Of a stretch of 64,000 bases of DNA, positions 1 to 64,000 are shown one piece after another. The position numbers and the translations under genes were made by a program. The DNA lies in NCBI GenBank assembly GCA_963726245.1, contig CAVSBT010000017.1:1-64000 (forward strand). Reading direction: 5' to 3'. Below the pieces are notes generated by a model. That model worked only from the letters and a program-made list of their open reading frames with translations. It did no database searches and was not told where the DNA came from. Source of the stretch: an uncultured Chloroflexia bacterium. GTDB taxonomy: Bacteria; Chloroflexota; Dehalococcoidia; DSTF01; JALHUB01. The first letter of the stretch is position 1. Every line of letters begins with the position of its first letter.

Positions 1-3000
1 TAGGTCTTCGGCTGCTTGAGCATCGGCTGGTAGGCCGCGGACCAGACCTCGCCGGTCGTCAGGTCGCGGAGGTAGCAGAACGTGCCGTAGCAGTCGCGTG
101 TCGCGTCCTCCTGCCAGCGTGTGACCGCGAGGTCGCGCCAACGGCTATAGCCGCCCCCGGCGTTGGTCACCATAATGCTGTAGCTGCCGTTGGAGAGCAG
201 GTGCACCTCCGGCGAGCCGGAGTTGGGGTTGTTGAAGATGCGGAGGAGCGCCTGGTACTCGCCGGCGCGCTGCTGCAGGCCGGACGTCTCGGCGGCGTTT
301 GGATAGAAGGGAGCGACCTTCGGCACGCGCTCCTGTAGCAGCATCTCTGTCGCCCGGAAGAGCGGCTCGGAGAGGAAGCGGCGCTGCATCGGCCTGCCGA
401 GGAGCGTGTAGGCGAGGGAGAGGAAGCTCATACCCTCGTGATGTGGCATGAACGACCGCACGAGCGCGAACGCCGCGCCTCGCGGCTGCCGCGAGGGCGT
501 GTAGTCGATCGCCTCGTAGAGGCCGTACCGGCCCTCCGCGCCGAGGTCGACGAGCCGCTTAAGGTTCGCGCACGCCTGTTCCGGCGCGACCATCAGCGCC
601 ATCGCCGTCGCGTAGGGTGCCACCACCAGGTCCTCGGCGAGGCCGCGCTTGAAGCCGAGGCCCGGCACGCCGAAGGCGCGGTACTGGTACCTGAGGTAGG
701 CGTCCGTCGTGTTGTAGCCGGACTCGGAGATACCCCAGGGGACACCCCGCTGGGCGCCGTACTCGATCTGGCGCCGGACGACGGCCTTGTAGGTCCGGTC
801 AAGCACGGTGTCCTCGTAGGTCGGCATGACGATGAGCGGCATCAGGTACTCGAACATGGAGCCGCCCCAGGAGAGGAGGGCAGGATCGGCGCCGGAGGTC
901 GTCACGAGGCGACCGAGGGCGAACCAGTACTCCTGCGACAGTTGGTGTTGCGCGATGGCGACGAAGGTGGCGAGGCGCGCCTCTGAGGCCAGCAGGTCGT
1001 AATAGCTCGGGTCGCGCCGCCGCTCGGCGATGTCGTAGCCGATGACGAACAGGTGACGCGACTGGTCCGTCAGGAAGTCGTAGTCCATGTCGGCCAGTTC
1101 GTTGCAGAGCTGGCCGAGCCGCTCGATCGCCTCCAACCGGTCAGCCGCGCGGCCGCTCGCCTCGCTCACGGCGCGGTGGAGACGGGCCAGCCACTCGTGG
1201 GCGGGTAGTGTGTGGTCGGTCGTCAGGGCACCGAGCGCCTCGTCGAGCGCCGGCGCCAGCGTCTTGTCCAAGTCGGCGGTCTCGCGGAGCGTCGGCCCCT
1301 CGTCGAGCCGGTGAATCGCCTCGCGCAGCGAGCCGGACGCCGCAGCTTCGCCGGCCGCGTCACTCTCGACTAGGGCGTGGGGCGGAGGCGGCAGCGCGGC
1401 CCACGGCGCCACGTGGTCGAGGTCGCCGAGCCCATCATCGCACTGCTTCTTGAAGGAGAGGGCCCACCACTTCATCTCAGCGTCGGGCTCGGGGCCCAAG
1501 CCGTCGGCGATGCGTCCGGCGGCCGTCGTCAGCCGGTCGAGGAGCGAGCGGGAGGCGCGCAGGCCGGTGGGAGGATTGGCGAGTGCCTCGATCAGCCGGT
1601 CGATCTCGTCGAGCGTCCCGGCGAGGCCTCCGCCGTTGCGGCCGGGCGTGTCGGGCGAGCGAGCCGCACGGGCGGCGTCGGCGAGGAGACTGAGCGTGTC
1701 GCGGAGGCCGCCAAAGGCCTGAGGTGGGAGGACCGGGCTATCCGCCAACTCGCGGAGGCCTGACCGCAGCGTGAGCAGGTGGCCGGCCAAGTTGCCGCTG
1801 TCAACGGTGGAGACGTAGAGGGGAGCGAGGGGCTGCAGGGTGATCGTGTCGTACCAGTTGTAGAAGTGGCCGTGCGTCCGCTCCATCCCCTGCATCGTCT
1901 GGAGCGCACGGGTCGTCTGCTCGATCAGCCGGGCGGGCGGAGATGTAGCCGAAGTCGTACGCCGCCAGGTTGGCGAGGACGGAGAGACCCATGTTGGTGG
2001 GCGAGGTCCGGTGGGCGATAGCCTCGACGGGCGCTTCCTGATAGCTGTCGGGCGGCAGCCAGTTGTCTTCGGGGCCGACAAACGTCTCGAAGAAGCGCCA
2101 CGTCTTGCGGGCGAGCTTTCGCAGGAAGGCCGTCTGCAAGGATGAGAGGATGGGCTCCCGTCGCACGATTGGCCGGCTCACCCACCAGGCAACAGCCGGC
2201 GAGGCGATCCAGGCGGCGAGGAGCGGCCCGGCGGGAAGGAGCGCCATCGGTCGCTCCAGCGAGAGGTAGACGGTCGCTGCGAGGGCGACGGCCGGCGCTA
2301 CCCACATCATTCGGAAGAACTCGGCGAGCCGCTTGCTGTCGCTCCACCTGGCGTCGCTTGACGTCGTCCACTCGAGGAGCCGGCGCCGGGTGACGAGCAT
2401 CCGCCACCACGTCTTGAGCGCGGCGTCCAGGCTGAATGCCGCCTCGTAGAGGAGGAGCGCCAGGCCGAGCGCGCTCTGGGCCATCCGCCTGGCGACCGAC
2501 GCGGCAACCGTCCTGAAGTGCAAGCGAGGCGGCAGGTCCGGCGGCTTGCGGGCGATCTCGACAAGCGACGTCAGCAGCGGGCTAAGGAGGAGGATGCCGG
2601 CGACAACGCACGTCCAGAACCAGGGCGGGCTCAGGATTGTCCACCCAAGGAGGAGGAGCAGCACGAGCGCGCCGGGCACGAAACTTCGCCGGAGGTTGTC
2701 GAGGATCTTCCAGCGCGAGAGCGCCGAGATCGGGTTGCGCACCGGACGGCCGCTGGCGTCGGGCGCGCGGGGCAGCAGCCACCGGGCGATCTGCCAGTCG
2801 CCGCGGATCCAACGATGACGGCGGCTCATGTCGGCACTGAAGCGCGTCGGGTAGCTCTCGTGGAGTTGGACGTCAGTGACAAGCGCTGCCCGCGCGTAGC
2901 AGCCTTCCAGGAGGTCGTGGCTGAGGATCAGATTCTCGGGGAAGCGGCCGCCAAGCGCGCGCTCGAAGGCGTCCACGTCGAAGATGCCCTTGCCGATGAA

Positions 3001-5250
3001 AGACCCCTCGCGGAAGACGTCCTGGTAGACGTCGGAGACGGCGCGCGTGTAGGGGTCGATGCCCGGCTCGCCGCCGAAGAGGCGGCTGAACCATGAGCGG
3101 CTGACATCCGCCATCGTCGCCGAGAGGCGCGGTTGCAGGATGCCGTAGCCCTCGCAGATGCGCCCCTTGGCCTCGTCATAACGCGGCCGGTTGAGCGGGT
3201 GACTGAGGGTGCCGACGAGGAGGCGGGCGGCGTCGCGAGGGAGCTGCGTGTCGGTGTCGAGCGTGATCACGTACTTGACGGTTGGCAGCACCGACCGCTC
3301 GCCGACGATCAGCGAGAAGCGGCCGTCCTCGGCGCCGCGCAAGAGGGCGTTGAGGTCGCTCAGCTTCCCGCGCTTGCGTTCGTAGCCCATCCAGACGCGC
3401 TCTTGGGGGTTCCACCGGCGCGGCCGGTGGAAAAGGAAGAAGGCGTCGTCGCGGTCGTCCTGGTACTTGCGGTTGAGCGCCTCAATCCCCTCGTGCGCCA
3501 GACGAAGCAACTCCTCGTCCTCCGGCATCACCTCAGCCGGCGCATCGCGGAAGTCCGTGAGCAGTCCGAAGTGGAGGCTGGAGTCGTGGTTCGCCAGGAA
3601 GCGTACCTCCAGCGCCTCCAATAGACCCTCGACGCCCTCTGGGTCGGTGAGAAGGGTGGGCACGACGACGAGTGTGCGCCGGTCGGACGGTATCCCCTGC
3701 GAGAAGTCGAGCCGGGGCAGCGTATCGGGCTTGACGAGAAGCGTCGCCAGCCAGTTCACAGCCGCTACGCCCAGCGAGCTGGCGCAAAGGAGAACGAGCG
3801 CGCCGAGTGGCAACAGCCCCCAGCCTCCGGCGCCGAAAGCGACCGCCTGTGCCAGCACGCCGAACGTCACGGTCGCGGCGATCAGCCATATCGAGCCGAG
3901 ATAGAAGAGGAGCGGCATGCGGCCCGCCGCTCGCCGGAGTCGCTCGAAGGGCGAGAGGCGGACCTGGGCGGCGCGCTCGAAGAGCGGCACACCCCGGTCG
4001 ATCAGGTAGTAGCCGACGTGAGCCGTCCGGTCTTGGGCGCCGGCCTGCGTCTGTGCGGCCGCAGCCAGGTCCACTGCCTTCTGCGCCACCTCCCGCTCCG
4101 AGAGGCCGGCCCGGCGGGCCGTGCGCTCGACGACGTGGCGATAGCGGTCGCGCGTGGCGAAGTCCATCTGGCCGTAGACGCCTGCCGGGTCGTCGCGGAG
4201 CGTGTCCTCGACGGCGCTCATCGTCTCGACGAACTCGCGCCAGTCTGTCGCGTCGAGGAAGCGGAGGCTGCCGATGCTGTTGCTGATCGAAACCTGGTTT
4301 TCCGCCTGCTGCTGGCCTTCAAGCTGGACCAGCCGCTCGATCGTCAGGCTCATCTCGGTGAGCCGCTGCTCCAGCCAGGTGAGCGGCATGGCCTGCGCGG
4401 GCCCCTGCCCCTGGAGCCGGCGCGCTAGTTCGGCTACGAAGGCGCTGGACATCTGCGGGTCCGACCGCGCCATGTCCGCGAGCGTGACGATCAGTCTCGT
4501 CGGCTCCTTCTCCGCCACCTCGATCATCTGGTCGGCCCAGTGGTTCGCCTGACTGCGCGCGAGCTGGTCGGCGGAGATGCGCGCCGCGACGCGGCGGAGG
4601 TTGTTGATCAGCGCCAGGCGCAGCATGATCGGGATCGCCCAAAGCTCGCCCAGCTTCAGCGGCTTGATGGTTTGGTAGGCGTGCACGAAGGCGCTCAAGC
4701 TGCCCGAGTCGACGCGGCCGTCGCCGTGGGAGACAAGCTCTAGCGCGATGCCGTAGACGAGGGGGTAGCCGGCCGAGGGGCCGCTAAGCAGGTGGGGGAG
4801 CTCCTGGCTATAGCCCTTGGGCAGGTGGCCACGGGCTGCCCGTATTTGCTCCTCGATGAGGTAGAAGTTGTCGCGCAGCCACTCGGTGGCAGGAGTGACA
4901 CGAAGCTCGCCTTCCCCCTCGTCCGCGACAAGGCGGTAGGCATTGAGGAGGACTGACTCGTTCTCGCTGAGCTGCGGGAGCAGAAGGTCCGGCCCCCGCT
5001 TCTCATCAACGGCATGCTTCGCCGCGAGCGCCTTCGCGTGCTCCTTGAGTTGCTCGACGCTGAGGAGCTCGGCGCGCAGCGGCTGATCATCGCCGCCGCC
5101 TGCGGGCTCGACCCCGTGCTGGTGGCGGCGGCCCCAGATGGCGCGGATGGCGCTGCGAAAGCTCCTACTGCCGGTGTTCAAGCCGGTTCGTCCTCTCTGA
5201 CCTCGGTGAACCACCGATTGCATAGTGACGCGCAGTCCAGCGAGCCGCAA
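1..5250 (-). CDS. Cyclic beta-1,2-glucan synthase (Cgs/ChvB/NdvB-like; GT84 plus glucoamylase/GH94-like regions), runs off the window start; frameshift near 1935
   Basis: ORF 1801-5250 has the motifs MGYERKRGKL, YVITLDTDTQLP, GSFIGKGIFDVDAF, LSHDLLEG, RRHRWIRGDWQ and AHRTSPTNMGL. After one extra base near 1935 the frame continues (HGHFYNWYD, YVSTVDSGNLAG, YDLLASEARLA, SWGGSMFEYLMP, PWGISESGYN, LLSNGSY) to position 1. The true start may lie downstream of 5250. Confidence 0.85.
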
Positions 5251-5546
5251 GACGCAGCGGCCCTCCTTTGCTTCTTTTCGGCGTCTGGAAGGCGCGGTTC
5301 GGGTCGCCCTTCCTGCTTCATCTTGAACTGGAAGGGTGGATCTGGCCGGCCGGCCTCACTTCGGGATGAAGCACGTGCGGGCGCACATGGCGACCTACCT
5401 GAGACCCGCCCGCGGCTGCGGTACCATATTGCATGTTGGTTCTGCGGCCGGGGCGGCCAGGTCTGACCGGCGACCTTTTGCCTGGAAATCAGATGGTGCG
5501 TGCCATGGCAACGAGGAAGGCTGGGCGAAGTAGGGTAGACCTCCGC

Positions 5547-5584
5547 GCGTTGCTGTCAGCGTTGCTGTCAGAAGCGTTCTGTCG
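5547..5584. repeat. Tandem direct repeat GCGTTGCTGTCA x2 plus a degenerate third copy, about 45 bp from the tRNA 3' end
   Basis: Exact copies at 5547-5558 and 5559-5570; gcgttctgtcg at 5574-5584. Confidence 0.7.
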
Positions 5585-5627
5585 CCACGAAGAAGATCGT
5601 GGCCGCGAGGAACCTGAATCTAAGAGC

Positions 5628-5703
5628 TGGTACCCCCGGCAGGATTCGAACCTGCAACCACCGGATTAGAAGTCCGATGCTCTGTCCATTGAGCTACGGG
5701 GGC
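5628..5703 (-). tRNA. tRNA-Arg(TCT)
   Basis: Reverse complement gcccccgtagctcaatggacagagcatcggac-tTCTaa-tccggtggttgcaggttcgaatcctgccgggggtacca: cloverleaf, T-loop GTTCGAATC, encoded CCA. Confidence 0.95.
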
Positions 5704-5713
5704 GTTTCGTCGC

Positions 5714-6208
5714 CTACGAGCCTCGCTGCCTCGTCTCGACTTTGTGGTAGCGGGCGGCGCCATGCCCTCCCTGGCGAACGCCTACGATCTCCAGGTCCGC
5801 CACGTCGGGGCTGGTGGTGAGATGCCTTTGGGCCAGCCGGCCGAGTGGCTGGGCGGCCAACACCGCCAACGTGGCCGACATCAGGACGTTGGGGAGTCTC
5901 TCCAGACGTCCTCGGTTGCCCAGGGCCAGCAAGGACGACGTCCCAGCCAGGAGTCCCGCAACAGCCAGGTTGGTGCCACAAAGGGGCGAAACGGCGAGGC
6001 CGGATTCGCCTCGCTTCAGGCGCGCCAGCCCTTCGACCGCCGATTCCTCGAGCTGCGCGGAGGGCACGTCGCCGTAGATGTAAAAGCCGTCGTGGGTCGC
6101 ACGCCCCACCATGCGCAGTCCCGGTCCCAGCCGTCCCAGGAGAATGGAAACGGTGGCGTGTTCTAAGGCGTGATTCCGCCTCACCGACCCGATGATCTTG
6201 CCCAGCAT
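5714..6208 (-). CDS. DUF6391-like hypothetical membrane protein
   Basis: RRNHALEHAT and LAVSPLCGTNL motifs; ATG at 6208 preceded by GGAGG. Confidence 0.65.
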   Translation of the reverse strand: MLGKIIGSVRRNHALEHATVSILLGRLGPGLRMVGRATHDGFYIYGDVPSAQLEESAVEGLARLKRGESGLAVSPLCGTNLAVAGLLAGTSSLLALGNRGRLERLPNVLMSATLAVLAAQPLGRLAQRHLTTSPDVADLEIVGVRQGGHGAARYHKVETRQRGS

Positions 6209-6290
6209 GTGTACCTCCCCCGCAGTGGCCTCCGTTTGTCCATCTTCCCCACAGTATAGCAAACCGGCCAGCGGCGGCGGGTCCGGCGCG

Positions 6291-7946
6291 TCAGTTGTGC
6301 GTCACGCCGGGAACGCCGATCCGGATGACGGCTGTGGTCGTCACCGTCAGCGCAGCGGAACGGCTGATGCCAGGCGCCAGGATGGTCAGCGTCGCTTGAT
6401 TGGTGCCGGGCGGCAGTCTCGTTGGGTCGACGCTAACGGTAACCGTGGCGGTACGCTGGCAGGGAGAGGAGGCCGCGCAAGTAAGGTCCGGCCCCACAGC
6501 CACGCCGGCCGCCGGGCTCACTACCACCCACGGCGCCGACGAGATGGCCAGCCAGGACAGGATTCCCGTACCGCTGTTCTGGATGGTGAAGGTCTGGCTT
6601 CCGGACCCCTTCTCCGGCGAGTAGCTGATCTGGATGGCCGAGGCAGAGACCGAGAGGCCGGGCGTGCCGAAGATGGCGGTTCGCAGGCTCGCCGCCGGCC
6701 TCTGGGTGGGGTCGCGGTGACCAGCCGGGCCGGCGGGCGCTGGGGACGCCCGCGGGGTGGCGACAGACGACGGGCGAGGCGTCCGCGTGGGGACGGCGAA
6801 GGGGTATGTGAAGGGAGTAGGCGTCACGTAGCCGGGCGGATAGGGCGTAGTGGTGGCGGCCGGGGCCGGTTGATAGCCGCCGGAGGGCTGCCTGGGAGTC
6901 GGGATGTCCATCTTGGTGTAGGGGTAGACGAAGTTCTCCAGCTTCAAGGGTTCGCGCCAGCGGGCGTCGTTCAGGTCCGGCAGGTCCACCGGCTGGGGCG
7001 TCCACAGGTTGACCCCGTCGACCTGCGGCGGGTGCGAGGCGCACCCAAAGATCAGCTCCTGGAAGGGGTAGTTCCCGCGATTGTGGCCCAGGCCGTCGCT
7101 CGAGGGACCGCAGCTATAGGGTACACGCGGCCAGGTCCCGTATATGGGGTCCATGGGGTGATTGCTGCGGTTCGCTCCCGGCCCCGTGAAGCCGTTGTAG
7201 CTCCAGACGGCGAAGTACCAGTTCTCGATGATGGACGGGTCGCCGCCGGTGTCGGTGCCGGCAATCGGCCGGTTCTCGGGGGCCGAGTTCCACTTGTCGG
7301 CCAGGATCGCCGCGCCACGAGCGATGTTGTAGGCGAAGTGGGTGGCCACCAGCGCCTGCTGGGGCGATGGATTGCCGCGCTCGCCGCTGGGCGACGTCAT
7401 GCCGCTGGTGACCTGCATGATGCCGTGGCCGCAGTCGAAGGATACCAGCGCCGGCCCGATGGCCTGGTAAGGCACCTGCTGTGAGGCCTGGGTTAGTGAA
7501 CTTTCAATCCAGGCGATAGACTTGAGGAGCACGGGCGGAATGGCGGCCGTGGTACTCGTGGCGCGGGTGCCTCTCAGGCCGGTTTCCAGGGGCGGCAGGC
7601 CGAAGTAGGGGTCGCCGGGTAGCAGCATGTTGAAGCCGGCCAGCTCGGCAGCGCTGCGGTAGAGCGAGCGGTCCTTGGGCCCCTCGTAAGTGGTGGGGGC
7701 CTGGCCGAAGACGCAGCCGCTGCCCGTCGCCTGGGCTTCCGGAACCGGCGTCGCTCCTGGGGCCGGAGTCCCCGCCGTCGCAGTTGCCGATGTCGGGGAT
7801 GGAGAGCTCGTCGGCAGGGCCGCCCCTTCCTCCGCCTCGCCTCGCCCCTGGCCGCGGCCGAGCGCCAGGAGGAGAGCGACGGCGACCAGAGCCAGCAGAA
7901 GGCCCAGAACAGCAGGGCGCAGCTTCGACGGGATGCTACTTGCCAC
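6291..7946 (-). CDS. Secreted lysozyme-like/lytic transglycosylase domain protein with Pro/Thr linker and C-terminal BACON/Ig-like domain
   Basis: N-terminal hydrophobic signal/anchor; IPPVLLKSIAWIES...SFDCGHGIMQVT...YNIARGAAIL...AVWSYN (SLT-like); C-terminal FTIQNSGTGILSW...APWVVVSP. Confidence 0.7.
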   Translation of the reverse strand: MASSIPSKLRPAVLGLLLALVAVALLLALGRGQGRGEAEEGAALPTSSPSPTSATATAGTPAPGATPVPEAQATGSGCVFGQAPTTYEGPKDRSLYRSAAELAGFNMLLPGDPYFGLPPLETGLRGTRATSTTAAIPPVLLKSIAWIESSLTQASQQVPYQAIGPALVSFDCGHGIMQVTSGMTSPSGERGNPSPQQALVATHFAYNIARGAAILADKWNSAPENRPIAGTDTGGDPSIIENWYFAVWSYNGFTGPGANRSNHPMDPIYGTWPRVPYSCGPSSDGLGHNRGNYPFQELIFGCASHPPQVDGVNLWTPQPVDLPDLNDARWREPLKLENFVYPYTKMDIPTPRQPSGGYQPAPAATTTPYPPGYVTPTPFTYPFAVPTRTPRPSSVATPRASPAPAGPAGHRDPTQRPAASLRTAIFGTPGLSVSASAIQISYSPEKGSGSQTFTIQNSGTGILSWLAISSAPWVVVSPAAGVAVGPDLTCAASSPCQRTATVTVSVDPTRLPPGTNQATLTILAPGISRSAALTVTTTAVIRIGVPGVTHN

Positions 7947-9122
7947 CGGCTTCCCACCCCACGAAAGAGATCTCGCTTTCCGCCTTTACCTCCAGCCGCT
8001 GGCCCTTGGCGTCGAGAAGGACCAGATGCCAGGGGCCGGCCTCCGACTCCAGGCCCTCGAAGGAGCGCATGGCCAGCGTGTCGCCGTCGGGCGACCAGGC
8101 CAGCGGCACGTCGAAGCCCTGGGAGGGCGCCTTTAGCGCCTGCACCCCCGACGCATATACGCGCATCGCCGGGGCCGTCGCTTCGCCGAGAGTCAGACGG
8201 CCCAGGGTCAAGTCACCATCCTTCGGGTGCCAGATGGGGTTGAACTCCTGTGTCGGCTGGCCGGTCGGAGGGAGGGCCGGTTGCACGGGGGACTTACCGT
8301 CCAGGTCGACCACCATCGCCCGCAGGACGGTTCCCGCCGCGGACGGCTCGGGCGCCAGGAAGGCTAGCTGACTGCCGTCGGGCGAGAGGTGCCAGTCGCG
8401 CGTGAAGTCGTCGCCCAGATGAGAGAGGAGAGAGGGCGGACCGCCGGCGGCGGGCACCTGGCCCAGCTCGGTTCCGGCGGCGGAGACCTGCGTGTAGTAG
8501 AGTCGCTCGCCGTCGGGCGAGAATCCGACTGGGAAGAGACCGGCCTCGGATGTCACGAGGGTGGACTCGCCGGAAGGGGCACGCCGCGCCGCCGTCCAGC
8601 GAGATGCGCACGAGCTCGAAGTTGCCCGCCGCGTTCTCCCGCGACTGACTCCGCCGGAAGACCAGCGAGGCGCTGTCGGGCGCCCAGACGGGGGCGACAA
8701 GGAGGTCGGCGCCGCTCGCCAGCATGCGGGGATAGCTGCCGTCGGCACCCATCACCCACACCTCAGCGGGCGAGCCGTTGTTGGGATCCCTCAGCCCAGG
8801 GCTGAGAGCAGTGTAGGCGATGTAGCGGCCATCGGGCGAAACGGTCGCGTAGATGCCGTAGTTGCGCGGCGTGGGGCACCACAGCCACCACCTGACGACT
8901 CGACGGGTCGCCGGCGGGGGCGACCCAGAGGGTGTCGGCCTCGATGCCGAACTCGCTGATCACGATGCGGGGCGACCCCGAGGCCGACGGGCTTCCGGCC
9001 GAGGGAAAGAGGTCGACAGGGCTGCCGGCTGTGCCTCCGGCCAGCCGCCAGACGCCGAAGGCGATGCCGGCGAGGAGGACGGCGGCTCCCAGCGGGCGGC
9101 CAAGGCGTGACAGTGACGCCAT
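7936..9122 (-). CDS. Exported TolB-like/PD40 beta-propeller protein (frameshifts near 8865 and 8575)
   Basis: Three overlapping ORF pieces join into an N-terminal TM segment plus repeated SPDG/WAPD blades (VSPDGRY, WAPDSAS, FSPDGER, LSPDGSQ, WSPDGDT). Confidence 0.7.
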
Positions 9123-9223
9123 ATCTGCCTTCCTTCGGGCTCTCAGGGACAGGAACGGCCCCTTAGAGGCCTCTGATTAGAGGCGGCGCCCCGCCCCTTC
9201 GGGCTGAGCCTCAGGACGAAGCC

Positions 9224-9895
9224 TCACCGGCCGTTCCCCGCTGCGCTGTCCTGGGTCTCCGGCTCTTCGGCCCAGGCTCTTTTCACGTGCCGGTAGACGT
9301 ACAGCCCTATGAGCAGCAGGGTGACGACGACAATCGGTATGTCCGCTGGCCGCATCCACTCCCGGATGCGCTCCCAATGGTCCCCGAGGACGAAGCCGCC
9401 CCACGCGAGGCCCAACGACCACGGAAACGAGCCGGCGAAAGTGTAGACGCTGAACTGCCAGACCGGCATGCGGGCGACGCCGGCCGGCACGCTGATGAAG
9501 GTCCGCACCACAGGCAGCATACGCGAGACGAGCACCGTCCAGCGGCCGTGGCGGTCGAACCAGCGCTCGGCAACGTCCAGGTCGTGGTGGGAGATGAGCA
9601 GGTAGCGGCCGTAGCGGCGGACCATAGGCCGGCCGCCCCAGACGCCAACGTAGTAGCCCACGAGTGAGCCGATCAGGTTGCCAAGGGCGCCGCAGAATGC
9701 CGCCAGGAGAAGCCAGGGCCAGCCCAGGCCGTGGTCCTTGACCAGCATCCAGCCGGCCAGGGGCATTATGATCTCGCTGGGAAGAGGGATGGCGGCGCTC
9801 TCGATGGCCATCATGGCCACGACGCCCGGCCATGATATCAAGTCGTACGTGCCGCGGATGAAATCGAGCAGCCCGTCTTCGATGCCGCTTAGCAG
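9224..9895 (-). CDS. dedA: DedA family membrane protein
   Basis: MAIESAAIPLPSEIIMPLAG, WFDRHG, RMLPVVRTFISVPAG. The frame is open upstream to a CTG at 9895; a TTG at 9841 is an alternative start. Confidence 0.85.
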   Translation of the reverse strand: MLSGIEDGLLDFIRGTYDLISWPGVVAMMAIESAAIPLPSEIIMPLAGWMLVKDHGLGWPWLLLAAFCGALGNLIGSLVGYYVGVWGGRPMVRRYGRYLLISHHDLDVAERWFDRHGRWTVLVSRMLPVVRTFISVPAGVARMPVWQFSVYTFAGSFPWSLGLAWGGFVLGDHWERIREWMRPADIPIVVVTLLLIGLYVYRHVKRAWAEEPETQDSAAGNGR

Positions 9896-10100
9896 TGTCC
9901 TGAGCCTCTACATTCACCCCAGGAGACGGCACCACCCCCCGCCCGGTCGAGCGCACGTCGCCTGAGTCTAGCAAGGCGGTTCCAGGGTGTCAAGGCGTGT
10001 GTGTGGTTCGGGATGCGCGGCGCCTTGCCCGCTGCTCTACAATGAAATGACGCGACCTTACGCAGGGAAGGCGCGGCTATTGCCGGGGGAGGTCACGAGC

Positions 10101-11081
10101 ATGCGAATCAAACGCCTTGGACGAACTGGACTCAAGGTGAGCGAGATCTGCATGGGCACCATGACGTTCGGGAGCCAGGCCGACGAAGGCACGGCCCATG
10201 CGATTCTGGACCGCGCGATCGAGGCGGGCGTCAACTTCGTCGACGTAGCAGACATCTATCCGGTGCCTCCCACCATCGAGACGGCCGGGCGCACGGAGGA
10301 GATCGTCGGACGGTGGCTGGCCGGCAGGCGCAGCCGGGTGGTGGTGGCAACGAAGTGCCGCGGCCGCGTGGGCCCCGGCCCCAACGATGAGGGGCTCTCG
10401 CGGGTCCACATCCTGGATGCGGCCGAAGCCAGCCTGCGTCGCCTTCAAACCGACTACATCGACCTCTACCAGCTCCACTGGCCCGACACAGAGACCCCCC
10501 TGGAGGAAACCCTCCAGGCCCTCGATGACCTTGTCCGCTGGGGCAAGGTGCGTTACATCGGCTGTTCCAACTTCGAGGCCTGGCGGCTGTGCAAGGCCCT
10601 GGGGGTCAGCGAAAGGCTACGCCTGGCCCGCTTCGAGTCCGTTCAACCGAGGTACAACCTTCTCCACAGGGAGATTGAGCGCGACCTACTGCCGGCGTGC
10701 GTTGAGGAAGGGGTTGGGGTGATTGCCTACAACCCGCTCGCCGGGGGCCTCCTGTCTGGCAAGTATCGACGCGGCGAGCCTCCCCCGGAGGGCACCCGCT
10801 TCGCGCTCGCCGCGGGCACCGGATCACTCTATCGCGACCGCTACTGGCGCGACGAGCTGTTCGATGCCGTCGACGCGGTGAAGGCGGCAGCGGACGGCTG
10901 CGGTGCGACACCGGCGCAGGTCTCGCTGGCCTGGCTGCTCCAGCAGCCGGCCCTCACCTCTGCCATTCTCGGCGCCACCCGCCTGGAGCAGGTCGACGAG
11001 ACGCTGAAAGCGGCCGAGTTGAACCTGGACGCCTCAACGATGAAGGGGCTCGACGCCGTCTCGGCGCCTCGCAGCCCCTGA
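10101..11081 (+). CDS. Aldo/keto reductase
   Basis: LGRTGLKVSEICMGTM, VVVATK, SLRRLQTDYIDLYQLHWPD, GKVRYIGCSN; GGAGG RBS. Confidence 0.92.
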   Translation: MRIKRLGRTGLKVSEICMGTMTFGSQADEGTAHAILDRAIEAGVNFVDVADIYPVPPTIETAGRTEEIVGRWLAGRRSRVVVATKCRGRVGPGPNDEGLSRVHILDAAEASLRRLQTDYIDLYQLHWPDTETPLEETLQALDDLVRWGKVRYIGCSNFEAWRLCKALGVSERLRLARFESVQPRYNLLHREIERDLLPACVEEGVGVIAYNPLAGGLLSGKYRRGEPPPEGTRFALAAGTGSLYRDRYWRDELFDAVDAVKAAADGCGATPAQVSLAWLLQQPALTSAILGATRLEQVDETLKAAELNLDASTMKGLDAVSAPRSP

Positions 11082-11088
11082 GGATGCC

Positions 11089-11128
11089 TTGGAGCGTTAG
11101 AGACTTGGAACCTTGGGACCTTGGGTGG
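11089..11128. repeat. Degenerate 8-mer tandem repeat (TTGGAACC-like x5)
   Basis: ttggagcg ttagagac ttggaacc ttgggacc ttgggtgg. Confidence 0.5.
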
Positions 11129-11222
11129 CGGGACGAAAGCAGTCCTTTGCACCCGCACCACTTCAGCGAACCTCTCAGATGGTCGAGAAATACCTTAGAA
11201 ACCATCTGCAAGAGGGCAGATA

Positions 11223-12809
11223 TTGGCGGAGATCCTCCATGACCTCGCCGCGCTGGCAATACAGGCGCCGCCTGTGCCTGACACTCTGTGCCTCGCGGCC
11301 CAGACCCTGCGCCTGGGAGCAGGCTTGGAGGAGACCCATGTCATCTGCGCGCCGGAAGAGGAATCCTGCTGGGCCTCCGACCCGCCCGCGGATGAGAAGC
11401 CGCTCGCTAACGGCGGGCTCGGATTCCTGCAACGGCGGCTGGTGTTCCTGGACTTGCCCCTGGCCTTTAACATAGGGGCCGAGCGCCGCATCGAAGGCCT
11501 ATGCCCGGCGAGGGACGCTCGAGGACGGCCGTGGGCGGCCCTGGCCATCCCCGGACGCACGGGCATCCCCGACATGCTCCTCGTCCGCGGCGACTGGTCG
11601 GGCCCTGTTCCGGACCAAACGCTCCAACTACTGGAGGCGTCCCTCCCTTCGTTCACCGTGCTCCTCGGGCGCTGTCTGGACGCCTCTCAGGCCACCCGCC
11701 AGCGCGAGCAACTCAACACTCTCTCAGAGGTAGCGCGCGCCATCACTCAGACCCGGGAGATGGAGGTGGTGCTCACTCATCTGGCCAACACCATCGCCGC
11801 CGCCACCGGTTGGGAGCTGGTCATCCTCGATGTGCTGGCCGAGGACGGCCGCAGGCTTCGCTTCCGCTGCTTCAACCAGTCGCGCTGGTCGGAGGGTCCC
11901 CAGGCGGCCATCTGGCGCGAATGGGGGCTGACCAACGAGCTGCCACCTCCGCTAATCGAGGACATGCGCCTCCGTCGGCCGGCCCTGTTCTCCAGCTTGC
12001 AGCGCGATGAGCGGATAGATTCGGCACACCAAGAGTTCTGGCGTCGCTCGTTGCTGGTCTCTGCCGGCATCTTCCCTCTTTGCTTTGGGGACGAGGGCCT
12101 GGGGTTCCTCACCGTCGCCAGCTTCCGCCCGCACGACTTCCCGCCCGAGGATGTGCAGTTGCTCGAGGGGCTGGCGGCGCAGGCGGCGGCGGCAATCAAG
12201 GCGGTCAAGGACTACGAGGAGCTGGAGGCGTCGCGCGAGCAGCTCCAGGAGTACGCCGAGCGCCTCCGTGAGAGCATGGACATCCAGCACCGCCTGGCCC
12301 GCACCGATGCCCTCACCAGCATCCCCAACCGCCGCTACGTCGAGGAGTTCCTCACCGCCCAGTGCGCCCGCAGTCAGCGCGAGGGCTCGCCGCTGTCCGT
12401 GATCCTGGCCGACGTGGACAACTTCAAGAAGGTAAATGATACCCTCGGCCACCGCAGCGGGGACCAGGTCCTCATCTCGCTGGCGGGCCTCGCCCAGTCT
12501 ACGTGCCGGGCAATGGACATAGTCGGCCGCTACGGTGGCGACGAGTTCATCTTCGTCCTGCCTCTGGCCGACCTGGAGCAGGCCGCCGACTTCGCTGAGC
12601 GCTTCCGGAGCCGCGTGGCCGGCGAGCCGCTACCGCTCACCCCCAAGACCGCGGCTCAGGTGACGGTGAGCTTGGGCGCCGCCCTGTTCGGCGGTGAGAG
12701 GACGGACCCCGAAACCCTCCTTCAGGCCGCCGACGAGGCGCTGTACCGCGCCAAAGCTCAGGGCAAGAACCAGGTGTGCGCCGCCGCGGAGCGGGTGACG
12801 GCCGCCTGA
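11223..12809 (+). CDS. GAF-GGDEF diguanylate cyclase (paralog 1)
   Basis: GAF domain, coiled coil, TDALTSIPNRR, DVDNFKKVNDTLGH, RxxD I-site (RAMD), intact RYGGDEF. Confidence 0.9.
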   Translation: MAEILHDLAALAIQAPPVPDTLCLAAQTLRLGAGLEETHVICAPEEESCWASDPPADEKPLANGGLGFLQRRLVFLDLPLAFNIGAERRIEGLCPARDARGRPWAALAIPGRTGIPDMLLVRGDWSGPVPDQTLQLLEASLPSFTVLLGRCLDASQATRQREQLNTLSEVARAITQTREMEVVLTHLANTIAAATGWELVILDVLAEDGRRLRFRCFNQSRWSEGPQAAIWREWGLTNELPPPLIEDMRLRRPALFSSLQRDERIDSAHQEFWRRSLLVSAGIFPLCFGDEGLGFLTVASFRPHDFPPEDVQLLEGLAAQAAAAIKAVKDYEELEASREQLQEYAERLRESMDIQHRLARTDALTSIPNRRYVEEFLTAQCARSQREGSPLSVILADVDNFKKVNDTLGHRSGDQVLISLAGLAQSTCRAMDIVGRYGGDEFIFVLPLADLEQAADFAERFRSRVAGEPLPLTPKTAAQVTVSLGAALFGGERTDPETLLQAADEALYRAKAQGKNQVCAAAERVTAA

Positions 12810-13031
12810 GAACGACGTCCCCCTTTCACCGTTCTCCGCGCTTCCAGCCATACGACGTCCGCCGCTGCTGCCAGATGCTGACGCGAGTAAGCCCCTCACG
12901 CGCGCTGCGGGTCAAGGAATCCTCTGTGTGAAGGTCAATCATTTCTGAACATTTTTCTTGCGTCCTTACTACTAAAGGACAGCACCCGATCGGCCGAGAA
13001 ACTACATGAGACCTTTTCCATCGAGGGACAG

Positions 13032-14624
13032 ATGTTTACAGAGACTCTTCATCGCCTCTCCACGCTGGCCATACAGGCACCGCCGGTGCCTGACACCCTG
13101 CGCCTCGCCGCTCAAGCTCTGCGCGAGGGCGCTGGCGTCGAGGAGACCCACGTCATCTACGTGCCGACGGAGGAGTTCTGTTGGGCCTCAGACCCGCCGC
13201 TGAATGAGAAGCCGATCGCCAACGGCGGGCTCGGATTCCTGCAGCGGCGGCTGACCTTCCTGGACAAGGCCCTGGCCTTCAACATCGGGGCCGAGGAGCG
13301 CATCGAGGACCTGACCCCGGCGCGGGAAGCCCAGGGGCAACCGTGGCTGGCCTTGTCCATCCCGGGACGCGTCAACTTCTCTGACATGCTCCTGGTCCGC
13401 GGCGACTGGTCGAGGTCTGGTAGGGACGGGGCGGTCCACCTGCTGGAGGCATCCCTCCCTTCGCTGACTGTGCTCATCGGGCGCTATCTGGACGCATCTC
13501 AGGCCAGCCGACAGCGCGAGCAGCTCAACGCCCTCTCGGAGGTGGCCCGCGCCATTACCCAAACGCGGGAGATGGAGGCGGTGCTGACCCGTCTCGCCAC
13601 CGTCGTCGGTGCCGTCACCGACCACGAACTGGTCATCCTCGACGTGCTGGCCGAGGATAACCACAGGCTCCGCTTCCGCTGCTTCAACCAGTCGCGCTGG
13701 TCAGAAAGCCCCTGGGCGCGGGTCTGGCAGGAATGGGGGCTGAGCCGCGAAGTAGAGCCCATATTCCTGAACGTCGCAGAGACCCGTGAACCGGCCTTGA
13801 TACCTGACCTGCAGCATGACACCCGGCGGCCGCCGGAATCGCGGGAGTTCTTCCGTCGCTCGTTGCTGGTCTCCTCTGCCCTCTTCCCGCTCTCCTTTGG
13901 GGATGAGGTCCTGGGGTTCCTCACCGTCTGCAGCCCCCGCCCCCACGACTTCCCGCCCCATGAGGTAGAGTTGCTCCAGGGCCTGGCGGCCCAGGCGGCG
14001 GCGGCAATTAAGGCCATCCAGAACTATGAGGAGCTCGAGGGGTCGCGCGAGCAGCTCCAGGAGTACGCCGAGCGCCTCCGCGAAAGCATGGAGATGCAGC
14101 ACCGTCTGGCCCGCACCGACGCTCTGACCAGCATCCCCAACCGCCGCTACGTGGAGGAGTTCCTGACAGCCCAGTGCGCGCGGAGCCAGCGCGAGGGCTC
14201 GCCGCTGTCCGTGATCCTGGCCGACGCGGACAACTTCAAGGACGTCAACGACACCATGGGCCACCGCAGCGGCGACTGGGTGCTGATCGAGCTGGCGGGC
14301 CTCGCCCGGTCCACCTGTCGCGCTATGGACGTGGTAGGCCGCTACGGCGGTGATGAGTTCATCTTCGTCCTGCCTCTGGCCGACGCCGAGCATGCGGCCG
14401 GCGTCGCCGAACGCTTCCGGAACCGGGTGGCCCGTAAGCCCATGCGGGTCGCGCCCAAGACTGTGGCCCGGGTGACGGTGAGCCTGGGCGTCGCCGAGTT
14501 CGGCGGCGAGAGGGTGGAGCCCGAAACGCTCCTCCAGGCTGCCGACGAGGCGCTCTACCGCGCCAAGGCCCAGGGCAAGAATCAGGTGTGCATCGCCGCG
14601 GAGCCGGTGACCGCCACCCCGTAG
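13032..14624 (+). CDS. GAF-GGDEF diguanylate cyclase (paralog 2, tandem duplicate)
   Basis: Collinear with paralog 1 over its whole length; RAMD I-site and RYGGDEF intact. Confidence 0.9.
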   Translation: MFTETLHRLSTLAIQAPPVPDTLRLAAQALREGAGVEETHVIYVPTEEFCWASDPPLNEKPIANGGLGFLQRRLTFLDKALAFNIGAEERIEDLTPAREAQGQPWLALSIPGRVNFSDMLLVRGDWSRSGRDGAVHLLEASLPSLTVLIGRYLDASQASRQREQLNALSEVARAITQTREMEAVLTRLATVVGAVTDHELVILDVLAEDNHRLRFRCFNQSRWSESPWARVWQEWGLSREVEPIFLNVAETREPALIPDLQHDTRRPPESREFFRRSLLVSSALFPLSFGDEVLGFLTVCSPRPHDFPPHEVELLQGLAAQAAAAIKAIQNYEELEGSREQLQEYAERLRESMEMQHRLARTDALTSIPNRRYVEEFLTAQCARSQREGSPLSVILADADNFKDVNDTMGHRSGDWVLIELAGLARSTCRAMDVVGRYGGDEFIFVLPLADAEHAAGVAERFRNRVARKPMRVAPKTVARVTVSLGVAEFGGERVEPETLLQAADEALYRAKAQGKNQVCIAAEPVTATP

Positions 14625-14648
14625 GGGTGGTTCGCGAACCGCCCCCAC
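14621..14648. repeat. REP-like palindrome GTAGGGG(C/T)GGTTCGCGAACCGCCCC
   Basis: Related copies at 55739-55766 and 61678-61705. Confidence 0.75.
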
Positions 14649-14664
14649 AGTCCCAACAACCCTT

Positions 14665-15297
14665 CTAGGATTCCAGCCACAACACGTCGCCGCAGAGGTC
14701 CGGCGGGTGCTGCTGCGAGGCGAAGACGGCGTGCTCCTGCCGTGACCGGCCGATGGTGGTCGTGTCGCCGTGGCCGGAGTAGACCATTGTCTCGTCCGGG
14801 AGCACGTAGAGACGCTGGAGGATCGACTGTATCTCCTGCTGGAGGTCCTCGGGCCGGTCGCTGTGGCCGGGCCCGCCGGGGAAGAGAGTGTCGCCGGCGA
14901 TCAGGAAGCGGCCGGTCAGTAGGCAGATGCTGCCGGGGGTGTGCCCGGGCGTGTGGATGACGCGCAGGCGTCCCCTGCCCAGCGGGACCTCCTCGCCGTC
15001 GACCAGGGTGCCGTCCACCTGGTCGGCGTGGGGCTCACGGTCGGCTTCGTGGCAGTAGACGGGGGCGCCGGTAGCCGACTTGAGCAGGTCGATGGTCGCC
15101 CAGTGGTCGGCGTGATGGTGGGTGACGATGATGCGTGCGACATGGGTGCCCCGGGCCGCCTCGAGCAGCTTCTCCCCCTCGAAGGGCGCGTCGACGATGA
15201 TGGACTCTTTGGTGGCGGGGTCCACTACCAGGTAGGCGTTGTTGTCGAAGGGGCCCAACGGCCCCACTTTCACGACTTCGAGCTGGTGGGCGGGCAT
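14665..15297 (-). CDS. MBL-fold metallo-hydrolase (glyoxalase II-like)
   Basis: THHHADH, HTPGHTPGS, AGDTLFPGG, GHG. Confidence 0.9.
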   Translation of the reverse strand: MPAHQLEVVKVGPLGPFDNNAYLVVDPATKESIIVDAPFEGEKLLEAARGTHVARIIVTHHHADHWATIDLLKSATGAPVYCHEADREPHADQVDGTLVDGEEVPLGRGRLRVIHTPGHTPGSICLLTGRFLIAGDTLFPGGPGHSDRPEDLQQEIQSILQRLYVLPDETMVYSGHGDTTTIGRSRQEHAVFASQQHPPDLCGDVLWLES

Positions 15298-15450
15298 GTG
15301 CAGCCCCTTCTTCGTGGGAGGCCGGCGAGTCCCCAGAGGATAGCAGAGGGCGCCAGGGGCGTCAAAGAGATGTTGTATAATCGGCGCTACGGGAGCGCCT
15401 GCTTGTCAGTGGGCGAGCGGGCCTACCCATAAGCAAGCCGCACCTGAGCC

Positions 15451-16389
15451 GTGGAGATCACTCTTCGCGTTCACGCCATACCGGCACCGGTCAAGACCTA
15501 CACCGGTCCCTACCCGCCTAACGTCTACCTGGTGATGGACGGCGGCCAGGCGGCCATGATCGACGCCGGCTTCAGCGGGGAGGACTCCGTGCGGGAGCGC
15601 CTCGCCTACCTGAAGGGCCTGCCGGGACTGCGCCTCGCTTACGTCGTGGTCACTCATCACCACTTCGACCACTCGGGAGGGGCGCACGGCCTGCGGGAGG
15701 CCACGGGCGCCCGCATAGTCATGCACCGGCAGGAGGCGCCCCTGCTGGAAGCGGCGGCTCGCGAAGAGACGCCCTCCGACGTGGAGCTGCCGGAGGAGAT
15801 GCGGGAGGCGCGAGAGCAACTGCGCCGCTGGCGAGAGGAGGCGGCACTTTCGCGGCCCGACATTCTGGTCGACGATGACGACCGCCTGCGCGTAGGCGCG
15901 GCGAGCCTGCGGCTGGTGCACACGCCGGGCCACACGGCGGGCCACATCTCCCCCTTCCTCGAGGAGGAAGGCGTCCTCTTCAGCGGCGACAACGTCCTGG
16001 GGATGGGCACGACGGCCATCGCGCCGCCGCCGCACGGCGACATGGTCCAGTACCTGGCGTCCCTGCGGAAGATGCAGGGGCTGAACGCCGCGCTCCTCTG
16101 CCCCGGCCACGGGCCGGTGGTGAAGGAGCCCAACCGCAAGATACAGGAGCTCCTGGACCACCGCCGGGAGCGCGACGAGCAGATCCTGCGCTTCATCGGC
16201 CAGGGGCACGACACCGTGCGGCGGCTGGTCAAGGCGGTGTACCCTGAGCTGGATCGACGGCTGGTGCCCATGGCCACCGGCCAGATTCTCTCGCACCTCC
16301 ACAAGCTGGAAGGCGAGGGGAAGGTGAAGACGCGACGGGAGGGAGACGAGGTGTTCTGTTCGCTGGCCGGCGACCGGCCCGAGGGTTAG
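15451..16389 (+). CDS. MBL-fold metallo-hydrolase (LACTB2-like, C-terminal winged helix)
   Basis: THHHFDHSGG, HTPGHTAGH, FSGDNVLG, PGHGP; C-terminal VKAVYPELD...SHLHKLEGEGKV. Confidence 0.85.
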   Translation: MEITLRVHAIPAPVKTYTGPYPPNVYLVMDGGQAAMIDAGFSGEDSVRERLAYLKGLPGLRLAYVVVTHHHFDHSGGAHGLREATGARIVMHRQEAPLLEAAAREETPSDVELPEEMREAREQLRRWREEAALSRPDILVDDDDRLRVGAASLRLVHTPGHTAGHISPFLEEEGVLFSGDNVLGMGTTAIAPPPHGDMVQYLASLRKMQGLNAALLCPGHGPVVKEPNRKIQELLDHRRERDEQILRFIGQGHDTVRRLVKAVYPELDRRLVPMATGQILSHLHKLEGEGKVKTRREGDEVFCSLAGDRPEG

Positions 16390-16390
16390 A

Positions 16391-17818
16391 GTGATGGCAG
16401 ACATGGACGCCGGACTGCGAAACATCCTGCCCCTGACCGCCTCCGTGGACAGCGGCGGCCACCTTATCGTGGGCGGCTGCGACACGGTGGAGCTGGCGCG
16501 GGAGTTCGGCACGCCCCTGTACGTCTTCGACGAGGAGGACCTGCGGGCCCGCTGCCAGGAGTTCCGCCGCGAGTTCGAGGCGCGCCACCCTGACGTCCTC
16601 ATCGTCTACGCCGCCAAAGCCTACCTGGGGCGGGCCCTGGCCTCTCTGATAGCCGAGGAGGGCCTGGGGCTGGACGTGGTTTCCGGCGGCGAGCTGGCCT
16701 GCGCCCGCGCGGCGGGCTTCCCGCTGGAGCGTGCCTACTTCCACGGCAACAACAAGTCGGCCCAGGAGATCCGCGAGGCCCTGGCGGCGGGCGTGGGCCG
16801 GGTGGTAGTGGACAACTGCCACGAGCTGCTTCTCCTGGCCGATGCCGCAGCCTCCCTCGGGCGCCAGCAGGCCGTCCTTTTGCGGGTGACGCCGGGTGTG
16901 GACCCGCACACTCACGCCTACGTCAGCACGGGCGCGGTGGACAGCAAGTTCGGCCTGGCCCTGGCGGGCGGCCGCGCCGAGGAGGCCCTTGTCGAGGCGC
17001 TGGCCTCGACGGGCCTGGAGGTGCTGGGCTTTCACTACCACCTGGGCTCCCAGATCACGGAGATGGAGCCATATCGCAAGGCGGCGGATGTTGTACTGGA
17101 GTTCGCTGCCCGCATGCAGGAGCGTCACGGCCTGGCGCTGCGCGAGTACAGCGTCGGCGGCGGCATCGCCGTGCCCTACACCCGCGACGCCGCGACGCCG
17201 TCAGTGGCCGAGTACGCCGAGACGGTGGTTGGCGCCCTCACGGAGGGCTGCCGACGGCACGGGCTTGCCCTGCCCAGGCTAACCGTCGAACCGGGGCGGG
17301 CCATTGTCGCCCGGGCCGCCGTCGCCCTCTACACGGTGGGGGCGACTAAGGAAGTGCCGGGCGTTCGCACCTACGTCGCCGTCGACGGTGGCATGGCCGA
17401 TAACATCCGTCCTGCCCTCTACGGCTCCCGCTACGAGGCGCTGGTGGCCAATCGCATGGGCGACCTGCCTCAGGAGAAGGTGGCGGTGGTCGGCCGCTAC
17501 TGCGAGTCTGGCGACGTACTCGTGCCGGAGGCGGAGGTGCCCCGGCTATGGGCGGGGGACCTCCTCGCCCTGCCTGTCTCCGGCGCCTACGGCCTGGCGA
17601 TGGCCAGCAACTACAATTGGGCGCTGCGTCCGGCCGTGGTGATGGTCAAGGACGGCCACGCGCGCCTCGTCCGCCGCCGCGAGAGCTACGACGACCTTCT
17701 GGCCTGCGACATCATGGATGGTGGGCCGTCGCCAAGGGGCCGGCCGACCGGCCCAGCAGGTCCACCCCTTCGACCCGCCAGGGTCGCCAGACCACCGTCG
17801 CGCCGGCGGAAGCGCTGA
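16391..17818 (+). CDS. lysA: Diaminopimelate decarboxylase
   Basis: FGTPLYV, YAAKA, DVVSGGEL, HGNNKS, SKFG, HLGSQI, EPGRAI, VDGGM, CESGD, GAYG-MASNYN. Confidence 0.93.
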   Translation: MMADMDAGLRNILPLTASVDSGGHLIVGGCDTVELAREFGTPLYVFDEEDLRARCQEFRREFEARHPDVLIVYAAKAYLGRALASLIAEEGLGLDVVSGGELACARAAGFPLERAYFHGNNKSAQEIREALAAGVGRVVVDNCHELLLLADAAASLGRQQAVLLRVTPGVDPHTHAYVSTGAVDSKFGLALAGGRAEEALVEALASTGLEVLGFHYHLGSQITEMEPYRKAADVVLEFAARMQERHGLALREYSVGGGIAVPYTRDAATPSVAEYAETVVGALTEGCRRHGLALPRLTVEPGRAIVARAAVALYTVGATKEVPGVRTYVAVDGGMADNIRPALYGSRYEALVANRMGDLPQEKVAVVGRYCESGDVLVPEAEVPRLWAGDLLALPVSGAYGLAMASNYNWALRPAVVMVKDGHARLVRRRESYDDLLACDIMDGGPSPRGRPTGPAGPPLRPARVARPPSRRRKR

Positions 17819-17820
17819 GG

Positions 17821-18891
17821 ATGGCCGTGGGCTGGCAACTGGTCGGGCAGCCAGGCGCCGTCGCGATGCTGGAGCGCGCCCTGCGCGAGGACCGCCTCTC
17901 GCACGCCTACCTGTTCGCCGGACCGGGTCAGGTCGGAAAGGCCACCGCCGCGCGCGAGCTGGCCATGGCCCTCAACTGTCGCGGGGAGGACCCTCCCTGT
18001 CATCGCTGCCGCGAGTGCCACCTGATAGACGCGGGGCAGCACCCCGACGTGGAGCTGGTGGGCGTAGGCGGTCTCTGCGAGGAGCCCGACCACCGCGATC
18101 ACCGCACCGACAGCTCTAAGGACATCCGCATCTGCCAGGTGAGGCGGCTGGAGCGGCTCCTGAGCCGCTCCCCCTTTGAGGGACGCCGCCGAGTCGTCAT
18201 CGTAGACCCGGCCGATGCCCTCAACATGGAGGCGGCCAACGCCTTTCTCAAGACGCTGGAGGAGCCGCCGGGCGCGGCGGTGCTGGTGCTGGTGACCAGT
18301 CGGGAGGAGGCGCTGCCCCTCACGGTGCGCTCTCGCTGCCGACGCGTGCCGTTCCGGCTGATGGCGGTGGCGGAGGTGGAGCGAGCGCTGGCGGAAACGT
18401 GGTCCGTCGCGCCGGAGAAGGCGGGCGCACTGGCGCGGCTCAGCGGCGGCCGCCTGGGCTGGGCCGTCGCTGCCCTGGAAGACGAGGGCCTCCTGTCCGC
18501 CCGAGAGTCGGTGCTGGAGGACGTGCGAAGGCTGGCCGGGGCTAGCCTCTCGGAGCGATTCGCCTACGCCGGGCGTCTGGGCCACGTCTTTCCGCGCGAG
18601 AGGGCGACCGTTTTCGCCGCCCTTGACCTCTGGCAGGAGTGGTGGCGGGATCTGCTGCTGGTTGGCGCGGGCTGTGGCGAGCAAGCGGTGAACTTCGACC
18701 GGCTGGACAAGCTGACCGAAGAAAGCAGACAATACGGTGTAGAAGCTGTGGTGCGCTTTCTCGAGGCCCTGGGCCGCGCGCGCCGGCAGCTTCAGGACAA
18801 CGTGAACCCTCTTCTCGCGCTGGAGGTCCTGATGCTGGGGCTCCCAACGCCGGCGATAGGAAAGGAGGTGGGGTTTCAGGCGTCCCGGTGA
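17821..18891 (+). CDS. holB: DNA polymerase III subunit delta'
   Basis: HAYLFAGPGQVGK, Zn-binding CxxC cluster, HPDV, AANAFLKTLEEPP, TVRSRC. Confidence 0.9.
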   Translation: MAVGWQLVGQPGAVAMLERALREDRLSHAYLFAGPGQVGKATAARELAMALNCRGEDPPCHRCRECHLIDAGQHPDVELVGVGGLCEEPDHRDHRTDSSKDIRICQVRRLERLLSRSPFEGRRRVVIVDPADALNMEAANAFLKTLEEPPGAAVLVLVTSREEALPLTVRSRCRRVPFRLMAVAEVERALAETWSVAPEKAGALARLSGGRLGWAVAALEDEGLLSARESVLEDVRRLAGASLSERFAYAGRLGHVFPRERATVFAALDLWQEWWRDLLLVGAGCGEQAVNFDRLDKLTEESRQYGVEAVVRFLEALGRARRQLQDNVNPLLALEVLMLGLPTPAIGKEVGFQASR

Positions 18892-18957
18892 GGCCCGGCT
18901 TTCCACTTTCTGGGTGAAGCCAGGCCAGGCCGTGCGGGCGCCGGAGATCCCGGGTCT

Positions 18958-19983
18958 ATGGCAGAAGTTGTCGGTGTTCGCTTCAGGGAGGCGGGCAAGG
19001 TCTACTACTTCGACGGCAGCGGTTACGAGTTGCCCGTCGGCACCTACGTGGTGGTGGAGACGTCGCACGGGGAGGAAGTGGGCCGGGTGGTAGTCTCGCC
19101 CGACCAGATCCTATCGAGCGAGATAAGGGAGCCTCTCAAGCCTGTCATCCGGGTCGCGGAGAGCGGGGACTTGGAGAAGGCGGAGTCCCACCGGACCAGA
19201 GCCCTTGAGGAGATGCCCCTGGTGCGCGACAAGGCAATCGAGCATGAGCTACCCATGCGCATAGTCGGCGGCGACTACAACCTGGAGGGCTCCCAGTTGA
19301 CGGTCTACTTCACGGCAGAGGACCGAGTGGACTTCCGCGGCCTGGTCCGCGACCTTTCCAGCGTCCTGCACACCCATCTCCAGATGTTGCAGGTGGGGGA
19401 TCGCGACCGCGCCAGGATGGTGGATGGCATCGGCCGCTGCGGCGAGCGCCTCTGTTGCAGCTCCTGGCTGGGCGGTTTCCCGAGCATCTCCATCAAGATG
19501 GCTAAGGAGCAGGACCTGCCTCTGAACCCGTCCAAGATCTCGGGGGCCTGCGGGCGTCTCCTCTGCTGCCTCGTGTTCGAGCATGAGCAGTACCGCGAGC
19601 TTCGGGGCCAGCTCCCCAAGGTGGGTCAGATGGTCTCGACCCCGGGGGGCTTGGCCAAGGTAGTGGGCCTCAACGTGCTCAAGCAGACTGTCACGCTGCG
19701 GCTGGAGGAGGGCTTCGCCCACCTGGAGATGCCCGTGGAAGAGCTGCGTCTCCAGTACGGCACGGCTGTACGACCCATCGATGCGGCGGGGGAGGCCGGC
19801 GCAGCGCTGTCGGCAAAGGAGGGTCCTGCCCCCGCGCTCTCGCCCAGCGGCCCACCAGCGGGCGAGGAGCCGGCACCAGGCGACAATGCCGGTCAACGGC
19901 GCCGGCGGCGTCGACGGCGTGGCCGGCGCGGGGGCCGCGCGATGGGCGTGACAGAGGGGGAAGCTGAGGGCCCGCACAGCTAG
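18958..19983 (+). CDS. ricT: PSP1/RicT (YaaT) family regulatory Fe-S protein
   Basis: GVRFREAGKVYYF, RVDFRGLV, GIGRCGERLCC, SIKMAKEQDL, KISGACGRLLCCL; holB-yaaT synteny. Confidence 0.88.
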   Translation: MAEVVGVRFREAGKVYYFDGSGYELPVGTYVVVETSHGEEVGRVVVSPDQILSSEIREPLKPVIRVAESGDLEKAESHRTRALEEMPLVRDKAIEHELPMRIVGGDYNLEGSQLTVYFTAEDRVDFRGLVRDLSSVLHTHLQMLQVGDRDRARMVDGIGRCGERLCCSSWLGGFPSISIKMAKEQDLPLNPSKISGACGRLLCCLVFEHEQYRELRGQLPKVGQMVSTPGGLAKVVGLNVLKQTVTLRLEEGFAHLEMPVEELRLQYGTAVRPIDAAGEAGAALSAKEGPAPALSPSGPPAGEEPAPGDNAGQRRRRRRRRGRRGGRAMGVTEGEAEGPHS

Positions 19984-20099
19984 GGAGCTACCCTCAGCTT
20001 CGAGGAAGCTGCGCATTTCAATGCGCCGGTTCACAACCATCAGGCGGGGGTCCAGGATTCCCCCACCAACGATGGACCAGCCCTCCAAAGGCTTATCGA

Positions 20100-20128
20100 T
20101 TGACTTTCAGAAAAGCGGTCTCTATACT
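20100..20128 (+). promoter_or_regulatory. Sigma70-type promoter of the tRNA-tuf operon
   Basis: TTGACT-N17-TATACT. Confidence 0.7.
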
Positions 20129-20210
20129 ACATTCGCCATCGCCCCGAAGTGCCGGGGGCCTAATTTTGTTACGCCCTGTGAGAGGCCCCGGAGCGGAGAA
20201 CGGCGGCCGG

Positions 20211-20286
20211 GCCCGAGTGGCGCAATGGTAGCGCAACCGATTTGTAATCGGTAGGTTAGCGGGTTCGAATCCCCTCTCGGGCTCCA
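20211..20286 (+). tRNA. tRNA-Thr(TGT)
   Basis: Anticodon arm accga-ttTGTaa-tcggt, GGTTCGAATCC, CCA end. Confidence 0.95.
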
Positions 20287-20361
20287 GACAGGAGACACCG
20301 GGACGAGGGGCAGGGGACAAAGGCCCTGTACCCCGCATTTTGTTCCCTCGGCTATCGCCGT

Positions 20362-20447
20362 GCCGGGGTGGGTGAGCGGCTAAAACCGACGGTCTGTAAA
20401 ACCGTTGCCTGACGGCTACGCAGGTTCGAATCCTGCCCCCGGCACCA
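20362..20447 (+). tRNA. tRNA-Tyr(GTA)
   Basis: acggt-ctGTAaa-accgt, long variable arm, CCA end. Confidence 0.95.
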
Positions 20448-20526
20448 TTTGGAGGTACCTGGAGGTCGAGGCTCTGTGGGGCTCGCAGGACGGCGGGCAT
20501 CCGGCTTCGAGCTTACGATATTGCGG

Positions 20527-20602
20527 GCCCACATAGCTCAGTTGGTAGAGCACGTTCTTGGTAAGAACGGGGTCCCCGGTTCGAGTCCGGGTGTGGGCTC
20601 CA
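20527..20602 (+). tRNA. tRNA-Thr(GGT)
   Basis: cgttc-ttGGTaa-gaacg, GGTTCGAGTCC, CCA end. Confidence 0.95.
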
Positions 20603-20623
20603 TCTGAGGAGGAACAGTCGACA

Positions 20624-21826
<1,203 letters not shown>

Positions 21827-21849
21827 CAGAAAAAGGATCATCTGCCTCC

Positions 21850-22014
21850 ATGGCAAAGAAGGAAGACCGCGTCATCATCCACCTTGCCTGCACCGAGTGC
21901 CGGGAGCGGAACTACACGACCAGCAAGAACCGGCGGAACGATGCTGACCGGCTGGAGCTATCGAAGTACTGTCCGCGCTGCCGCGTTCATCGCCTCCATC
22001 GTGAGGTCCGATAG
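21850..22014 (+). CDS. rpmG: 50S ribosomal protein L33 (Zn-binding form)
   Basis: Hand-translated (below the ORF-track cutoff): [54 protein letters not shown]. Confidence 0.95.
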
Positions 22015-22032
22015 TGATGGTGGGGAGTTGAA

Positions 22033-22338
22033 GTGAGCCGAGCAATAAGGCGTCATCCGCCCGTCACGAAGGAGAAGGCGGGGCGCAAGCCGGCGGTGCT
22101 GCCGACGACCAAGGGGCGGCGTGAGCCTCCGCGTCAGCGTAAGGGGTTCCTGGCTTTCCTGCGACCGCGCTGGATGGAGGACATCATCAACGAGCTGCGG
22201 AAGGTCACCTGGCCGACCCGCCAGGACACCATGAACCTTACGATGGTGGTGGTCGTTGTCTCGATCGCGGTGGGGCTGTTCCTGGGAGGCATCGACCTCT
22301 TCTTCAACTGGCTCATCGAGCACACGCTGCTGCGCTGA
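22033..22338 (+). CDS. secE: Preprotein translocase subunit SecE
   Basis: ELRKVTWPTR plus one TM helix; position between rpmG and nusG. Confidence 0.92.
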   Translation: MSRAIRRHPPVTKEKAGRKPAVLPTTKGRREPPRQRKGFLAFLRPRWMEDIINELRKVTWPTRQDTMNLTMVVVVVSIAVGLFLGGIDLFFNWLIEHTLLR

Positions 22339-22349
22339 CAGGAGGAGTC

Positions 22350-23003
22350 TTGCCCAGGAAGAAGGCTGGCACGCGGGCGCCTGCTCTAAAAGAGCAGGCG
22401 GCTGTGCCAGGAGTGGAGGTCACTACAGGCACCGAGGCCGAAGAATCGCTAACGGTTCCCGGCCGGTCTTGGTATGTGATCCACACCTACTCCGGCTACG
22501 AGAACAAGGTCAAGACCAACCTGGAGCACCGCATCGACTCCATGGATGCCCAGGGTCTCGTCTATCAGGTAGTGATACCGACAGAGGACGAGATTGAGAT
22601 TCGGGACGGCCAGCGTCGTACTGTGGCCCGCAAGATCTTCCCCGGCTACGTGCTGGTCCAGATGATGGAGTTGAAGGAGGATGACCCGGAGTCCAGCCGC
22701 GCCTGGTTCGTCGTCCGGAACACGCCCGGGGTGACCGGCTTCGTCGGCTCCGGCAACCGGCCCGTCCCCCTCGAGGAGTCCGAGGTGCGGCGCATCATCC
22801 GCCAGATGCGGGCGGTAGAGCCTCGGGTCAAGGTGGGCTTCGCCGTCGGCCAGAGCATCCGCGTTATCGATGGCCCCTTCGTTGACTTCGTGGGCCAGGT
22901 CGACGAGATCAACTTGGAGAAGGGGAAGGTGAAGGTGCTGGTCTCGTTCTTCGGGCGGGAGACGCCTGTGGAGCTGGACTTCCTTCAGGTGGAGAGGCTC
23001 TAG
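22350..23003 (+). CDS. nusG: Transcription termination/antitermination factor NusG
   Basis: WYVIHTYSGYENKV, FPGYVLV, RNTPGVTGFVG, KOW motif, FGRETPVEL. Confidence 0.96.
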   Translation: MPRKKAGTRAPALKEQAAVPGVEVTTGTEAEESLTVPGRSWYVIHTYSGYENKVKTNLEHRIDSMDAQGLVYQVVIPTEDEIEIRDGQRRTVARKIFPGYVLVQMMELKEDDPESSRAWFVVRNTPGVTGFVGSGNRPVPLEESEVRRIIRQMRAVEPRVKVGFAVGQSIRVIDGPFVDFVGQVDEINLEKGKVKVLVSFFGRETPVELDFLQVERL

Positions 23004-23011
23004 TAGGCCCA

Positions 23012-23090
23012 GGACAGAGCTGAAGCTCTGTCCCTACGGGCAGGGAAGGCCAGGCCTCGGCCTGGCGCACCGCCAGCCTGAAGGCTGGCC
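23012..23090. repeat. Cluster of REP-like palindromes between nusG and rplK
   Basis: ggacagagctgaagctctgtccctac (family also at 51384-51409 and 63971-63996), gccaggcctcggcctggc, gccagcctgaaggctggc. Confidence 0.65.
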
Positions 23091-23113
23091 TTCGAGGTGA
23101 TTGAAGGCGTTAG

Positions 23114-23536
23114 ATGGCTAAGAAGGTTCGCGCTGTCATAAAGCTTCAGATCGATGCTGGCAAGGCCAATCCGGCGCCGCCCGTCGGCCCTGCCCTCGGG
23201 CAACACGGCGTGAACATCATGGCCTTCTGCAAGGACTACAACGAGCGCACGGCCTCGCAGGCCGGCACCATCGTCCCGGTGGAGATCACTGTCTTTGAGG
23301 ACCGCTCTTTCACCTTCGTCCTCAAGACTCCGCCCGCCTCCGACCTGCTCAAGCGCGCCGCCGGCGTCGAGAAGGGCAGCAGTGCGCAGCGGAAAGAGAA
23401 GGTGGGCCAGATCTCGCGCGACCAGGTGCGAGAGATCGCTGAGCTCAAGCTGAGGGACCTGAACGCCACCAGCGTGGAGTCAGCCATGAGGATGGTGGAG
23501 GGGACCGCTCGCAGCATGGGCATAGAGGTGGTGTAG
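23114..23536 (+). CDS. rplK: 50S ribosomal protein L11
   Basis: [27 protein letters not shown]...GTARSMG. Confidence 0.97.
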
Positions 23537-23539
23537 AAC

Positions 23540-24247
23540 GTGGCAGGCAAGAAGTACGCTCAGGCGAGCGCCCTGATCGATAGAACGCGCGCCTACAGGC
23601 CCGACGAGGCCGTCAAGCTGGCGAAGGAGGGCGCCTACGCCAAGTTCGATGAGACGGTGGAGTTGCACCTGCGCACCGGCCTTGACCCCCGCCATGCCGA
23701 GCAGCAGGTGCGCGGTACGGCCCTCCTGCCTTATGGCCTGGGCAAGACGGTGCGGGTGCTGGTCTTCGCCGAGGGTGAACCCGCCAAGCTGGCGGAGGAA
23801 GCCGGCGCTAGCTTCGTGGGTAGCGACGACCTGATCAAGAAGGTCGAAGGCGGCTGGACCGACTTCGACGTCGCCCTCGCCCAGCGGGAGCTGATGGGCA
23901 AGGTGGGCCGCCTGGGCCGCATTCTTGGCCCTCGGGGCCTCATGCCCAACCCGCGCTCAGGCACGGTGGTGGACGGTGAGGACATCGGGAAGGCGGTGAA
24001 CGACGCCCTCCAGGGGAGGGTGGAGTTCCGTCTGGACCGCACCGCCATCATCCACGTGCCGATCGGCAAGGTGAGCTTCGAGGAGGAGAAGCTGCTGGAG
24101 AACCTGGCCACCGTGATGCAGGAGGTCGTGAAGGCGAAGCCCTCCGGCGCCAAGGGTCAGTTCATCCGCAGCGCCACCCTAGCGACTACCATGGGCCCCG
24201 GCATCAACTTGGAGCTGGGTTCCACCATGGCGCTCACGGCGACGTAG
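23540..24247 (+). CDS. rplA: 50S ribosomal protein L1
   Basis: [25 protein letters not shown]. Confidence 0.97.
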
Positions 24248-24251
24248 AACA

Positions 24252-24313
24252 GTGGAACCTTAGAACTCTGGACCCAAGCCGGGTTCCGTGGTTCAATGGT
24301 TCCAAGGTTCCAC
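24252..24313. repeat. Inverted array of TGGAACC-like 8-mers (hairpin)
   Basis: gtggaacc ttagaact ctggaccc ... gggttccg tggttcaa tggttcca aggttccac. Confidence 0.5.
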
Positions 24314-24317
24314 ACAT

Positions 24318-24456
24318 AGCGTGGTCGCAGACAGCGGGTCCCTAAAGGGTTAAGTCCGCCACTGGCGGAGCCCGCCGAGGCCGGTGAGACGAGGCACCAG
24401 CGGTGTGCCCGTCGAGCGCAACGGCCCCTGTCTGCGGCGGCAGGGGTCTTTTCGTT
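24318..24456 (+). promoter_or_regulatory. L10 leader (ribosomal protein autoregulatory RNA) followed by a terminator-like hairpin
   Basis: cgcagacagcgggt...ttaa...cccgccgagg pattern directly upstream of rplJ, then ggcccctg...caggggtc-ttttc. Confidence 0.7.
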
Positions 24457-24474
24457 GACCCGAGGAGGTTGCCT

Positions 24475-25035
24475 ATGCCCACTCAACGCAAGATCGATAC
24501 GGTGGCAGAGCTGACGGAGCGCATCGCCCGCAGCACGCTGGCCGTGGCGACCGTCTACCTGGGCCTGAGCGTAGCTGAGATGGGCGCTCTGCGCCGCCAG
24601 CTCCGCCAGGCCGGCGTGGAACTGAGGGTCATCAAGAACAGCCTCTTCCGGCTGGCGGCCCAGCAGGCCGGGCGCCCGGAGTTGGCGGAGCTGGCCGAGG
24701 GCCCCACCGCCATCGCCTTCGCCTACGGCGACATCATTGCGCCGGCCCGCGCCCTGGCCGAATACGTGCGGACAGCCAAGAACGCCTTTGCGCTCCGGCG
24801 GGCCTTCACCGACGGCCAGTCTCTATCGATCCGGGACTTGGAGGAGTTGGCGCGCCTGCCTTCGCGCGAGGTCCTTATCGCGCAGGTGGCCGGGGCGCTG
24901 CAGGCGCCGCTGGCCCGGCTCTACTACCTGCTATCCGCCAGCCTCACCAACCCGGCGGGCACGCTTCTCAACAGCAGCCTGCGCGATCTTCAGGGACTTC
25001 TGGGGGCGCGCGCCGCCCAACTGGAGGCAGCGTAG
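24475..25035 (+). CDS. rplJ: 50S ribosomal protein L10
   Basis: MPTQRKID, VIKNSL, GPTAIAF, LARLPSREVL; GAGGAGG RBS. Confidence 0.95.
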   Translation: MPTQRKIDTVAELTERIARSTLAVATVYLGLSVAEMGALRRQLRQAGVELRVIKNSLFRLAAQQAGRPELAELAEGPTAIAFAYGDIIAPARALAEYVRTAKNAFALRRAFTDGQSLSIRDLEELARLPSREVLIAQVAGALQAPLARLYYLLSASLTNPAGTLLNSSLRDLQGLLGARAAQLEAA

Positions 25036-25179
25036 GCCATGCCGGCTCGACAGACCAAGAAAAGCGGCGCTGACGAGACACCCGCGGAGGGCGTCGAGGC
25101 GGCTGCCGGGGAGGCCGCCGGCGAGCCCGTCAAGGAGAGCACTAAACCGACCGCCAAAGCCAAGGAGGAACGAAAGATT

Positions 25180-25569
25180 ATGGCCAACCGAGTGGATGAG
25201 GCCTTGGAGCTCATCAAGGGCATGACCATCCTGGAGCTCCGGGACCTCAACAAGCGCATCGAAGAAGACTTCGGCATCACCGCCGTCGCCCCGGTAGCGA
25301 TGGCAGGTCCCGCCGTCGCCGGCCCGGCTGCCGCCCCGGCCGCCGAGGAGGAGGAGAAGACGGAGTGGACCGTCGTCCTCAAGGACATGGGCGCCAACAA
25401 GATCAACGTCATCAAGGCGGTGCGGGAAGTGACCACCTTGGGCCTGAAAGAGGCCAAGGATCTGGTCGAGAGCGCGCCGACCAACGTCAAGGAGGGCGTC
25501 CCCAAGGAAGAAGCGGAGGCCGTCCGCGCGAAGCTCGCGGACGCCGGCGCCACCGTCGAGCTGCAGTAG
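25180..25569 (+). CDS. rplL: 50S ribosomal protein L7/L12 (in-frame upstream ATG at 25039 possible)
   Basis: MTILEL...FGITA...[10 protein letters not shown]...[10 protein letters not shown]...[11 protein letters not shown]; AAGGAGG before 25180. Confidence 0.95.
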
Positions 25570-25688
25570 TAAGCGAGTAGGCGCGAAGCTGCCGCCCCAC
25601 CGGCGGCGGCCACAGAAGCACCGAATCTGCTCGCTGACAGGCGGGCCCGTCTAGGCAACGGGACCGCGACCTGCTATATTCCCGCTGA

Positions 25689-26198
25689 ATGAACTGCTAC
25701 GCCTGCGCCAACGAGGCTACAAGCCAGTGTAAGCGCTGCGGCAGACCTTACTGCGACGCCCATGGCGACGTCCTCTGCGCCGAGTGCCTCAAGCCGGCCA
25801 GCGCCCTGCCTTCCTATACCCTCTACCGGGGCTCTCTCCTGGCCCTTCTGGTGGGGACCGCCTTCGCGCTCTGGCTGCTGGTGAGGCCGCCCGGCGGCGG
25901 CGGGGATTCTTCGCCGGTGGTCCTGCCCCAACAGGAGAAGGCAGCGGCTACCGCCACTGTCGAAGCGCCGACCCTGACGCCGAGCCGGCCAACCACGCCG
26001 ATACCGACGGCGACGCCCACGCCGTCGACCCGCAACTACGTGGTGCAGGAGGGCGACACCCTCTACGGCATCGCCGAGGGGATGAAGCCGCCGGACAAGA
26101 ACCTGGTGGACTTCGTCCGGGAGATCGCCCAGCTCAACAGCCTTGGCGACCCGGATACCGCCGTCCTCCGTCCTGGCCAGACGCTTGTCATACCGTGA
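25689..26198 (+). CDS. Zinc-finger (B-box-like) - TM - Pro/Thr linker - LysM protein
   Basis: CYAC..CKRC..CDAH..CAEC; hydrophobic helix; YVVQEGDTLYGIA...[10 protein letters not shown]. Confidence 0.8.
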   Translation: MNCYACANEATSQCKRCGRPYCDAHGDVLCAECLKPASALPSYTLYRGSLLALLVGTAFALWLLVRPPGGGGDSSPVVLPQQEKAAATATVEAPTLTPSRPTTPIPTATPTPSTRNYVVQEGDTLYGIAEGMKPPDKNLVDFVREIAQLNSLGDPDTAVLRPGQTLVIP

Positions 26199-26638
26199 CC
26201 GCCCCTCCCGGCCCGGAAGAAGCGCACCACGCCGCCCGGTCATCTCTCTTCCGGGTTGCGCTCGTGTTTACGCCTCTGTTCCTCCTCAGCCTGGCGGGCA
26301 TAGGGATCATCATCTTCGATCTCGTGCGCGAGGGCCCCAGCGGACTGATCATTACGATGGTCCTGCTGCTCCTGGCCGCCTTCCTCACCGGCTACCAGAG
26401 CATTCAGTCTCTGCGCGACTTAAGAAGCTCGCCCACGGTGTCCGGCGGCCTGGTCGACCGCAAGTGGAGCCGCACCGACCTGTTCATCCTGCGTAGCCAC
26501 TACATCTACGTCGGCCGCTCGGTGTTCAAGGTGACGCCTCTGATCTACCTCGAGCTGGAAGTGGGCGACACGGTGTCTGTGCGCCACTACCCGCACACCA
26601 ACACCGTCATCTCCGTCGAGCTGCAGGAGGGGGCTTAG
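26195..26638 (+). CDS. Hypothetical two-TM membrane protein with C-terminal beta domain
   Basis: GTG overlaps the previous stop (GTGA); two hydrophobic helices; coding-like codon usage. Confidence 0.65.
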
Positions 26639-26657
26639 AACGTGTCAGGAGCAGCCC

Positions 26658-27368
26658 ATGACCACCAACACTATCCCCGAGTACCACGCTCTCATCCGTG
26701 ACCTGCCGACCACGGAGCGGCCGCGCGAGCGTCTGCGCGACTACGGCGCCGGCTCCCTCTCCACGAGCGAGCTGCTGGCCATCGTGCTGCGGACGGGGTC
26801 CTCGCGGGAGAGCGTCCTTGCCCTGGCGTCGCGGCTGCTGTCGCGCTACGGCGGGCTGGTGGGGCTGGCCCGCGCCGGCTTCGGCGAGCTGTGCCAGGAG
26901 CGAGGCCTGGGCGAAGCGAAGGCCTCGCAGCTAAAGGCCGCCTTCGAGCTGGGGCGGCGTCTGGCCTCCGCCCAGCCGGAGGAGCGCGCCATCGTCCGCA
27001 CGCCCGAAGACGTCGCCAACCTTCTCCTGTCGGAGATGGGGCTGCTGGAGCAGGAGGAGCTGCGGGTGGTGCTCCTGAACACGCGAAACCAGGTGCTGGG
27101 GGTGCATGCCGTCTATCGCGGGAGCGTGAACACCTCCCAGGTGCGCGTCGCGGAGCTGTTCCGCGAGGCGGTGCGCGGGAACTGCCCGGCGATCGTGCTG
27201 GCGCACAACCATCCTTCGGGCGACCCGACACCCTCTCCGGACGACGTGGCGATGACGAAGCAGGTGCTGGAGGCGGGTCGCGTGCTGGACATCGAGGTGC
27301 TGGACCACCTGGTCATCGCCCAGCAGCGCTTCGTGAGCATGAAGGAGCGGCGGCTGGGATTCGAGTGA
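26658..27368 (+). CDS. radC: RadC/JAB domain protein
   Basis: [39 protein letters not shown]. Confidence 0.93.
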
Positions 27369-28216
27369 TGATCCGTCTCGTCGCCCTGGACCTGGACGGC
27401 ACGCTCCTCAACAGCCGGGACGGCCTCAGCGAGGCCAACGCCTACGCCGTGCGTCGCGTCCTCGACCGGGGCGTGCTGGTGGTGCTCTGCACGTCGCGCC
27501 CGTTCTCCCTGGCGGTCGGCACGGCCGAGGCGCTGGGCCTCCAGGCCCCCCTCATCTGCCACAACGGGGCCCTGGTAAGGGCGCCGGACGCTGGCTCTGA
27601 CCTCCTCCACCTGCGCATGGACCCGCAGGCCGCCCGCGACGTGGCCGCCTTCATGGACGGCCGCTCGGAGACGTCTTTCGTGAGCGTGGACAGCGTCACC
27701 TACATGCGCTCAAGCCAGGAGGTGAACCGCTCCCGGCTCCCTGCCGGCATGCGCCTGGTTCCTCGCCTGTCCGACGTGCTGACGGCGCCGCCGACGGCCT
27801 TCCTCCTCTTCGGCAAAGACGCCGTCGACGCCCTGGAGGCCGCCTTCGCCGACAAGTACCGCGGCGTACTGAACGTGGCGCGTGGCTACAGCGCCGCCTA
27901 TCCTCACTACGCCAACGTGGTGGACGCCGGCGCGGACAAGGGCGCAGCCTTGCGCCTGGTGTGCCGCCACCTGGGCGTGGACCTCCGCGAGGCCCTGGCC
28001 ATCGGCGATGCCGCCCCCGATGTGAGCATGTTCCGGGTCGCGGGCTGCAGCGTGGCGGTAGCCAACGCTCCCCCCGAGGTGCAGGCGGAGGCGCAGACGG
28101 TGGCCCCGAGCAACGACGAAGACGGCGTCGCCTGGGCGCTGGAGCGTTTCGTGTTGGGGAGGCCTAGGAAGCGGCGGCGGGCTAGGGGCCCTTGGCGGGC
28201 GGCCGGACGCGGATGA
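27368..28216 (+). CDS. Cof-type HAD-IIB hydrolase
   Basis: LDLDGTLL, CTSR, CHNGA, DKG, IGDAAPDVSM, SNDEDGVA; ATG overlaps the radC stop. Confidence 0.9.
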   Translation: MIRLVALDLDGTLLNSRDGLSEANAYAVRRVLDRGVLVVLCTSRPFSLAVGTAEALGLQAPLICHNGALVRAPDAGSDLLHLRMDPQAARDVAAFMDGRSETSFVSVDSVTYMRSSQEVNRSRLPAGMRLVPRLSDVLTAPPTAFLLFGKDAVDALEAAFADKYRGVLNVARGYSAAYPHYANVVDAGADKGAALRLVCRHLGVDLREALAIGDAAPDVSMFRVAGCSVAVANAPPEVQAEAQTVAPSNDEDGVAWALERFVLGRPRKRRRARGPWRAAGRG

Positions 28217-28865
28217 CGGCGGACACGCGGTCTCCCAGGGTAACGCGGGCGCCCTCCACCTCGACCGTCATGGTGGCGTTGAAGGGCGCCACCTCCTCCA
28301 CCTTCAGGCGCGCCCCCGGCGCCAGCCCGTTCTTCTGAAGGTAACGCAGCAGGTTCTGGTCCTCCTCGGCATCCTCGAGGATGTTCTCGATGGTCACCTC
28401 GTCGCCCTCGGAGAGGGAGTCGAGGGCGACGGTCGGCGGCGGGGGCTCCTGGGCATAGCCGGGGATAGGGTTGCCGTGCGGGCAGGTGGTGGGATTGCCG
28501 AGCACCGCCAGGATGTGGGCCTCGACGCGGGGAGAGATGGCGTGCTCGATGCGGTGCGCTTCCTCGTGGGCCTCGTGCCACTCCAGGCCCAGGATGTCGA
28601 CCAGCAGGCACTCGGCCAGGCGATGACGCCGCATGACGGATTCCGCGGCCTCCATGCCGGCCTCGGAGAGGGTGATCTCCTTCCTGGCGCCGATGCTCAC
28701 CAGGCCGTCACGCTGCATGCGCTGGAGCGTCGCCCAGACGGTGGGCGCCGCGACGCCCATCTTCTCGGTGAGGCGGGCGGCGATGACGGTGCGGCCATCC
28801 CGAATCATGTTGTAGACGGCCTGAAGGTAGTCCTCTATGGTGACCGATGGCTTCTGGCCCGGCAT
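28182..28865 (-). CDS. DtxR/MntR/IdeR family metal-dependent regulator with FeoA domain
   Basis: EDYLQAVY, RRHRLAE, HEEAHRIEH, PTTCPHGNPIP. Confidence 0.92.
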   Translation of the reverse strand: MPGQKPSVTIEDYLQAVYNMIRDGRTVIAARLTEKMGVAAPTVWATLQRMQRDGLVSIGARKEITLSEAGMEAAESVMRRHRLAECLLVDILGLEWHEAHEEAHRIEHAISPRVEAHILAVLGNPTTCPHGNPIPGYAQEPPPPTVALDSLSEGDEVTIENILEDAEEDQNLLRYLQKNGLAPGARLKVEEVAPFNATMTVEVEGARVTLGDRVSAVIRVRPPAKGP

Positions 28866-28964
28866 CTTTGCCCTCTCCGTCTCCGCCGCCGCGCTCAGCT
28901 TGCGCTAGCCGGTCGCCTGCGAACGCATCGCAGTGACAGAGTAGTGACCACCGGCGGAGCCGTC

Positions 28965-28999
28965 AACTAGGGACGAGGAACCAGGAACAAGGAACTGGG
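28965..28999. repeat. Heptamer tandem repeat (AAC(C/T/A)AGG-like x5)
   Basis: aactagg gacgagg aaccagg aacaagg aactggg. Confidence 0.5.
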
Positions 29000-29013
29000 C
29001 CATGCGCTATGTC

Positions 29014-30209
29014 CTATGCCTTGTGTCCTAGCAGCGCCCGCGCCTCCTCCGACACGATGCGGTAGACCTCGGCCAGGGGCAGGCCGTGCTGGAGGGCCAG
29101 CCGCCGGCAGGCCTCGTACTCCGGCGAGACGTTGGGCTCTTCGCCCTCCAGGCTCTTCACCTTCACGGCGGCCGGGCCCAGGCTCGACTCGAACTCCACC
29201 GTCTTTCGGCCCGCCTCGCGCCGGCCCACCTCACTGATGCGCACGCCCAGTGTGGACGTCTCCCGCAGCAGCAGCCCCACCACAGCCTCCTCACGGTCGT
29301 GGGAGCAGAGGACGGAGAGCAGGGTGGCGGGCCGGTTCTTCTTCATCTGGATGGGCACGAACCAGACGTCGGCGGCGCCGGCCTCGAAGAGGCGCTCCTG
29401 CACGTAGCCGAACAGCTCCGGGCTCATGTCGTCGATGTTCGTCTCGATGAGCAGCATGCTGTGGCGCTGCTCGGCGATGGCCTCGCCCAGCCAGAGTCGG
29501 AGGACGTTAGGGCGGCCGGGCAGGTCGCGGGCGCCGGCGCCGTAGCCGACGCCGGTGACGCGCATGGGCGGCCTCTCGAAGCGGGCGAGCGCTGGTCACG
29601 ATGGCGGCGCCGGTCGGCGTGACCAGCTCGAAGGGCGGCTCGCCGGCTGGGGAGGTCAGGGGCGCTCCGGCGCGGGCCAGCAGCTCGAGCGTGGCCGGCG
29701 CCGGCACGGGCAGGACGCCGTGGGCGCCGCGGGCCTCGCCCCCGCCGGCCGGCAGCGGCGAGCAGTACAGCTCTCCTATCTCCAGGAGACGCAGGCCGGC
29801 CACCGTCCCCATGACGTCGACCAGGGTGTCGACGGCGCCCACCTCGTGGAACTCCACCTCATCCGGCCGGACGCCGTGGACGCTGCCCTCGGCCTCGGCA
29901 AGGCGGCGGAAGACAAGCGAGCCTTTCTCGCGGTCCGCGGCGGGCAGGTCGCTCTTCTCGATGACGGAGAGGACATCGGGAAGACGGCGGTGCGGCGGCG
30001 GCTCGCCTTCCGGCACCACGTCCACGCGCGTGGCGGCCAGGCCGGCGCGCTGCGCCTTCGACACGTCCAGCCGGTAGCCGGGCAGCTTCAGCCGCGCCAG
30101 CTCACCTTCGAGGGCTTCCTGCTGGAGGCCGGCGTCGAGAAGGGCGCCGAGCAGCATGTCGCCGCTGACCCCGGAGAAGCAGTCGAGGTATCCGATGCGG
30201 CCGGGCCAC
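29014..30209 (-). CDS. larC: Nickel-pincer cofactor nickel insertase LarC (frameshifts near 30204 and 29593)
   Basis: YLDCFSGVSGDMLLGAL, FHEVGAVD, AHGVLPVPAPAT, ELVTPTGAA, GYGAG, ETNIDD, MKKNRP, ETSTLGVR, PEYE. Confidence 0.9.
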
Positions 30210-30218
30210 GGGGCACCC

Positions 30219-30983
30219 TCAGCCCTCTCTCTCCGACGCGGCCAGCCGGTTGATGACCGCCGCCAGGTAGCCGGCGCCGAAGCCGTTGTCGATGTTGACC
30301 ACCGCCACGCCGGCGGCGCAGGAGTTGAGCATCGTGAGCAGCGGCGCGACGCCCTGGAAGCTGGCGCCGTAGCCAACCGACGTGGGCACGGCGATGACGG
30401 GGACGGACACCAGGCCCGCCACCACGCTGGGCAGCGCCCCCTCCATGCCGGCCACGACCACCAGGGCCCGCGCCTCGCGGAGCTGCGGCAGGTAGTCGAG
30501 GAGGCGGTGGATGCCGGCCACGCCCACGTCGTAGACGCGCTCCACGGCGCAGCCCATGAGCTCGGCGGTGACCGCCGCCTCCTCGGCGACCGGCAGGTCG
30601 GACGTGCCGGCGCAGAGGATGGTGACGCCGGCCACGGGCTCTTGTGGCCGCCGGTCCAGCGTGATGCAGCGGGCCGTCTCGTGGTAGGCGGCGTCAGGGA
30701 GGTGCTCTTTGAGGGCGGCGAAGACGTCGGCGCCGACCCGCGTCACCAGGAGGCGGCCGGAGCGTTCCGCCAGCCGGGTCGCGATGGCGACCACCTGCTC
30801 CGGCGTCTTGCCCTGGCCCAGCACCACCTCCGGCAGGTGGTCGCGGAGGGCGCGGTGGTGGTCCAGCTTGGCGAAGCCCAGGTCCTCGTAGGGGAGGAGA
30901 CGCAGGTCCTCCAGCGCCTCCTCGACGGGGGTCGCGCCGCTGGCTACCGACTCCAGGAGCTGCCGAAGCCTCTCTGTATCGAT
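30219..30983 (-). CDS. larB: Nickel-pincer cofactor carboxylase/hydrolase LarB
   Basis: DLGFAKLDHHR, AGTSDLPVAEEA, DVGVAGIHR, AGMEGALPS, PTSVGYG, VNIDNGFGA; AAGGAGG followed by ATC at the expected start position. Confidence 0.92.
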   Translation of the reverse strand: MDTERLRQLLESVASGATPVEEALEDLRLLPYEDLGFAKLDHHRALRDHLPEVVLGQGKTPEQVVAIATRLAERSGRLLVTRVGADVFAALKEHLPDAAYHETARCITLDRRPQEPVAGVTILCAGTSDLPVAEEAAVTAELMGCAVERVYDVGVAGIHRLLDYLPQLREARALVVVAGMEGALPSVVAGLVSVPVIAVPTSVGYGASFQGVAPLLTMLNSCAAGVAVVNIDNGFGAGYLAAVINRLAASEREG

Positions 30984-31156
30984 GGTTCGCCCTCCTTCGA
31001 GTGTGCTTAGGATTATAGCAGCGCCTGCCATAGGGCGGCCAGGGAGAGGGGTGATGCTCCGTTGAGCGGCCCACCCGCCGACTGCTATAATCCCCGAAGC
31101 CCTGTCTAAGGGCCGCCCGAGCACGAGCTCTCGCGCATTCCCCGAACCTGACCACC

Positions 31157-32604
31157 ATGGACTACCGTCATGCCCTGCGCTTCCTGCTGAGCCTCTCCGA
31201 CTGGGAGCGCCTTGACCCGCCGGACAGGCGGGCCTGCCCGCGACAGGAGGCGCCCTGGCGGTGGTGCAGACCCGCGAGGCGGCCCACTTCAATCTCGAGC
31301 GCGTGCGCTCCCTGATGGCCCGCCTGGGCGACCCCCACCTCGGCCGGGGGACCATCCACGTCGCCGGGAGCAAGGGCAAGGGCAGCGTAGCGGCCATGAT
31401 CGCCTCCGTCCTGCGGGCGGCGGGCGTCCACGCCGGCCTCTACACCAGCCCTCACCTCCACCGCATGACGGAGCGCATCGCCGTCGATGGCGAGGCCATC
31501 AGCCCGGACGACTTCGGCCGCCTGACGGAGCCCCTTCGCGACGCCGTCGAGGCCGAGAACGCCGACGGCGCCCACGGCCAGATGACCACCTTCGAGGCCC
31601 TGACCGCCCTGGCCTTCCTCTACTTCCGAGAACAGGCCGTCCAGTGGCAGGTGCTGGAGGTGGGCCTGGGCGGGCGCCTGGACGCCACCAACGTGGTCGA
31701 GGAGAAGGCTGTCTGCGTCATCACGCCCATCAGCCTGGAGCACACCGCCGTCCTGGGGGATACTGTGGGCCAGATCGCAGCCGAGAAAGCGGCTATAATC
31801 ACCCCCGGGGCCACGGTGGTCATGGGCCTCCAGCGGGAGCCGGCAGCCGAGGTCGTACGCCGCGCCTGCGTCGAGCGTGGCGCCCACCTTGTGGAGGTGG
31901 CGCAGGCCTGCGCCCTCACGCGGCTGGGCTTCTCCTCGGAGGGCCAGGACTTCCGGCTGAGGACGCCTGGCGGCACGTACCGCCTGCGGCTGCCCCTGCT
32001 GGGCCGCCACCAGTTGGAGAACGCCGCCACGGCCGTCCTGGCCCTGGAGTGCCTGGCCGACCACGGCCTCGCGATCCCGGAGGCGGCCCTGCGCCGCGGC
32101 CTGCAGGAGGTGCGCTGGCCGGCGCGACTGGAGATTGTCCGCCGCCGGCCCCTGGTGGTCCTGGACGGCGCCCACAACGTCGATTCCGTGCGGCGCCTCT
32201 GCCAGGCCCTGGAGGAGTACGTGTCCTACTCGCGGGCCATCGTCGTGGCGGGCTTCTCCGCCGACAAAGACTTCGGCGCCATCGCCGCCGAGCTGGAGCG
32301 GCTGCCCCGCCTGGCCCAGGTGATCGCCACGCGCTCGCCTCACCCGCGGGCCGCGCCCGCAGACGCGGTGGCGGCGGCCTTCCGGGAGCGTGGGATCGAG
32401 ACGAGCCGGGAGGATGACGTGCCGGCAGCCCTGGAGGCCGCCCTGAGCCTGGCGTCGCCCGACGACATGGTCTGCGTCATGGGCTCTCTGTTCGTGGCCG
32501 CCGAGGCGCGGCGGCACATCCTGGGCCTGGAGACGGACCCGGCGTTGCCGCCGGCCGGTCTCGCCTCCGCCTCCGGCAGCAGGCGGGGCGCAGGGACGGC
32601 GTAG
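31157..32604 (+). CDS. folC: Bifunctional folylpolyglutamate/dihydrofolate synthase (frameshift near the 5' end)
   Basis: HVAGSKGKGS, YTSPHL, EVGLGGRLDATN, IAAEKAAII, DGAHN, GSLF; N-terminus MDYRHALRFL at 31157 is in another frame. Confidence 0.9.
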
Positions 32605-32638
32605 GGCCGGCTTCACGGGGAAGGAGGCGTCGAGAGCG

Positions 32639-33897
32639 ATGGGCCCCACCAACAGCCGCTGCAGGGTAGTGATCACCGGCATGGGCGCCATCACGCCGCT
32701 GGGCCTCACCGTAGAGGAGTTCTGGCAGGGCTGCGTCGAGGGGCGGTCCGGCGCCGGGCCCATCACGCTGATCGACTCGACGAACTACCCCGTCCAGATC
32801 GCCTGCGAGGTGAAGGGCTTCGATCCGCTCAACTACATGGACCGCCACGAGGCGCGTCGCATGGCCCGCTTCAGCCAGATGGCTGTTGCCGCCGCGCGCC
32901 AGGCTCTGGAGGACGCCGGCCTGCGGCTGGAGAAGGAGGACACGACCCGCATCGGCGTTCTCATCGGCAACGGCAACGGCGGTCTCCCGAACACGGAGGA
33001 GGCGGTCCGCACTCTCGTCGAGAAGGGGGGCATGCGCGTCGACCCCTTCTTCGTAGTCAAGATGCTCCCCAATATGGCAGCCTCCCAGATCGCCCTTCAG
33101 TTCGGAGTGAGCGGCTACAACAACACTGTCACCACGGCCTGCGCCGCCGGCACGCAGGCCATGGGCGACGCTGTCGAACGGCTGCGCCACGGCCGCGCGG
33201 AGGTGATGCTGGCAGGAGGGACCGAGGCCGGCATCTGTGAGCTGGGGCTCTCTGCCTTCTCAGTGATGCGAGTCCTCTCCACCCGAAACGACGAGCCGAC
33301 GAAGGCCAGCCGCCCCTTCGATGCGCAGCGCGACGGCTTCGTCTGCGGCGAGGGCGCCGCCGTCTTCGTGATGGAGACGCCTGGAGCACGCGCGGCGGCG
33401 CGACGCCCGCATCCTGGCCGAGCTGGCGGGCTACGGCGCCTCCGCCGACGCCTACCACCTGGTGGCGCCCTGTCCTGACGGCAACGGCGCTGCCCGCGCC
33501 ATGCGCGGGGCCCTCAAGGACGCCGGCGTCGCGCCCGAGGAGGTGGACTACATCAACGCGCACGGCACCTCGACAGTCCTGAACGACGCCGTGGAGACGC
33601 GGGCCATCAAAGCCGTCTTCGGCGAGCTTCGCCCATCGCGTGCCCGTCAGCTCCACCAAGTCCATGGTCGGTCACGGCCTGGCGGCCTCGGGCGCCATCG
33701 AGTCGGTGGCCTGCGTCAAGACCCTCCAGACCGGGATCATCCATCCCACCATCAACTACGAGTTCCCGGACCCGCAGTGCGACCTGGACTACGTCCCGAA
33801 CCAGGCCCGCACGGCCGATGTGCGGGTGATCCTGAAGAACAGCTTCGGGTTCGGAGGCCAGAACGCCTGCCTGGTCCTCCGGCGATTCGAGGAGTAG
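32639..33897 (+). CDS. fabF: Beta-ketoacyl-ACP synthase II (frameshifts near 33380 and 33630)
   Basis: [53 protein letters not shown]. Confidence 0.92.
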
Positions 33898-33898
33898 C

Positions 33899-34883
33899 GT
33901 GCACCTTCTGGTCGTCGGCGGGGCCGGCTACATCGGCAGCGTGACGGTGGCGGAAGCCCTGGCCGCCGGGCACCGGGTCACCGTCTACGATAGCCTCGTC
34001 ACGGGCCACCGCGCCGCCATCAGCCCCGGCGCCGCGCTTCGTCCAGGGCGACATCTGCGGACGCCGCCGGCCTGGACCGCCTGCTGGCCGAGGGTCGCCC
34101 CGACGGCGTCGTCTACTACGGGGGCTTCATCGCCGCTGGCGAGTCGATGGAGAAGCCGGGCCTCTACTTCGCCATCAACATCTCCGGCGTCATCACCCTT
34201 CTGAACGCGATGGTCGACCACGGCGTGCGCCGCTTTGTGTTCAGCTCCAGCGCCGCCATCTACGGCGACCCGGAGACGCTGCCCATACCCGAGGATGCGG
34301 CCATCACGCCCCACGAACCCCTACGCGGAGACCAAGGTGGTCGTGGAGCGCCTCCTGGCCTGGTACGACTCCCTGTGCGGCCTGCGCTCCGTCTCCCTGC
34401 GCTACTTCAACGCCGCCGGCGCCAGCGAGACTCTGGGCGAGGACCACCGGCCGGAGACGCACCTCATCCCGACGGTCCTCCAGGTGGCCCTGGGCCGCCT
34501 GCCCGCCCTGGACCTCTACGGCACGGACTACCCGACGCCCGACGGCACCTGCGTCCGCGACTACGTGCACGTGCTGGACCTGGCGCGGGCCCACCTGCTG
34601 GCCCTGGCGCGACACTGCGCACGACGGGAGCGCCGCCTACAACCTGGGCAACGGCCGCGGCTTCTCCAACCGTCAGGTCATCGAGGCGGCGCGGCGTGTC
34701 ACCGGCCATCCGATTCCGGTGCGGGAGCGCCCTCGGCGCCCCGGCGACCCCGTATCCCTCATCGCCAGCAGCGAGAAGGCGCATCGTGAGCTGGGGTGGG
34801 AGCCTCAGTTCCCCCACCTGGAGGACATAATCGAAAGCGCCTGGCACTGGCGCCAGGCGCACCCCGAAGGCTATCCAGAGTAG
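33899..34883 (+). CDS. galE: UDP-glucose 4-epimerase (several frameshifts)
   Basis: [57 protein letters not shown]. Confidence 0.9.
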
Positions 34884-34941
34884 CCGGGCGCTGGCAGAAG
34901 CTGGTTCCGGGTCTGCTGGGAGGCCCCCTTGCGGCAGACCC

Positions 34942-35002
34942 GTCATTCTGAGCGCAGCGAAGAATCTGACCCAGCGAGACCCCTCGCTTCGCTCAGGGTG
35001 AC
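34942..35002. repeat. Intergenic imperfect palindrome GTCATTCTGAGCGCAGCGAAGAATCT...AGACCCCTCGCTTCGCTCAGGGTGAC
   Basis: 61-bp inverted repeat between convergent genes; resembles a widespread REP/MITE-like element. Confidence 0.7.
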
Positions 35003-35030
35003 GTAACGGCGGCGTTTGTCAGCAGACGGT

Positions 35031-35756
35031 CTAGCTCTGGGGACGCTTGGGGAGGCGGCTGAAGCGCAGTCGCAGCAGGCCGCGTATGTCCTCCGATACC
35101 GTGCTGGCGATCTTCACGCGCGTGTCGGCATCCTCCACCCAGCGCACGGGGACTTCCTTGATGCGGTAGCCGCCCTTTTCGGCCAGGATCAGGAGCTCCG
35201 TGTCGAAGAACCACTCCTCGTTTTTGATCAGGGGCACCAGCTCCCGCGCCGCCTGACGGCTGATCGCCTTGAAGCCGCACTGGGCGTCGGAGAAGCGGGT
35301 GAAGTGGATGGCCTTGATGATCAGGTTGTAGATCCGAGAGATGGTATCACGCCGGAAGGAGCGGGTGGTGTGCGCGCCCCGCGCCAGGCGTGAGCCGATC
35401 GCCACGTCGTAGCCGCCGACGGCGATGGCGTCCACCAGCGGCGGTAGCGCCGAGAGGTCCGTGGAGAGGTCCACGTCCATGTAGGTGAGGACATCGGCGT
35501 CGCTGCCCAGCCAGGCGGCCCGCAGAGCCCTGCCGCGGCCTTTCAGCGGCAGGTGAACGACGGCTACCTCTCCTGGGTACTGCTCGGCCAGTCCCTGGGC
35601 CACGGCTAGGGTTCCGTCGGTGGAGGCGTTGTCGGCGACGACGATCCGCCAGGTGTGGGGCAGGCTGTCCCGCAGGAAGGCCCGCAGTGTTTCCACGCTG
35701 CCGACCAGCACGTGCTCTTCGTTGTAGACCGGGATGACGACGTCGACGCTGGCCAA
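35031..35756 (-). CDS. GT2 glycosyltransferase (dolichyl/polyprenyl-phosphate glycosyltransferase-like)
   Basis: VVIPVYNE, ADNASTDGT, GRGRA, YMDVDLS, DAQCGFKA, WFFDTELL. Confidence 0.88.
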   Translation of the reverse strand: MASVDVVIPVYNEEHVLVGSVETLRAFLRDSLPHTWRIVVADNASTDGTLAVAQGLAEQYPGEVAVVHLPLKGRGRALRAAWLGSDADVLTYMDVDLSTDLSALPPLVDAIAVGGYDVAIGSRLARGAHTTRSFRRDTISRIYNLIIKAIHFTRFSDAQCGFKAISRQAARELVPLIKNEEWFFDTELLILAEKGGYRIKEVPVRWVEDADTRVKIASTVSEDIRGLLRLRFSRLPKRPQS

Positions 35757-35855
35757 GGCTGTGCTCTACTTTCTGGACACCGGCGGCGCCCGGGACGAAG
35801 GAGGAGTGGACGTCCGGGCGCCGAATAGGGAGTGGCCTTCCCCCGGTATCGACTG

Positions 35856-36914
35856 CTATTCGGTTGTGCTGAGCGCATCCTCCAGCGTGCGCGCCAGGCT
35901 CAAGGGGTCGCTGGAGACGACGCTGGCGGCGTACAGCTCCATCGCGCCGAAGTCGGCGGTGCGGCTCAGCGGGTCGCCCCTGTCCACAATGCGCACCATC
36001 ACCGGGAAGCCCTCCCAGCTCTCCTCGGTGGGCGCCAGGGGCGGCGTGTAGATGACCAGGTTGAATGACGTGACGCCCAGCCGGTCACGGAGGCAGGTCA
36101 GGACGTCGTAGATGGTGTCCTTGAGGCCGTCGGAGAGCGATGGCGCCATCAGGATCACCTCGTTCTCCTTGACGGGAGCGAGACTGGCGAGCACGCGGAC
36201 GCCGTCGCGCTCGAAGCCGCAGCCGACGTAGCTGTGCACCTTGTACAGGTCCTCGAAGTAGTTGCTGCGGTAGTTGGCCTGGTAGAAGAGGGCCGAACGG
36301 CGCAGGTGCTCGATGGCGGCGTAGTGCATGTCGTGGCCCAGCATGACCTGCGCGTGGCCGTGGATGAGGGAGGCCCCCGCCCGCCACAGACAGTTCCAGA
36401 GGAAGAGGTAGTACTTGGCCGCCGGGTCGCTGCGCTGCGCCAGCTCAGCCCACCGGCTTCCGGTGTCGATGTAGTCGTGGAGCATCTCTCGGTCGAAGCG
36501 CAGAGGGTGGCGCTCCTGGAACACGATGAGAGCATGCCAGCCGTCGAACTTGGCGATGTTGCTGGCCGTGAGGCAGTAGCGTCCCTCCACCCGCCCGAAG
36601 GTGTCCTCCGGTGTGCCCTCTTGCGGCGAGGCCAGTGGGTCGTGGTTGCCGCGGGCCAGCTCGGCTTCCAGGTCCAGGCCGGGGGCCGTCCAGTGCGGCC
36701 GGTGAGAGCGGAGCCAGTTGAAGAGGACCCCCTGGAGGGTGACCAGGTTGGTCACCTTGACGATCTTCTGGACCAGGGTCGCCTCTACCCGCCCGAAGTG
36801 CTGCTGGATCCAGGGCAGCATGGACTCCGGCGGCACCAGCCGCCCGTAGGTCACCCCCACGTGGAATAGACGCTCGAATAGCGTTCTCTCGGCCTGAGGA
36901 AGGTTAGCTACCAC
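35856..36914 (-). CDS. HIT/GalT-like nucleotidyltransferase, hypothetical (true start possibly near 36957 via a frameshift)
   Basis: WNCLWRAGASLIHGHAQ resembles the GalT N..G..AGAS..HxHxQ motif; TASNIAKFDGWH. Confidence 0.6.
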   Translation of the reverse strand: MVANLPQAERTLFERLFHVGVTYGRLVPPESMLPWIQQHFGRVEATLVQKIVKVTNLVTLQGVLFNWLRSHRPHWTAPGLDLEAELARGNHDPLASPQEGTPEDTFGRVEGRYCLTASNIAKFDGWHALIVFQERHPLRFDREMLHDYIDTGSRWAELAQRSDPAAKYYLFLWNCLWRAGASLIHGHAQVMLGHDMHYAAIEHLRRSALFYQANYRSNYFEDLYKVHSYVGCGFERDGVRVLASLAPVKENEVILMAPSLSDGLKDTIYDVLTCLRDRLGVTSFNLVIYTPPLAPTEESWEGFPVMVRIVDRGDPLSRTADFGAMELYAASVVSSDPLSLARTLEDALSTTE

Positions 36915-37033
36915 TTCGTCCAGATCAACGATTCTCGACTTCGGATGCCATTGCCATGTCTGTACCCCGCCTTGCCATCGGCCTGTCCGCCGGTCCTCCC
37001 TGCCAGCCAGACGGCCAGCCCACCAGGATGGGC

Positions 37034-38588
37034 CTAGTGTCTGAAGTGTCTCATCCCTGTAAATACCATGGCCATGCCATGGTCGTCTGCAACTTTGATC
37101 GCTTCCTCGTCGCGGATCGAGCCGCCGGGCTGGATGATAGCCGTGACGCCTCCCTCGGCGGCCAGCTCCACGCCGTCGGGGAAGGGGAAGAAGGCGTCCG
37201 AGGCCAGCACGGTGCCGCGCGAACGCTCGCCGGCGATGCGCAGGGCCAGGTGCACGCTCGTCACACGGTTCGGCTGGCCCGCGCCCATGCCCACCAGCGC
37301 CTGGTCCTTGACCAGCACTATGGCGTTGGACTTCACGTGCTTGACGGCTCGCCAGGCGAAGCGCAGGTCGCGCAGCTCTCCGGCCGTGGGCTCGCGCTTC
37401 GTGACGGTTCTCAGACTCAGCTCGCTTTCGGGCGCTCGGTCCTCGTCCTGCAAGAGCGCGCCGCCCGACACCTGCCGGTACTGCAGCGCGGCCGCGGACG
37501 TGCCGCCCGTCACCTGGAGCACCCGCAGGTTGCGCTTCTTCTGCAGCAGGGCGAGCGCCTCCTCCTCGTAGCCGGGCGCTACCACCACCTCATAGAAGGT
37601 GCTGCTCATCTCGCGGGCCATCTCCGCCGAAAGGGGCCGGTTGACGGCCACGATGCCGCCGTAGGCCGAGACCGGGTCGCCGGCCAGGGCCCGCCGATAG
37701 GCCTCCGCCTGGTCGGGCTGACTGGCCAGGCCGCAAGGATTGGTGTGCTTCACTACGGCCACCGTGCCCTCCTCGAAGTCAGAGACGGCATGCCAGGCCG
37801 CGTCGGCGTCGACGATGTTGTTGTAGGAGATCTCCTTGCCGTGAAGCTGCTTCGCGCCCGCGATGCCGCCTGACCGGCCGGGCAGCGACTGGTCGATGTA
37901 GAGAGCGGCCTTTTGATGCGGGTTTTCGCCATACCTAAGATTCAAACGCATTCGGAGCCCGATTGTTATGGCCTCCGGCAGCGTTTGGCCCGTTTCCGGC
38001 GATTCTTCACTTTTCTCCCGCGTGCGGAGATAGCCGGCGATGGCGGTATCGTAGAGGGCCACGTGCTGGAAGGCCTTCTGGGCCAGCCGCCGCCGCTCCT
38101 CGAAGGCGACAGCGCCCGCGCGCAGCGAGTCGAGGAGCGGGTCGTAGTCCTCCGGGTCCACCACGACCAGCACGTGGGGGAAGTTCTTGGCGGCCGCCCG
38201 CAGGAGCGTCGGCCCGCCGATGTCGATGTTCTCCAGGGCGTCTTCCAGGCTCGCGTTGGCCCTGGACACCGTCTCCACGAAGGGGTAGAGGTTGCAGACC
38301 ACCAGGTCGATGGTGCGGAGGCCGTGGCTGCGCCAGCTCTTCCATGTGCTCCGGCCGGTCGCGGCGGGCCAGGATGCCGCCGTGCACGCCGGGGTGCAGC
38401 GTCTTCACGCGTCCGTCCAGGATCTCGGGGAAGCCGGTGAGGTCGGAGAGGCTGCAGACGCGGATGCCGGCCGAGGCGAGCGCGGAGTGGGTGCCGCCGG
38501 TGCTGTACACTTCTGCGCCCAGCTCGACCAGGCCGCGGGCGAACTCCACCAGACCCTTCTTGTCAGAAACGCTGAGAATAGCTCGCAT
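37034..38588 (-). CDS. purH: Bifunctional AICAR transformylase/IMP cyclohydrolase (frameshift near 38326)
   Basis: [69 protein letters not shown]. Confidence 0.95.
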
Positions 38589-38616
38589 AGCCTAATCCTT
38601 GATGAAACGGCATTCT

Positions 38617-38816
38617 GTCCCCAAGTGCCGAATGTACTGATCGCGGGTTACAAAGAGCCTGAGCAGTGTGGGGCTTACGGTGGGATGGGGAATGGGTTTC
38701 CTCCGGGGGCGGGGTTGGCTGACGGCGCGCCACTCGCCATCGCAGGTCAGACAATAACGGGTTGGAGGGTTGGTGTAAAGTCGCTAGCGTTGCGTCAGTT
38801 GGTGTTCAGGGGGAGC
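38617..38816 (-). ncRNA. ssrS: Probable 6S RNA (ssrS)
   Basis: About 200-nt non-coding segment whose ends base-pair (cccc/gggg; actgacgc/gcgatcagt) and which carries 6S-like blocks in order: aacccgttatt, gagtggcgcgcc, cggaggaaacc, cccacc, ttcggcacttgggg. Not covariance-model tested. Confidence 0.5.
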
Positions 38817-38859
38817 AAGAACACAAGTGGCTCACTGAGCCGGCCGGTGCTGGCCCATC

Positions 38860-39918
38860 CTAGCTTAGGATCACAGCCTCTGCCCGCTCCCGTCGCACCA
38901 CACGCCCCACGGCCTTCGCCTCCGGCAGCGACGCCTGCACGGCCGCCGCGCCCTCCTGGGAGCAGGCCAGGACCATGCCCAGCCCCATGTTGAACACGCG
39001 GTACATCTCGTCGTCGCTGATGCCGCCGGTCTTCTGGATCAGCTCGAAGATGGGCGGCACGCGCCACGAGCCTTTGTCGAACCGCGCCGCCAGACCCTCC
39101 GGCATGATGCGGGCCACGTTGCCGGGGATGCCGCCTCCGGTTATGTGGGCCAAGCCCTTGACGTGACTCAGAAGCGGACTCATCTCGGGGTAGTAGCAGC
39201 GGTGAGGGATGAGCAGCACCTCGCCCAGGGTGACGCCCAGGCCGGGGTAGTAGCGGTCGAGGACCTGCCTCTGGCGGACCGTATCGCCGCCCTTACCGAT
39301 GTCGAAGACCTGCCGCACCAGCGAGTAGCCGTTCGTGTGGAGGCCGCTGGAGGGCAGGCCCAGCAGCACGTCGCCCTCTTCGATGCGGGAGACGTCGATG
39401 ATGCGGTCGCGCTCCACGACGCCGACGATGAAGCCCGCCAAGTCGAAGTCGCCGGGGGCATAGAGGTCGGGCATGTCGGCGGTCTCGCCGCCGATGAGCG
39501 CGCAGTCGGCGGCGCGGCAGGCGGAGACCAGCCCGCGCACCAGCGCCACCTTCTCTTCGTCGCCCAGGTCGCTGCTCGCCAGGTAGTCGAGGAAGAAGAG
39601 GGGCTCGGCGCCGGCGGTGAGGATGTCGTTGACGCAGTGGTTGACGAGGTCGACGCCGACTGTGTCGTAGCGGCCCAGGAGGGCGGCCAGCTTCAGCTTG
39701 GTGCCCACGCCGTCGGCGCTGGCCACCAGCACCGGCTCTCGATACCGGCCGAGGCGAAAGAGGCCGGCGAAGGGCCCGACGCCGGCCAGAACCTCGGGCC
39801 GGCCGGCGCTCCGCACCAGCTCCTTGATCCGGCCCACCAGCCGCTCCGCGGCGTCGATGTCGACGCCGGCCGCCGCGTAGGTGGAGCGCTCTTCACTGCT
39901 GTTGTCCAAGGGGTTCAC
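38860..39918 (-). CDS. purM: Phosphoribosylformylglycinamidine cyclo-ligase
   Basis: YAAAGVDID, DGVGTKL, CVNDIL, GGETADMP, SSGLHTNGYSL, HITGGG, FNMGLGM. Confidence 0.96.
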   Translation of the reverse strand: MNPLDNSSEERSTYAAAGVDIDAAERLVGRIKELVRSAGRPEVLAGVGPFAGLFRLGRYREPVLVASADGVGTKLKLAALLGRYDTVGVDLVNHCVNDILTAGAEPLFFLDYLASSDLGDEEKVALVRGLVSACRAADCALIGGETADMPDLYAPGDFDLAGFIVGVVERDRIIDVSRIEEGDVLLGLPSSGLHTNGYSLVRQVFDIGKGGDTVRQRQVLDRYYPGLGVTLGEVLLIPHRCYYPEMSPLLSHVKGLAHITGGGIPGNVARIMPEGLAARFDKGSWRVPPIFELIQKTGGISDDEMYRVFNMGLGMVLACSQEGAAAVQASLPEAKAVGRVVRRERAEAVILS

Positions 39919-39969
39919 CAGCGGCAGGGGAGCTGAGGAGTCACGCTGGACGGCGGTCCTTCGCCAATC

Positions 39970-41490
39970 CTACGCCGGGTCTTTGCGTAGCGCCGGCGTT
40001 GGCGCCAGCTCCGGCCACTCGGTGTCGTGCCGGTCGCGGGCGCCCAGGGCCGGTTCCAGGGCCAGCTTGTCCATCTGAATAGGCACCGACATCGGGTATT
40101 CGCCGTTGAAGCAGGCCATGCAGAAGCTCCCGCGTCCGGACGGCTGCGCGCCGGGCTGGTCTCCGTTTGCCTCTGGCTTGGGCTGGCTCACGGCCTTGAC
40201 CAGTCCCTCCTCGCTCAGGTAGCCGAGGCTGTCCGCCCCGATGTGGCGCCGGATTTCGTCCACCGTCTTGTGGGAGGCGATGAGCTCCCAGCGGCTGGCC
40301 ATGTCCACCCCGAAGAAGCAGGGATGAGTGATGGGCGGCGCCGTGATGCGCATGTGGACCTCGCGGGCGCCGGCCCGCCGCAGCATCTCCACCACCCGCG
40401 GCGTCGTCGTCCCCCGCACGATGCTGTCGTCCACCACCACCACGCGGCGGCCCTCCAGCACCTCGCGCAGGGGGTTGAACTTCAGGTGCACGCCCATGTC
40501 GCGGATGCGCTGGTCGGGCATGATGAACGTGCGGCCGACGTAGCGGTTCTTGACCAGCCCCTCGACGAAGGGGATGCGCGATTCCTGGGCGTAGCCTACG
40601 GCCGCCGCTGTCGCCGAATCGGGCACCCCGATGACGACGTCGGCTTCGACGGGGTGCTCGCGGGCGAGCTGGGCGCCCATGGCCATGCGCACCGAGTAGA
40701 GCAGCTTGCCCCGCATGACGCTGTCCGGGCGGGCAAAGTAGATGTACTCGAAGATGCAGAAGGCTTCGCGCGGGCTTCCCATGGCCTGGTAGAGCTGTGG
40801 ACGCCATCGCTGTCGATGAACGAGGGCCTCGCCGGGCTCGACCTCCCGCACGAAGGTGGCGCCCAGGTGGTCGAGGGCGCACGTCTCCGAGGCCACCGCC
40901 CAGCCGCCGTTGAGGCGTCCCAGGCAAAGGGGCCGCACCCCCAACGGATCGCGGGCTGCCATGAGGCAGGTGGGCGTCAAGACCACCAGGCAGTAGGCCC
41001 CGCGCAGCCGGCGCATCAGGTAGGCGAAGCGCTCCTGCCAGTCGCTGCCGGGGGCGGTCGCCAGCGCTCTGGCGATCACCTCGGAGTCGGTGGCGGTCAC
41101 AAACTGCTGCCCCTGCTCCTCGAGGTCGGCCCGCACGGTGTCGGCGTTGACGACGTTCCCGTTGTGACCGAGGGCGAGCGGCCCGTTTGGGCCGTCGACC
41201 TGGATGGGCTGGGCGTTCTGGATGCGGCTGGAGCCGGTGGTGGAGTAGCGCGTGTGGCCGATGGCGATGCTGCCGGGGAGATAGCCGAGGTCCTCTTCGT
41301 CGAAGACCTGGGCCACGAGGCCCATGCCGGTGCGCAGGTGGATCTCGCGGCCGTCGGCTGTGGCTATGCCGGCGCTCTCCTGGCCGCGGTGCTGTAGTGC
41401 GTAAAGGCCAAAAAAAGTAATCCTGGCAACATCTTCTCCAGGCGCATAGACACCGAAGATGCCGCAGGATTCGCGGGGGCCTGAATGCAA
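39970..41490 (-). CDS. purF: Amidophosphoribosyltransferase
   Basis: RESCGIFG, LQHRGQES, GHTRYSTTG, CIFEYIYFARPDS, VVVDDSIVRGTT; a short scrambled stretch near 40800-40820 suggests compensating indels. Confidence 0.96.
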   Translation of the reverse strand: MHSGPRESCGIFGVYAPGEDVARITFFGLYALQHRGQESAGIATADGREIHLRTGMGLVAQVFDEEDLGYLPGSIAIGHTRYSTTGSSRIQNAQPIQVDGPNGPLALGHNGNVVNADTVRADLEEQGQQFVTATDSEVIARALATAPGSDWQERFAYLMRRLRGAYCLVVLTPTCLMAARDPLGVRPLCLGRLNGGWAVASETCALDHLGATFVREVEPGEALVHRQRWRPQLYQAMGSPREAFCIFEYIYFARPDSVMRGKLLYSVRMAMGAQLAREHPVEADVVIGVPDSATAAAVGYAQESRIPFVEGLVKNRYVGRTFIMPDQRIRDMGVHLKFNPLREVLEGRRVVVVDDSIVRGTTTPRVVEMLRRAGAREVHMRITAPPITHPCFFGVDMASRWELIASHKTVDEIRRHIGADSLGYLSEEGLVKAVSQPKPEANGDQPGAQPSGRGSFCMACFNGEYPMSVPIQMDKLALEPALGARDRHDTEWPELAPTPALRKDPA

Positions 41491-41780
41491 TATTCTCTCC
41501 TGCCCAGAAGCAGCCCCAACTGCGGGCAGGGAGGCCGGTCCTTCGGCGGGCAGGGCAGATGCCCTGTCTAGGGTCCTCTCCCTGGCGGCCGCCAGGCCCT
41601 CCTCCGCGCCGCACCCTGGCAGCCAGATTGTATCATCCGGCCACGAGGCCGGTCAAACGCGAGCCCTGGTGCCGCCGTAGGCGTCGAGCCGATTGACGCT
41701 GCCTGGGATGCCCCATAGAATTTGGGCTTGACGGCCCCGAACTGTCGGGGCCTATCCATACGAGCTGACAGGAGCAACCG

Positions 41781-44500
41781 ATGACCAGCGAGGCCGGCCC
41801 TCGCGGCGACATCCCCAAGGCCTACGACCCGCGGGCCGTGGAGGAGCGGCTGTACCGCTTCTGGGAGGAGCGCGGCCACTTCACGCCCCGCATAGACCCG
41901 CAGGGACGGCCCTTCACCATCATCATGCCGCCGCCCAACCTGACGGGCGAGCTGCACCTCGGCCACGCCCTGGAAGACACCATCACCGACATCCTCATCC
42001 GCTGGCACCGCATGCAGGGCGATCCCACCCTGTGGCTGCCCGGCATCGACCACGCCGCCATCGCTGTCCACGTGGTGGTGGAGAAGGAGCTGGCCAGGGA
42101 GGGCCTCACCCGCCACGAGATGGGCCGCGAACGCTTCCTGGAGCGCGTGTGGGACTTCGTGAACCGCAACCGCCGGCGCATCTTCGACCAGCACAAGCGG
42201 CTCGGCGCCTCGGCCGACTGGACCCGGGAGCGCTTCACGATGGATGAGGGCTCCCAGCGGGCCGTCCGCACCACCTTCCGCAGGCTCTACGACCAGGGCC
42301 TCATCTACCGGGGCGAGCGCATCATCAACTGGTGCCCGCGCTGCCAGACCGTCCTCTCGGACCTGGAGGTGGAGCACCACGAGCAGCAGGGCCACCTCTG
42401 GTACGTGCGCTATCCCCTTCTGAGCGGCGACGGCTCCCCGGAGGAGGGCCAGTACATCACCATCGCCACGACGCGGCCCGAGACGATAGTGGCCGACACC
42501 GGCATCGCCGTGCACCCCGGCGACGAGCGCTACGAGGCGCTGGTGGGGCGCCGCGCCCTCCTGCCCATCATCGGCCGTGCCATGCCCATCGTGGCCGACG
42601 AGGTGATCGACCCGGCGTTCGGCACCGGCGCCCTCAAGGTGACGCCCGGCCACGACCCCGTCGACTTCGACATCGGGCAGCGCCACGGCCTGCCCATCGT
42701 CAGCGCCATCGCACCGGATGCCACCATGAACGAGGAAGCCGGCCCCTACAAGGGCATGGACCGCGACGAGTGCCGGCGGGCCATCGTGCGCGACCTGGAG
42801 GAGCAGGGCTACCTGGTGAAGACGGAGCCCTACGTCCACTCCGTCGGCCACTGCTACCGCTGCGACAGCGTCGTGGAGCCGCTGGTCAGTCTCCAGTGGT
42901 TCATGCGCATGGAGCCCAGGCGGACTCGCCCGACCGGCCATCGAGGCGGTGAAGGACGGCCGCATCCGCTTCGTGCCGGAGCGCTTCGTGAAGGTCTACC
43001 TGAACTGGATGGAGAACATCCGCGACTGGTGCGTCTCGCGCCAGCTCTGGTGGGGCCATCGCATCCCCGTCTGGTACTGCGCCGACTGCGGCGAGCCAGA
43101 CGCTGCCCCTTCTGCCTGACGCGGGCGATCCCCTGGCGGACCCGACTAGCTGTCAGCACTGCGGGTCCGGCCGCATCGAACAGGACCCGGACACGCTCGA
43201 CACCTGGTTCTCTTCCGCCCTCTGGCCTCACTCCACGCTGGGCTGGCCTGACGACACCGAGGACCTTCGCTACTTCTATCCCACCTCCGTCATGCAGATG
43301 GGGTACGAGATCCTCTTCTTCTGGGGCGCCCGCATGATCATGACGGGGCTCTACAACATGGGCCAGGTCCCGTTTCACACCGTCTACATACATGGCCTCA
43401 TCCGCGACGACGAGGGTCGCAAGATGAGCAAGACGATAGGCAACGTGGTGGACCCGGTCGGGCTCGTCGAGCGCTACGGCGCCGATGCCCTGCGCTACGC
43501 CCTGGCCACGGGCTGCAGCCCCGGCAACGACATGCGCATCTCAGATCAGAAGCTGGAGGCCGGACGCAACTTCGCCAACAAGCTCTGGAACGCCGCCCGC
43601 TTCGTGCTCACCAACCTCGACGGCGCCGGGCTCGAGCGCCCTTCCCTCGACCGGCGGCAGGAGATGCCCCTGGAGGACCGCTGGATCATGTCGCGCCTCC
43701 AGCGGGTGGCGGCAGGCACCGGCCAGCTCCTGGAGCGCTTCGAGCTGGGCGAGGCGGGCCGGCAGCTCCACGACTTCCTCTGGGGCGAGTACTGCGACTG
43801 GTACGTGGAGATGGCCAAGGTGCGGCTACGGGAGGGCGACTCCTCGCCGCTGCCGGTGCTGGTTCACGTGCTGGACAGCAGCCTCCGCCTCCTGCACCCC
43901 TACATGCCCTACGTGACGGAGGAGATTCTGGCAGGCCCTGTCCGGCCACCTGCCGGACCGCGACGCCGAGGCCCTCATCGTGGCGCGCTTCCCGCAGCCC
44001 GACGCGGCCTGGTACGACGACGAGGCGGAGGCGCAGGCCGAGGCCGTCATCGAGGTGGTGCGCGCTATCCGCAACATCCGCTCCGAGCGACGGGTGGAGC
44101 CGGCCCGCTTCGTCGAGGCCCACGTCCAGGCGCCGCGCCTGCGCGCCGCCCTGGAGGCCAGCCGTCCCCTCATCGCCACGCTGGCCCGAGCCGAGCCCCT
44201 GCACATCGTCGGCGAGGAGGCGCGCCTGCCGAGCGAGAACGTGGCGACCGCCGTCCTGGCCGAGGGCCGCGTGGCCCTGCCCCTGGCCGGGCTCTTCGAC
44301 CTGGAGGCGGAGCGCAGCCGCCTCTCCCGCCAGATCAGCGAGCTGGAGGGCGAGGTGGGCCGCCTGGAGTCGCGTCTGGCCGACGAGCGCTTCCGCACCC
44401 GCGCGCCCGCCGCCGTCGTGCGACAGGAGGAGGAGCGGCTGGCCTCAGCCCGCTCCCGCCTGGAGGGCCTGCGCGCCCGCCTGAGCGAGCTGGGGAAGGC
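41781..44500 (+). CDS. valS: Valine--tRNA ligase (frameshifts near 42920, 43110 and 43930; stop codon not resolved)
   Basis: [56 protein letters not shown]-terminal coiled coil ending RLSELG near 44495. Confidence 0.93.
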
Positions 44501-44513
44501 CCGATGCCTCGAA

Positions 44514-47500
44514 TCAGCCAATAGGCCACTTCGGGATTGCCGCGTCGATCTCCGCCATGAGCCGCATGGTCTCATTGATGGCGACGACCATCTTCTCGTA
44601 GTGCTCGAGGTCCTCGTTGGAGAGCGTGCGGCGCGCGACGATCCTTCAGCCACTTCTGGCAGGGCTGGTAGCCGCCGACCCAGAACTCCCACACGCTCGC
44701 TGCGGTACGCCCTCGAAGTACTGTCCGCGAACGCCCGCCGTTGGGTTGCCCTTGTTGATGTAGACGCGGCCCGACCTCGACCGGCTTGCCGTCCTCCGGG
44801 CTTGGCTCGCCCGGCGCGACGTAGCGGGGGAAGCCGGGGTCCACGATGTTCGGGCCGGCGTACGGGGTAGCGGGTGATCGACTTCGCCAGCGTTGGCGAC
44901 TCCAACAGATGCAGCCCGACAAGCTCGCGCCCCTTCTCGACCAGTGTCCGGAAGAGGTCCAGGTTTGACGTGAGTGGGATACGCGGGAAGTCCGCCTTCA
45001 AGAACTGCGCGTAGCGGGTGCGATAGGTGGGCGAGTGCAGGACGGCGTAGATGTAGTGGAAGACGTCCTCCGGGCCGAAGGTGGCCTTGAGGTCGCCCTG
45101 TACCTTCTGAGACGAAGGTGAGACCGATACGTCCGGCGATGTCGTGCGACGAACTTCGGCTCGAAGTTGGGGCGGCGTCCATCCCTGCCCTCGGCCAGGG
45201 GGAGGCCGTAGGGAGCGCAGCCTGAGTGTCGACAGCCCCTTGGAGGCGGCGGGTACAAGTAGAGGGGGAAGACGAAACCATTGTTCAAGGTCTTCGGAGA
45301 CATGCAGCATGACTTCGGTGACTCGCCGGGTAACCTGACGCATGCCGGAATGTCTCGCCCTCGGTCAAACGAGTAGGTGACGAGTGCAAGGTTATTGCCC
45401 TGAAGCAGGTGTTGCATGACTCTCAGGCGGCGGTGCACAGCGACGTTCGAGTTGAAGACTGTCCATCGAACAATCAAGTGGCCGATAGAGAACCTGGCAG
45501 CAATTCGTTGCATCGCAGCCGCCGGATGCGCATTTCCTTCTTTGCGCGGCTCGTAGTTCCACTGAGACTGACGTGCAAAGTGCGAAGCAGCTTGACGGGC
45601 TTCGGCTTCGGTGCCCGTGGCGAGCAATGCCTCGCACTTTCGCGATTGCCTCTTCTCTAGTCCAACGAGATCGCAAACTGATCGTGAGTAGTGACGATTC
45701 CAGGCGCGGGGTCGCCGTTCTGGTTCATGACGCTTGTGGAATGCTACAGCCTTGTCAGTACTCCTCGAACAGGGACGTGTCCTGCGGGACGAAAAGATCC
45801 CGTCGGGGTTCCATGCGGGAAAGGTGGCCCACTTGGTAGGTCGATACGTCGGTATCGATGGAGCGCCAGCGTATTTGTTTTCACGCGAGCCCCACGAATC
45901 TCGCAGTGATGGACCGGCGGCGATATCCGCGCTTTGCCGGCTCCTTAACGAAGATGACCGATGGCCACCCCCTGCTGAATGTCGAAGACGTTCTGGTCTA
46001 GCTGAGCCGTCCGGGCAGCGCTCCTTCTTCTTGGAGTTGCCGTGCAGGTCGAGGACGTAGATGTCGTTGAAGGCGTTGCATCAACTGCTGGCGCATCCCT
46101 CGGAAAGTGGGGTTGTCGAGGTAGCTGTGGTTGGTGATGAAGGCCAGGATGCCGGCACCCGGTCCGCTCGATCCGCCACTGGCCCAAGCGGATGAACTTG
46201 ACGTAGTCGTCCTGGAGCCACTTCGGTTGCGCTGCCCAGCGGCTTGCCGTCCACTCGGTAGTAGTCCCGTCTGTAGTCCATCGATGCAAGGCTGACGCCG
46301 TCGATCCAGGTCGCCCTTGTTGGCCGAGTGGCCGGAGTAAGGCGGATTGCCCAGGACCACCATGATCGGCAGGTCGCGTTTGATCTCGGCGGCGGCGTTG
46401 GCCTCGTCGGCGATGAACCGGCGCGCCGAGCAGCAGGCTCGGCCTGCTTCGAGCGGCCTCCTCCAGAGTGTTCGTCAGGTAGACGCCCAGCCGGTCGTCG
46501 CCGGCGAAGTCGTAGGCCCAGTCCTTGCGCTGCCCCTCCGGCAGGTCCTGGCCCGCCAGTTGCATGCCGAGCTTGAGGTGCGCCACGGCGTAGGGGGCCA
46601 TCAGCAGCTCGAAGCCGAAGAGCCGCGGCAGGAGGTGCTCGCGCACGTAGCCCGACCACATACCCGCGTTGCCCTGCTTGCATGAACTGCGTCGCGGATC
46701 GAGGTCGACGACCGGCGTAGAGGAAGGTGCCGGTGCCGCAGGCCGGGTCGAGGATCAGGACGCGGGGGACGGTCTCCTGTCGCGTTCCTTGCCGTCCTCG
46801 TCGATGGCGCTCGTAGGTCACCGTGCCGGTGTCGGCCAGGCCGTCGGCGCAGGCCGAAGCGCGTCTTGAGCAGGTGGTCGACGGAGCGGACGATGTACGA
46901 CACGACGGGCTCGGGCGTGAAGTAGACGCCGCGCGCTCTCGCGCAGCTTGGGGTCGTAGGCGGCGAGAAAGGTCTCGTAGAAGTGGACGATCGGGTCCTC
47001 TCTGCCGCGTGCGCTTGCCGAACTCGGCGAGCACCGCCGTCCATGTCCGTGCTCGGTCGAGCAGCTGCGCCAGGTCGTCGACGAAGCCGACGATAGGGCT
47101 CATCGTCAAGGTCGGGGCCGGTGATCTGTGTCGAAGAGCTTGCGCAGGAACGGGTTGGTCTTCGGAATAGTCGCGGCGGCGTCCTGACGCCGGAAGCGGG
47201 CCGGGCCGTTGTGGTTCACCCGCGCTGCGAACAGCCCGTACGCTATCGTCTGCGAGAACATGTCCGCAAAGGCTTCGTGCAGGAGAGATCGGGGATGAGG
47301 ACTTCGGCGAATGCCTCGTGCAGGCCGCGCAACGTGGCCGACGCCGTCTTGTTCTGAAACGCTTGCACGAGTGATGTCGCGGATGAGGTGCGTTAGCCGT
47401 GCCAGGCGCTCGGCAAGCTCCTTGGGCTTAGAGATAGGCTGAGGCTTGTGGTCGAGGAAGCCGCGCAGGAGCGCCTCGGCCGCTTGGGCACCGTTCTTCT

Positions 47501-47908
47501 CAAGAACCAGATCTTGCTTGACTGTCTACACTCGCCAGACGCGCAATCATCCGCCGCTCGCCGTCCACATACCAACGGAACTCCAGGTAGTCGGTGAGGA
47601 TCAGATTCGGCAGACCCTTTGCGGTAGCGCTTGAGCTGCTCGCTCTTCTCGATGGACGCGAGCGGCGCGCCCACGTCCTTGGCCTCGATGTGGCCGATGG
47701 TGAGCGGGCCGTGCGCGGTGTTGCGGGAGACTACGTAGTCTGGCGCTCCGCACTCGACGTGCTTCGGCTCGTTGGTGGCTGTGACGCCGCTTGCCAGCGC
47801 CTCTACTAGCGCCTTCAAGGCGGGCCGGTGTGTGTGTTCGGTGTCGTCGCCGCGGGCCAGCGCCTTTGCGATGTCGGCGCGATACTGGGACAGTGGAGAA
47901 ACCGGCAC
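44514..47908 (-). CDS. Single-chain restriction-modification enzyme (N-terminal nuclease, N6-adenine MTase, Type ISP-like C-terminal specificity domain), heavily frameshifted
   Basis: TEHTHRPAL, CGAPDY..GHIEAK (PD-ExK), GVYFTPEPVVSYIV, ILDPACGTGTFL, GFELLMAPY, VLGNPPY, LQDDYVKFIR, ITNHSYLDNPTFRGMR, YIYAVLHSPTYRTRY..DFPRIP, GGYQPCQKWLKDR; ends IDAAIPKWPIG-stop. Confidence 0.8.
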
Positions 47909-48046
47909 GGTGCCTCCCCTCTTGCGCTGGGATTATAGCGTGTCCGCGCCGTGGGCGTCGACATGGACGCTCTGCATGCCTATGGCCCGGTGAAAACCAG
48001 GCCGGCTATGTCGAGCGCGGCGAAGTGCCCGGTGTCGTCACGCTGG

Positions 48047-48682
48047 TCAGCGGGCGCGGATGAAGGCGAAGTTCTTGTGGCGCGTGGGGATGGCCTCAAC
48101 GTCGCTGAAGCCGGCGTCCTTCAGCATCGGCGCCAGCTTGTCGACGATGCTCTCGCCGCGCGAGTGGCCGAAGATCGACAGTAGATGGCCGAGGGGGGAG
48201 TGGCTGTGCGCGGCGAAGTCCATCGCCATGAAGCGGCCGCCGGGCTTGAGGACACGCCGTATCTCGGCGAGCCCCGTGCGCTTGAGGTCATCGGGCAGGT
48301 GGTGCAGCATGAGGCTGCTGGTCACGAGGTCGAACGTCGCATCAGGGAACGGGATCGCCTCGATCAGGGCGACCTGGAAATCGATATCGGAGCCGGCCTT
48401 CGCCGCCTTCTCCTTGGCGACTTCGATCATCTCAGGGGAGGCGTCGATGCCGTGCACCTCGCCCGTTCCCACGCTGGACTTGAGGGCGAGGGCGAGCGTG
48501 CCGGTGCCGCAGCCGACGTCGAGCACCTTCTCGCCGGGCGCCGGCGCGGCCAGCTCAATGAGCTTCTCCCGGACCGCTTTGATCCGCCCGAACGAGATGA
48601 CTCTGCCGAAAAGGTCGTACCAGCGCGCCCAGTGGATGACGCGGCCTGCCGTGTGCGGGGCGTCAGCGGTCTTGTGGTGCAT
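48047..48682 (-). CDS. Class I SAM-dependent methyltransferase (UbiE/Methyltransf_11-like)
   Basis: VLDVGCGTGTL, GIDAS, PFPDATFD, MLHHL, RVLKPGG. Confidence 0.88.
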   Translation of the reverse strand: MHHKTADAPHTAGRVIHWARWYDLFGRVISFGRIKAVREKLIELAAPAPGEKVLDVGCGTGTLALALKSSVGTGEVHGIDASPEMIEVAKEKAAKAGSDIDFQVALIEAIPFPDATFDLVTSSLMLHHLPDDLKRTGLAEIRRVLKPGGRFMAMDFAAHSHSPLGHLLSIFGHSRGESIVDKLAPMLKDAGFSDVEAIPTRHKNFAFIRAR

Positions 48683-48699
48683 TCTCGAATCTCTCTCCC

Positions 48700-50055
48700 C
48701 TACCCCGCGCAGAAGATCGAGCAGTCGGGGCCGTGGATGCGCTCCGCCTCGGCGATGGCCTCCTCGACGGTCGCGGTGGGGGTGAAGCCGACGTGCCGCG
48801 GCACCGCCGGGTCCTCGGCGCCCGCCACGAAGACGCGACCGGCGTGTCGCAGGCGCTTCAGGGGGTGCGTGGCCAGGATGCCGTGGACGGGGTGGAAGGC
48901 GTAGCCCCGCCGGTACAGCTCGATGTAGTCACTTCGCGTGGCGAACTCGCCCAGGAAGCGCTCGCTGATCTCGTCGGGGTCCAGGGATTCGGTCAGCACC
49001 CGGTCCCACACCTCCGGGTACGAGGGGTGGTGCTCCATGTCCCACTGCTCGGGACAGGGCGTGGTGAGGATCACCGAGCACCCCGGCTTCCCCAGCGCCT
49101 CGATGTAGCCGCCCAGGTAGCCCAGGCCCGATGAGAGCAGCGTCAGGATGGGGTTCATTTTGGAGAAGGTGGCGTAGGGGCTCCAGTTGGGCACGCCGTA
49201 GATGATGACGTCGGCCCGCTCGGCGGCCGTCCGGCGCGGCGGGTTCTGGGCGGCCTGCACCTCCAGGGCGCGCGCCCGCGTCTCCGAGACGGTGCCGGCC
49301 CAGATGTGCGCTATCGTCATCGCGTCGGCCAGCAGCGTCTCCACCTTGAAGATGCGCCGACCGATGGACCTCTCCAGGTGCTCGCCCATCTCGTCGAAGA
49401 CGCCGTGCATGCGGTTGCCCCGCACCGACATCGACATGCCGTCCGGGGTGTGCGTCCAGCGGATGGAGCGCCAGGTGGAGAGCCCCACGCAGACCGACTT
49501 CCAGCCGCCGCTGAAGCCCAGCATGACGCCGGCGTTGACGTAGACCGTCAGGTCTGAGTCGGCGACCAGGCGGTGCACCTCCACGTCGTAGCCGCTGGCC
49601 GTCGTGCCGAGGTAGACCAGGTTCTCCGCGTCCTCGGCGTCGTGGCAGGCGAGCCGCGGCCCGAAGCGCTGGACCAGCTCCTCGCCCAGGATGCTCGACA
49701 GCTCTTCGCGCGTCCACTTGCGGTGGAGGGCGTTGGCGCAGACCAGGTTGACGTTCTCCTCCGGGACGCCGGCCTCCGCCAGCTCGGCGAGGATGGCCTC
49801 GATGACCAGGCGGCGGACCGGCCCGAAGGAGGGTATCGTCGGGTCGTCGAAGGCGATGAGCACGCGGGCGCCCGGGCGCACCAGCTCTCGGACGCGCGGC
49901 ATGCCCAGCGGCTTCGCCAGGGCGGCCAGGACGGCCTCCGACTGGTCCGCGACCGGCTGGAGGCCGCTGGCCAGCCCGCGAGAGGGGAAGCGCGTCCGGT
50001 CCGGCAGGCTGACCTCGACGGTGGTGTCGCCGTAGGGGAGGGTTCTCTTGATCAT
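48700..50055 (-). CDS. LarA-family (lactate racemase-like, DUF2088) protein
   Basis: LPYGD N-terminus, IAFDDPT, CANALHRK, CHDAED, GFSGGWKS. Confidence 0.75.
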   Translation of the reverse strand: MIKRTLPYGDTTVEVSLPDRTRFPSRGLASGLQPVADQSEAVLAALAKPLGMPRVRELVRPGARVLIAFDDPTIPSFGPVRRLVIEAILAELAEAGVPEENVNLVCANALHRKWTREELSSILGEELVQRFGPRLACHDAEDAENLVYLGTTASGYDVEVHRLVADSDLTVYVNAGVMLGFSGGWKSVCVGLSTWRSIRWTHTPDGMSMSVRGNRMHGVFDEMGEHLERSIGRRIFKVETLLADAMTIAHIWAGTVSETRARALEVQAAQNPPRRTAAERADVIIYGVPNWSPYATFSKMNPILTLLSSGLGYLGGYIEALGKPGCSVILTTPCPEQWDMEHHPSYPEVWDRVLTESLDPDEISERFLGEFATRSDYIELYRRGYAFHPVHGILATHPLKRLRHAGRVFVAGAEDPAVPRHVGFTPTATVEEAIAEAERIHGPDCSIFCAG

Positions 50056-50108
50056 CGTGCCCAACCCATATCAGACGGTACCACAGCGCGCAAGGGCCGG
50101 TTGGCATG

Positions 50109-50143
50109 GTAGGGGGCGTCCGCCTCTGGACGGACGCCCCTAC
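50109..50143. repeat. GTAG-flanked REP-like palindrome
   Basis: gtagggggcgtccg-cctctgga-cggacgcccctac. Confidence 0.6.
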
Positions 50144-50900
50144 TCCGACCCACAGCACCTGGCTCTTGAGGATCTCCCGGGGCATCGCCTCCAGGGCTGT
50201 CCTGACCCGGGCGGGCCACGGGCAGCAGCCGCTTCATCGTCCGGTCCTCCAGCCGCCGCAGGTAGGGGCAGCGCTTGAGGAAGGCGCCCAGCGTGTGGCG
50301 GTCCCCGCCCAGGAAGACGTAGTCCAGCTCCCGCTCGACAGGCCCGAAATGGGCCTGGACCGCCTCGCAGGCCTTGTCGAACATCTCCCGAATCTGCTTC
50401 TCGCGGATGCGGACGAATCGCGTCGCCGACTGGCCCCCGGCCTTGTGCCGGCCCTTAACGAACCTGTGGCCGCTCTTGGAATCGATCAGGCGCTCCCCCT
50501 CGAAGAGGCCGACGGCGTAGCGACCGAGCCGCAGCAGGACGACGCCCACGGTGCGCGGCTCGCTGAGCAGCGCGCGCAGAGGGGAGGTGTCGCATCCGGC
50601 CCGGCAGCCGGCATCGCGGAGGGGGAACGGAGGCAGCACCACCAGCCGGCGGGCGTCGCTCCAAAAGAAGACGGCGCCCGTCTCCGAGTCGAGTTCGCCG
50701 GCCAGGGCGTCGATCTCCTCGAGCCATGCGGCTTGACCGGGGGCAAGGTTGTCGTCGGGCGAGGGCCGTGCCGCCGGCGGCTGGCCCGCCTGCCGGCGAG
50801 GCAGGTACACGGTGAGCCAGTCGCCGGGGGAGGCCTCCAGGTCCGCCAGCAGCGCCTCCAGCCGGCGCCGCGTCAGCTGCTCCCGTCTTGTGATTTCCAC
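50140..50900 (-). CDS. Vms1/acVLRF1-type eRF1-like release factor / peptidyl-tRNA hydrolase (3' frameshift near 50200)
   Basis: GVVLLRLGRYAVG, FVKGRHKAGGQSATRF, FLGGDRHTL. Confidence 0.8.
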
Positions 50901-51139
50901 GACGGTTCCTCAGCCTCAGCATGCTCGCCTGCAAACACTGCCCATTGTGCCACACAAAGGCGGCGGAAGGGGGTGCAGCCGGGCCAGACAGATGCCGATG
51001 CTTTATCGGGAAAGCGTTAGGGGATTGAGGGCAAGGATGCATGGCTGCTCCCGATAGTGGCAAGAAGGCATTTAGGGTTTCATCAGCTAGTGCAGATGAT
51101 CAGGCGTCAGTTCGGGCCCCAGCGGGCGGAGGGAAGGCG

Positions 51140-51325
51140 ATGATCTGGCTGAAGGGCTGCCCCAAGTGTCATGGAGACATGCACTATGATCCCCTGGTTG
51201 AGGAGTACGTGTGCTTGCAGTGCGGTCTGGCGGTGGAGAGGCCGCCGGAAGAGTCCCTGTCGGAGGCTTTGACCGCCGGCGCGTCGCCGGTCGAGCCACT
51301 GCGCCTCGACCCGAAGAGCCCCTAG
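51140..51325 (+). CDS. Small zinc-ribbon protein
   Basis: MIWLKGCPKCHGDMHYDPLVEEYVCLQCG; GGAGGG RBS; terminator follows. Confidence 0.7.
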   Translation: MIWLKGCPKCHGDMHYDPLVEEYVCLQCGLAVERPPEESLSEALTAGASPVEPLRLDPKSP

Positions 51326-51345
51326 CACACCCTCCGGGTTGAACG

Positions 51346-51380
51346 AGGGGACCCCGTCCGACAGGACGGGGTCCCCTTTT
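51346..51380 (+). terminator. Rho-independent terminator
   Basis: aggggaccccgtc-cgacag-gacggggtcccct followed by T tract. Confidence 0.75.
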
Positions 51381-51383
51381 CGC

Positions 51384-51409
51384 GCACGGAGTTGAAGCTC
51401 CGTCCTTAC
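51384..51409. repeat. REP-like palindrome, GTA(A/G)GGAC..AGCTT.AGCT..GTCC family
   Basis: Reverse complement gtaaggacggagcttcaactccgtgc; related to 23012-23037 and 63971-63996. Confidence 0.6.
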
Positions 51410-51463
51410 GCTTGATTTCCCCGCCGTCTGCAGATTTTCCCTCGCCAGGGTCTCCCCGACGCG

Positions 51464-51482
51464 TGAACACGCGTGCTAACAT
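51464..51482 (+). promoter_or_regulatory. Putative LexA (SOS) box overlapping an extended -10 element of the nurA operon
   Basis: GAAC-acgc-GTGC (one mismatch to GAAC-N4-GTTC) overlapping TG-C-TAACAT. Confidence 0.4.
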
Positions 51483-51518
51483 GCCACCAGCGCATGTAAC
51501 TTGCGCCTGGAGGGCAGC

Positions 51519-52599
51519 TTGGTAGCTGAGCAGTCACCCCACGTCGATCTCAGGGAGCTGGCCCGGCGATACGACGCCCGGCCCCTGGACGACCGCCCCT
51601 ACGAGCCGCTTCCCTTGGCTGACCAGGCTCTCGACCAGGACGAGGAGGCGCTGAAGGCGCGCCTGCGCCAGCTCTCCTACGAGCTGCCGGCCAGCGAGTG
51701 GCGGCCCATCGCCTGCACAGGGGAGGGCGGCGGGCCCGCCGACGCGCCGCGCCGCTTCATCGACGGCAGCGTCTTCTCCCGCAGCGTGGCCGCTCTCTCC
51801 GTCGAGGGCCGCCGGCGGCCGGCCGTGCTCGCCTGCCTGGGCGCCCTCGGCCTCCACCTGGAGGGAGGACGCCTCGTGCGGCCCCCGGAGGGCTTCCGGC
51901 TGCGCACCGTCCTCTGCCTGCTGAGCAACGGCGTGCCCCAGGAGGACCTGCGCGACGATGGCCGAGGGGCTGGCTTCGCTAGGGATTGATCTGGTCGTCT
52001 CGGAGACGGCGGAGCTGGCCGCCGACTTCGAGGTGCTGCGACGGCGCACCTGGGACCTGGCGAAGGAGCGCATGGAGGAGGCGGAGAAAGAGGTCCTCTT
52101 CGCGGCGCCGGACGTGCCCGCGGTGGTGGACGGCCTGCTGGAGCGGCGGCTGGTCACCGTCGCCTCGCAGGGCATGGCGGCGGTGGGCGTCGTGAAGCGC
52201 CAGATGCGGCGCTACCTGCCCGACTCCCACCTCAACCTGCTCTACGACCTCGCCGCGGGCCAGCGCACGCCCGCCTTCCTTCTCGAGACGGAGCACGCCA
52301 CCGTCGTGAGCTGGTACCTGCGCCTCTCGTCCGCCGACGGGCTGTCCCCCGGCTACGGCATCGTCCGGCTGGCCGTCCCCCAGGACTACCTGGAGCGGCG
52401 CTTCCCGGCGCCCGCAGAGCGCTGGAACCAGCTTTCGGCGCTCTCCGACTGGCTGCGGGCGCTGCGCTGTCGAGAGGGGAGCTACCCCCGGGCCGGCGTC
52501 TCCCTGGAACCGATCGTCCGCGTGGAGGACGAGCTGCACGCCCTGCTGCCGGACATCCGGCAGGTGGCGGCCCGGCTGCAACGGGCCCTGGGCATCTAA
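51519..52599 (+). CDS. nurA: NurA-like (RNase H-fold) nuclease (frameshift near 51955)
   Basis: RRFIDGS (first acidic motif), RMEEAE, VVDGLL, GVVK, G.RTPAF, SWYLRL, GIVRL, PIVRVEDEL; GGAGGG-TTG start. Confidence 0.7.
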
Positions 52600-52630
52600 G
52601 GTCCGCCCTACGGCGGACAGGAGGGTGGAG

Positions 52631-54532
52631 ATGGACGAGTCGAAAGACGACGGCCGCCACGACGGCGCCGGCTGAGCCCGCCGAAGCCGGCGAGACTCCC
52701 GCCGGTCTGCGTCCGATAGGCCGGGTGGCGGCGCCGCGGGGCTCCGAGGCGACGACAGAGGCTTTCCACTTCTGGGTCCCCGAGGACCGGCTGGTCGAGA
52801 AGACGCAGCTCGTCCACGTGGAGAGCCCCACCGGAGGCCGGGACGTGCACTTCTACGGCCTGGTGACGGAGGTCTTCCGCCGCTCCCGCCGCAACGACAT
52901 GCTGGAGGAGTCGGACCGCTTCGACGGCCGGCCCGAGGAGCAGGTGCCCCTGGAGAGCCGCGGCGTCACCTACGCCTCCGTCCGCGTGCTGGCCACGGAG
53001 CCGAGCGTCTTCACGCCGCCGCGCGAGGAGAGCGTGGTCTACCCGGCGGGCGAGCCGGAGGCCCGCATCGCCTACGGCGTGGGCGACATGGAGAAGCCCG
53101 TGGTCGTCGGCCTGGTGCGCAACGGCGGCGAGGCCGACGCCGGGCCCGCCTACGTGGACCTGGACTACCTGCTCGGCGCCAAGGGTGGGCACCTGAACGT
53201 GGCCGGCATCGCCGGCGTGGGCACCAAGTCCAGCTTCCTGACCATCGCCCTCAGCCAGGTGCTGCGCTACTGCCGCCGCCACGCCGAGGAGCACCCGGAG
53301 GACCCGGAGAAGCCGCAGGTGCGCGCCGTCATCCTCAACGTCAAGGGCTTTGACCTCTTCTGGCTCGACCACTGGTCGAGGGCCTTCAGCGAGGAGGACC
53401 GGCGGATGTGGGAGGCCATGGGCTGGGGCGAGCCCTCGCCCATGGACGTGCTCGCCTTCTTCGCCCCTCAGCAGCCCGGCAGCGACGAGCTGGCGGCGCC
53501 CGTGGGACGGAGCGGCGTCCGCCCCTATAGCTGGTCGCTGGAGGACGTCATCCGCGACAACCTCTTCACCTACCTCTTCAGCGACAGCGACCGCGAGGAC
53601 GACAACTTCGCCCTCCTCCTGGCCGACATGGAGCGGCTCCTGGCCCGCGAGTGGCGCCAGAACGACGGCACGCCCATGCGCGAGCTGCGCCGCGACGCCC
53701 CGGCCCGCACCTTCCAGGAGCTCTTCGACTGGTTCGAGCACGGCCTGGCCCGCGGCGAGGGCCGCGAAGGCGATGAGCCCCCGCGCCGGTCGGACCTCAC
53801 CTTCGAACGGCTCCAGACGGTGCACCACGCGGGCACGCTGCGCCGCTTCTACCGCCGCCTGCGGCGCATCGTCTACGAGAGCGCCGGCATCTTCCGCATG
53901 GAGGGCGGCGGCAGCCATCCCCTGGACATCAGCGCCCTGGAGTCGGGTCGGCCCATCGTGGTGGACATCCAGAGCCTGCCCGACCGTCACCTCCAGCGCT
54001 TCGTCGTGGCGGCGCTCCTGAAGCAGGCCGTGGAGCAGCAGACCGGCGCCCGGCGCCCTGCCCGGCATGCACTACCTCTTCGTCCTCGACGAGCTCAACC
54101 GCTTCGCCCCCAAGGGTCACACCGACCCCATCACCCAGCTCATCGAGACGGTGGCGGCGGAGCTGCGCTCGCGGGGGGTGATCCTCCTGGGGGCGCAGCA
54201 GCAGGCCTCGCTGGTCTCGCCGCGGGTGGTGGAGAACGCCTCGGTGCGCGTCCTGGGGCGCACCGGCGGCCACGAGCTGCGACAGGACGTCTTCAGCTTC
54301 CTGCCGGAGGAGCTGCGCGACTACGTGGAGCAGCTCGGCGCCAGCGACAAGGTGCTGCACCTGCCCAGCTTCCGCCAGCCCATGCACGTGCGCGTTCCCC
54401 GGCCGCCCTGGGCCATGCGCAGGCAGGAAGCCTCCACCGAGCCGCCGGAGCTTCTGCGGGAGCGGGGCGCGGTCGCCGTGCCGCAGCCCCGTCCGCCGCC
54501 TGCCGTCGCGTCCCTACGACGAGCTGCCCTGA
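52631..54532 (+). CDS. herA: HerA/FtsK-superfamily ATPase with N-terminal HAS barrel (frameshifts near 52660, 54055 and 54500)
   Basis: IGRV..FHFW..FYGLVTEV (HAS barrel); Walker A variant GHLNVAGIAGVGTKSSF; ILNVKG; Walker B LFVLDELNRFAP; RSRGVILLGAQQ; VVENAS. Confidence 0.8.
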
Positions 54533-54533
54533 G

Positions 54534-55801
54534 ATGCGCCTGCTACATACGAGCGACTGGCACCTGGGCGCCCGCCTCGGCAACCAGGACCGCCTGCCCG
54601 ACCAGCTCGAGCGGCTGGAGGAGATCTGCCGCTACCTGGACGAGAACGAGGTGGACGTGCTCCTGGTGGCGGGCGACGTCTTCGACGAGCACCGCTCGGA
54701 GGCGCTGGCCCGCATCATCGCCCGACTGGCCCGGCTGCTCAAGCCCCGCATCGAGGCCGGCATGTGGGCGGTGTTCATCGCCGGCAACCACGACCGCGAG
54801 CACGTCTTCCCTCTCATCCGGGGCCTTCAAGACCTGCTGACGGCCGAAAGCAGCCTGCCTGCCGGACAGGCGGGCCCGCGGGTCGTCTTCGCCGAGCGGC
54901 CGGCGCTGGTGCCGGTCACCGCCCGGTCGGGCGAGCAGGTGCAGCTCATGCTCCTGCCCTACCCAACGCCCACCCGCTACGAGCTGCCCGACGAACGGCT
55001 GGCCCAGCCCTGACGCCAAGCGGCAGAAGCTGGCCGATGCCCTGCGGGAGCGCATCGGCGGGCTAGCCCAGGAGGCCCGCCTGACGCCCGGCGTGCCGGT
55101 CGTCCTCTGCGGCCACTTCCTGGTGCGCGGCGTGCGCGAGGGCTTCTACCAGCTCAGCGAGCAGGAGGACGTGCCCGTCGAGCCCGCCGACCTGCCCTCG
55201 TACGCCTACATCGCCCTGGGCCACATCCACAAGCCGCAGACGGTGGGCGCGCCCCACATCCGCTACTGCGGCAGCCTGGAGCGCATGGACCGCGGCGAGG
55301 CGGACGACCGCAAGATGGTCCTGCTCGCCGACGTGGGCCGCTCGGGCCTGCGCGACGTGGTGGAGCTGCCCCTCAACGCTACCCCCTTCGCCCACGTGAC
55401 GGCAGCCAGTGAAGACGACCTGGAGCGGGCGGCGAGGGAGCTGTCGGAGCCGGAACGGACGCTGGTCTCGCTGACCCTGGACCTCTCGCGCCGACGAGCC
55501 GGTGGGGCCCCTCCTGGCCCGCGCCCGCGCCCTCTTCCCGCGGCTCTGGGCGCCGCCCGAGATCCGGCTCGCGGAGACGGCCGCTCCCCCGGCGCCGCGC
55601 GCCATCGACCGGCGCGACGTGGCGGGCACGGTGCGGTCATATCTGCAGGAGGCTCTGGCGGGCGACGCCGACCGCGACGAGCTGCTGCGGCTGGCCGAGG
55701 AGCTGCTCGCCGACCTGCCTGTCGGACAGGCGGGGCCCATAGGGGCGGTTCGCGAACCGCCCCTACCCAGCCGAGCCGAGACCGTCCGGGAGACGCCATG
55801 A
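54534..55801 (+). CDS. sbcD: Mre11/SbcD-family metallophosphoesterase nuclease (frameshifts near 55005 and 55495)
   Basis: MRLLHTSDWHLG, VAGDVFD, IAGNHD, LCGH, YIALGHIHKPQ, YCGSLERMDRGE. Confidence 0.88.
54854..54874. repeat. 21-nt palindromic element in frame within sbcD
   Basis: cctgcctgccggacaggcggg, read as LPAGQAG; near-identical copy at 55714-55734. Confidence 0.7.
55714..55766. repeat. 21-nt palindrome plus 28-nt REP-like palindrome inside the sbcD 3' coding region
   Basis: cctgcctgtcggacaggcggg (LPVGQAG) then ataggggcggttcgcgaaccgcccctac (IGAVREPPL). Confidence 0.7.
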
Positions 55802-58800
55802 TCCCCGTCCGGGTGCAGGTCCGCAACTTCCTCACCTACGGCGAGGCCGACGACGGCGGCCCCATCGAGTTCGACTTCGAGGGGTCGCGGCTCTGGAGCA
55901 TCTCCGGCAACAACGGCTCCGGCAAGAGCGCCGTCTTCGACGCCATCACCTACGCCCTCTTCGGCCGCCACCGGGGCGGCGCCACCGGCGACGGCCGCCT
56001 GATCCGCAAAGGCGCCCGCCAGTGCGAGGCCACCTTCGAGTTCCAGGCCAACGGCCACCTCTACCGCGTCCGGCGCACGGTGGCCCGGCGGCACGGGAAA
56101 GCGACAGCAGGAGGCCAAGGAACGCCAGGCCGCCCGCTTCGACCCCGACAGCGGCGAGTGGGTGCCGGTGCCGGCCACCGACTCCGATGCCGCCCTGGGG
56201 CGCTGGGTCCAGGAGCTGCTGGGCCTCGGCTACGACACCTTCGTCACCTCTGTCCTCCTGCGCCAGGGAGAGAGCGACCGCTTCATCACCGCCGGCAACG
56301 CCGAGCGCTTCGACATCCTCCGGCAACTGCTGGGCCTCCAGGCCTACCAGCAGCTCGAGGAGCGCGCCCGTGCCCGCGCCCGCGAGGCCCGAGCGTCCGC
56401 CGAGGCCCTGGACCGGCACCTGGCCGCCACCCCGGCCTTCGACCCGGCCGACCTGGAAGCGGCGGAGGCCGCGCTGGCGGCGTCGGAGGCGGGCCTGCGC
56501 GACTCTCAAGCCGCCTGCACGCAGGCCCAGGCCGTCTTGAGCGACGCCCGCGCCTTCGCCGAGCTGGCCGCGCACATCGAGGAGTGCCGGCGCCGGCTGG
56601 CGGAGGTCGAGAGCCTCCTGGCCGACGCCGAAGGCATCCGAGCCCGCTACCAGGAGTGGCAGGACATCGAGGCGGCCGTCCCCGCCCTGGAGGGGGCGCT
56701 CCGGGAGCTGCGGGCGGCCGCCGTCGCCGAGGCAGAGGCGGAGGAGGCGCGACGGGCCGCCCTCGCCGTCGACCTGGGGGCGCTGGAGGAGGCGGCGCAG
56801 CTCGCGAACGCGGCGGCGGAGGACGCCGAGCGGGCCGTCGGCGTCGCTGACGAGAGCCTGAACGCCTGCCGCCAATCGCTGGCGGCGCTCCAGCCCGCCC
56901 TGCGCGGCATCGACGAGCTGGCGCAGGCCCGCGGCCAGGCCGAACGGCTGAGGGCCGACATCGATGGGCTGTCGCGCGAGCTGGAGTCGATGCCCGCCGT
57001 GCGCGAGCAGCACGAGCGGCTGTCCGCCATCGCCCGGGGATTGCCCGCCCTCGAGGCGCTGGTCGCCGCCCGCAGGGGCCTGGAAGAGGCGGAGGCCGCC
57101 GCCGCCGAGGCCGGCTCTCTGGACGGCCGGCGGCAGGAGGTGGAGCGCCTCGCCCACGAGGTGAGCGCCGCCGAGACGCGCACCCGCCAGGCGGAGCGAC
57201 GCCTTCGGGCGGCCGACCAGCAGCTGGCGCGGGCGGAGGCAGCGCTCGAGCAGGCCCGCGGGCAGCTAGCCGCCCGCCAGGAGGCCCGCGACGAGGCCGT
57301 GTGCTCCCGCTGCGGACAGCCCGTCGACCCGGAGCACATCGCGCGGGAGCTGCGGGACGCCGAGGCGGCGGTCGCTGAGGCCGGCGAGCGCGTCGCCGAA
57401 GCCCAGGCCGGCCACGAGCAGGCGCACGGCGAGGAGGAGGCGGCTCGAGAGGCGCTGGCGGCGTCGCAGGCGGCGGAGCAGGAGGCCCGTGACCGCCTGC
57501 GAGAGGCGGAGCGGCGCGCCGAGCAGGCGGCCCAGGCCCGCTCGCGCCTCGACGAAGCCGTGGCCGCGGCCTCGGACCTGCCGGAAGAGCTGCGGCGCGT
57601 CGCCGCCGGGGCACCGCCGGCGGAGGCCGAACGGGCGCTGGCCGATGCCCGCGCGCAGGCGTCGGCGCTCCCCCAGGCCACCGCCGATCTGAACCGGCTG
57701 CTGGGGCTGAAGGGGCAGGCAGAGGCCCTGGGCAAGGCCCTGCAAGAGCAGCAGGAGCGCATCGCCGAGCTGGCGGCGCGCTATCCGCCCCAGGCGGAGC
57801 AGCAGGTCCGGGCCGAAGCCGAGCGGCTGCGTACCGAGGAGCCCCGGCTCGAGGCCGCGGCCGCGGCAGGCGCGCCGGGGCTGGAAGGAGGCCCGCGACT
57901 CGGCGGAGGCGGCCCGAGGACGGCTGGAGGAAGGCCGCCTGCGCCGCCAGCAGCTCGAGGGCGACGCCGCCCGCCTCGGGCAGGGGGCTTCGGGTTTGCG
58001 CTCCCAGGCCGCCGTCCGCCTCCAGCCGGTTCGTGAGGACTGGCGCACGCGGGCGCTGGCGCTGGACGGCGCGCTCCTGACGGAGCTGCTGCGCCGCCGC
58101 GACGAGCTGGCCGGCGTCGACGAGCAGCACCAGGCGCTGGCGCGGGCCGACGAAGAGCGGCGCGAGCAGGAGGCCCGCCGTCGTGAGCTGGACCGCAGCG
58201 TGAGCCGCATCCCCCAGGAGCACCGCCTGCCCGTCGTCGAGGCGGAGCGGGCCCTGGAGGAGAGGACGGCCGACATGCAGGCCCGCCAGTCGGAGCGCGA
58301 TGAGGCCTTTCGTCGCGTCCAGGCGCTGGAGCACGCCCGCGAGCAACGACAGCGGTTCGAGGGCGCCCTGCGGGAGGCGCAGCGGCTGCGCGTCCGCTTC
58401 GGGCGGCTGGCCGAGCTACTGGGTCGCGGCGGCCTCCAGGCCCGCCTGGTGGACGAGGCCCTGGAGGGCATCACATACCTGGCCAACGAGACCCTGGCCC
58501 GCGTCTCCGGCGGGCAGCTCCGGCTTCAGTTGTCGCGGGAGAGCCGCCGGGCGGCTGGCCAGGCCGACGCCCGAAGCAACGAGGAGATCGTAATCCGTGC
58601 CCGCGACCTCGCCTCCGCCGACGAGCCGCTGGACACGCAGTTCCTCTCGGGCAGCCAGAGGTTCCGCACCTCCGTGGCCATCGCCGCCGCCATCGGCCAG
58701 TACGTGGCCGGCTCTCAGGGGAGCGCCATCCGCTCGCTGATCATCGACGAGGGCTTCGGGAGCCTGGATGCGCAGGGCAGACAGGAGATGGTCGAGGAGC

Positions 58801-58937
58801 TGCGGAACCTGTCGCAGTTCATGGACCGCATCATCGTCGTCAGCCACCAGGAGGACTTCCAGGACCGCACGCTCTTCCCGACGGGCTTCATCCTGCGCAA
58901 GGAGGGCCAGCGCAGCACCGTCGAGCGGTTCGTGTAG
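55798..58937 (+). CDS. sbcC: Rad50/SbcC SMC-family ATPase (frameshifts near 56110 and 57870)
   Basis: MIPVRVQVRNFLTY, Walker A SGNNGSGKSAVFDAITYALFG, Q-loop LLRQGE, zinc hook CSRCGQP, signature LSGSQRFR, Walker B LIIDEGFGSLD, VVSH; ATGA overlap with the sbcD stop. Confidence 0.9.
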
Positions 58938-58995
58938 GGCTGGGAGCGGTGGAGTCTGTCGCCAAACTTTTCCTAACATTTTCTGTCCAAAGGGC

Positions 58996-59023
58996 TTGAC
59001 AAAGCTCACAAGGGAAGTAGAAT
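58996..59023 (+). promoter_or_regulatory. Near-consensus sigma70 promoter
   Basis: TTGACA-N16-TAGAAT in an AT-rich intergenic patch. Confidence 0.6.
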
Positions 59024-59162
59024 ACAGGCGAAGGATAACCAGTTGTCGATTTCGCGTTACTGGTATCCCGCATCGATTAGCCGGTCTTAGTTATCACGAA
59101 TCCTCGTTCACTTTTGTCGCTTCGAACAAAGAGTGTTGGGGGCGGCCGACAAGCGAGGAATC

Positions 59163-59321
59163 ATGGCAAGGGCCAGGGGAACCAGAACCGCCTTGGACAG
59201 GAGATCTCTGAGGACTCCCATTCAGGAGGACTCGGCGTCCGTCGCCGCAGGCGGGGAACTGAGCCACCAGCCAATGGAGGGCGGCGTGGACGTCAGTCGG
59301 GACCGGGCCTGCGGTGTGTGA
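59163..59321 (+). CDS. Possible small hypothetical protein (52 aa)
   Basis: GAGGA RBS before ATG, downstream of the 58996 promoter; no recognisable motif. Confidence 0.3.
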   Translation: MARARGTRTALDRRSLRTPIQEDSASVAAGGELSHQPMEGGVDVSRDRACGV

Positions 59322-59528
59322 CGGGCGATCGGAAAACGGGGACGGGGGTACCCCGCCGGGCGGCTGGCCAGGATTGCCAGTCCTGCCCCGCGGGCCCGGT
59401 CGATAGTCAATCGCTGGGGCAGCGCAGCAACTGACCCCTACAAGCAATAGCCCCTGACGCCTTGTGGCGATTCAAGGGCCGCCCCCTCACTAGTGGCGCG
59501 CACACCCTTCCCTCTGAAGTGTGCGTCC

Positions 59529-59604
59529 TGGCGCGCCCGGAGGGATTCGAACCCCCGACCCTCGGTTCCGAAGACCGATGCTCTATCCGCTGAGCTACGA
59601 GCGC
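59529..59604 (-). tRNA. tRNA-Arg(TCG)
   Basis: Reverse complement gcgctcgtagctcagcggatagagca-tcggt-ctTCGga-accga-gggtcgggggttcgaatccctccgggcgcgcca. Confidence 0.93.
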
Positions 59605-59701
59605 GCCCCATCGCTGCGCAGACGGGCGTCTCGCTGCGCCCGCCCATCTCGCGCCAGTCTATCATAGCCCCTCGAACGCCTACAACGAGCCGGGCGCCTC
59701 A

Positions 59702-59752
59702 TTGACATATGAGATGCTTTAGCGCATACTTTGCAGGTAAAGCATCGCACAT
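59702..59752 (+). promoter_or_regulatory. Sigma70 promoter overlapped by an inverted-repeat operator
   Basis: TTGACA-N17-CATACT; inverted repeat atatgaGATGCTTTA...TAAAGCATCgcacat (13 of 15 positions match). Confidence 0.6.
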
Positions 59753-59769
59753 CTGAGGGGAGGGGAACC

Positions 59770-59880
59770 ATGGCTATCATCGACGCAATGGACGTACGAC
59801 TGGAGTACATCGCCTACCTGGAAGGGGACGACCTGGAGGACGTCGCCTACGAGGAGGCTCTATTCTTTTACGAGTGGTGA
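59770..59880 (+). CDS. 36-aa highly acidic, aromatic-rich peptide
   Basis: Hand-translated MAIIDAMDVRLEYIAYLEGDDLEDVAYEEALFFYEW; GAGGGGAGGGG RBS; mostly G/C third codon positions. Confidence 0.6.
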   Translation: MAIIDAMDVRLEYIAYLEGDDLEDVAYEEALFFYEW

Positions 59881-60015
59881 GCCGGCAGACCCCGGCCGGG
59901 GTCGCTTTGAGCACCGGTTCATCGCGCTCACAGAACGAGTCTGTGAGTAATGGGGTCACAACTGTAGCCGGCGGGCAGCCGCCGGCAGAGACATGAAACG
60001 CAAGGGAGGGAGTCC

Positions 60016-60327
60016 ATGCGATTCTTAGTAAAGGTCTCCATACCGACAGAGGCGGGCAACAAGGCAGTACGAGACGGCACTCTAGCCGAGAAGCTGGGCC
60101 GCATCCTCAACGAATTGAAGCCGGAAGCCGCCTACTTTGCCGAGGTTGACGGCGAGAGGTGCGGCTTCATTTTCGTTGACGTGCCGGATGTCTCGAAGAT
60201 CCCCTTCGTCGCGGAACCGTTTTTCCTGGCGCTGAACGCGAGGGTCGAGTTCCACCCGGCGATGATGCCGGACGACCTGCGAAAGGCGGGGCCCGACATG
60301 GAGAAGGCCGCTAAGACGTACGGCTAG
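60016..60327 (+). CDS. Small DUF3303/GYD-like hypothetical protein
   Basis: MRFLVKVSIPTEAGN...KPEAAYF...GERCGFIF...AEPFF...VEFHPAM; GGAGGGAG RBS. Confidence 0.65.
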   Translation: MRFLVKVSIPTEAGNKAVRDGTLAEKLGRILNELKPEAAYFAEVDGERCGFIFVDVPDVSKIPFVAEPFFLALNARVEFHPAMMPDDLRKAGPDMEKAAKTYG

Positions 60328-61016
60328 CTCCCGGTCCTTGCTACCAGCTCTCGCCCTGTGGCGCACACGTCGAGCAGGCAGCAGCCGGCGCAGCGCGGGC
60401 GTGCCCGGCAGGTCTCCTTGCAGTGGAGGACGATAGCGGCGTGGTAGCGCCGGTACAGCTCGCGGCCCTCCGGCAGGCGCTCCTCAAACCACCGCTGCCA
60501 CGTTTCGTAGCGGTTCCCCTCTGGGCCGAGGCCCAGGCGCCGGAACAGGCGTACCGTGTAGGCATCGACGACGAAGACGGGCCGGTGGGCGGCGTGCAAG
60601 AGGACGGCGTCCGCCGTCTCCCGCCCGATGCCGTGAGTGCCCAGCAGAGCGGCCCTTAGCTGGTCCGTTGGGAGGGCGAACAGGCCCTCCGCGCCGCCGT
60701 GCCGCTCGACCAGGGCTGCGAAGGCTTTCAGACGCCTCGCCTTCTGAAGAGACATGCCCGCCGGTCGCACCAGCTCGGCGAGCTCCTCCTCAGGCAGCGA
60801 CACGATTGCCCGGTGCGAGAATGCGCCGGCCTCGCGCAGGCGCGTCAGCGCCTTTTCCACGTTGGCCCAGGCGGTGTGCTGGACAAGGACGGCGCCGGTG
60901 CACACCTCGAACCAATCGCTATCGGCGCGCCAGTGCCAGCCATCGACGTGACACGCCTCTTCGAGGCGCCGGTAGATCTCGAGAAGGGCCTGGGATGTGG
61001 CGGAAGGCGCCGTCAC
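60324..61016 (-). CDS. HhH-GPD endonuclease III-like protein with C-terminal Fe-S cysteines
   Basis: GAVLVQHTAWANV, GIGRETADAVLL, FVVDAYT, CRARPRCAGCCL. Confidence 0.85.
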   Translation of the reverse strand: MTAPSATSQALLEIYRRLEEACHVDGWHWRADSDWFEVCTGAVLVQHTAWANVEKALTRLREAGAFSHRAIVSLPEEELAELVRPAGMSLQKARRLKAFAALVERHGGAEGLFALPTDQLRAALLGTHGIGRETADAVLLHAAHRPVFVVDAYTVRLFRRLGLGPEGNRYETWQRWFEERLPEGRELYRRYHAAIVLHCKETCRARPRCAGCCLLDVCATGRELVARTGS

Positions 61017-61546
61017 GGCTCTGGCGGCGCCTCGGTGGCCCACTGCGGCAGGCGGGCGTCGGGGACGCTGTCGTACTGGGGAAGGTAGGGCTTGATATCG
61101 AGGATCGGCGTCCCGTCGAGGGCGTCCAGCCCGCGTACGCGCAGGATGTTGCGTCGACGGCGGAGGAGCGGCACCACCGCCACGCCGATGGGGTTCGGAC
61201 GGCGCGGACTGCGGGTGGCCAGAACGCCCTGGAGGGGGTAACGGGCGTCGCCGCGCGGGTGGACATGGGCCCAGTCCTTCTCATTCTCCGGCACCCGCTG
61301 CATGTAGAAGACCACGACGAGGTGTGAGTAGGAATCGATACCGTCCAGGACCGGCTCCAGGTCCTGGCGCAGGATGATGTCGGAGCGCACGTCCTGCCAG
61401 CCGCTCATGCGCGGCTCGCGGATACCGTTGCGCACCACCGCGATGGGTCGCAGGGTCACCGGCTCACGGGGCACGACCCCTCGCTCGAAGATCCGCCGGA
61501 CCCAGTCCACGACTCCCACGGGCGACTCCTTACCGCGCGAGATCAC
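61013..61546 (-). CDS. trmO: tRNA m6t6A37 methyltransferase TrmO/TsaA-like
   Basis: GVLATRSPRRPNPIG, GLDALDGTPILDIKPY. Confidence 0.85.
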   Translation of the reverse strand: MISRGKESPVGVVDWVRRIFERGVVPREPVTLRPIAVVRNGIREPRMSGWQDVRSDIILRQDLEPVLDGIDSYSHLVVVFYMQRVPENEKDWAHVHPRGDARYPLQGVLATRSPRRPNPIGVAVVPLLRRRRNILRVRGLDALDGTPILDIKPYLPQYDSVPDARLPQWATEAPPEP

Positions 61547-61677
61547 GCGAGCGCGCTCAGCTTAGCACAGCTCGCGAAAGGCGACTAGCCGTGCAGGACT
61601 GCCCGCATCGACGCTGACGGCCTCGAGCAGGCGTGCGATTCTAACGGAAGCAGGGCGATTTCGGGGGAATTGCCCCC

Positions 61678-61705
61678 GTAGGGGCGGTTCGCGAACCGCC
61701 CCTAC
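61678..61705. repeat. Perfect 28-bp palindrome GTAGGGGCGGTTCGCGAACCGCCCCTAC
   Basis: Self-complementary; related copies at 14621 and 55739. Confidence 0.8.
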
Positions 61706-61716
61706 ACGTCGACCCC

Positions 61717-62909
61717 TCAGTACGCGGCGCAGGTGACGGAGAGAATAGGGGGCAGAGTTCCCGGGAAGGCGCTGCCAGTGATCGCCGCCGTCGGTGCTGG
61801 CGTACACCTGGCCGTTGCTCGTCCCAACGTAGACGCCTTCTGGATCGAGGCCGTCGGTATCCATGCCTTCGCGGTAGACGCTCTGGTAGTCGTGAGGGCC
61901 GGGCAGGCCGTCGGTGAGCGCCTGCCACGACTTGCCGGAATCGCTTGTGCGGTAGACGGTCAACTGGCCGGGGCACACCCGGAAGTTGTCCCCCTCGTAT
62001 TGCAGCGGAACGACGTATGCGGCGTCCGGCTGTCGGCGTGTGACTGCGATGGGGAAGCCGTGGAAGGAAGGCAGGCCTTCGGTCACGTCCGTCCAGGTTG
62101 CGCCGGCGTCATCCGAGCGGAACACGCCCATGTGCGCCTGGGCCCAGAGGCGGTCGGGGTTCTTGGTGTCCAGGCGCAGCTTGTGCATCTCGTTGATGGC
62201 GAGCGGGTCGATGTCGGCGGGGAGGGCGTCCGGAAACATCGCGCTCAGGCGCTCGATCTCCTTGATCGCGTCAGGCGTCGCCACCACCGCCGTGTGCGAG
62301 AACGTCTCCCACGTCTGCCCGCCGTCGGTGGTGACGTACGAGCCGCCCGAGCTGACGCAAGCATACATGCGGCGGGCGTTCCGGGGTTCGATCTCGATGC
62401 TGTGGAGGCAGGAGTCGCCGCCGCCGCTGCCGGACCAGTCCTTTCGCTGGGGATGCCGGTTCAGGCCATCGACCGGTGCCCACGAGTGACCCCAGTCCTC
62501 GCTACGGAACAGGCCGGCGGGCTGCGTCCCGCAGTAGACCACGCCCGGCTCGCTCTGGTGGCCCGGGCCTCACGCACCAGATGTTGCCGACAGTCAGAGG
62601 CTTGTCCGGCTGCGTCTGCCCCGGCAGCGGCCTCTCTGTCATTTTCATGTCCTGCGGGAAGCCAAGGCCCTCGCTCCGCCAGTCCCACTCCTTCAGGTCT
62701 GTGCTCTTGGCAACCGAGGGTCCCCACGCCCAGTGGTTCGCGGCCATGTAGAAGCGCGGCGGCTGGGTGCGCGTGTCGGCGGCCATGTGGTATATGGACC
62801 AGCCGGGAAGGGCGGGCTCGGATACCTCCCACTTCTGCCGCCTCTCGTCCGAGGAGTAGATGAAGGCGCCTTTGCGCGTGCCGACAAGAAGGTGTACGTG
62901 GCCGGACAT
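61717..62909 (-). CDS. BNR/Asp-box (sialidase-like) beta-propeller protein (frameshifts near 62555 and 61765)
   Basis: LLVGTRKGAF, GTQPAGLFRSEDWG, LHSI, repeated SxDxGxTW Asp boxes, GTSNGQVYASTDGGDHW. Confidence 0.8.
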
Positions 62910-63041
62910 GTCGGATCCCTCCCGCGTGTAGGGGGCATCCTGCCCCGCTGTCCCTAACGAATATATGTTACCACGTGGGGCATGCGCCCCCATGCTTGGG
63001 GTGGCCAGGGGTATCGTGATTCAGGGGTGGGCAGCGCTCGC

Positions 63042-63837
63042 TCAGAGCCCGATGAGCTTGTCGAGGCCGCGCACCAGCTCGCTGCGGTTCATGACCTCCC
63101 GGACGGCCAGGAGGACGCCCGGGATGAAGGACTCGCGGCCCGTGGAGTCGTGCCGGAGGGAGAGGGTCTGGCCCCTGGCCGCCGAAGATCACCTCCTGGT
63201 GGGCCACCAGCCCCGGCAGCCGCACGCTGTGGATGCTGATGCCGTCCAGGGAGCCGCCGCGGGTGCCGGGCAGCGTCTCCTTCTGGGGCACGTTCTGCTC
63301 GAAGGGGCGGCCGCGGGCGGCCAGCATCTCGCGGGCGGTCGTCAGGGCCGTGCCGGAGGGAGCGTCCACCTTCTGCTCGTGGTGGAGCTCTATCACCTCG
63401 GCGTAGTCGAAGTGGCGGGCGGCGATGCCGGCCAGGTGGATGAGGAGCACGGCGCCGATGGCGAAGTTGGGGGCGAGCACCGCGCCCAGGCCCTTCTGCT
63501 TGCAGGTCGCCTCCAGCTCGCGCACGAAGTCGTCGGGGAGGCCGGTGGTGCCGATGACCAGTCGCGCCCCCGCCTCCAGGGCGGCGCGGGCCACCGACGG
63601 CGCCCACTCCGCGTTCGTGAAGTCGACGACTACGTCGGGCCGGCAGCGGGCGAAGAGCGTCTGCGGATCGCGGTCCAGGGGGATCAGCCCCGATGCGTCC
63701 GGCAGGGAGGCGAACTCCTCCGCCGAGAACTTCTCAAGCAGGCCAACGGGCTCCAGGTCCGGCTCGCGGCAGAGGGCGGCCAGGACCTCCCGGCCCATCT
63801 TGCCCGAGCCGCTGACCACAACGCGAATGGAGGACAT
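63042..63837 (-). CDS. dapB: 4-hydroxy-tetrahydrodipicolinate reductase (frameshift near 63172)
   Basis: VVDFT, GTTG, APNFAIG, ELHHEQKVDAPSGTA, IHSVRLPGLVAHQEV, then LRHDS..F.PGV in the shifted frame. Confidence 0.93.
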
Positions 63838-63936
63838 GGCAGCCCCCTCCCTCAGATGATAGCGGCATTATAGTCGCTGCGCCTTAGGAGAAGAAGGGTC
63901 CGCTTGGGGTGATCAGCTATGGATGGGCACCGCGAC

Positions 63937-63996
63937 CCCAACCTGGAAGGTTGGGGCATCAGACCCAGACGTAAGGACGAAGCTTTAGCTTCGTCC
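63937..63996. repeat. REP-like palindromes
   Basis: ccccaacctggaaggttgggg and gtaaggacgaagctttagcttcgtcc. Confidence 0.6.
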
Positions 63997-64000
63997 GAGA

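Follow-up and report, generated by a model that had tools for sequence, protein, structure and literature searches.

A nurA-herA-sbcD-sbcC operon in a Dehalococcoidia-like bacterium and its predicted role in DNA-end processing

The archaeal gene order is herA-mre11-rad50-nurA, a cluster of thermophiles that was reportedly described by Constantinesco in 2004. In Deinococcus, we take sbcCD not to be adjacent to nurA-herA, unlike in the locus analysed here. According to the available excerpts of PMC3326311 and PMC2288612, the archaeal thermophile cluster unites the same four protein families as our locus, and archaeal Mre11 interacts with HerA (PMC2288612). For the Deinococcus radiodurans NurA-HerA complex, the accessible part of PMC9960219 describes how the 5' strand is digested in a translocation-dependent way and gives less than 20% identity between archaeal and bacterial NurA-HerA. 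Deletion of nurA-herA in D. radiodurans is reported, again in an excerpt, to improve tolerance of mitomycin C and far-UV. In Thermus thermophilus, herA mutants showed increased natural competence and DNA donation (excerpt of PMC5448004), a phenotype that fits a role in DNA interference. The same excerpt (Blesa et al. 2017) places homologues of sbcD and sbcC downstream of herA in Oceanithermus profundus and reads this layout as similar in architecture and function to archaeal break repair.

The window, which is the whole stretch of 64,000 nucleotides that was analysed, carries four genes in one direction at 51519-58937 on the plus strand, in the order nurA-herA-sbcD-sbcC. The region is a single operon in a Dehalococcoidia-like bacterium, and its features are as follows.

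51519-52599, plus strand: nurA, predicted bacterial-type NurA nuclease, about 359 aa
~51956, plus strand: nurA frameshift, +1 insertion (frame 0 to ~51955, frame 1 from 51958)
52600-52630, plus strand: nurA-herA spacer, 31 bp, with a palindromic insert and then GGAGG before the herA ATG
52631-54532, plus strand: herA, predicted bacterial-type HerA translocase (hexameric in the family), about 632 aa
~52667, ~54054 and ~54483, plus strand: herA frameshifts, +1 insertions
54534-55801, plus strand: sbcD, predicted Mre11-family nuclease, about 421 aa
~54999 and ~55490, plus strand: sbcD frameshifts, +1 insertions
55798-58937, plus strand: sbcC, predicted Rad50/SbcC-family ATPase with a CxxC zinc hook, 1045 aa
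~56090 and ~57867, plus strand: sbcC frameshifts, +1 insertions

The coordinates and junctions were as the initial annotation had described them for a co-directional four-gene cluster, with the 31-bp gap, a 1-bp gap between herA and sbcD (base 54533) and an ATGA overlap between sbcD and sbcC (55798-55801). Given this very tight packing, the four proteins are probably translated together. In L001, the closest relative, all four ORFs are intact (356, 635, 409 and 1045 aa) and packed like those of the window. The neighbours in the window are acVLRF1, LarA, TrmO and DapB; other parts of it hold ribosomal-protein and purine genes. The close relatives L002 and L004 likewise have housekeeping flanks.

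The identities proposed earlier for the four genes were all upheld by sequence, profile and fold matches. Neither the NurA pieces of the window nor the intact L001 NurA matched Pfam, NCBIfam or PADLOC, and the second window piece reached the NurA chain 7f6d_H with an E value of 0.047. A profile built from 27 orthologs matched 7f6d_H (E 9.5e-10) and 1zup_A (E 0.0032), and Pfam NurA (PF09376) matched 9 of these orthologs, with a best E of 7.2e-6. An AF2 model of the L001 ortholog, which is 91% identical to the window NurA read-through, was obtained with a pLDDT of 89.1 and a pTM of 0.87, and it displays the RNase H-like NurA fold. Foldseek ranked 7f6d_G at the top (E 1e-14, TM 0.60/0.64), and further matches were 1zup_A (1.7e-11) and the archaeal NurA structures 2ygk_A (5.2e-7) and 9x1l. 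Together with the ortholog profile, this bears out the earlier proposal of a NurA-like nuclease with a NurA fold. The invariant residues D79, K223 and R321 are kept in the window and correspond to the D. radiodurans nuclease residues D53, K201 and R309, which are invariant in the window's family; this pairing assumes a +20 offset in chain 7f6d_H, and D53 was placed through the first stretch of the alignment, which is a weak one. The first gene encodes a predicted NurA nuclease of bacterial type with its catalytic motifs in place.

For HerA, the frame-0 piece was homologous to Deinococcus HerA 7f6d_B across the HAS-barrel and RecA-like regions (phmmer E 3.9e-22; query 21-454, chain 20-473), and the window pieces had no match to Pfam HAS-barrel or DUF87, nor in NCBIfam or PADLOC. 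Among 8000 candidates scored, 371 HerA homologs had an E value of 1e-5 or lower, the best being 93% identical, and nearly all full-length homologs measured about 590-650 aa. Alignment A1 shows Walker A residues T198, K199 and S200 and Walker B residues D486 and E487 to be invariant, and the window retains them. Their D. radiodurans counterparts are K175/T176 and D487/E488, of which K175/T176 bind nucleotide and Mg (excerpt of PMC9960219). The P-loop of the window HerA, GIAGVGTKS, had been described as a variant Walker A; it turned out instead to be the family norm, with its T, K and S invariant, and Deinococcus HerA reads GISGVATKTS, so that GxxGVxTK[ST] is common to both. The C-terminus (YDELP and a stop) is read in frame 2, its last base being 54532. 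The second gene encodes a predicted bacterial-type HerA ring translocase with catalytic motifs.

The N-terminal piece of SbcD matched TIGR00619 (sbcd) with an E value of 4.9e-23. The intact L001 SbcD reached 4.1e-31 and 108.7 bits, which exceeds the 77.65-bit cut-off, whereas the archaeal Mre11 models gave 1e-11 or weaker on the same protein. Pfam Metallophos also matched, PADLOC returned weak matches alone (PDC-S10 and others), and the phosphoesterase residues D8, H10, D48, N85, H86, H187, H223 and H225 are invariant and retained. Judged from sequence, the third gene encodes an SbcD (Mre11) nuclease of bacterial type. SbcC was matched by Pfam AAA_23 and SbcC_Walker_B; the intact L001 protein scored 1.8e-44 and 152 bits against TIGR00618 (sbcc), under the curated cut-off of 478.5 bits, and all Rad50 equivalog models were far below their cut-offs; it is a divergent member of the superfamily. 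All six motifs searched for in SbcC are present in the window, namely GNNGSGKS at 37 (Walker A), LLRQG at 153 (Q-loop), CSRCG at 502 (zinc hook), LSGSQ at 949 (signature), LIIDEG at 980 (Walker B) and SHQ at 1015 (H-loop). They accompany a split ABC-type head and a long coiled coil, and the fourth gene encodes a predicted SbcC (Rad50) zinc-hook ATPase. SbcC also cross-matched the SMC-like PADLOC models LmuB (6.7e-33), mad3 and JetC, sbcc being the better match. Of the profile searches suggested by the initial annotation, Metallophos and AAA_23 were thus positive, HAS-barrel and DUF87 were negative, and PF09376 was negative on the window and positive on a third of the orthologs.

The gene-neighbourhood check covered 58 related loci whose flanks reached 1.2 kb or more upstream and 3.5 kb or more downstream. 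The order nurA-herA-sbcD-sbcC was intact in 51 of them, under 11 phylum labels; the four genes are conserved together. The 4-nt overlap of sbcD and sbcC is possible in 45/63 loci, and flanking synteny with the window was confined to L001 and L007. The HerA rows grouped by phylum, with 16 changes of label where shuffling gave a mean of 40.9. The family is sparse: at least 153 relatives were found among 185,579 species genomes, a lower bound as they were found through two exact peptide patterns, and a scan of 1.84 billion representatives gave 238 clusters at E<=1e-30.

The NurA and HerA of the window are of the same bacterial type as those of D. radiodurans (7f6d, 7wrw, 7wrx; PMC9960219). The layout nurA-hepA(herA)-sbcD-sbcC of O. 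profundus, from a different phylum (Thermales), is, as described, the same as that of the window. Because this layout was already noted in a bacterium in 2017 (excerpt of PMC5448004), the earlier caution over novelty was justified, and the window operon belongs to a kind already known. O. profundus is a single case in that excerpt, against the 51 loci here; new in this analysis is a subfamily that occurs under 11 phylum labels and nearly always forms one operon with SbcCD. The description 'archaeal-style' stood only in part. The four families are the same, but the best matches are bacterial (Deinococcus HerA/NurA, TIGR00619 for SbcD), there is no link to thermophily, and the genes are arranged in another order than in archaea. 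Standard pipelines miss the operon because NurA and HerA of this subfamily escape Pfam, NCBIfam and PADLOC, and because single-base assembly errors fuse or split its genes.

A contact between HerA and SbcD was predicted with a score of 0.70, against 0.00 for the best of three controls. The three runs agreed in at least 88% of contacts, with a partner pLDDT of at least 81. The same mark is attained by 116/157 solved complexes and 2/215 mismatched pairs, a rough guide here as our own alignments were supplied. In the model, the HerA loop HPEDPEKPQ (PSDPxR in the sister clade) is set against SbcD, and D. radiodurans HerA is Gly/Ser-rich at that place. The predicted interface provides a mutable target.

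From these families, we propose that the operon would encode a two-stage DNA-end-processing machine. SbcCD would bind a DNA end and open or trim it when blocked or hairpin-closed, and the HerA hexamer would next drive the duplex into a dimer of NurA. This nuclease would then digest chiefly the 5' strand, as measured for the Deinococcus complex, leaving a 3' tail for RecA. The modelled contact of HerA with SbcD suggests that the first stage hands over directly to the second. As a possible second role, the machine might break down foreign linear DNA, as RecBCD does. That the genes are intact, that they work in these two stages and that their main role in this bacterium is to resect the cell's own breaks is a reading to which we give an even chance. 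It is favoured by the housekeeping setting of the window and its close kin and by the phylum grouping of HerA; the Deinococcus and Thermus mutant phenotypes, the sparseness of the family, and the defence neighbours and CapP/IrrE-like gene of the sister clade described below count against it.

Eight frameshifts within 7.4 kb could also mean that the operon is a decaying relic that yields none of the four proteins. The public record itself carries the frameshifts, since the protein that it lists here (P0001, 762 aa) is a chimera joining the N-terminal parts of HerA and SbcD; the initial annotation was right that they conceal the operon from ORF callers. Against decay, the eight events are all of one kind. 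When the window DNA was aligned three ways with L001 and L007, each proved to be a window-only +1 G or C, and no 1-bp deletion peculiar to the window was found inside the genes. Reading through with an X at each break revealed neither a stop codon nor any further lesion, family-invariant residues were retained (NurA 21/21, HerA 197/198, SbcD 22/22), and protein identity was 89-93% (NurA and SbcD against L001, HerA against P0002). Moreover, two essential genes of this window, valS and fabF, are each split across three frames (profile positions 2-360, 423-680 and 679-859 for valS; 2-241, 241-323 and 324-407 for fabF). As they are broken about equally often, the frameshifts look like assembly errors rather than decay; such errors are most likely, which leaves the four genes intact in the cell and a relic highly improbable. 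Intact genes might still be mere neighbours, with NurA-HerA and SbcCD acting separately as in Deinococcus. Six loci hold herA without sbcCD nearby (L045, L046, L054, L057, L070 and L074; nurA was likewise undetected in L046 and L070); the linkage can thus be lost. Unrelated genes also intrude in some Dehalococcoidia, an IS200-like gene (L060) or a DUF559 gene (L058) between herA and sbcD, and an ion-channel gene between nurA and herA in L060. However, the conserved order across phylum labels while the flanks vary, the tight junctions and a predicted HerA-SbcD contact that passed its controls argue for coupling, and we regard separate action as improbable.

The operon may otherwise serve as an immune nuclease, in which SbcCD would sense free or hairpin ends of phages or plasmids and HerA-NurA would degrade the DNA processively, the window form having lost its damage-sensing regulators. 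We consider this a serious possibility, short of an even chance. Its main evidence lies in the sister HerA clade, where a Peptidase_M78 (IrrE/CapP-like) gene directly precedes nurA in 40 of 42 loci, and in 35/40 this peptidase forms a trio upstream of nurA, together with a sigma-70-like gene and an unknown protein. One of these peptidases resembles CapP (7t5t_A, E 0.0011); the middle protein had no detectable HTH and no fold match. In the excerpts available, CapP and CapH turn on immune operons after DNA damage (10.64898/2026.05.16.725639), and 24 CBASS systems add a sigma-70-family factor to them (10.1101/2022.04.27.489752). With its M78 peptidase and sigma-70-like gene the sister clade resembles the immune operons regulated by CapP+CapH, with or without a sigma factor, and, in its peptidase, IrrE/DdrO of Deinococcus; what stands under this putative CapP-type control is a nuclease-helicase set, not CBASS. 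The window has none of the three genes: there is no Peptidase_M78 with a partner directly upstream, and purpose-built HMMs for all members of the trio found nothing in its six frames. In 11/18 sister-clade loci, defence or mobile genes stood within the closest flanking ORFs (six at most), an uncontrolled raw count. The neighbours, whose Pfam names we read as defence genes, were DUF3375 with DUF4194/MksE (L034, L042), Cas3 (L025, L038), NB-ARC (L031), DUF2397 with DUF2398 (L031, and L008 of the window's own clade), TGT with or without QueC (L018, L055) and Multi_ubiq with ThiF (L076); cas genes adjoin L054, and a second NurA+DUF87 pair adjoins L055. Additionally, the NurA model resembles chain G (8wfd, E 2e-6) of the defence system TdpAB, and the Deinococcus and Thermus knock-outs, as far as the excerpts describe them, are unlike a loss of repair.

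On the other side, NurA and HerA of the window pieces and of L001 matched no known anti-phage system in PADLOC-DB 2.0.0, nor did those of L018, bar a weak mad8 match (2.6e-5), and SbcC is nearer to sbcc than to LmuB. SIR2-HerA, DUF4297-HerA, TdpAB, Lamassu LmuB and Wadjet JetC also combine a ring or SMC-like ATPase with a nuclease; unlike these HerA or SMC-like systems, the window has no SIR2, DUF4297 or LmuA-type partner, and its SbcC bears a zinc hook. Neither regulator nor defence neighbour was found in the window, L001, L007, L002, L004, L040 or L041, an IrrE-type protease governs ordinary repair genes in Deinococcus as well (from an excerpt), and the phylum grouping of HerA also speaks against immunity. 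A farther-reaching proposal, which we find rather unlikely, has NurA-HerA and SbcCD physically coupled in a single machine, HerA docking onto SbcD by the loop that follows its P-loop helix. Comparable to RecBCD, the machine would act as a widespread innate immune nuclease on foreign DNA that is linear or hairpin-ended. A CapP-like peptidase that senses ssDNA would activate it in most lineages by way of a dedicated sigma factor, and the window would hold a constitutive form reduced to four genes. Were this so, the dispute over what bacterial NurA-HerA does would be settled. Also new here is that the larger clade of the subfamily has its operon behind a regulator of DNA-damage type, often amid defence genes; the four-gene and seven-gene clusters are concrete cloneable units for comparing repair with immunity.

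Concerning the spacer, ARAGORN called a tRNA-Cys on the minus strand at 52519-52613, over the end of nurA and the spacer, where Rfam made no call. The palindromic insert of the spacer is 21 bp long (~52598-52620) and absent from L001 and L007. A second 21-bp palindromic insert lies in frame within sbcD at ~54853-54873, and a hairpin related to it is found at 55718-55734 in the same gene.

Frame reading of positions 51519 to 58937 on the plus strand, in a window with a G+C content of about 69%, gave long protein-like stop-to-stop pieces that shift between frames. The pieces were joined by position into four gene models:

51519-52599, plus strand, nurA
52631-54532, plus strand, herA
54534-55801, plus strand, sbcD
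55798-58937, plus strand, sbcC

The initial annotation had described these genes as a complete four-gene operon; its gene calls were right, all four identities hold, and the packing it described (a 31-bp gap, a 1-bp gap, and an ATGA overlap) is present. With an X placed at every break, the read-through products comprise 359 (NurA), 632 (HerA), 421 (SbcD), and 1045 (SbcC) residues, with zero stops. In the ortholog alignments, family-invariant residues were retained at 21 of 21 positions in NurA, 197 of 198 in HerA, and 22 of 22 in SbcD, and all six motifs sought in SbcC are present in the window.

The break positions were taken from a DNA alignment with the nearest relative, L001 (blastn identity of 88%), and a three-way alignment with L001 and the second close relative, L007, agrees with them. 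The breaks are eight +1 insertions of G or C, near positions 51956, 52667, 54054, 54483, 54999, 55490, 56090, and 57867. All eight are found only in the window, and the three-way alignment contains no window-only 1-base deletion inside the four genes. In L001, all four genes are intact, with ORFs of 356, 635, 409, and 1045 aa. Two essential genes of the window are also split over three frames each: valS at 41769-44867 (NCBIfam profile positions 2-360, 423-680, and 679-859) and fabF at 32447-33894 (profile positions 2-241, 241-323, and 324-407). Across about 4 kb, these two genes have at least four breaks, which is comparable in density to the eight in the 7.4 kb of the operon. Because the events are of a single kind and the break density is similar in valS and fabF, the sequences point to assembly error rather than decay, and in the cell the operon is most likely unbroken. 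The frameshifts were said to hide the operon from ORF callers, and the public protein set indeed holds P0001, a 762-aa chimera in which the HerA N-terminal part runs into that of SbcD.

For the last two genes, the profile search agreed with the proposed Mre11/SbcD nuclease and Rad50/SbcC, as Pfam Metallophos, AAA_23, and SbcC_Walker_B all matched. SbcD scored 108.7 bits against TIGR00619, over the cut-off. SbcC matched TIGR00618 with an E-value of 1.8e-44, yet its 152 bits fall short of the cut-off (478.5), and it is thus a divergent member.

Neither the window pieces of NurA and HerA nor the intact proteins of L001 had any match in Pfam (even at an E-value of 10), NCBIfam, or PADLOC; therefore, the two were identified by PDB sequence search, ortholog profile, and fold search. 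In the PDB, matches to the HerA piece were confined to 7f6d, 7wrw, and 7wrx, which are HerA/NurA structures of Deinococcus radiodurans. Its match to D. radiodurans HerA (drHerA, 7f6d_B; E-value of 3.9e-22) covers more than 430 residues and includes the P-loop, GIAGVGTKS in the window and GISGVATKTS in 7f6d_B. This loop had been called a variant Walker A; it is instead the family norm, since K175 and T176 of the like loop in drHerA bind nucleotide and Mg, according to the structure paper (PMC9960219).

The second NurA piece of the window alone matched 7f6d_H with an E-value of 0.047. A profile of 27 NurA orthologs, nine of which match the Pfam NurA model, reached 7f6d_H at 9.5e-10 and Thermotoga TM1739 at 0.0032. 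For the L001 ortholog, the AlphaFold2 model (pLDDT of 89.1) had 7f6d_G as its top fold match (E-value of 1e-14, TM of 0.60/0.64), followed in order by 1zup, 2ygk, TdpAB 8wfd_G, and Thermococcus HerA-NurA, which confirms the NurA fold of the first ORF on the ortholog model. In D. radiodurans NurA (drNurA), nuclease activity is lost when D53, K201, or R309 is changed; with a 20-residue offset allowed in the deposited chain, these residues correspond to D79, K223, and R321, all invariant in the family.

Of the 8000 candidates scored, 371 were homologs of the HerA piece with an E-value of 1e-5 or less. Among the matches listed, nearly all the full-length homologs were of about 590-650 aa, and none of them carried a precomputed Pfam domain. 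Against 1.84 billion cluster representatives, a profile search gave 1165 matches at an E-value of 1e-3 or less, 720 at 1e-10, and 238 at 1e-30. Two peptide patterns, run in a single pass over 185,579 species genomes, recovered at least 153 relatives, from which 79 loci were kept (L001-L079). Complete and nearly complete genomes among the carriers are those of Limnoglobus roseus, Zavarzinella formosa, Calothrix sp. PCC 7103, and Thermogemmatispora tikiterensis.

Gene order was counted by tblastn of the window pieces against these loci. In the same order as in the window, sbcD followed herA in 63 of the 69 loci with 1.5 kb or more of downstream sequence, sbcC followed in 56 of the 62 with 3.5 kb or more, and nurA preceded herA in 67 of the 73 with 1.2 kb or more of upstream sequence. 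With both flanks long enough, 51 of 58 loci had all four genes in this order, so the expected conservation of the four genes together was found. Six loci (L045, L046, L054, L057, L070, and L074) had herA without sbcCD nearby. The flanking genes are common only to the window, L001, and L007, which marks the four genes as the unit that is conserved. In 45 of 63 loci, sbcC could start at a codon with a 4-nt overlap of the sbcD stop, a count that favours small gaps because the start nearest to the upstream stop was chosen. Extra genes inside the cluster were considered as partners and rejected, being locus-specific in some Dehalococcoidia (L060 has an IS200-like gene and an ion channel, L058 has DUF559).

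The HerA tree, from a quick search, comprised 74 loci and the window and omitted L009, L017, L027, L068, and L072, which were incomplete or split. The window grouped with L001 and L007, both Dehalococcoidia bins. Phylum labels clustered on the tree, with 16 changes against a possible minimum of 10 and a shuffled mean of 40.9; some cross-phylum placements may represent transfer or binning error.

HerA residues 27-632 of the public protein P0002 (ortholog alignment A1) and SbcD residues 1-392 of L001 (alignment A3) were folded as a pair. The prediction scored 0.70, and the best control 0.00; three runs agreed in at least 88% of contacts, with a partner pLDDT of at least 81. Among solved complexes, 116 of 157 attain this mark, and among mismatched pairs 2 of 215; these counts apply only approximately here, the alignments being user-supplied. 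The predicted interface comprises HerA residues 215-229 (which form the loop that follows the P-loop helix), 343-347, 434-438, and 473-479, and SbcD residues 130, 167-182, 189-193, 205-217, 229-235, and 262-264. The model supports a putative binding of HerA to SbcD; to our knowledge, there is no solved HerA-Mre11 complex. The 215-229 loop is conserved clade-wise here, whereas drHerA has a Gly/Ser-rich stretch in its place. As a marker of sbcCD linkage, the HerA interface segments were rejected, as they are alike in linked and unlinked loci. The HerA proteins of L001-L079 and of the window (54440-54532) end in a short acidic-hydrophobic tail (e.g., ...YDELP, ...DDDIATY, ...EFDDP), which resembles the protein-docking tip of SSB. 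The same tail kinds occur with and without sbcCD, and the tail was likewise discarded as a linkage marker.

Pfam searches of the ORFs flanking the relatives (30 and 138 proteins in two rounds, five very long ORFs being dropped from the latter by a size limit) placed a Peptidase_M78 (IrrE-like) gene abutting nurA and, two genes further upstream, often a sigma-70 region 2/4 protein. HMMs built from the three upstream proteins were then run on six frames of every locus and the window. In the sister clade, which lies beside the window's own clade on the HerA tree, 40 of 42 loci had the peptidase directly 5' of nurA, and 35 of 40 had the full set of three. In the window's two subclades, taken as one group, the peptidase was there in 2 of 19 loci (L010 and L012) and the full set in 0 of 16, and none of the three genes was detected in the window. 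The sister-clade order comprises seven genes: sigma-70-like, a protein of about 190-250 aa, CapP/IrrE-like Peptidase_M78, nurA, herA, sbcD, and sbcC. The Peptidase_M78 protein of L012 carries a fused HTH_3 domain. The middle protein had no recognisable family or fold by Pfam, PDB profile (best E-value of 0.027), or Foldseek, the last giving no match at an E-value of 0.001 or less on a low-confidence AF2 model (pLDDT of 67.2, pTM of 0.36).

Among the nearest ORFs (up to four upstream and two downstream), 11 of 18 sister-clade loci examined had defence- or mobile-type Pfam neighbours, as a raw count; integrase, transposase, and NB-ARC were also among them. In the window's own clade, such neighbours occurred in L008 and L012 and in none of L002, L004, L010, L040, and L041. 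DUF3375, DUF4194/MksE, DUF2397, DUF2398, TGT/QueC, NB-ARC, Multi_ubiq+ThiF, and the like are families that we take to be defence-related. Examples from the loci are:

L018:6649-8779 and L074:7021-8905, seven-gene form of the sister clade (L013-L079)
L034:16153-18205 and L042:15804-17902, DUF3375 and DUF4194/MksE pairs
L031:16155-19059 and L008:5116-7858, DUF2397 and DUF2398 pairs
L025:15584-19115 and L038:16197-18785, Cas3
L054:2589-7315, other cas genes
L055:3429-6689 and 16350-18129, second Pfam-recognised NurA and DUF87 pair; TGT and QueC
L076:3909-6489, Multi_ubiq and ThiF

The operon is a bacterial-type NurA-HerA pair joined with bacterial SbcCD, and its products most likely make up a machine with two stages, in which DNA ends are captured and then resected or degraded. 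For this genome, we chose repair as its service, a reading that we hold at even strength. Immunity is a tentative alternative, favoured by the sister-clade regulators and neighbours, which make it a serious reading for the NurA-HerA-SbcCD family as a whole. One upstream peptidase matched CapP (7t5t_A) with an E-value of 0.0011. CapP and CapH are described as ssDNA-triggered regulators of immune operons (10.64898/2026.05.16.725639) and are accompanied by a sigma-70-family factor in 24 CBASS systems (10.1101/2022.04.27.489752); the Deinococcus repair regulon is described as run by the same protease logic. Yang et al. 2023, who solved drHerA and modelled drNurA-HerA, report better tolerance to mitomycin C and far-UV upon deletion of the pair, and call its role controversial and its distribution narrow (PMC9960219).

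This kind of operon is already known, and that of the window is a further member. Oceanithermus profundus has homologues of sbcD and sbcC downstream of its herA, a layout that Blesa et al. 2017 read as archaeal-like in architecture and function (PMC5448004). In our literature search, whose coverage excluded two likely sources, only this remark matched the composition of the cluster, and nothing was found on its wide distribution or its seven-gene extended form.

Several minor observations concern the surrounding sequence. The search for expression signals detected neither a sigma-70-like promoter 5' of nurA nor a terminator-like site following sbcC. The sole promoter-like site of the region, at 58996-59023 on the plus strand, lies just past sbcC and is near-consensus sigma-70 (TTGACA, 16 nt, TAGAAT; 11 of 12 matches). 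Positions 58979-59406 are conserved in L001 (79%); no gene or RNA family was assigned downstream of the site, and a tRNA-Arg lies on the opposite strand at 59529-59604. An ORF of 94 aa (51041-51325, plus strand) that encodes a CxxC...CxxC zinc ribbon lies 190 bp 5' of nurA on the same strand; it has a weak Zn_Ribbon_TF match (2.6e-4, under the cut-off) and is conserved only in L001 (69%) and L007 (73% over 41 aa). Directly 3' of sbcC, L001 carries a 358-aa nitronate monooxygenase-like gene (8753-9829; PF03060, 6.3e-57), which the window lacks.

Elsewhere in the window, single-base indel errors reach about one per kb in places, and other stretches have intact ORFs as long as 1184 aa (e.g., 1804-5355). 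On the minus strand, larC (29017-30742) lies in two frames, as LarC1 and LarC2 parts, next to larB, and a LarA-like gene is found at 48703-50070. Since a natural LarC1/LarC2 split exists, larC was left out of the frameshift evidence; it may have the natural two-part form or another assembly error.

Short palindromic inserts of about 21 bp lie within coding sequence, once in acVLRF1 (minus strand) and twice in sbcD, where the first is of 21 bp and keeps the frame. The palindromic inserts are:

50789-50805, palindromic insert
54858-54874, palindromic insert
55718-55734, palindromic insert
52598-52620 and 31216-31232, further palindromic inserts

Those in acVLRF1 and sbcD are absent from L001 and L007. 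The window contains three copies of the motif CCTGYCGGNNAGGCRGG, against 0.00 expected by shuffling, and the 79 loci contain none. The nurA-herA spacer is filled by another, different 21-bp hairpin. ARAGORN called a 95-base tRNA-Cys (52519-52613, minus strand) spanning the nurA end and this hairpin; the call, absent from the Rfam output at the gathering threshold, is probably false, and Rfam gave no RNA family in the operon region. The palindromic inserts may represent a hairpin insertion element specific to this genome, products of template switching, or artefacts of the assembly.
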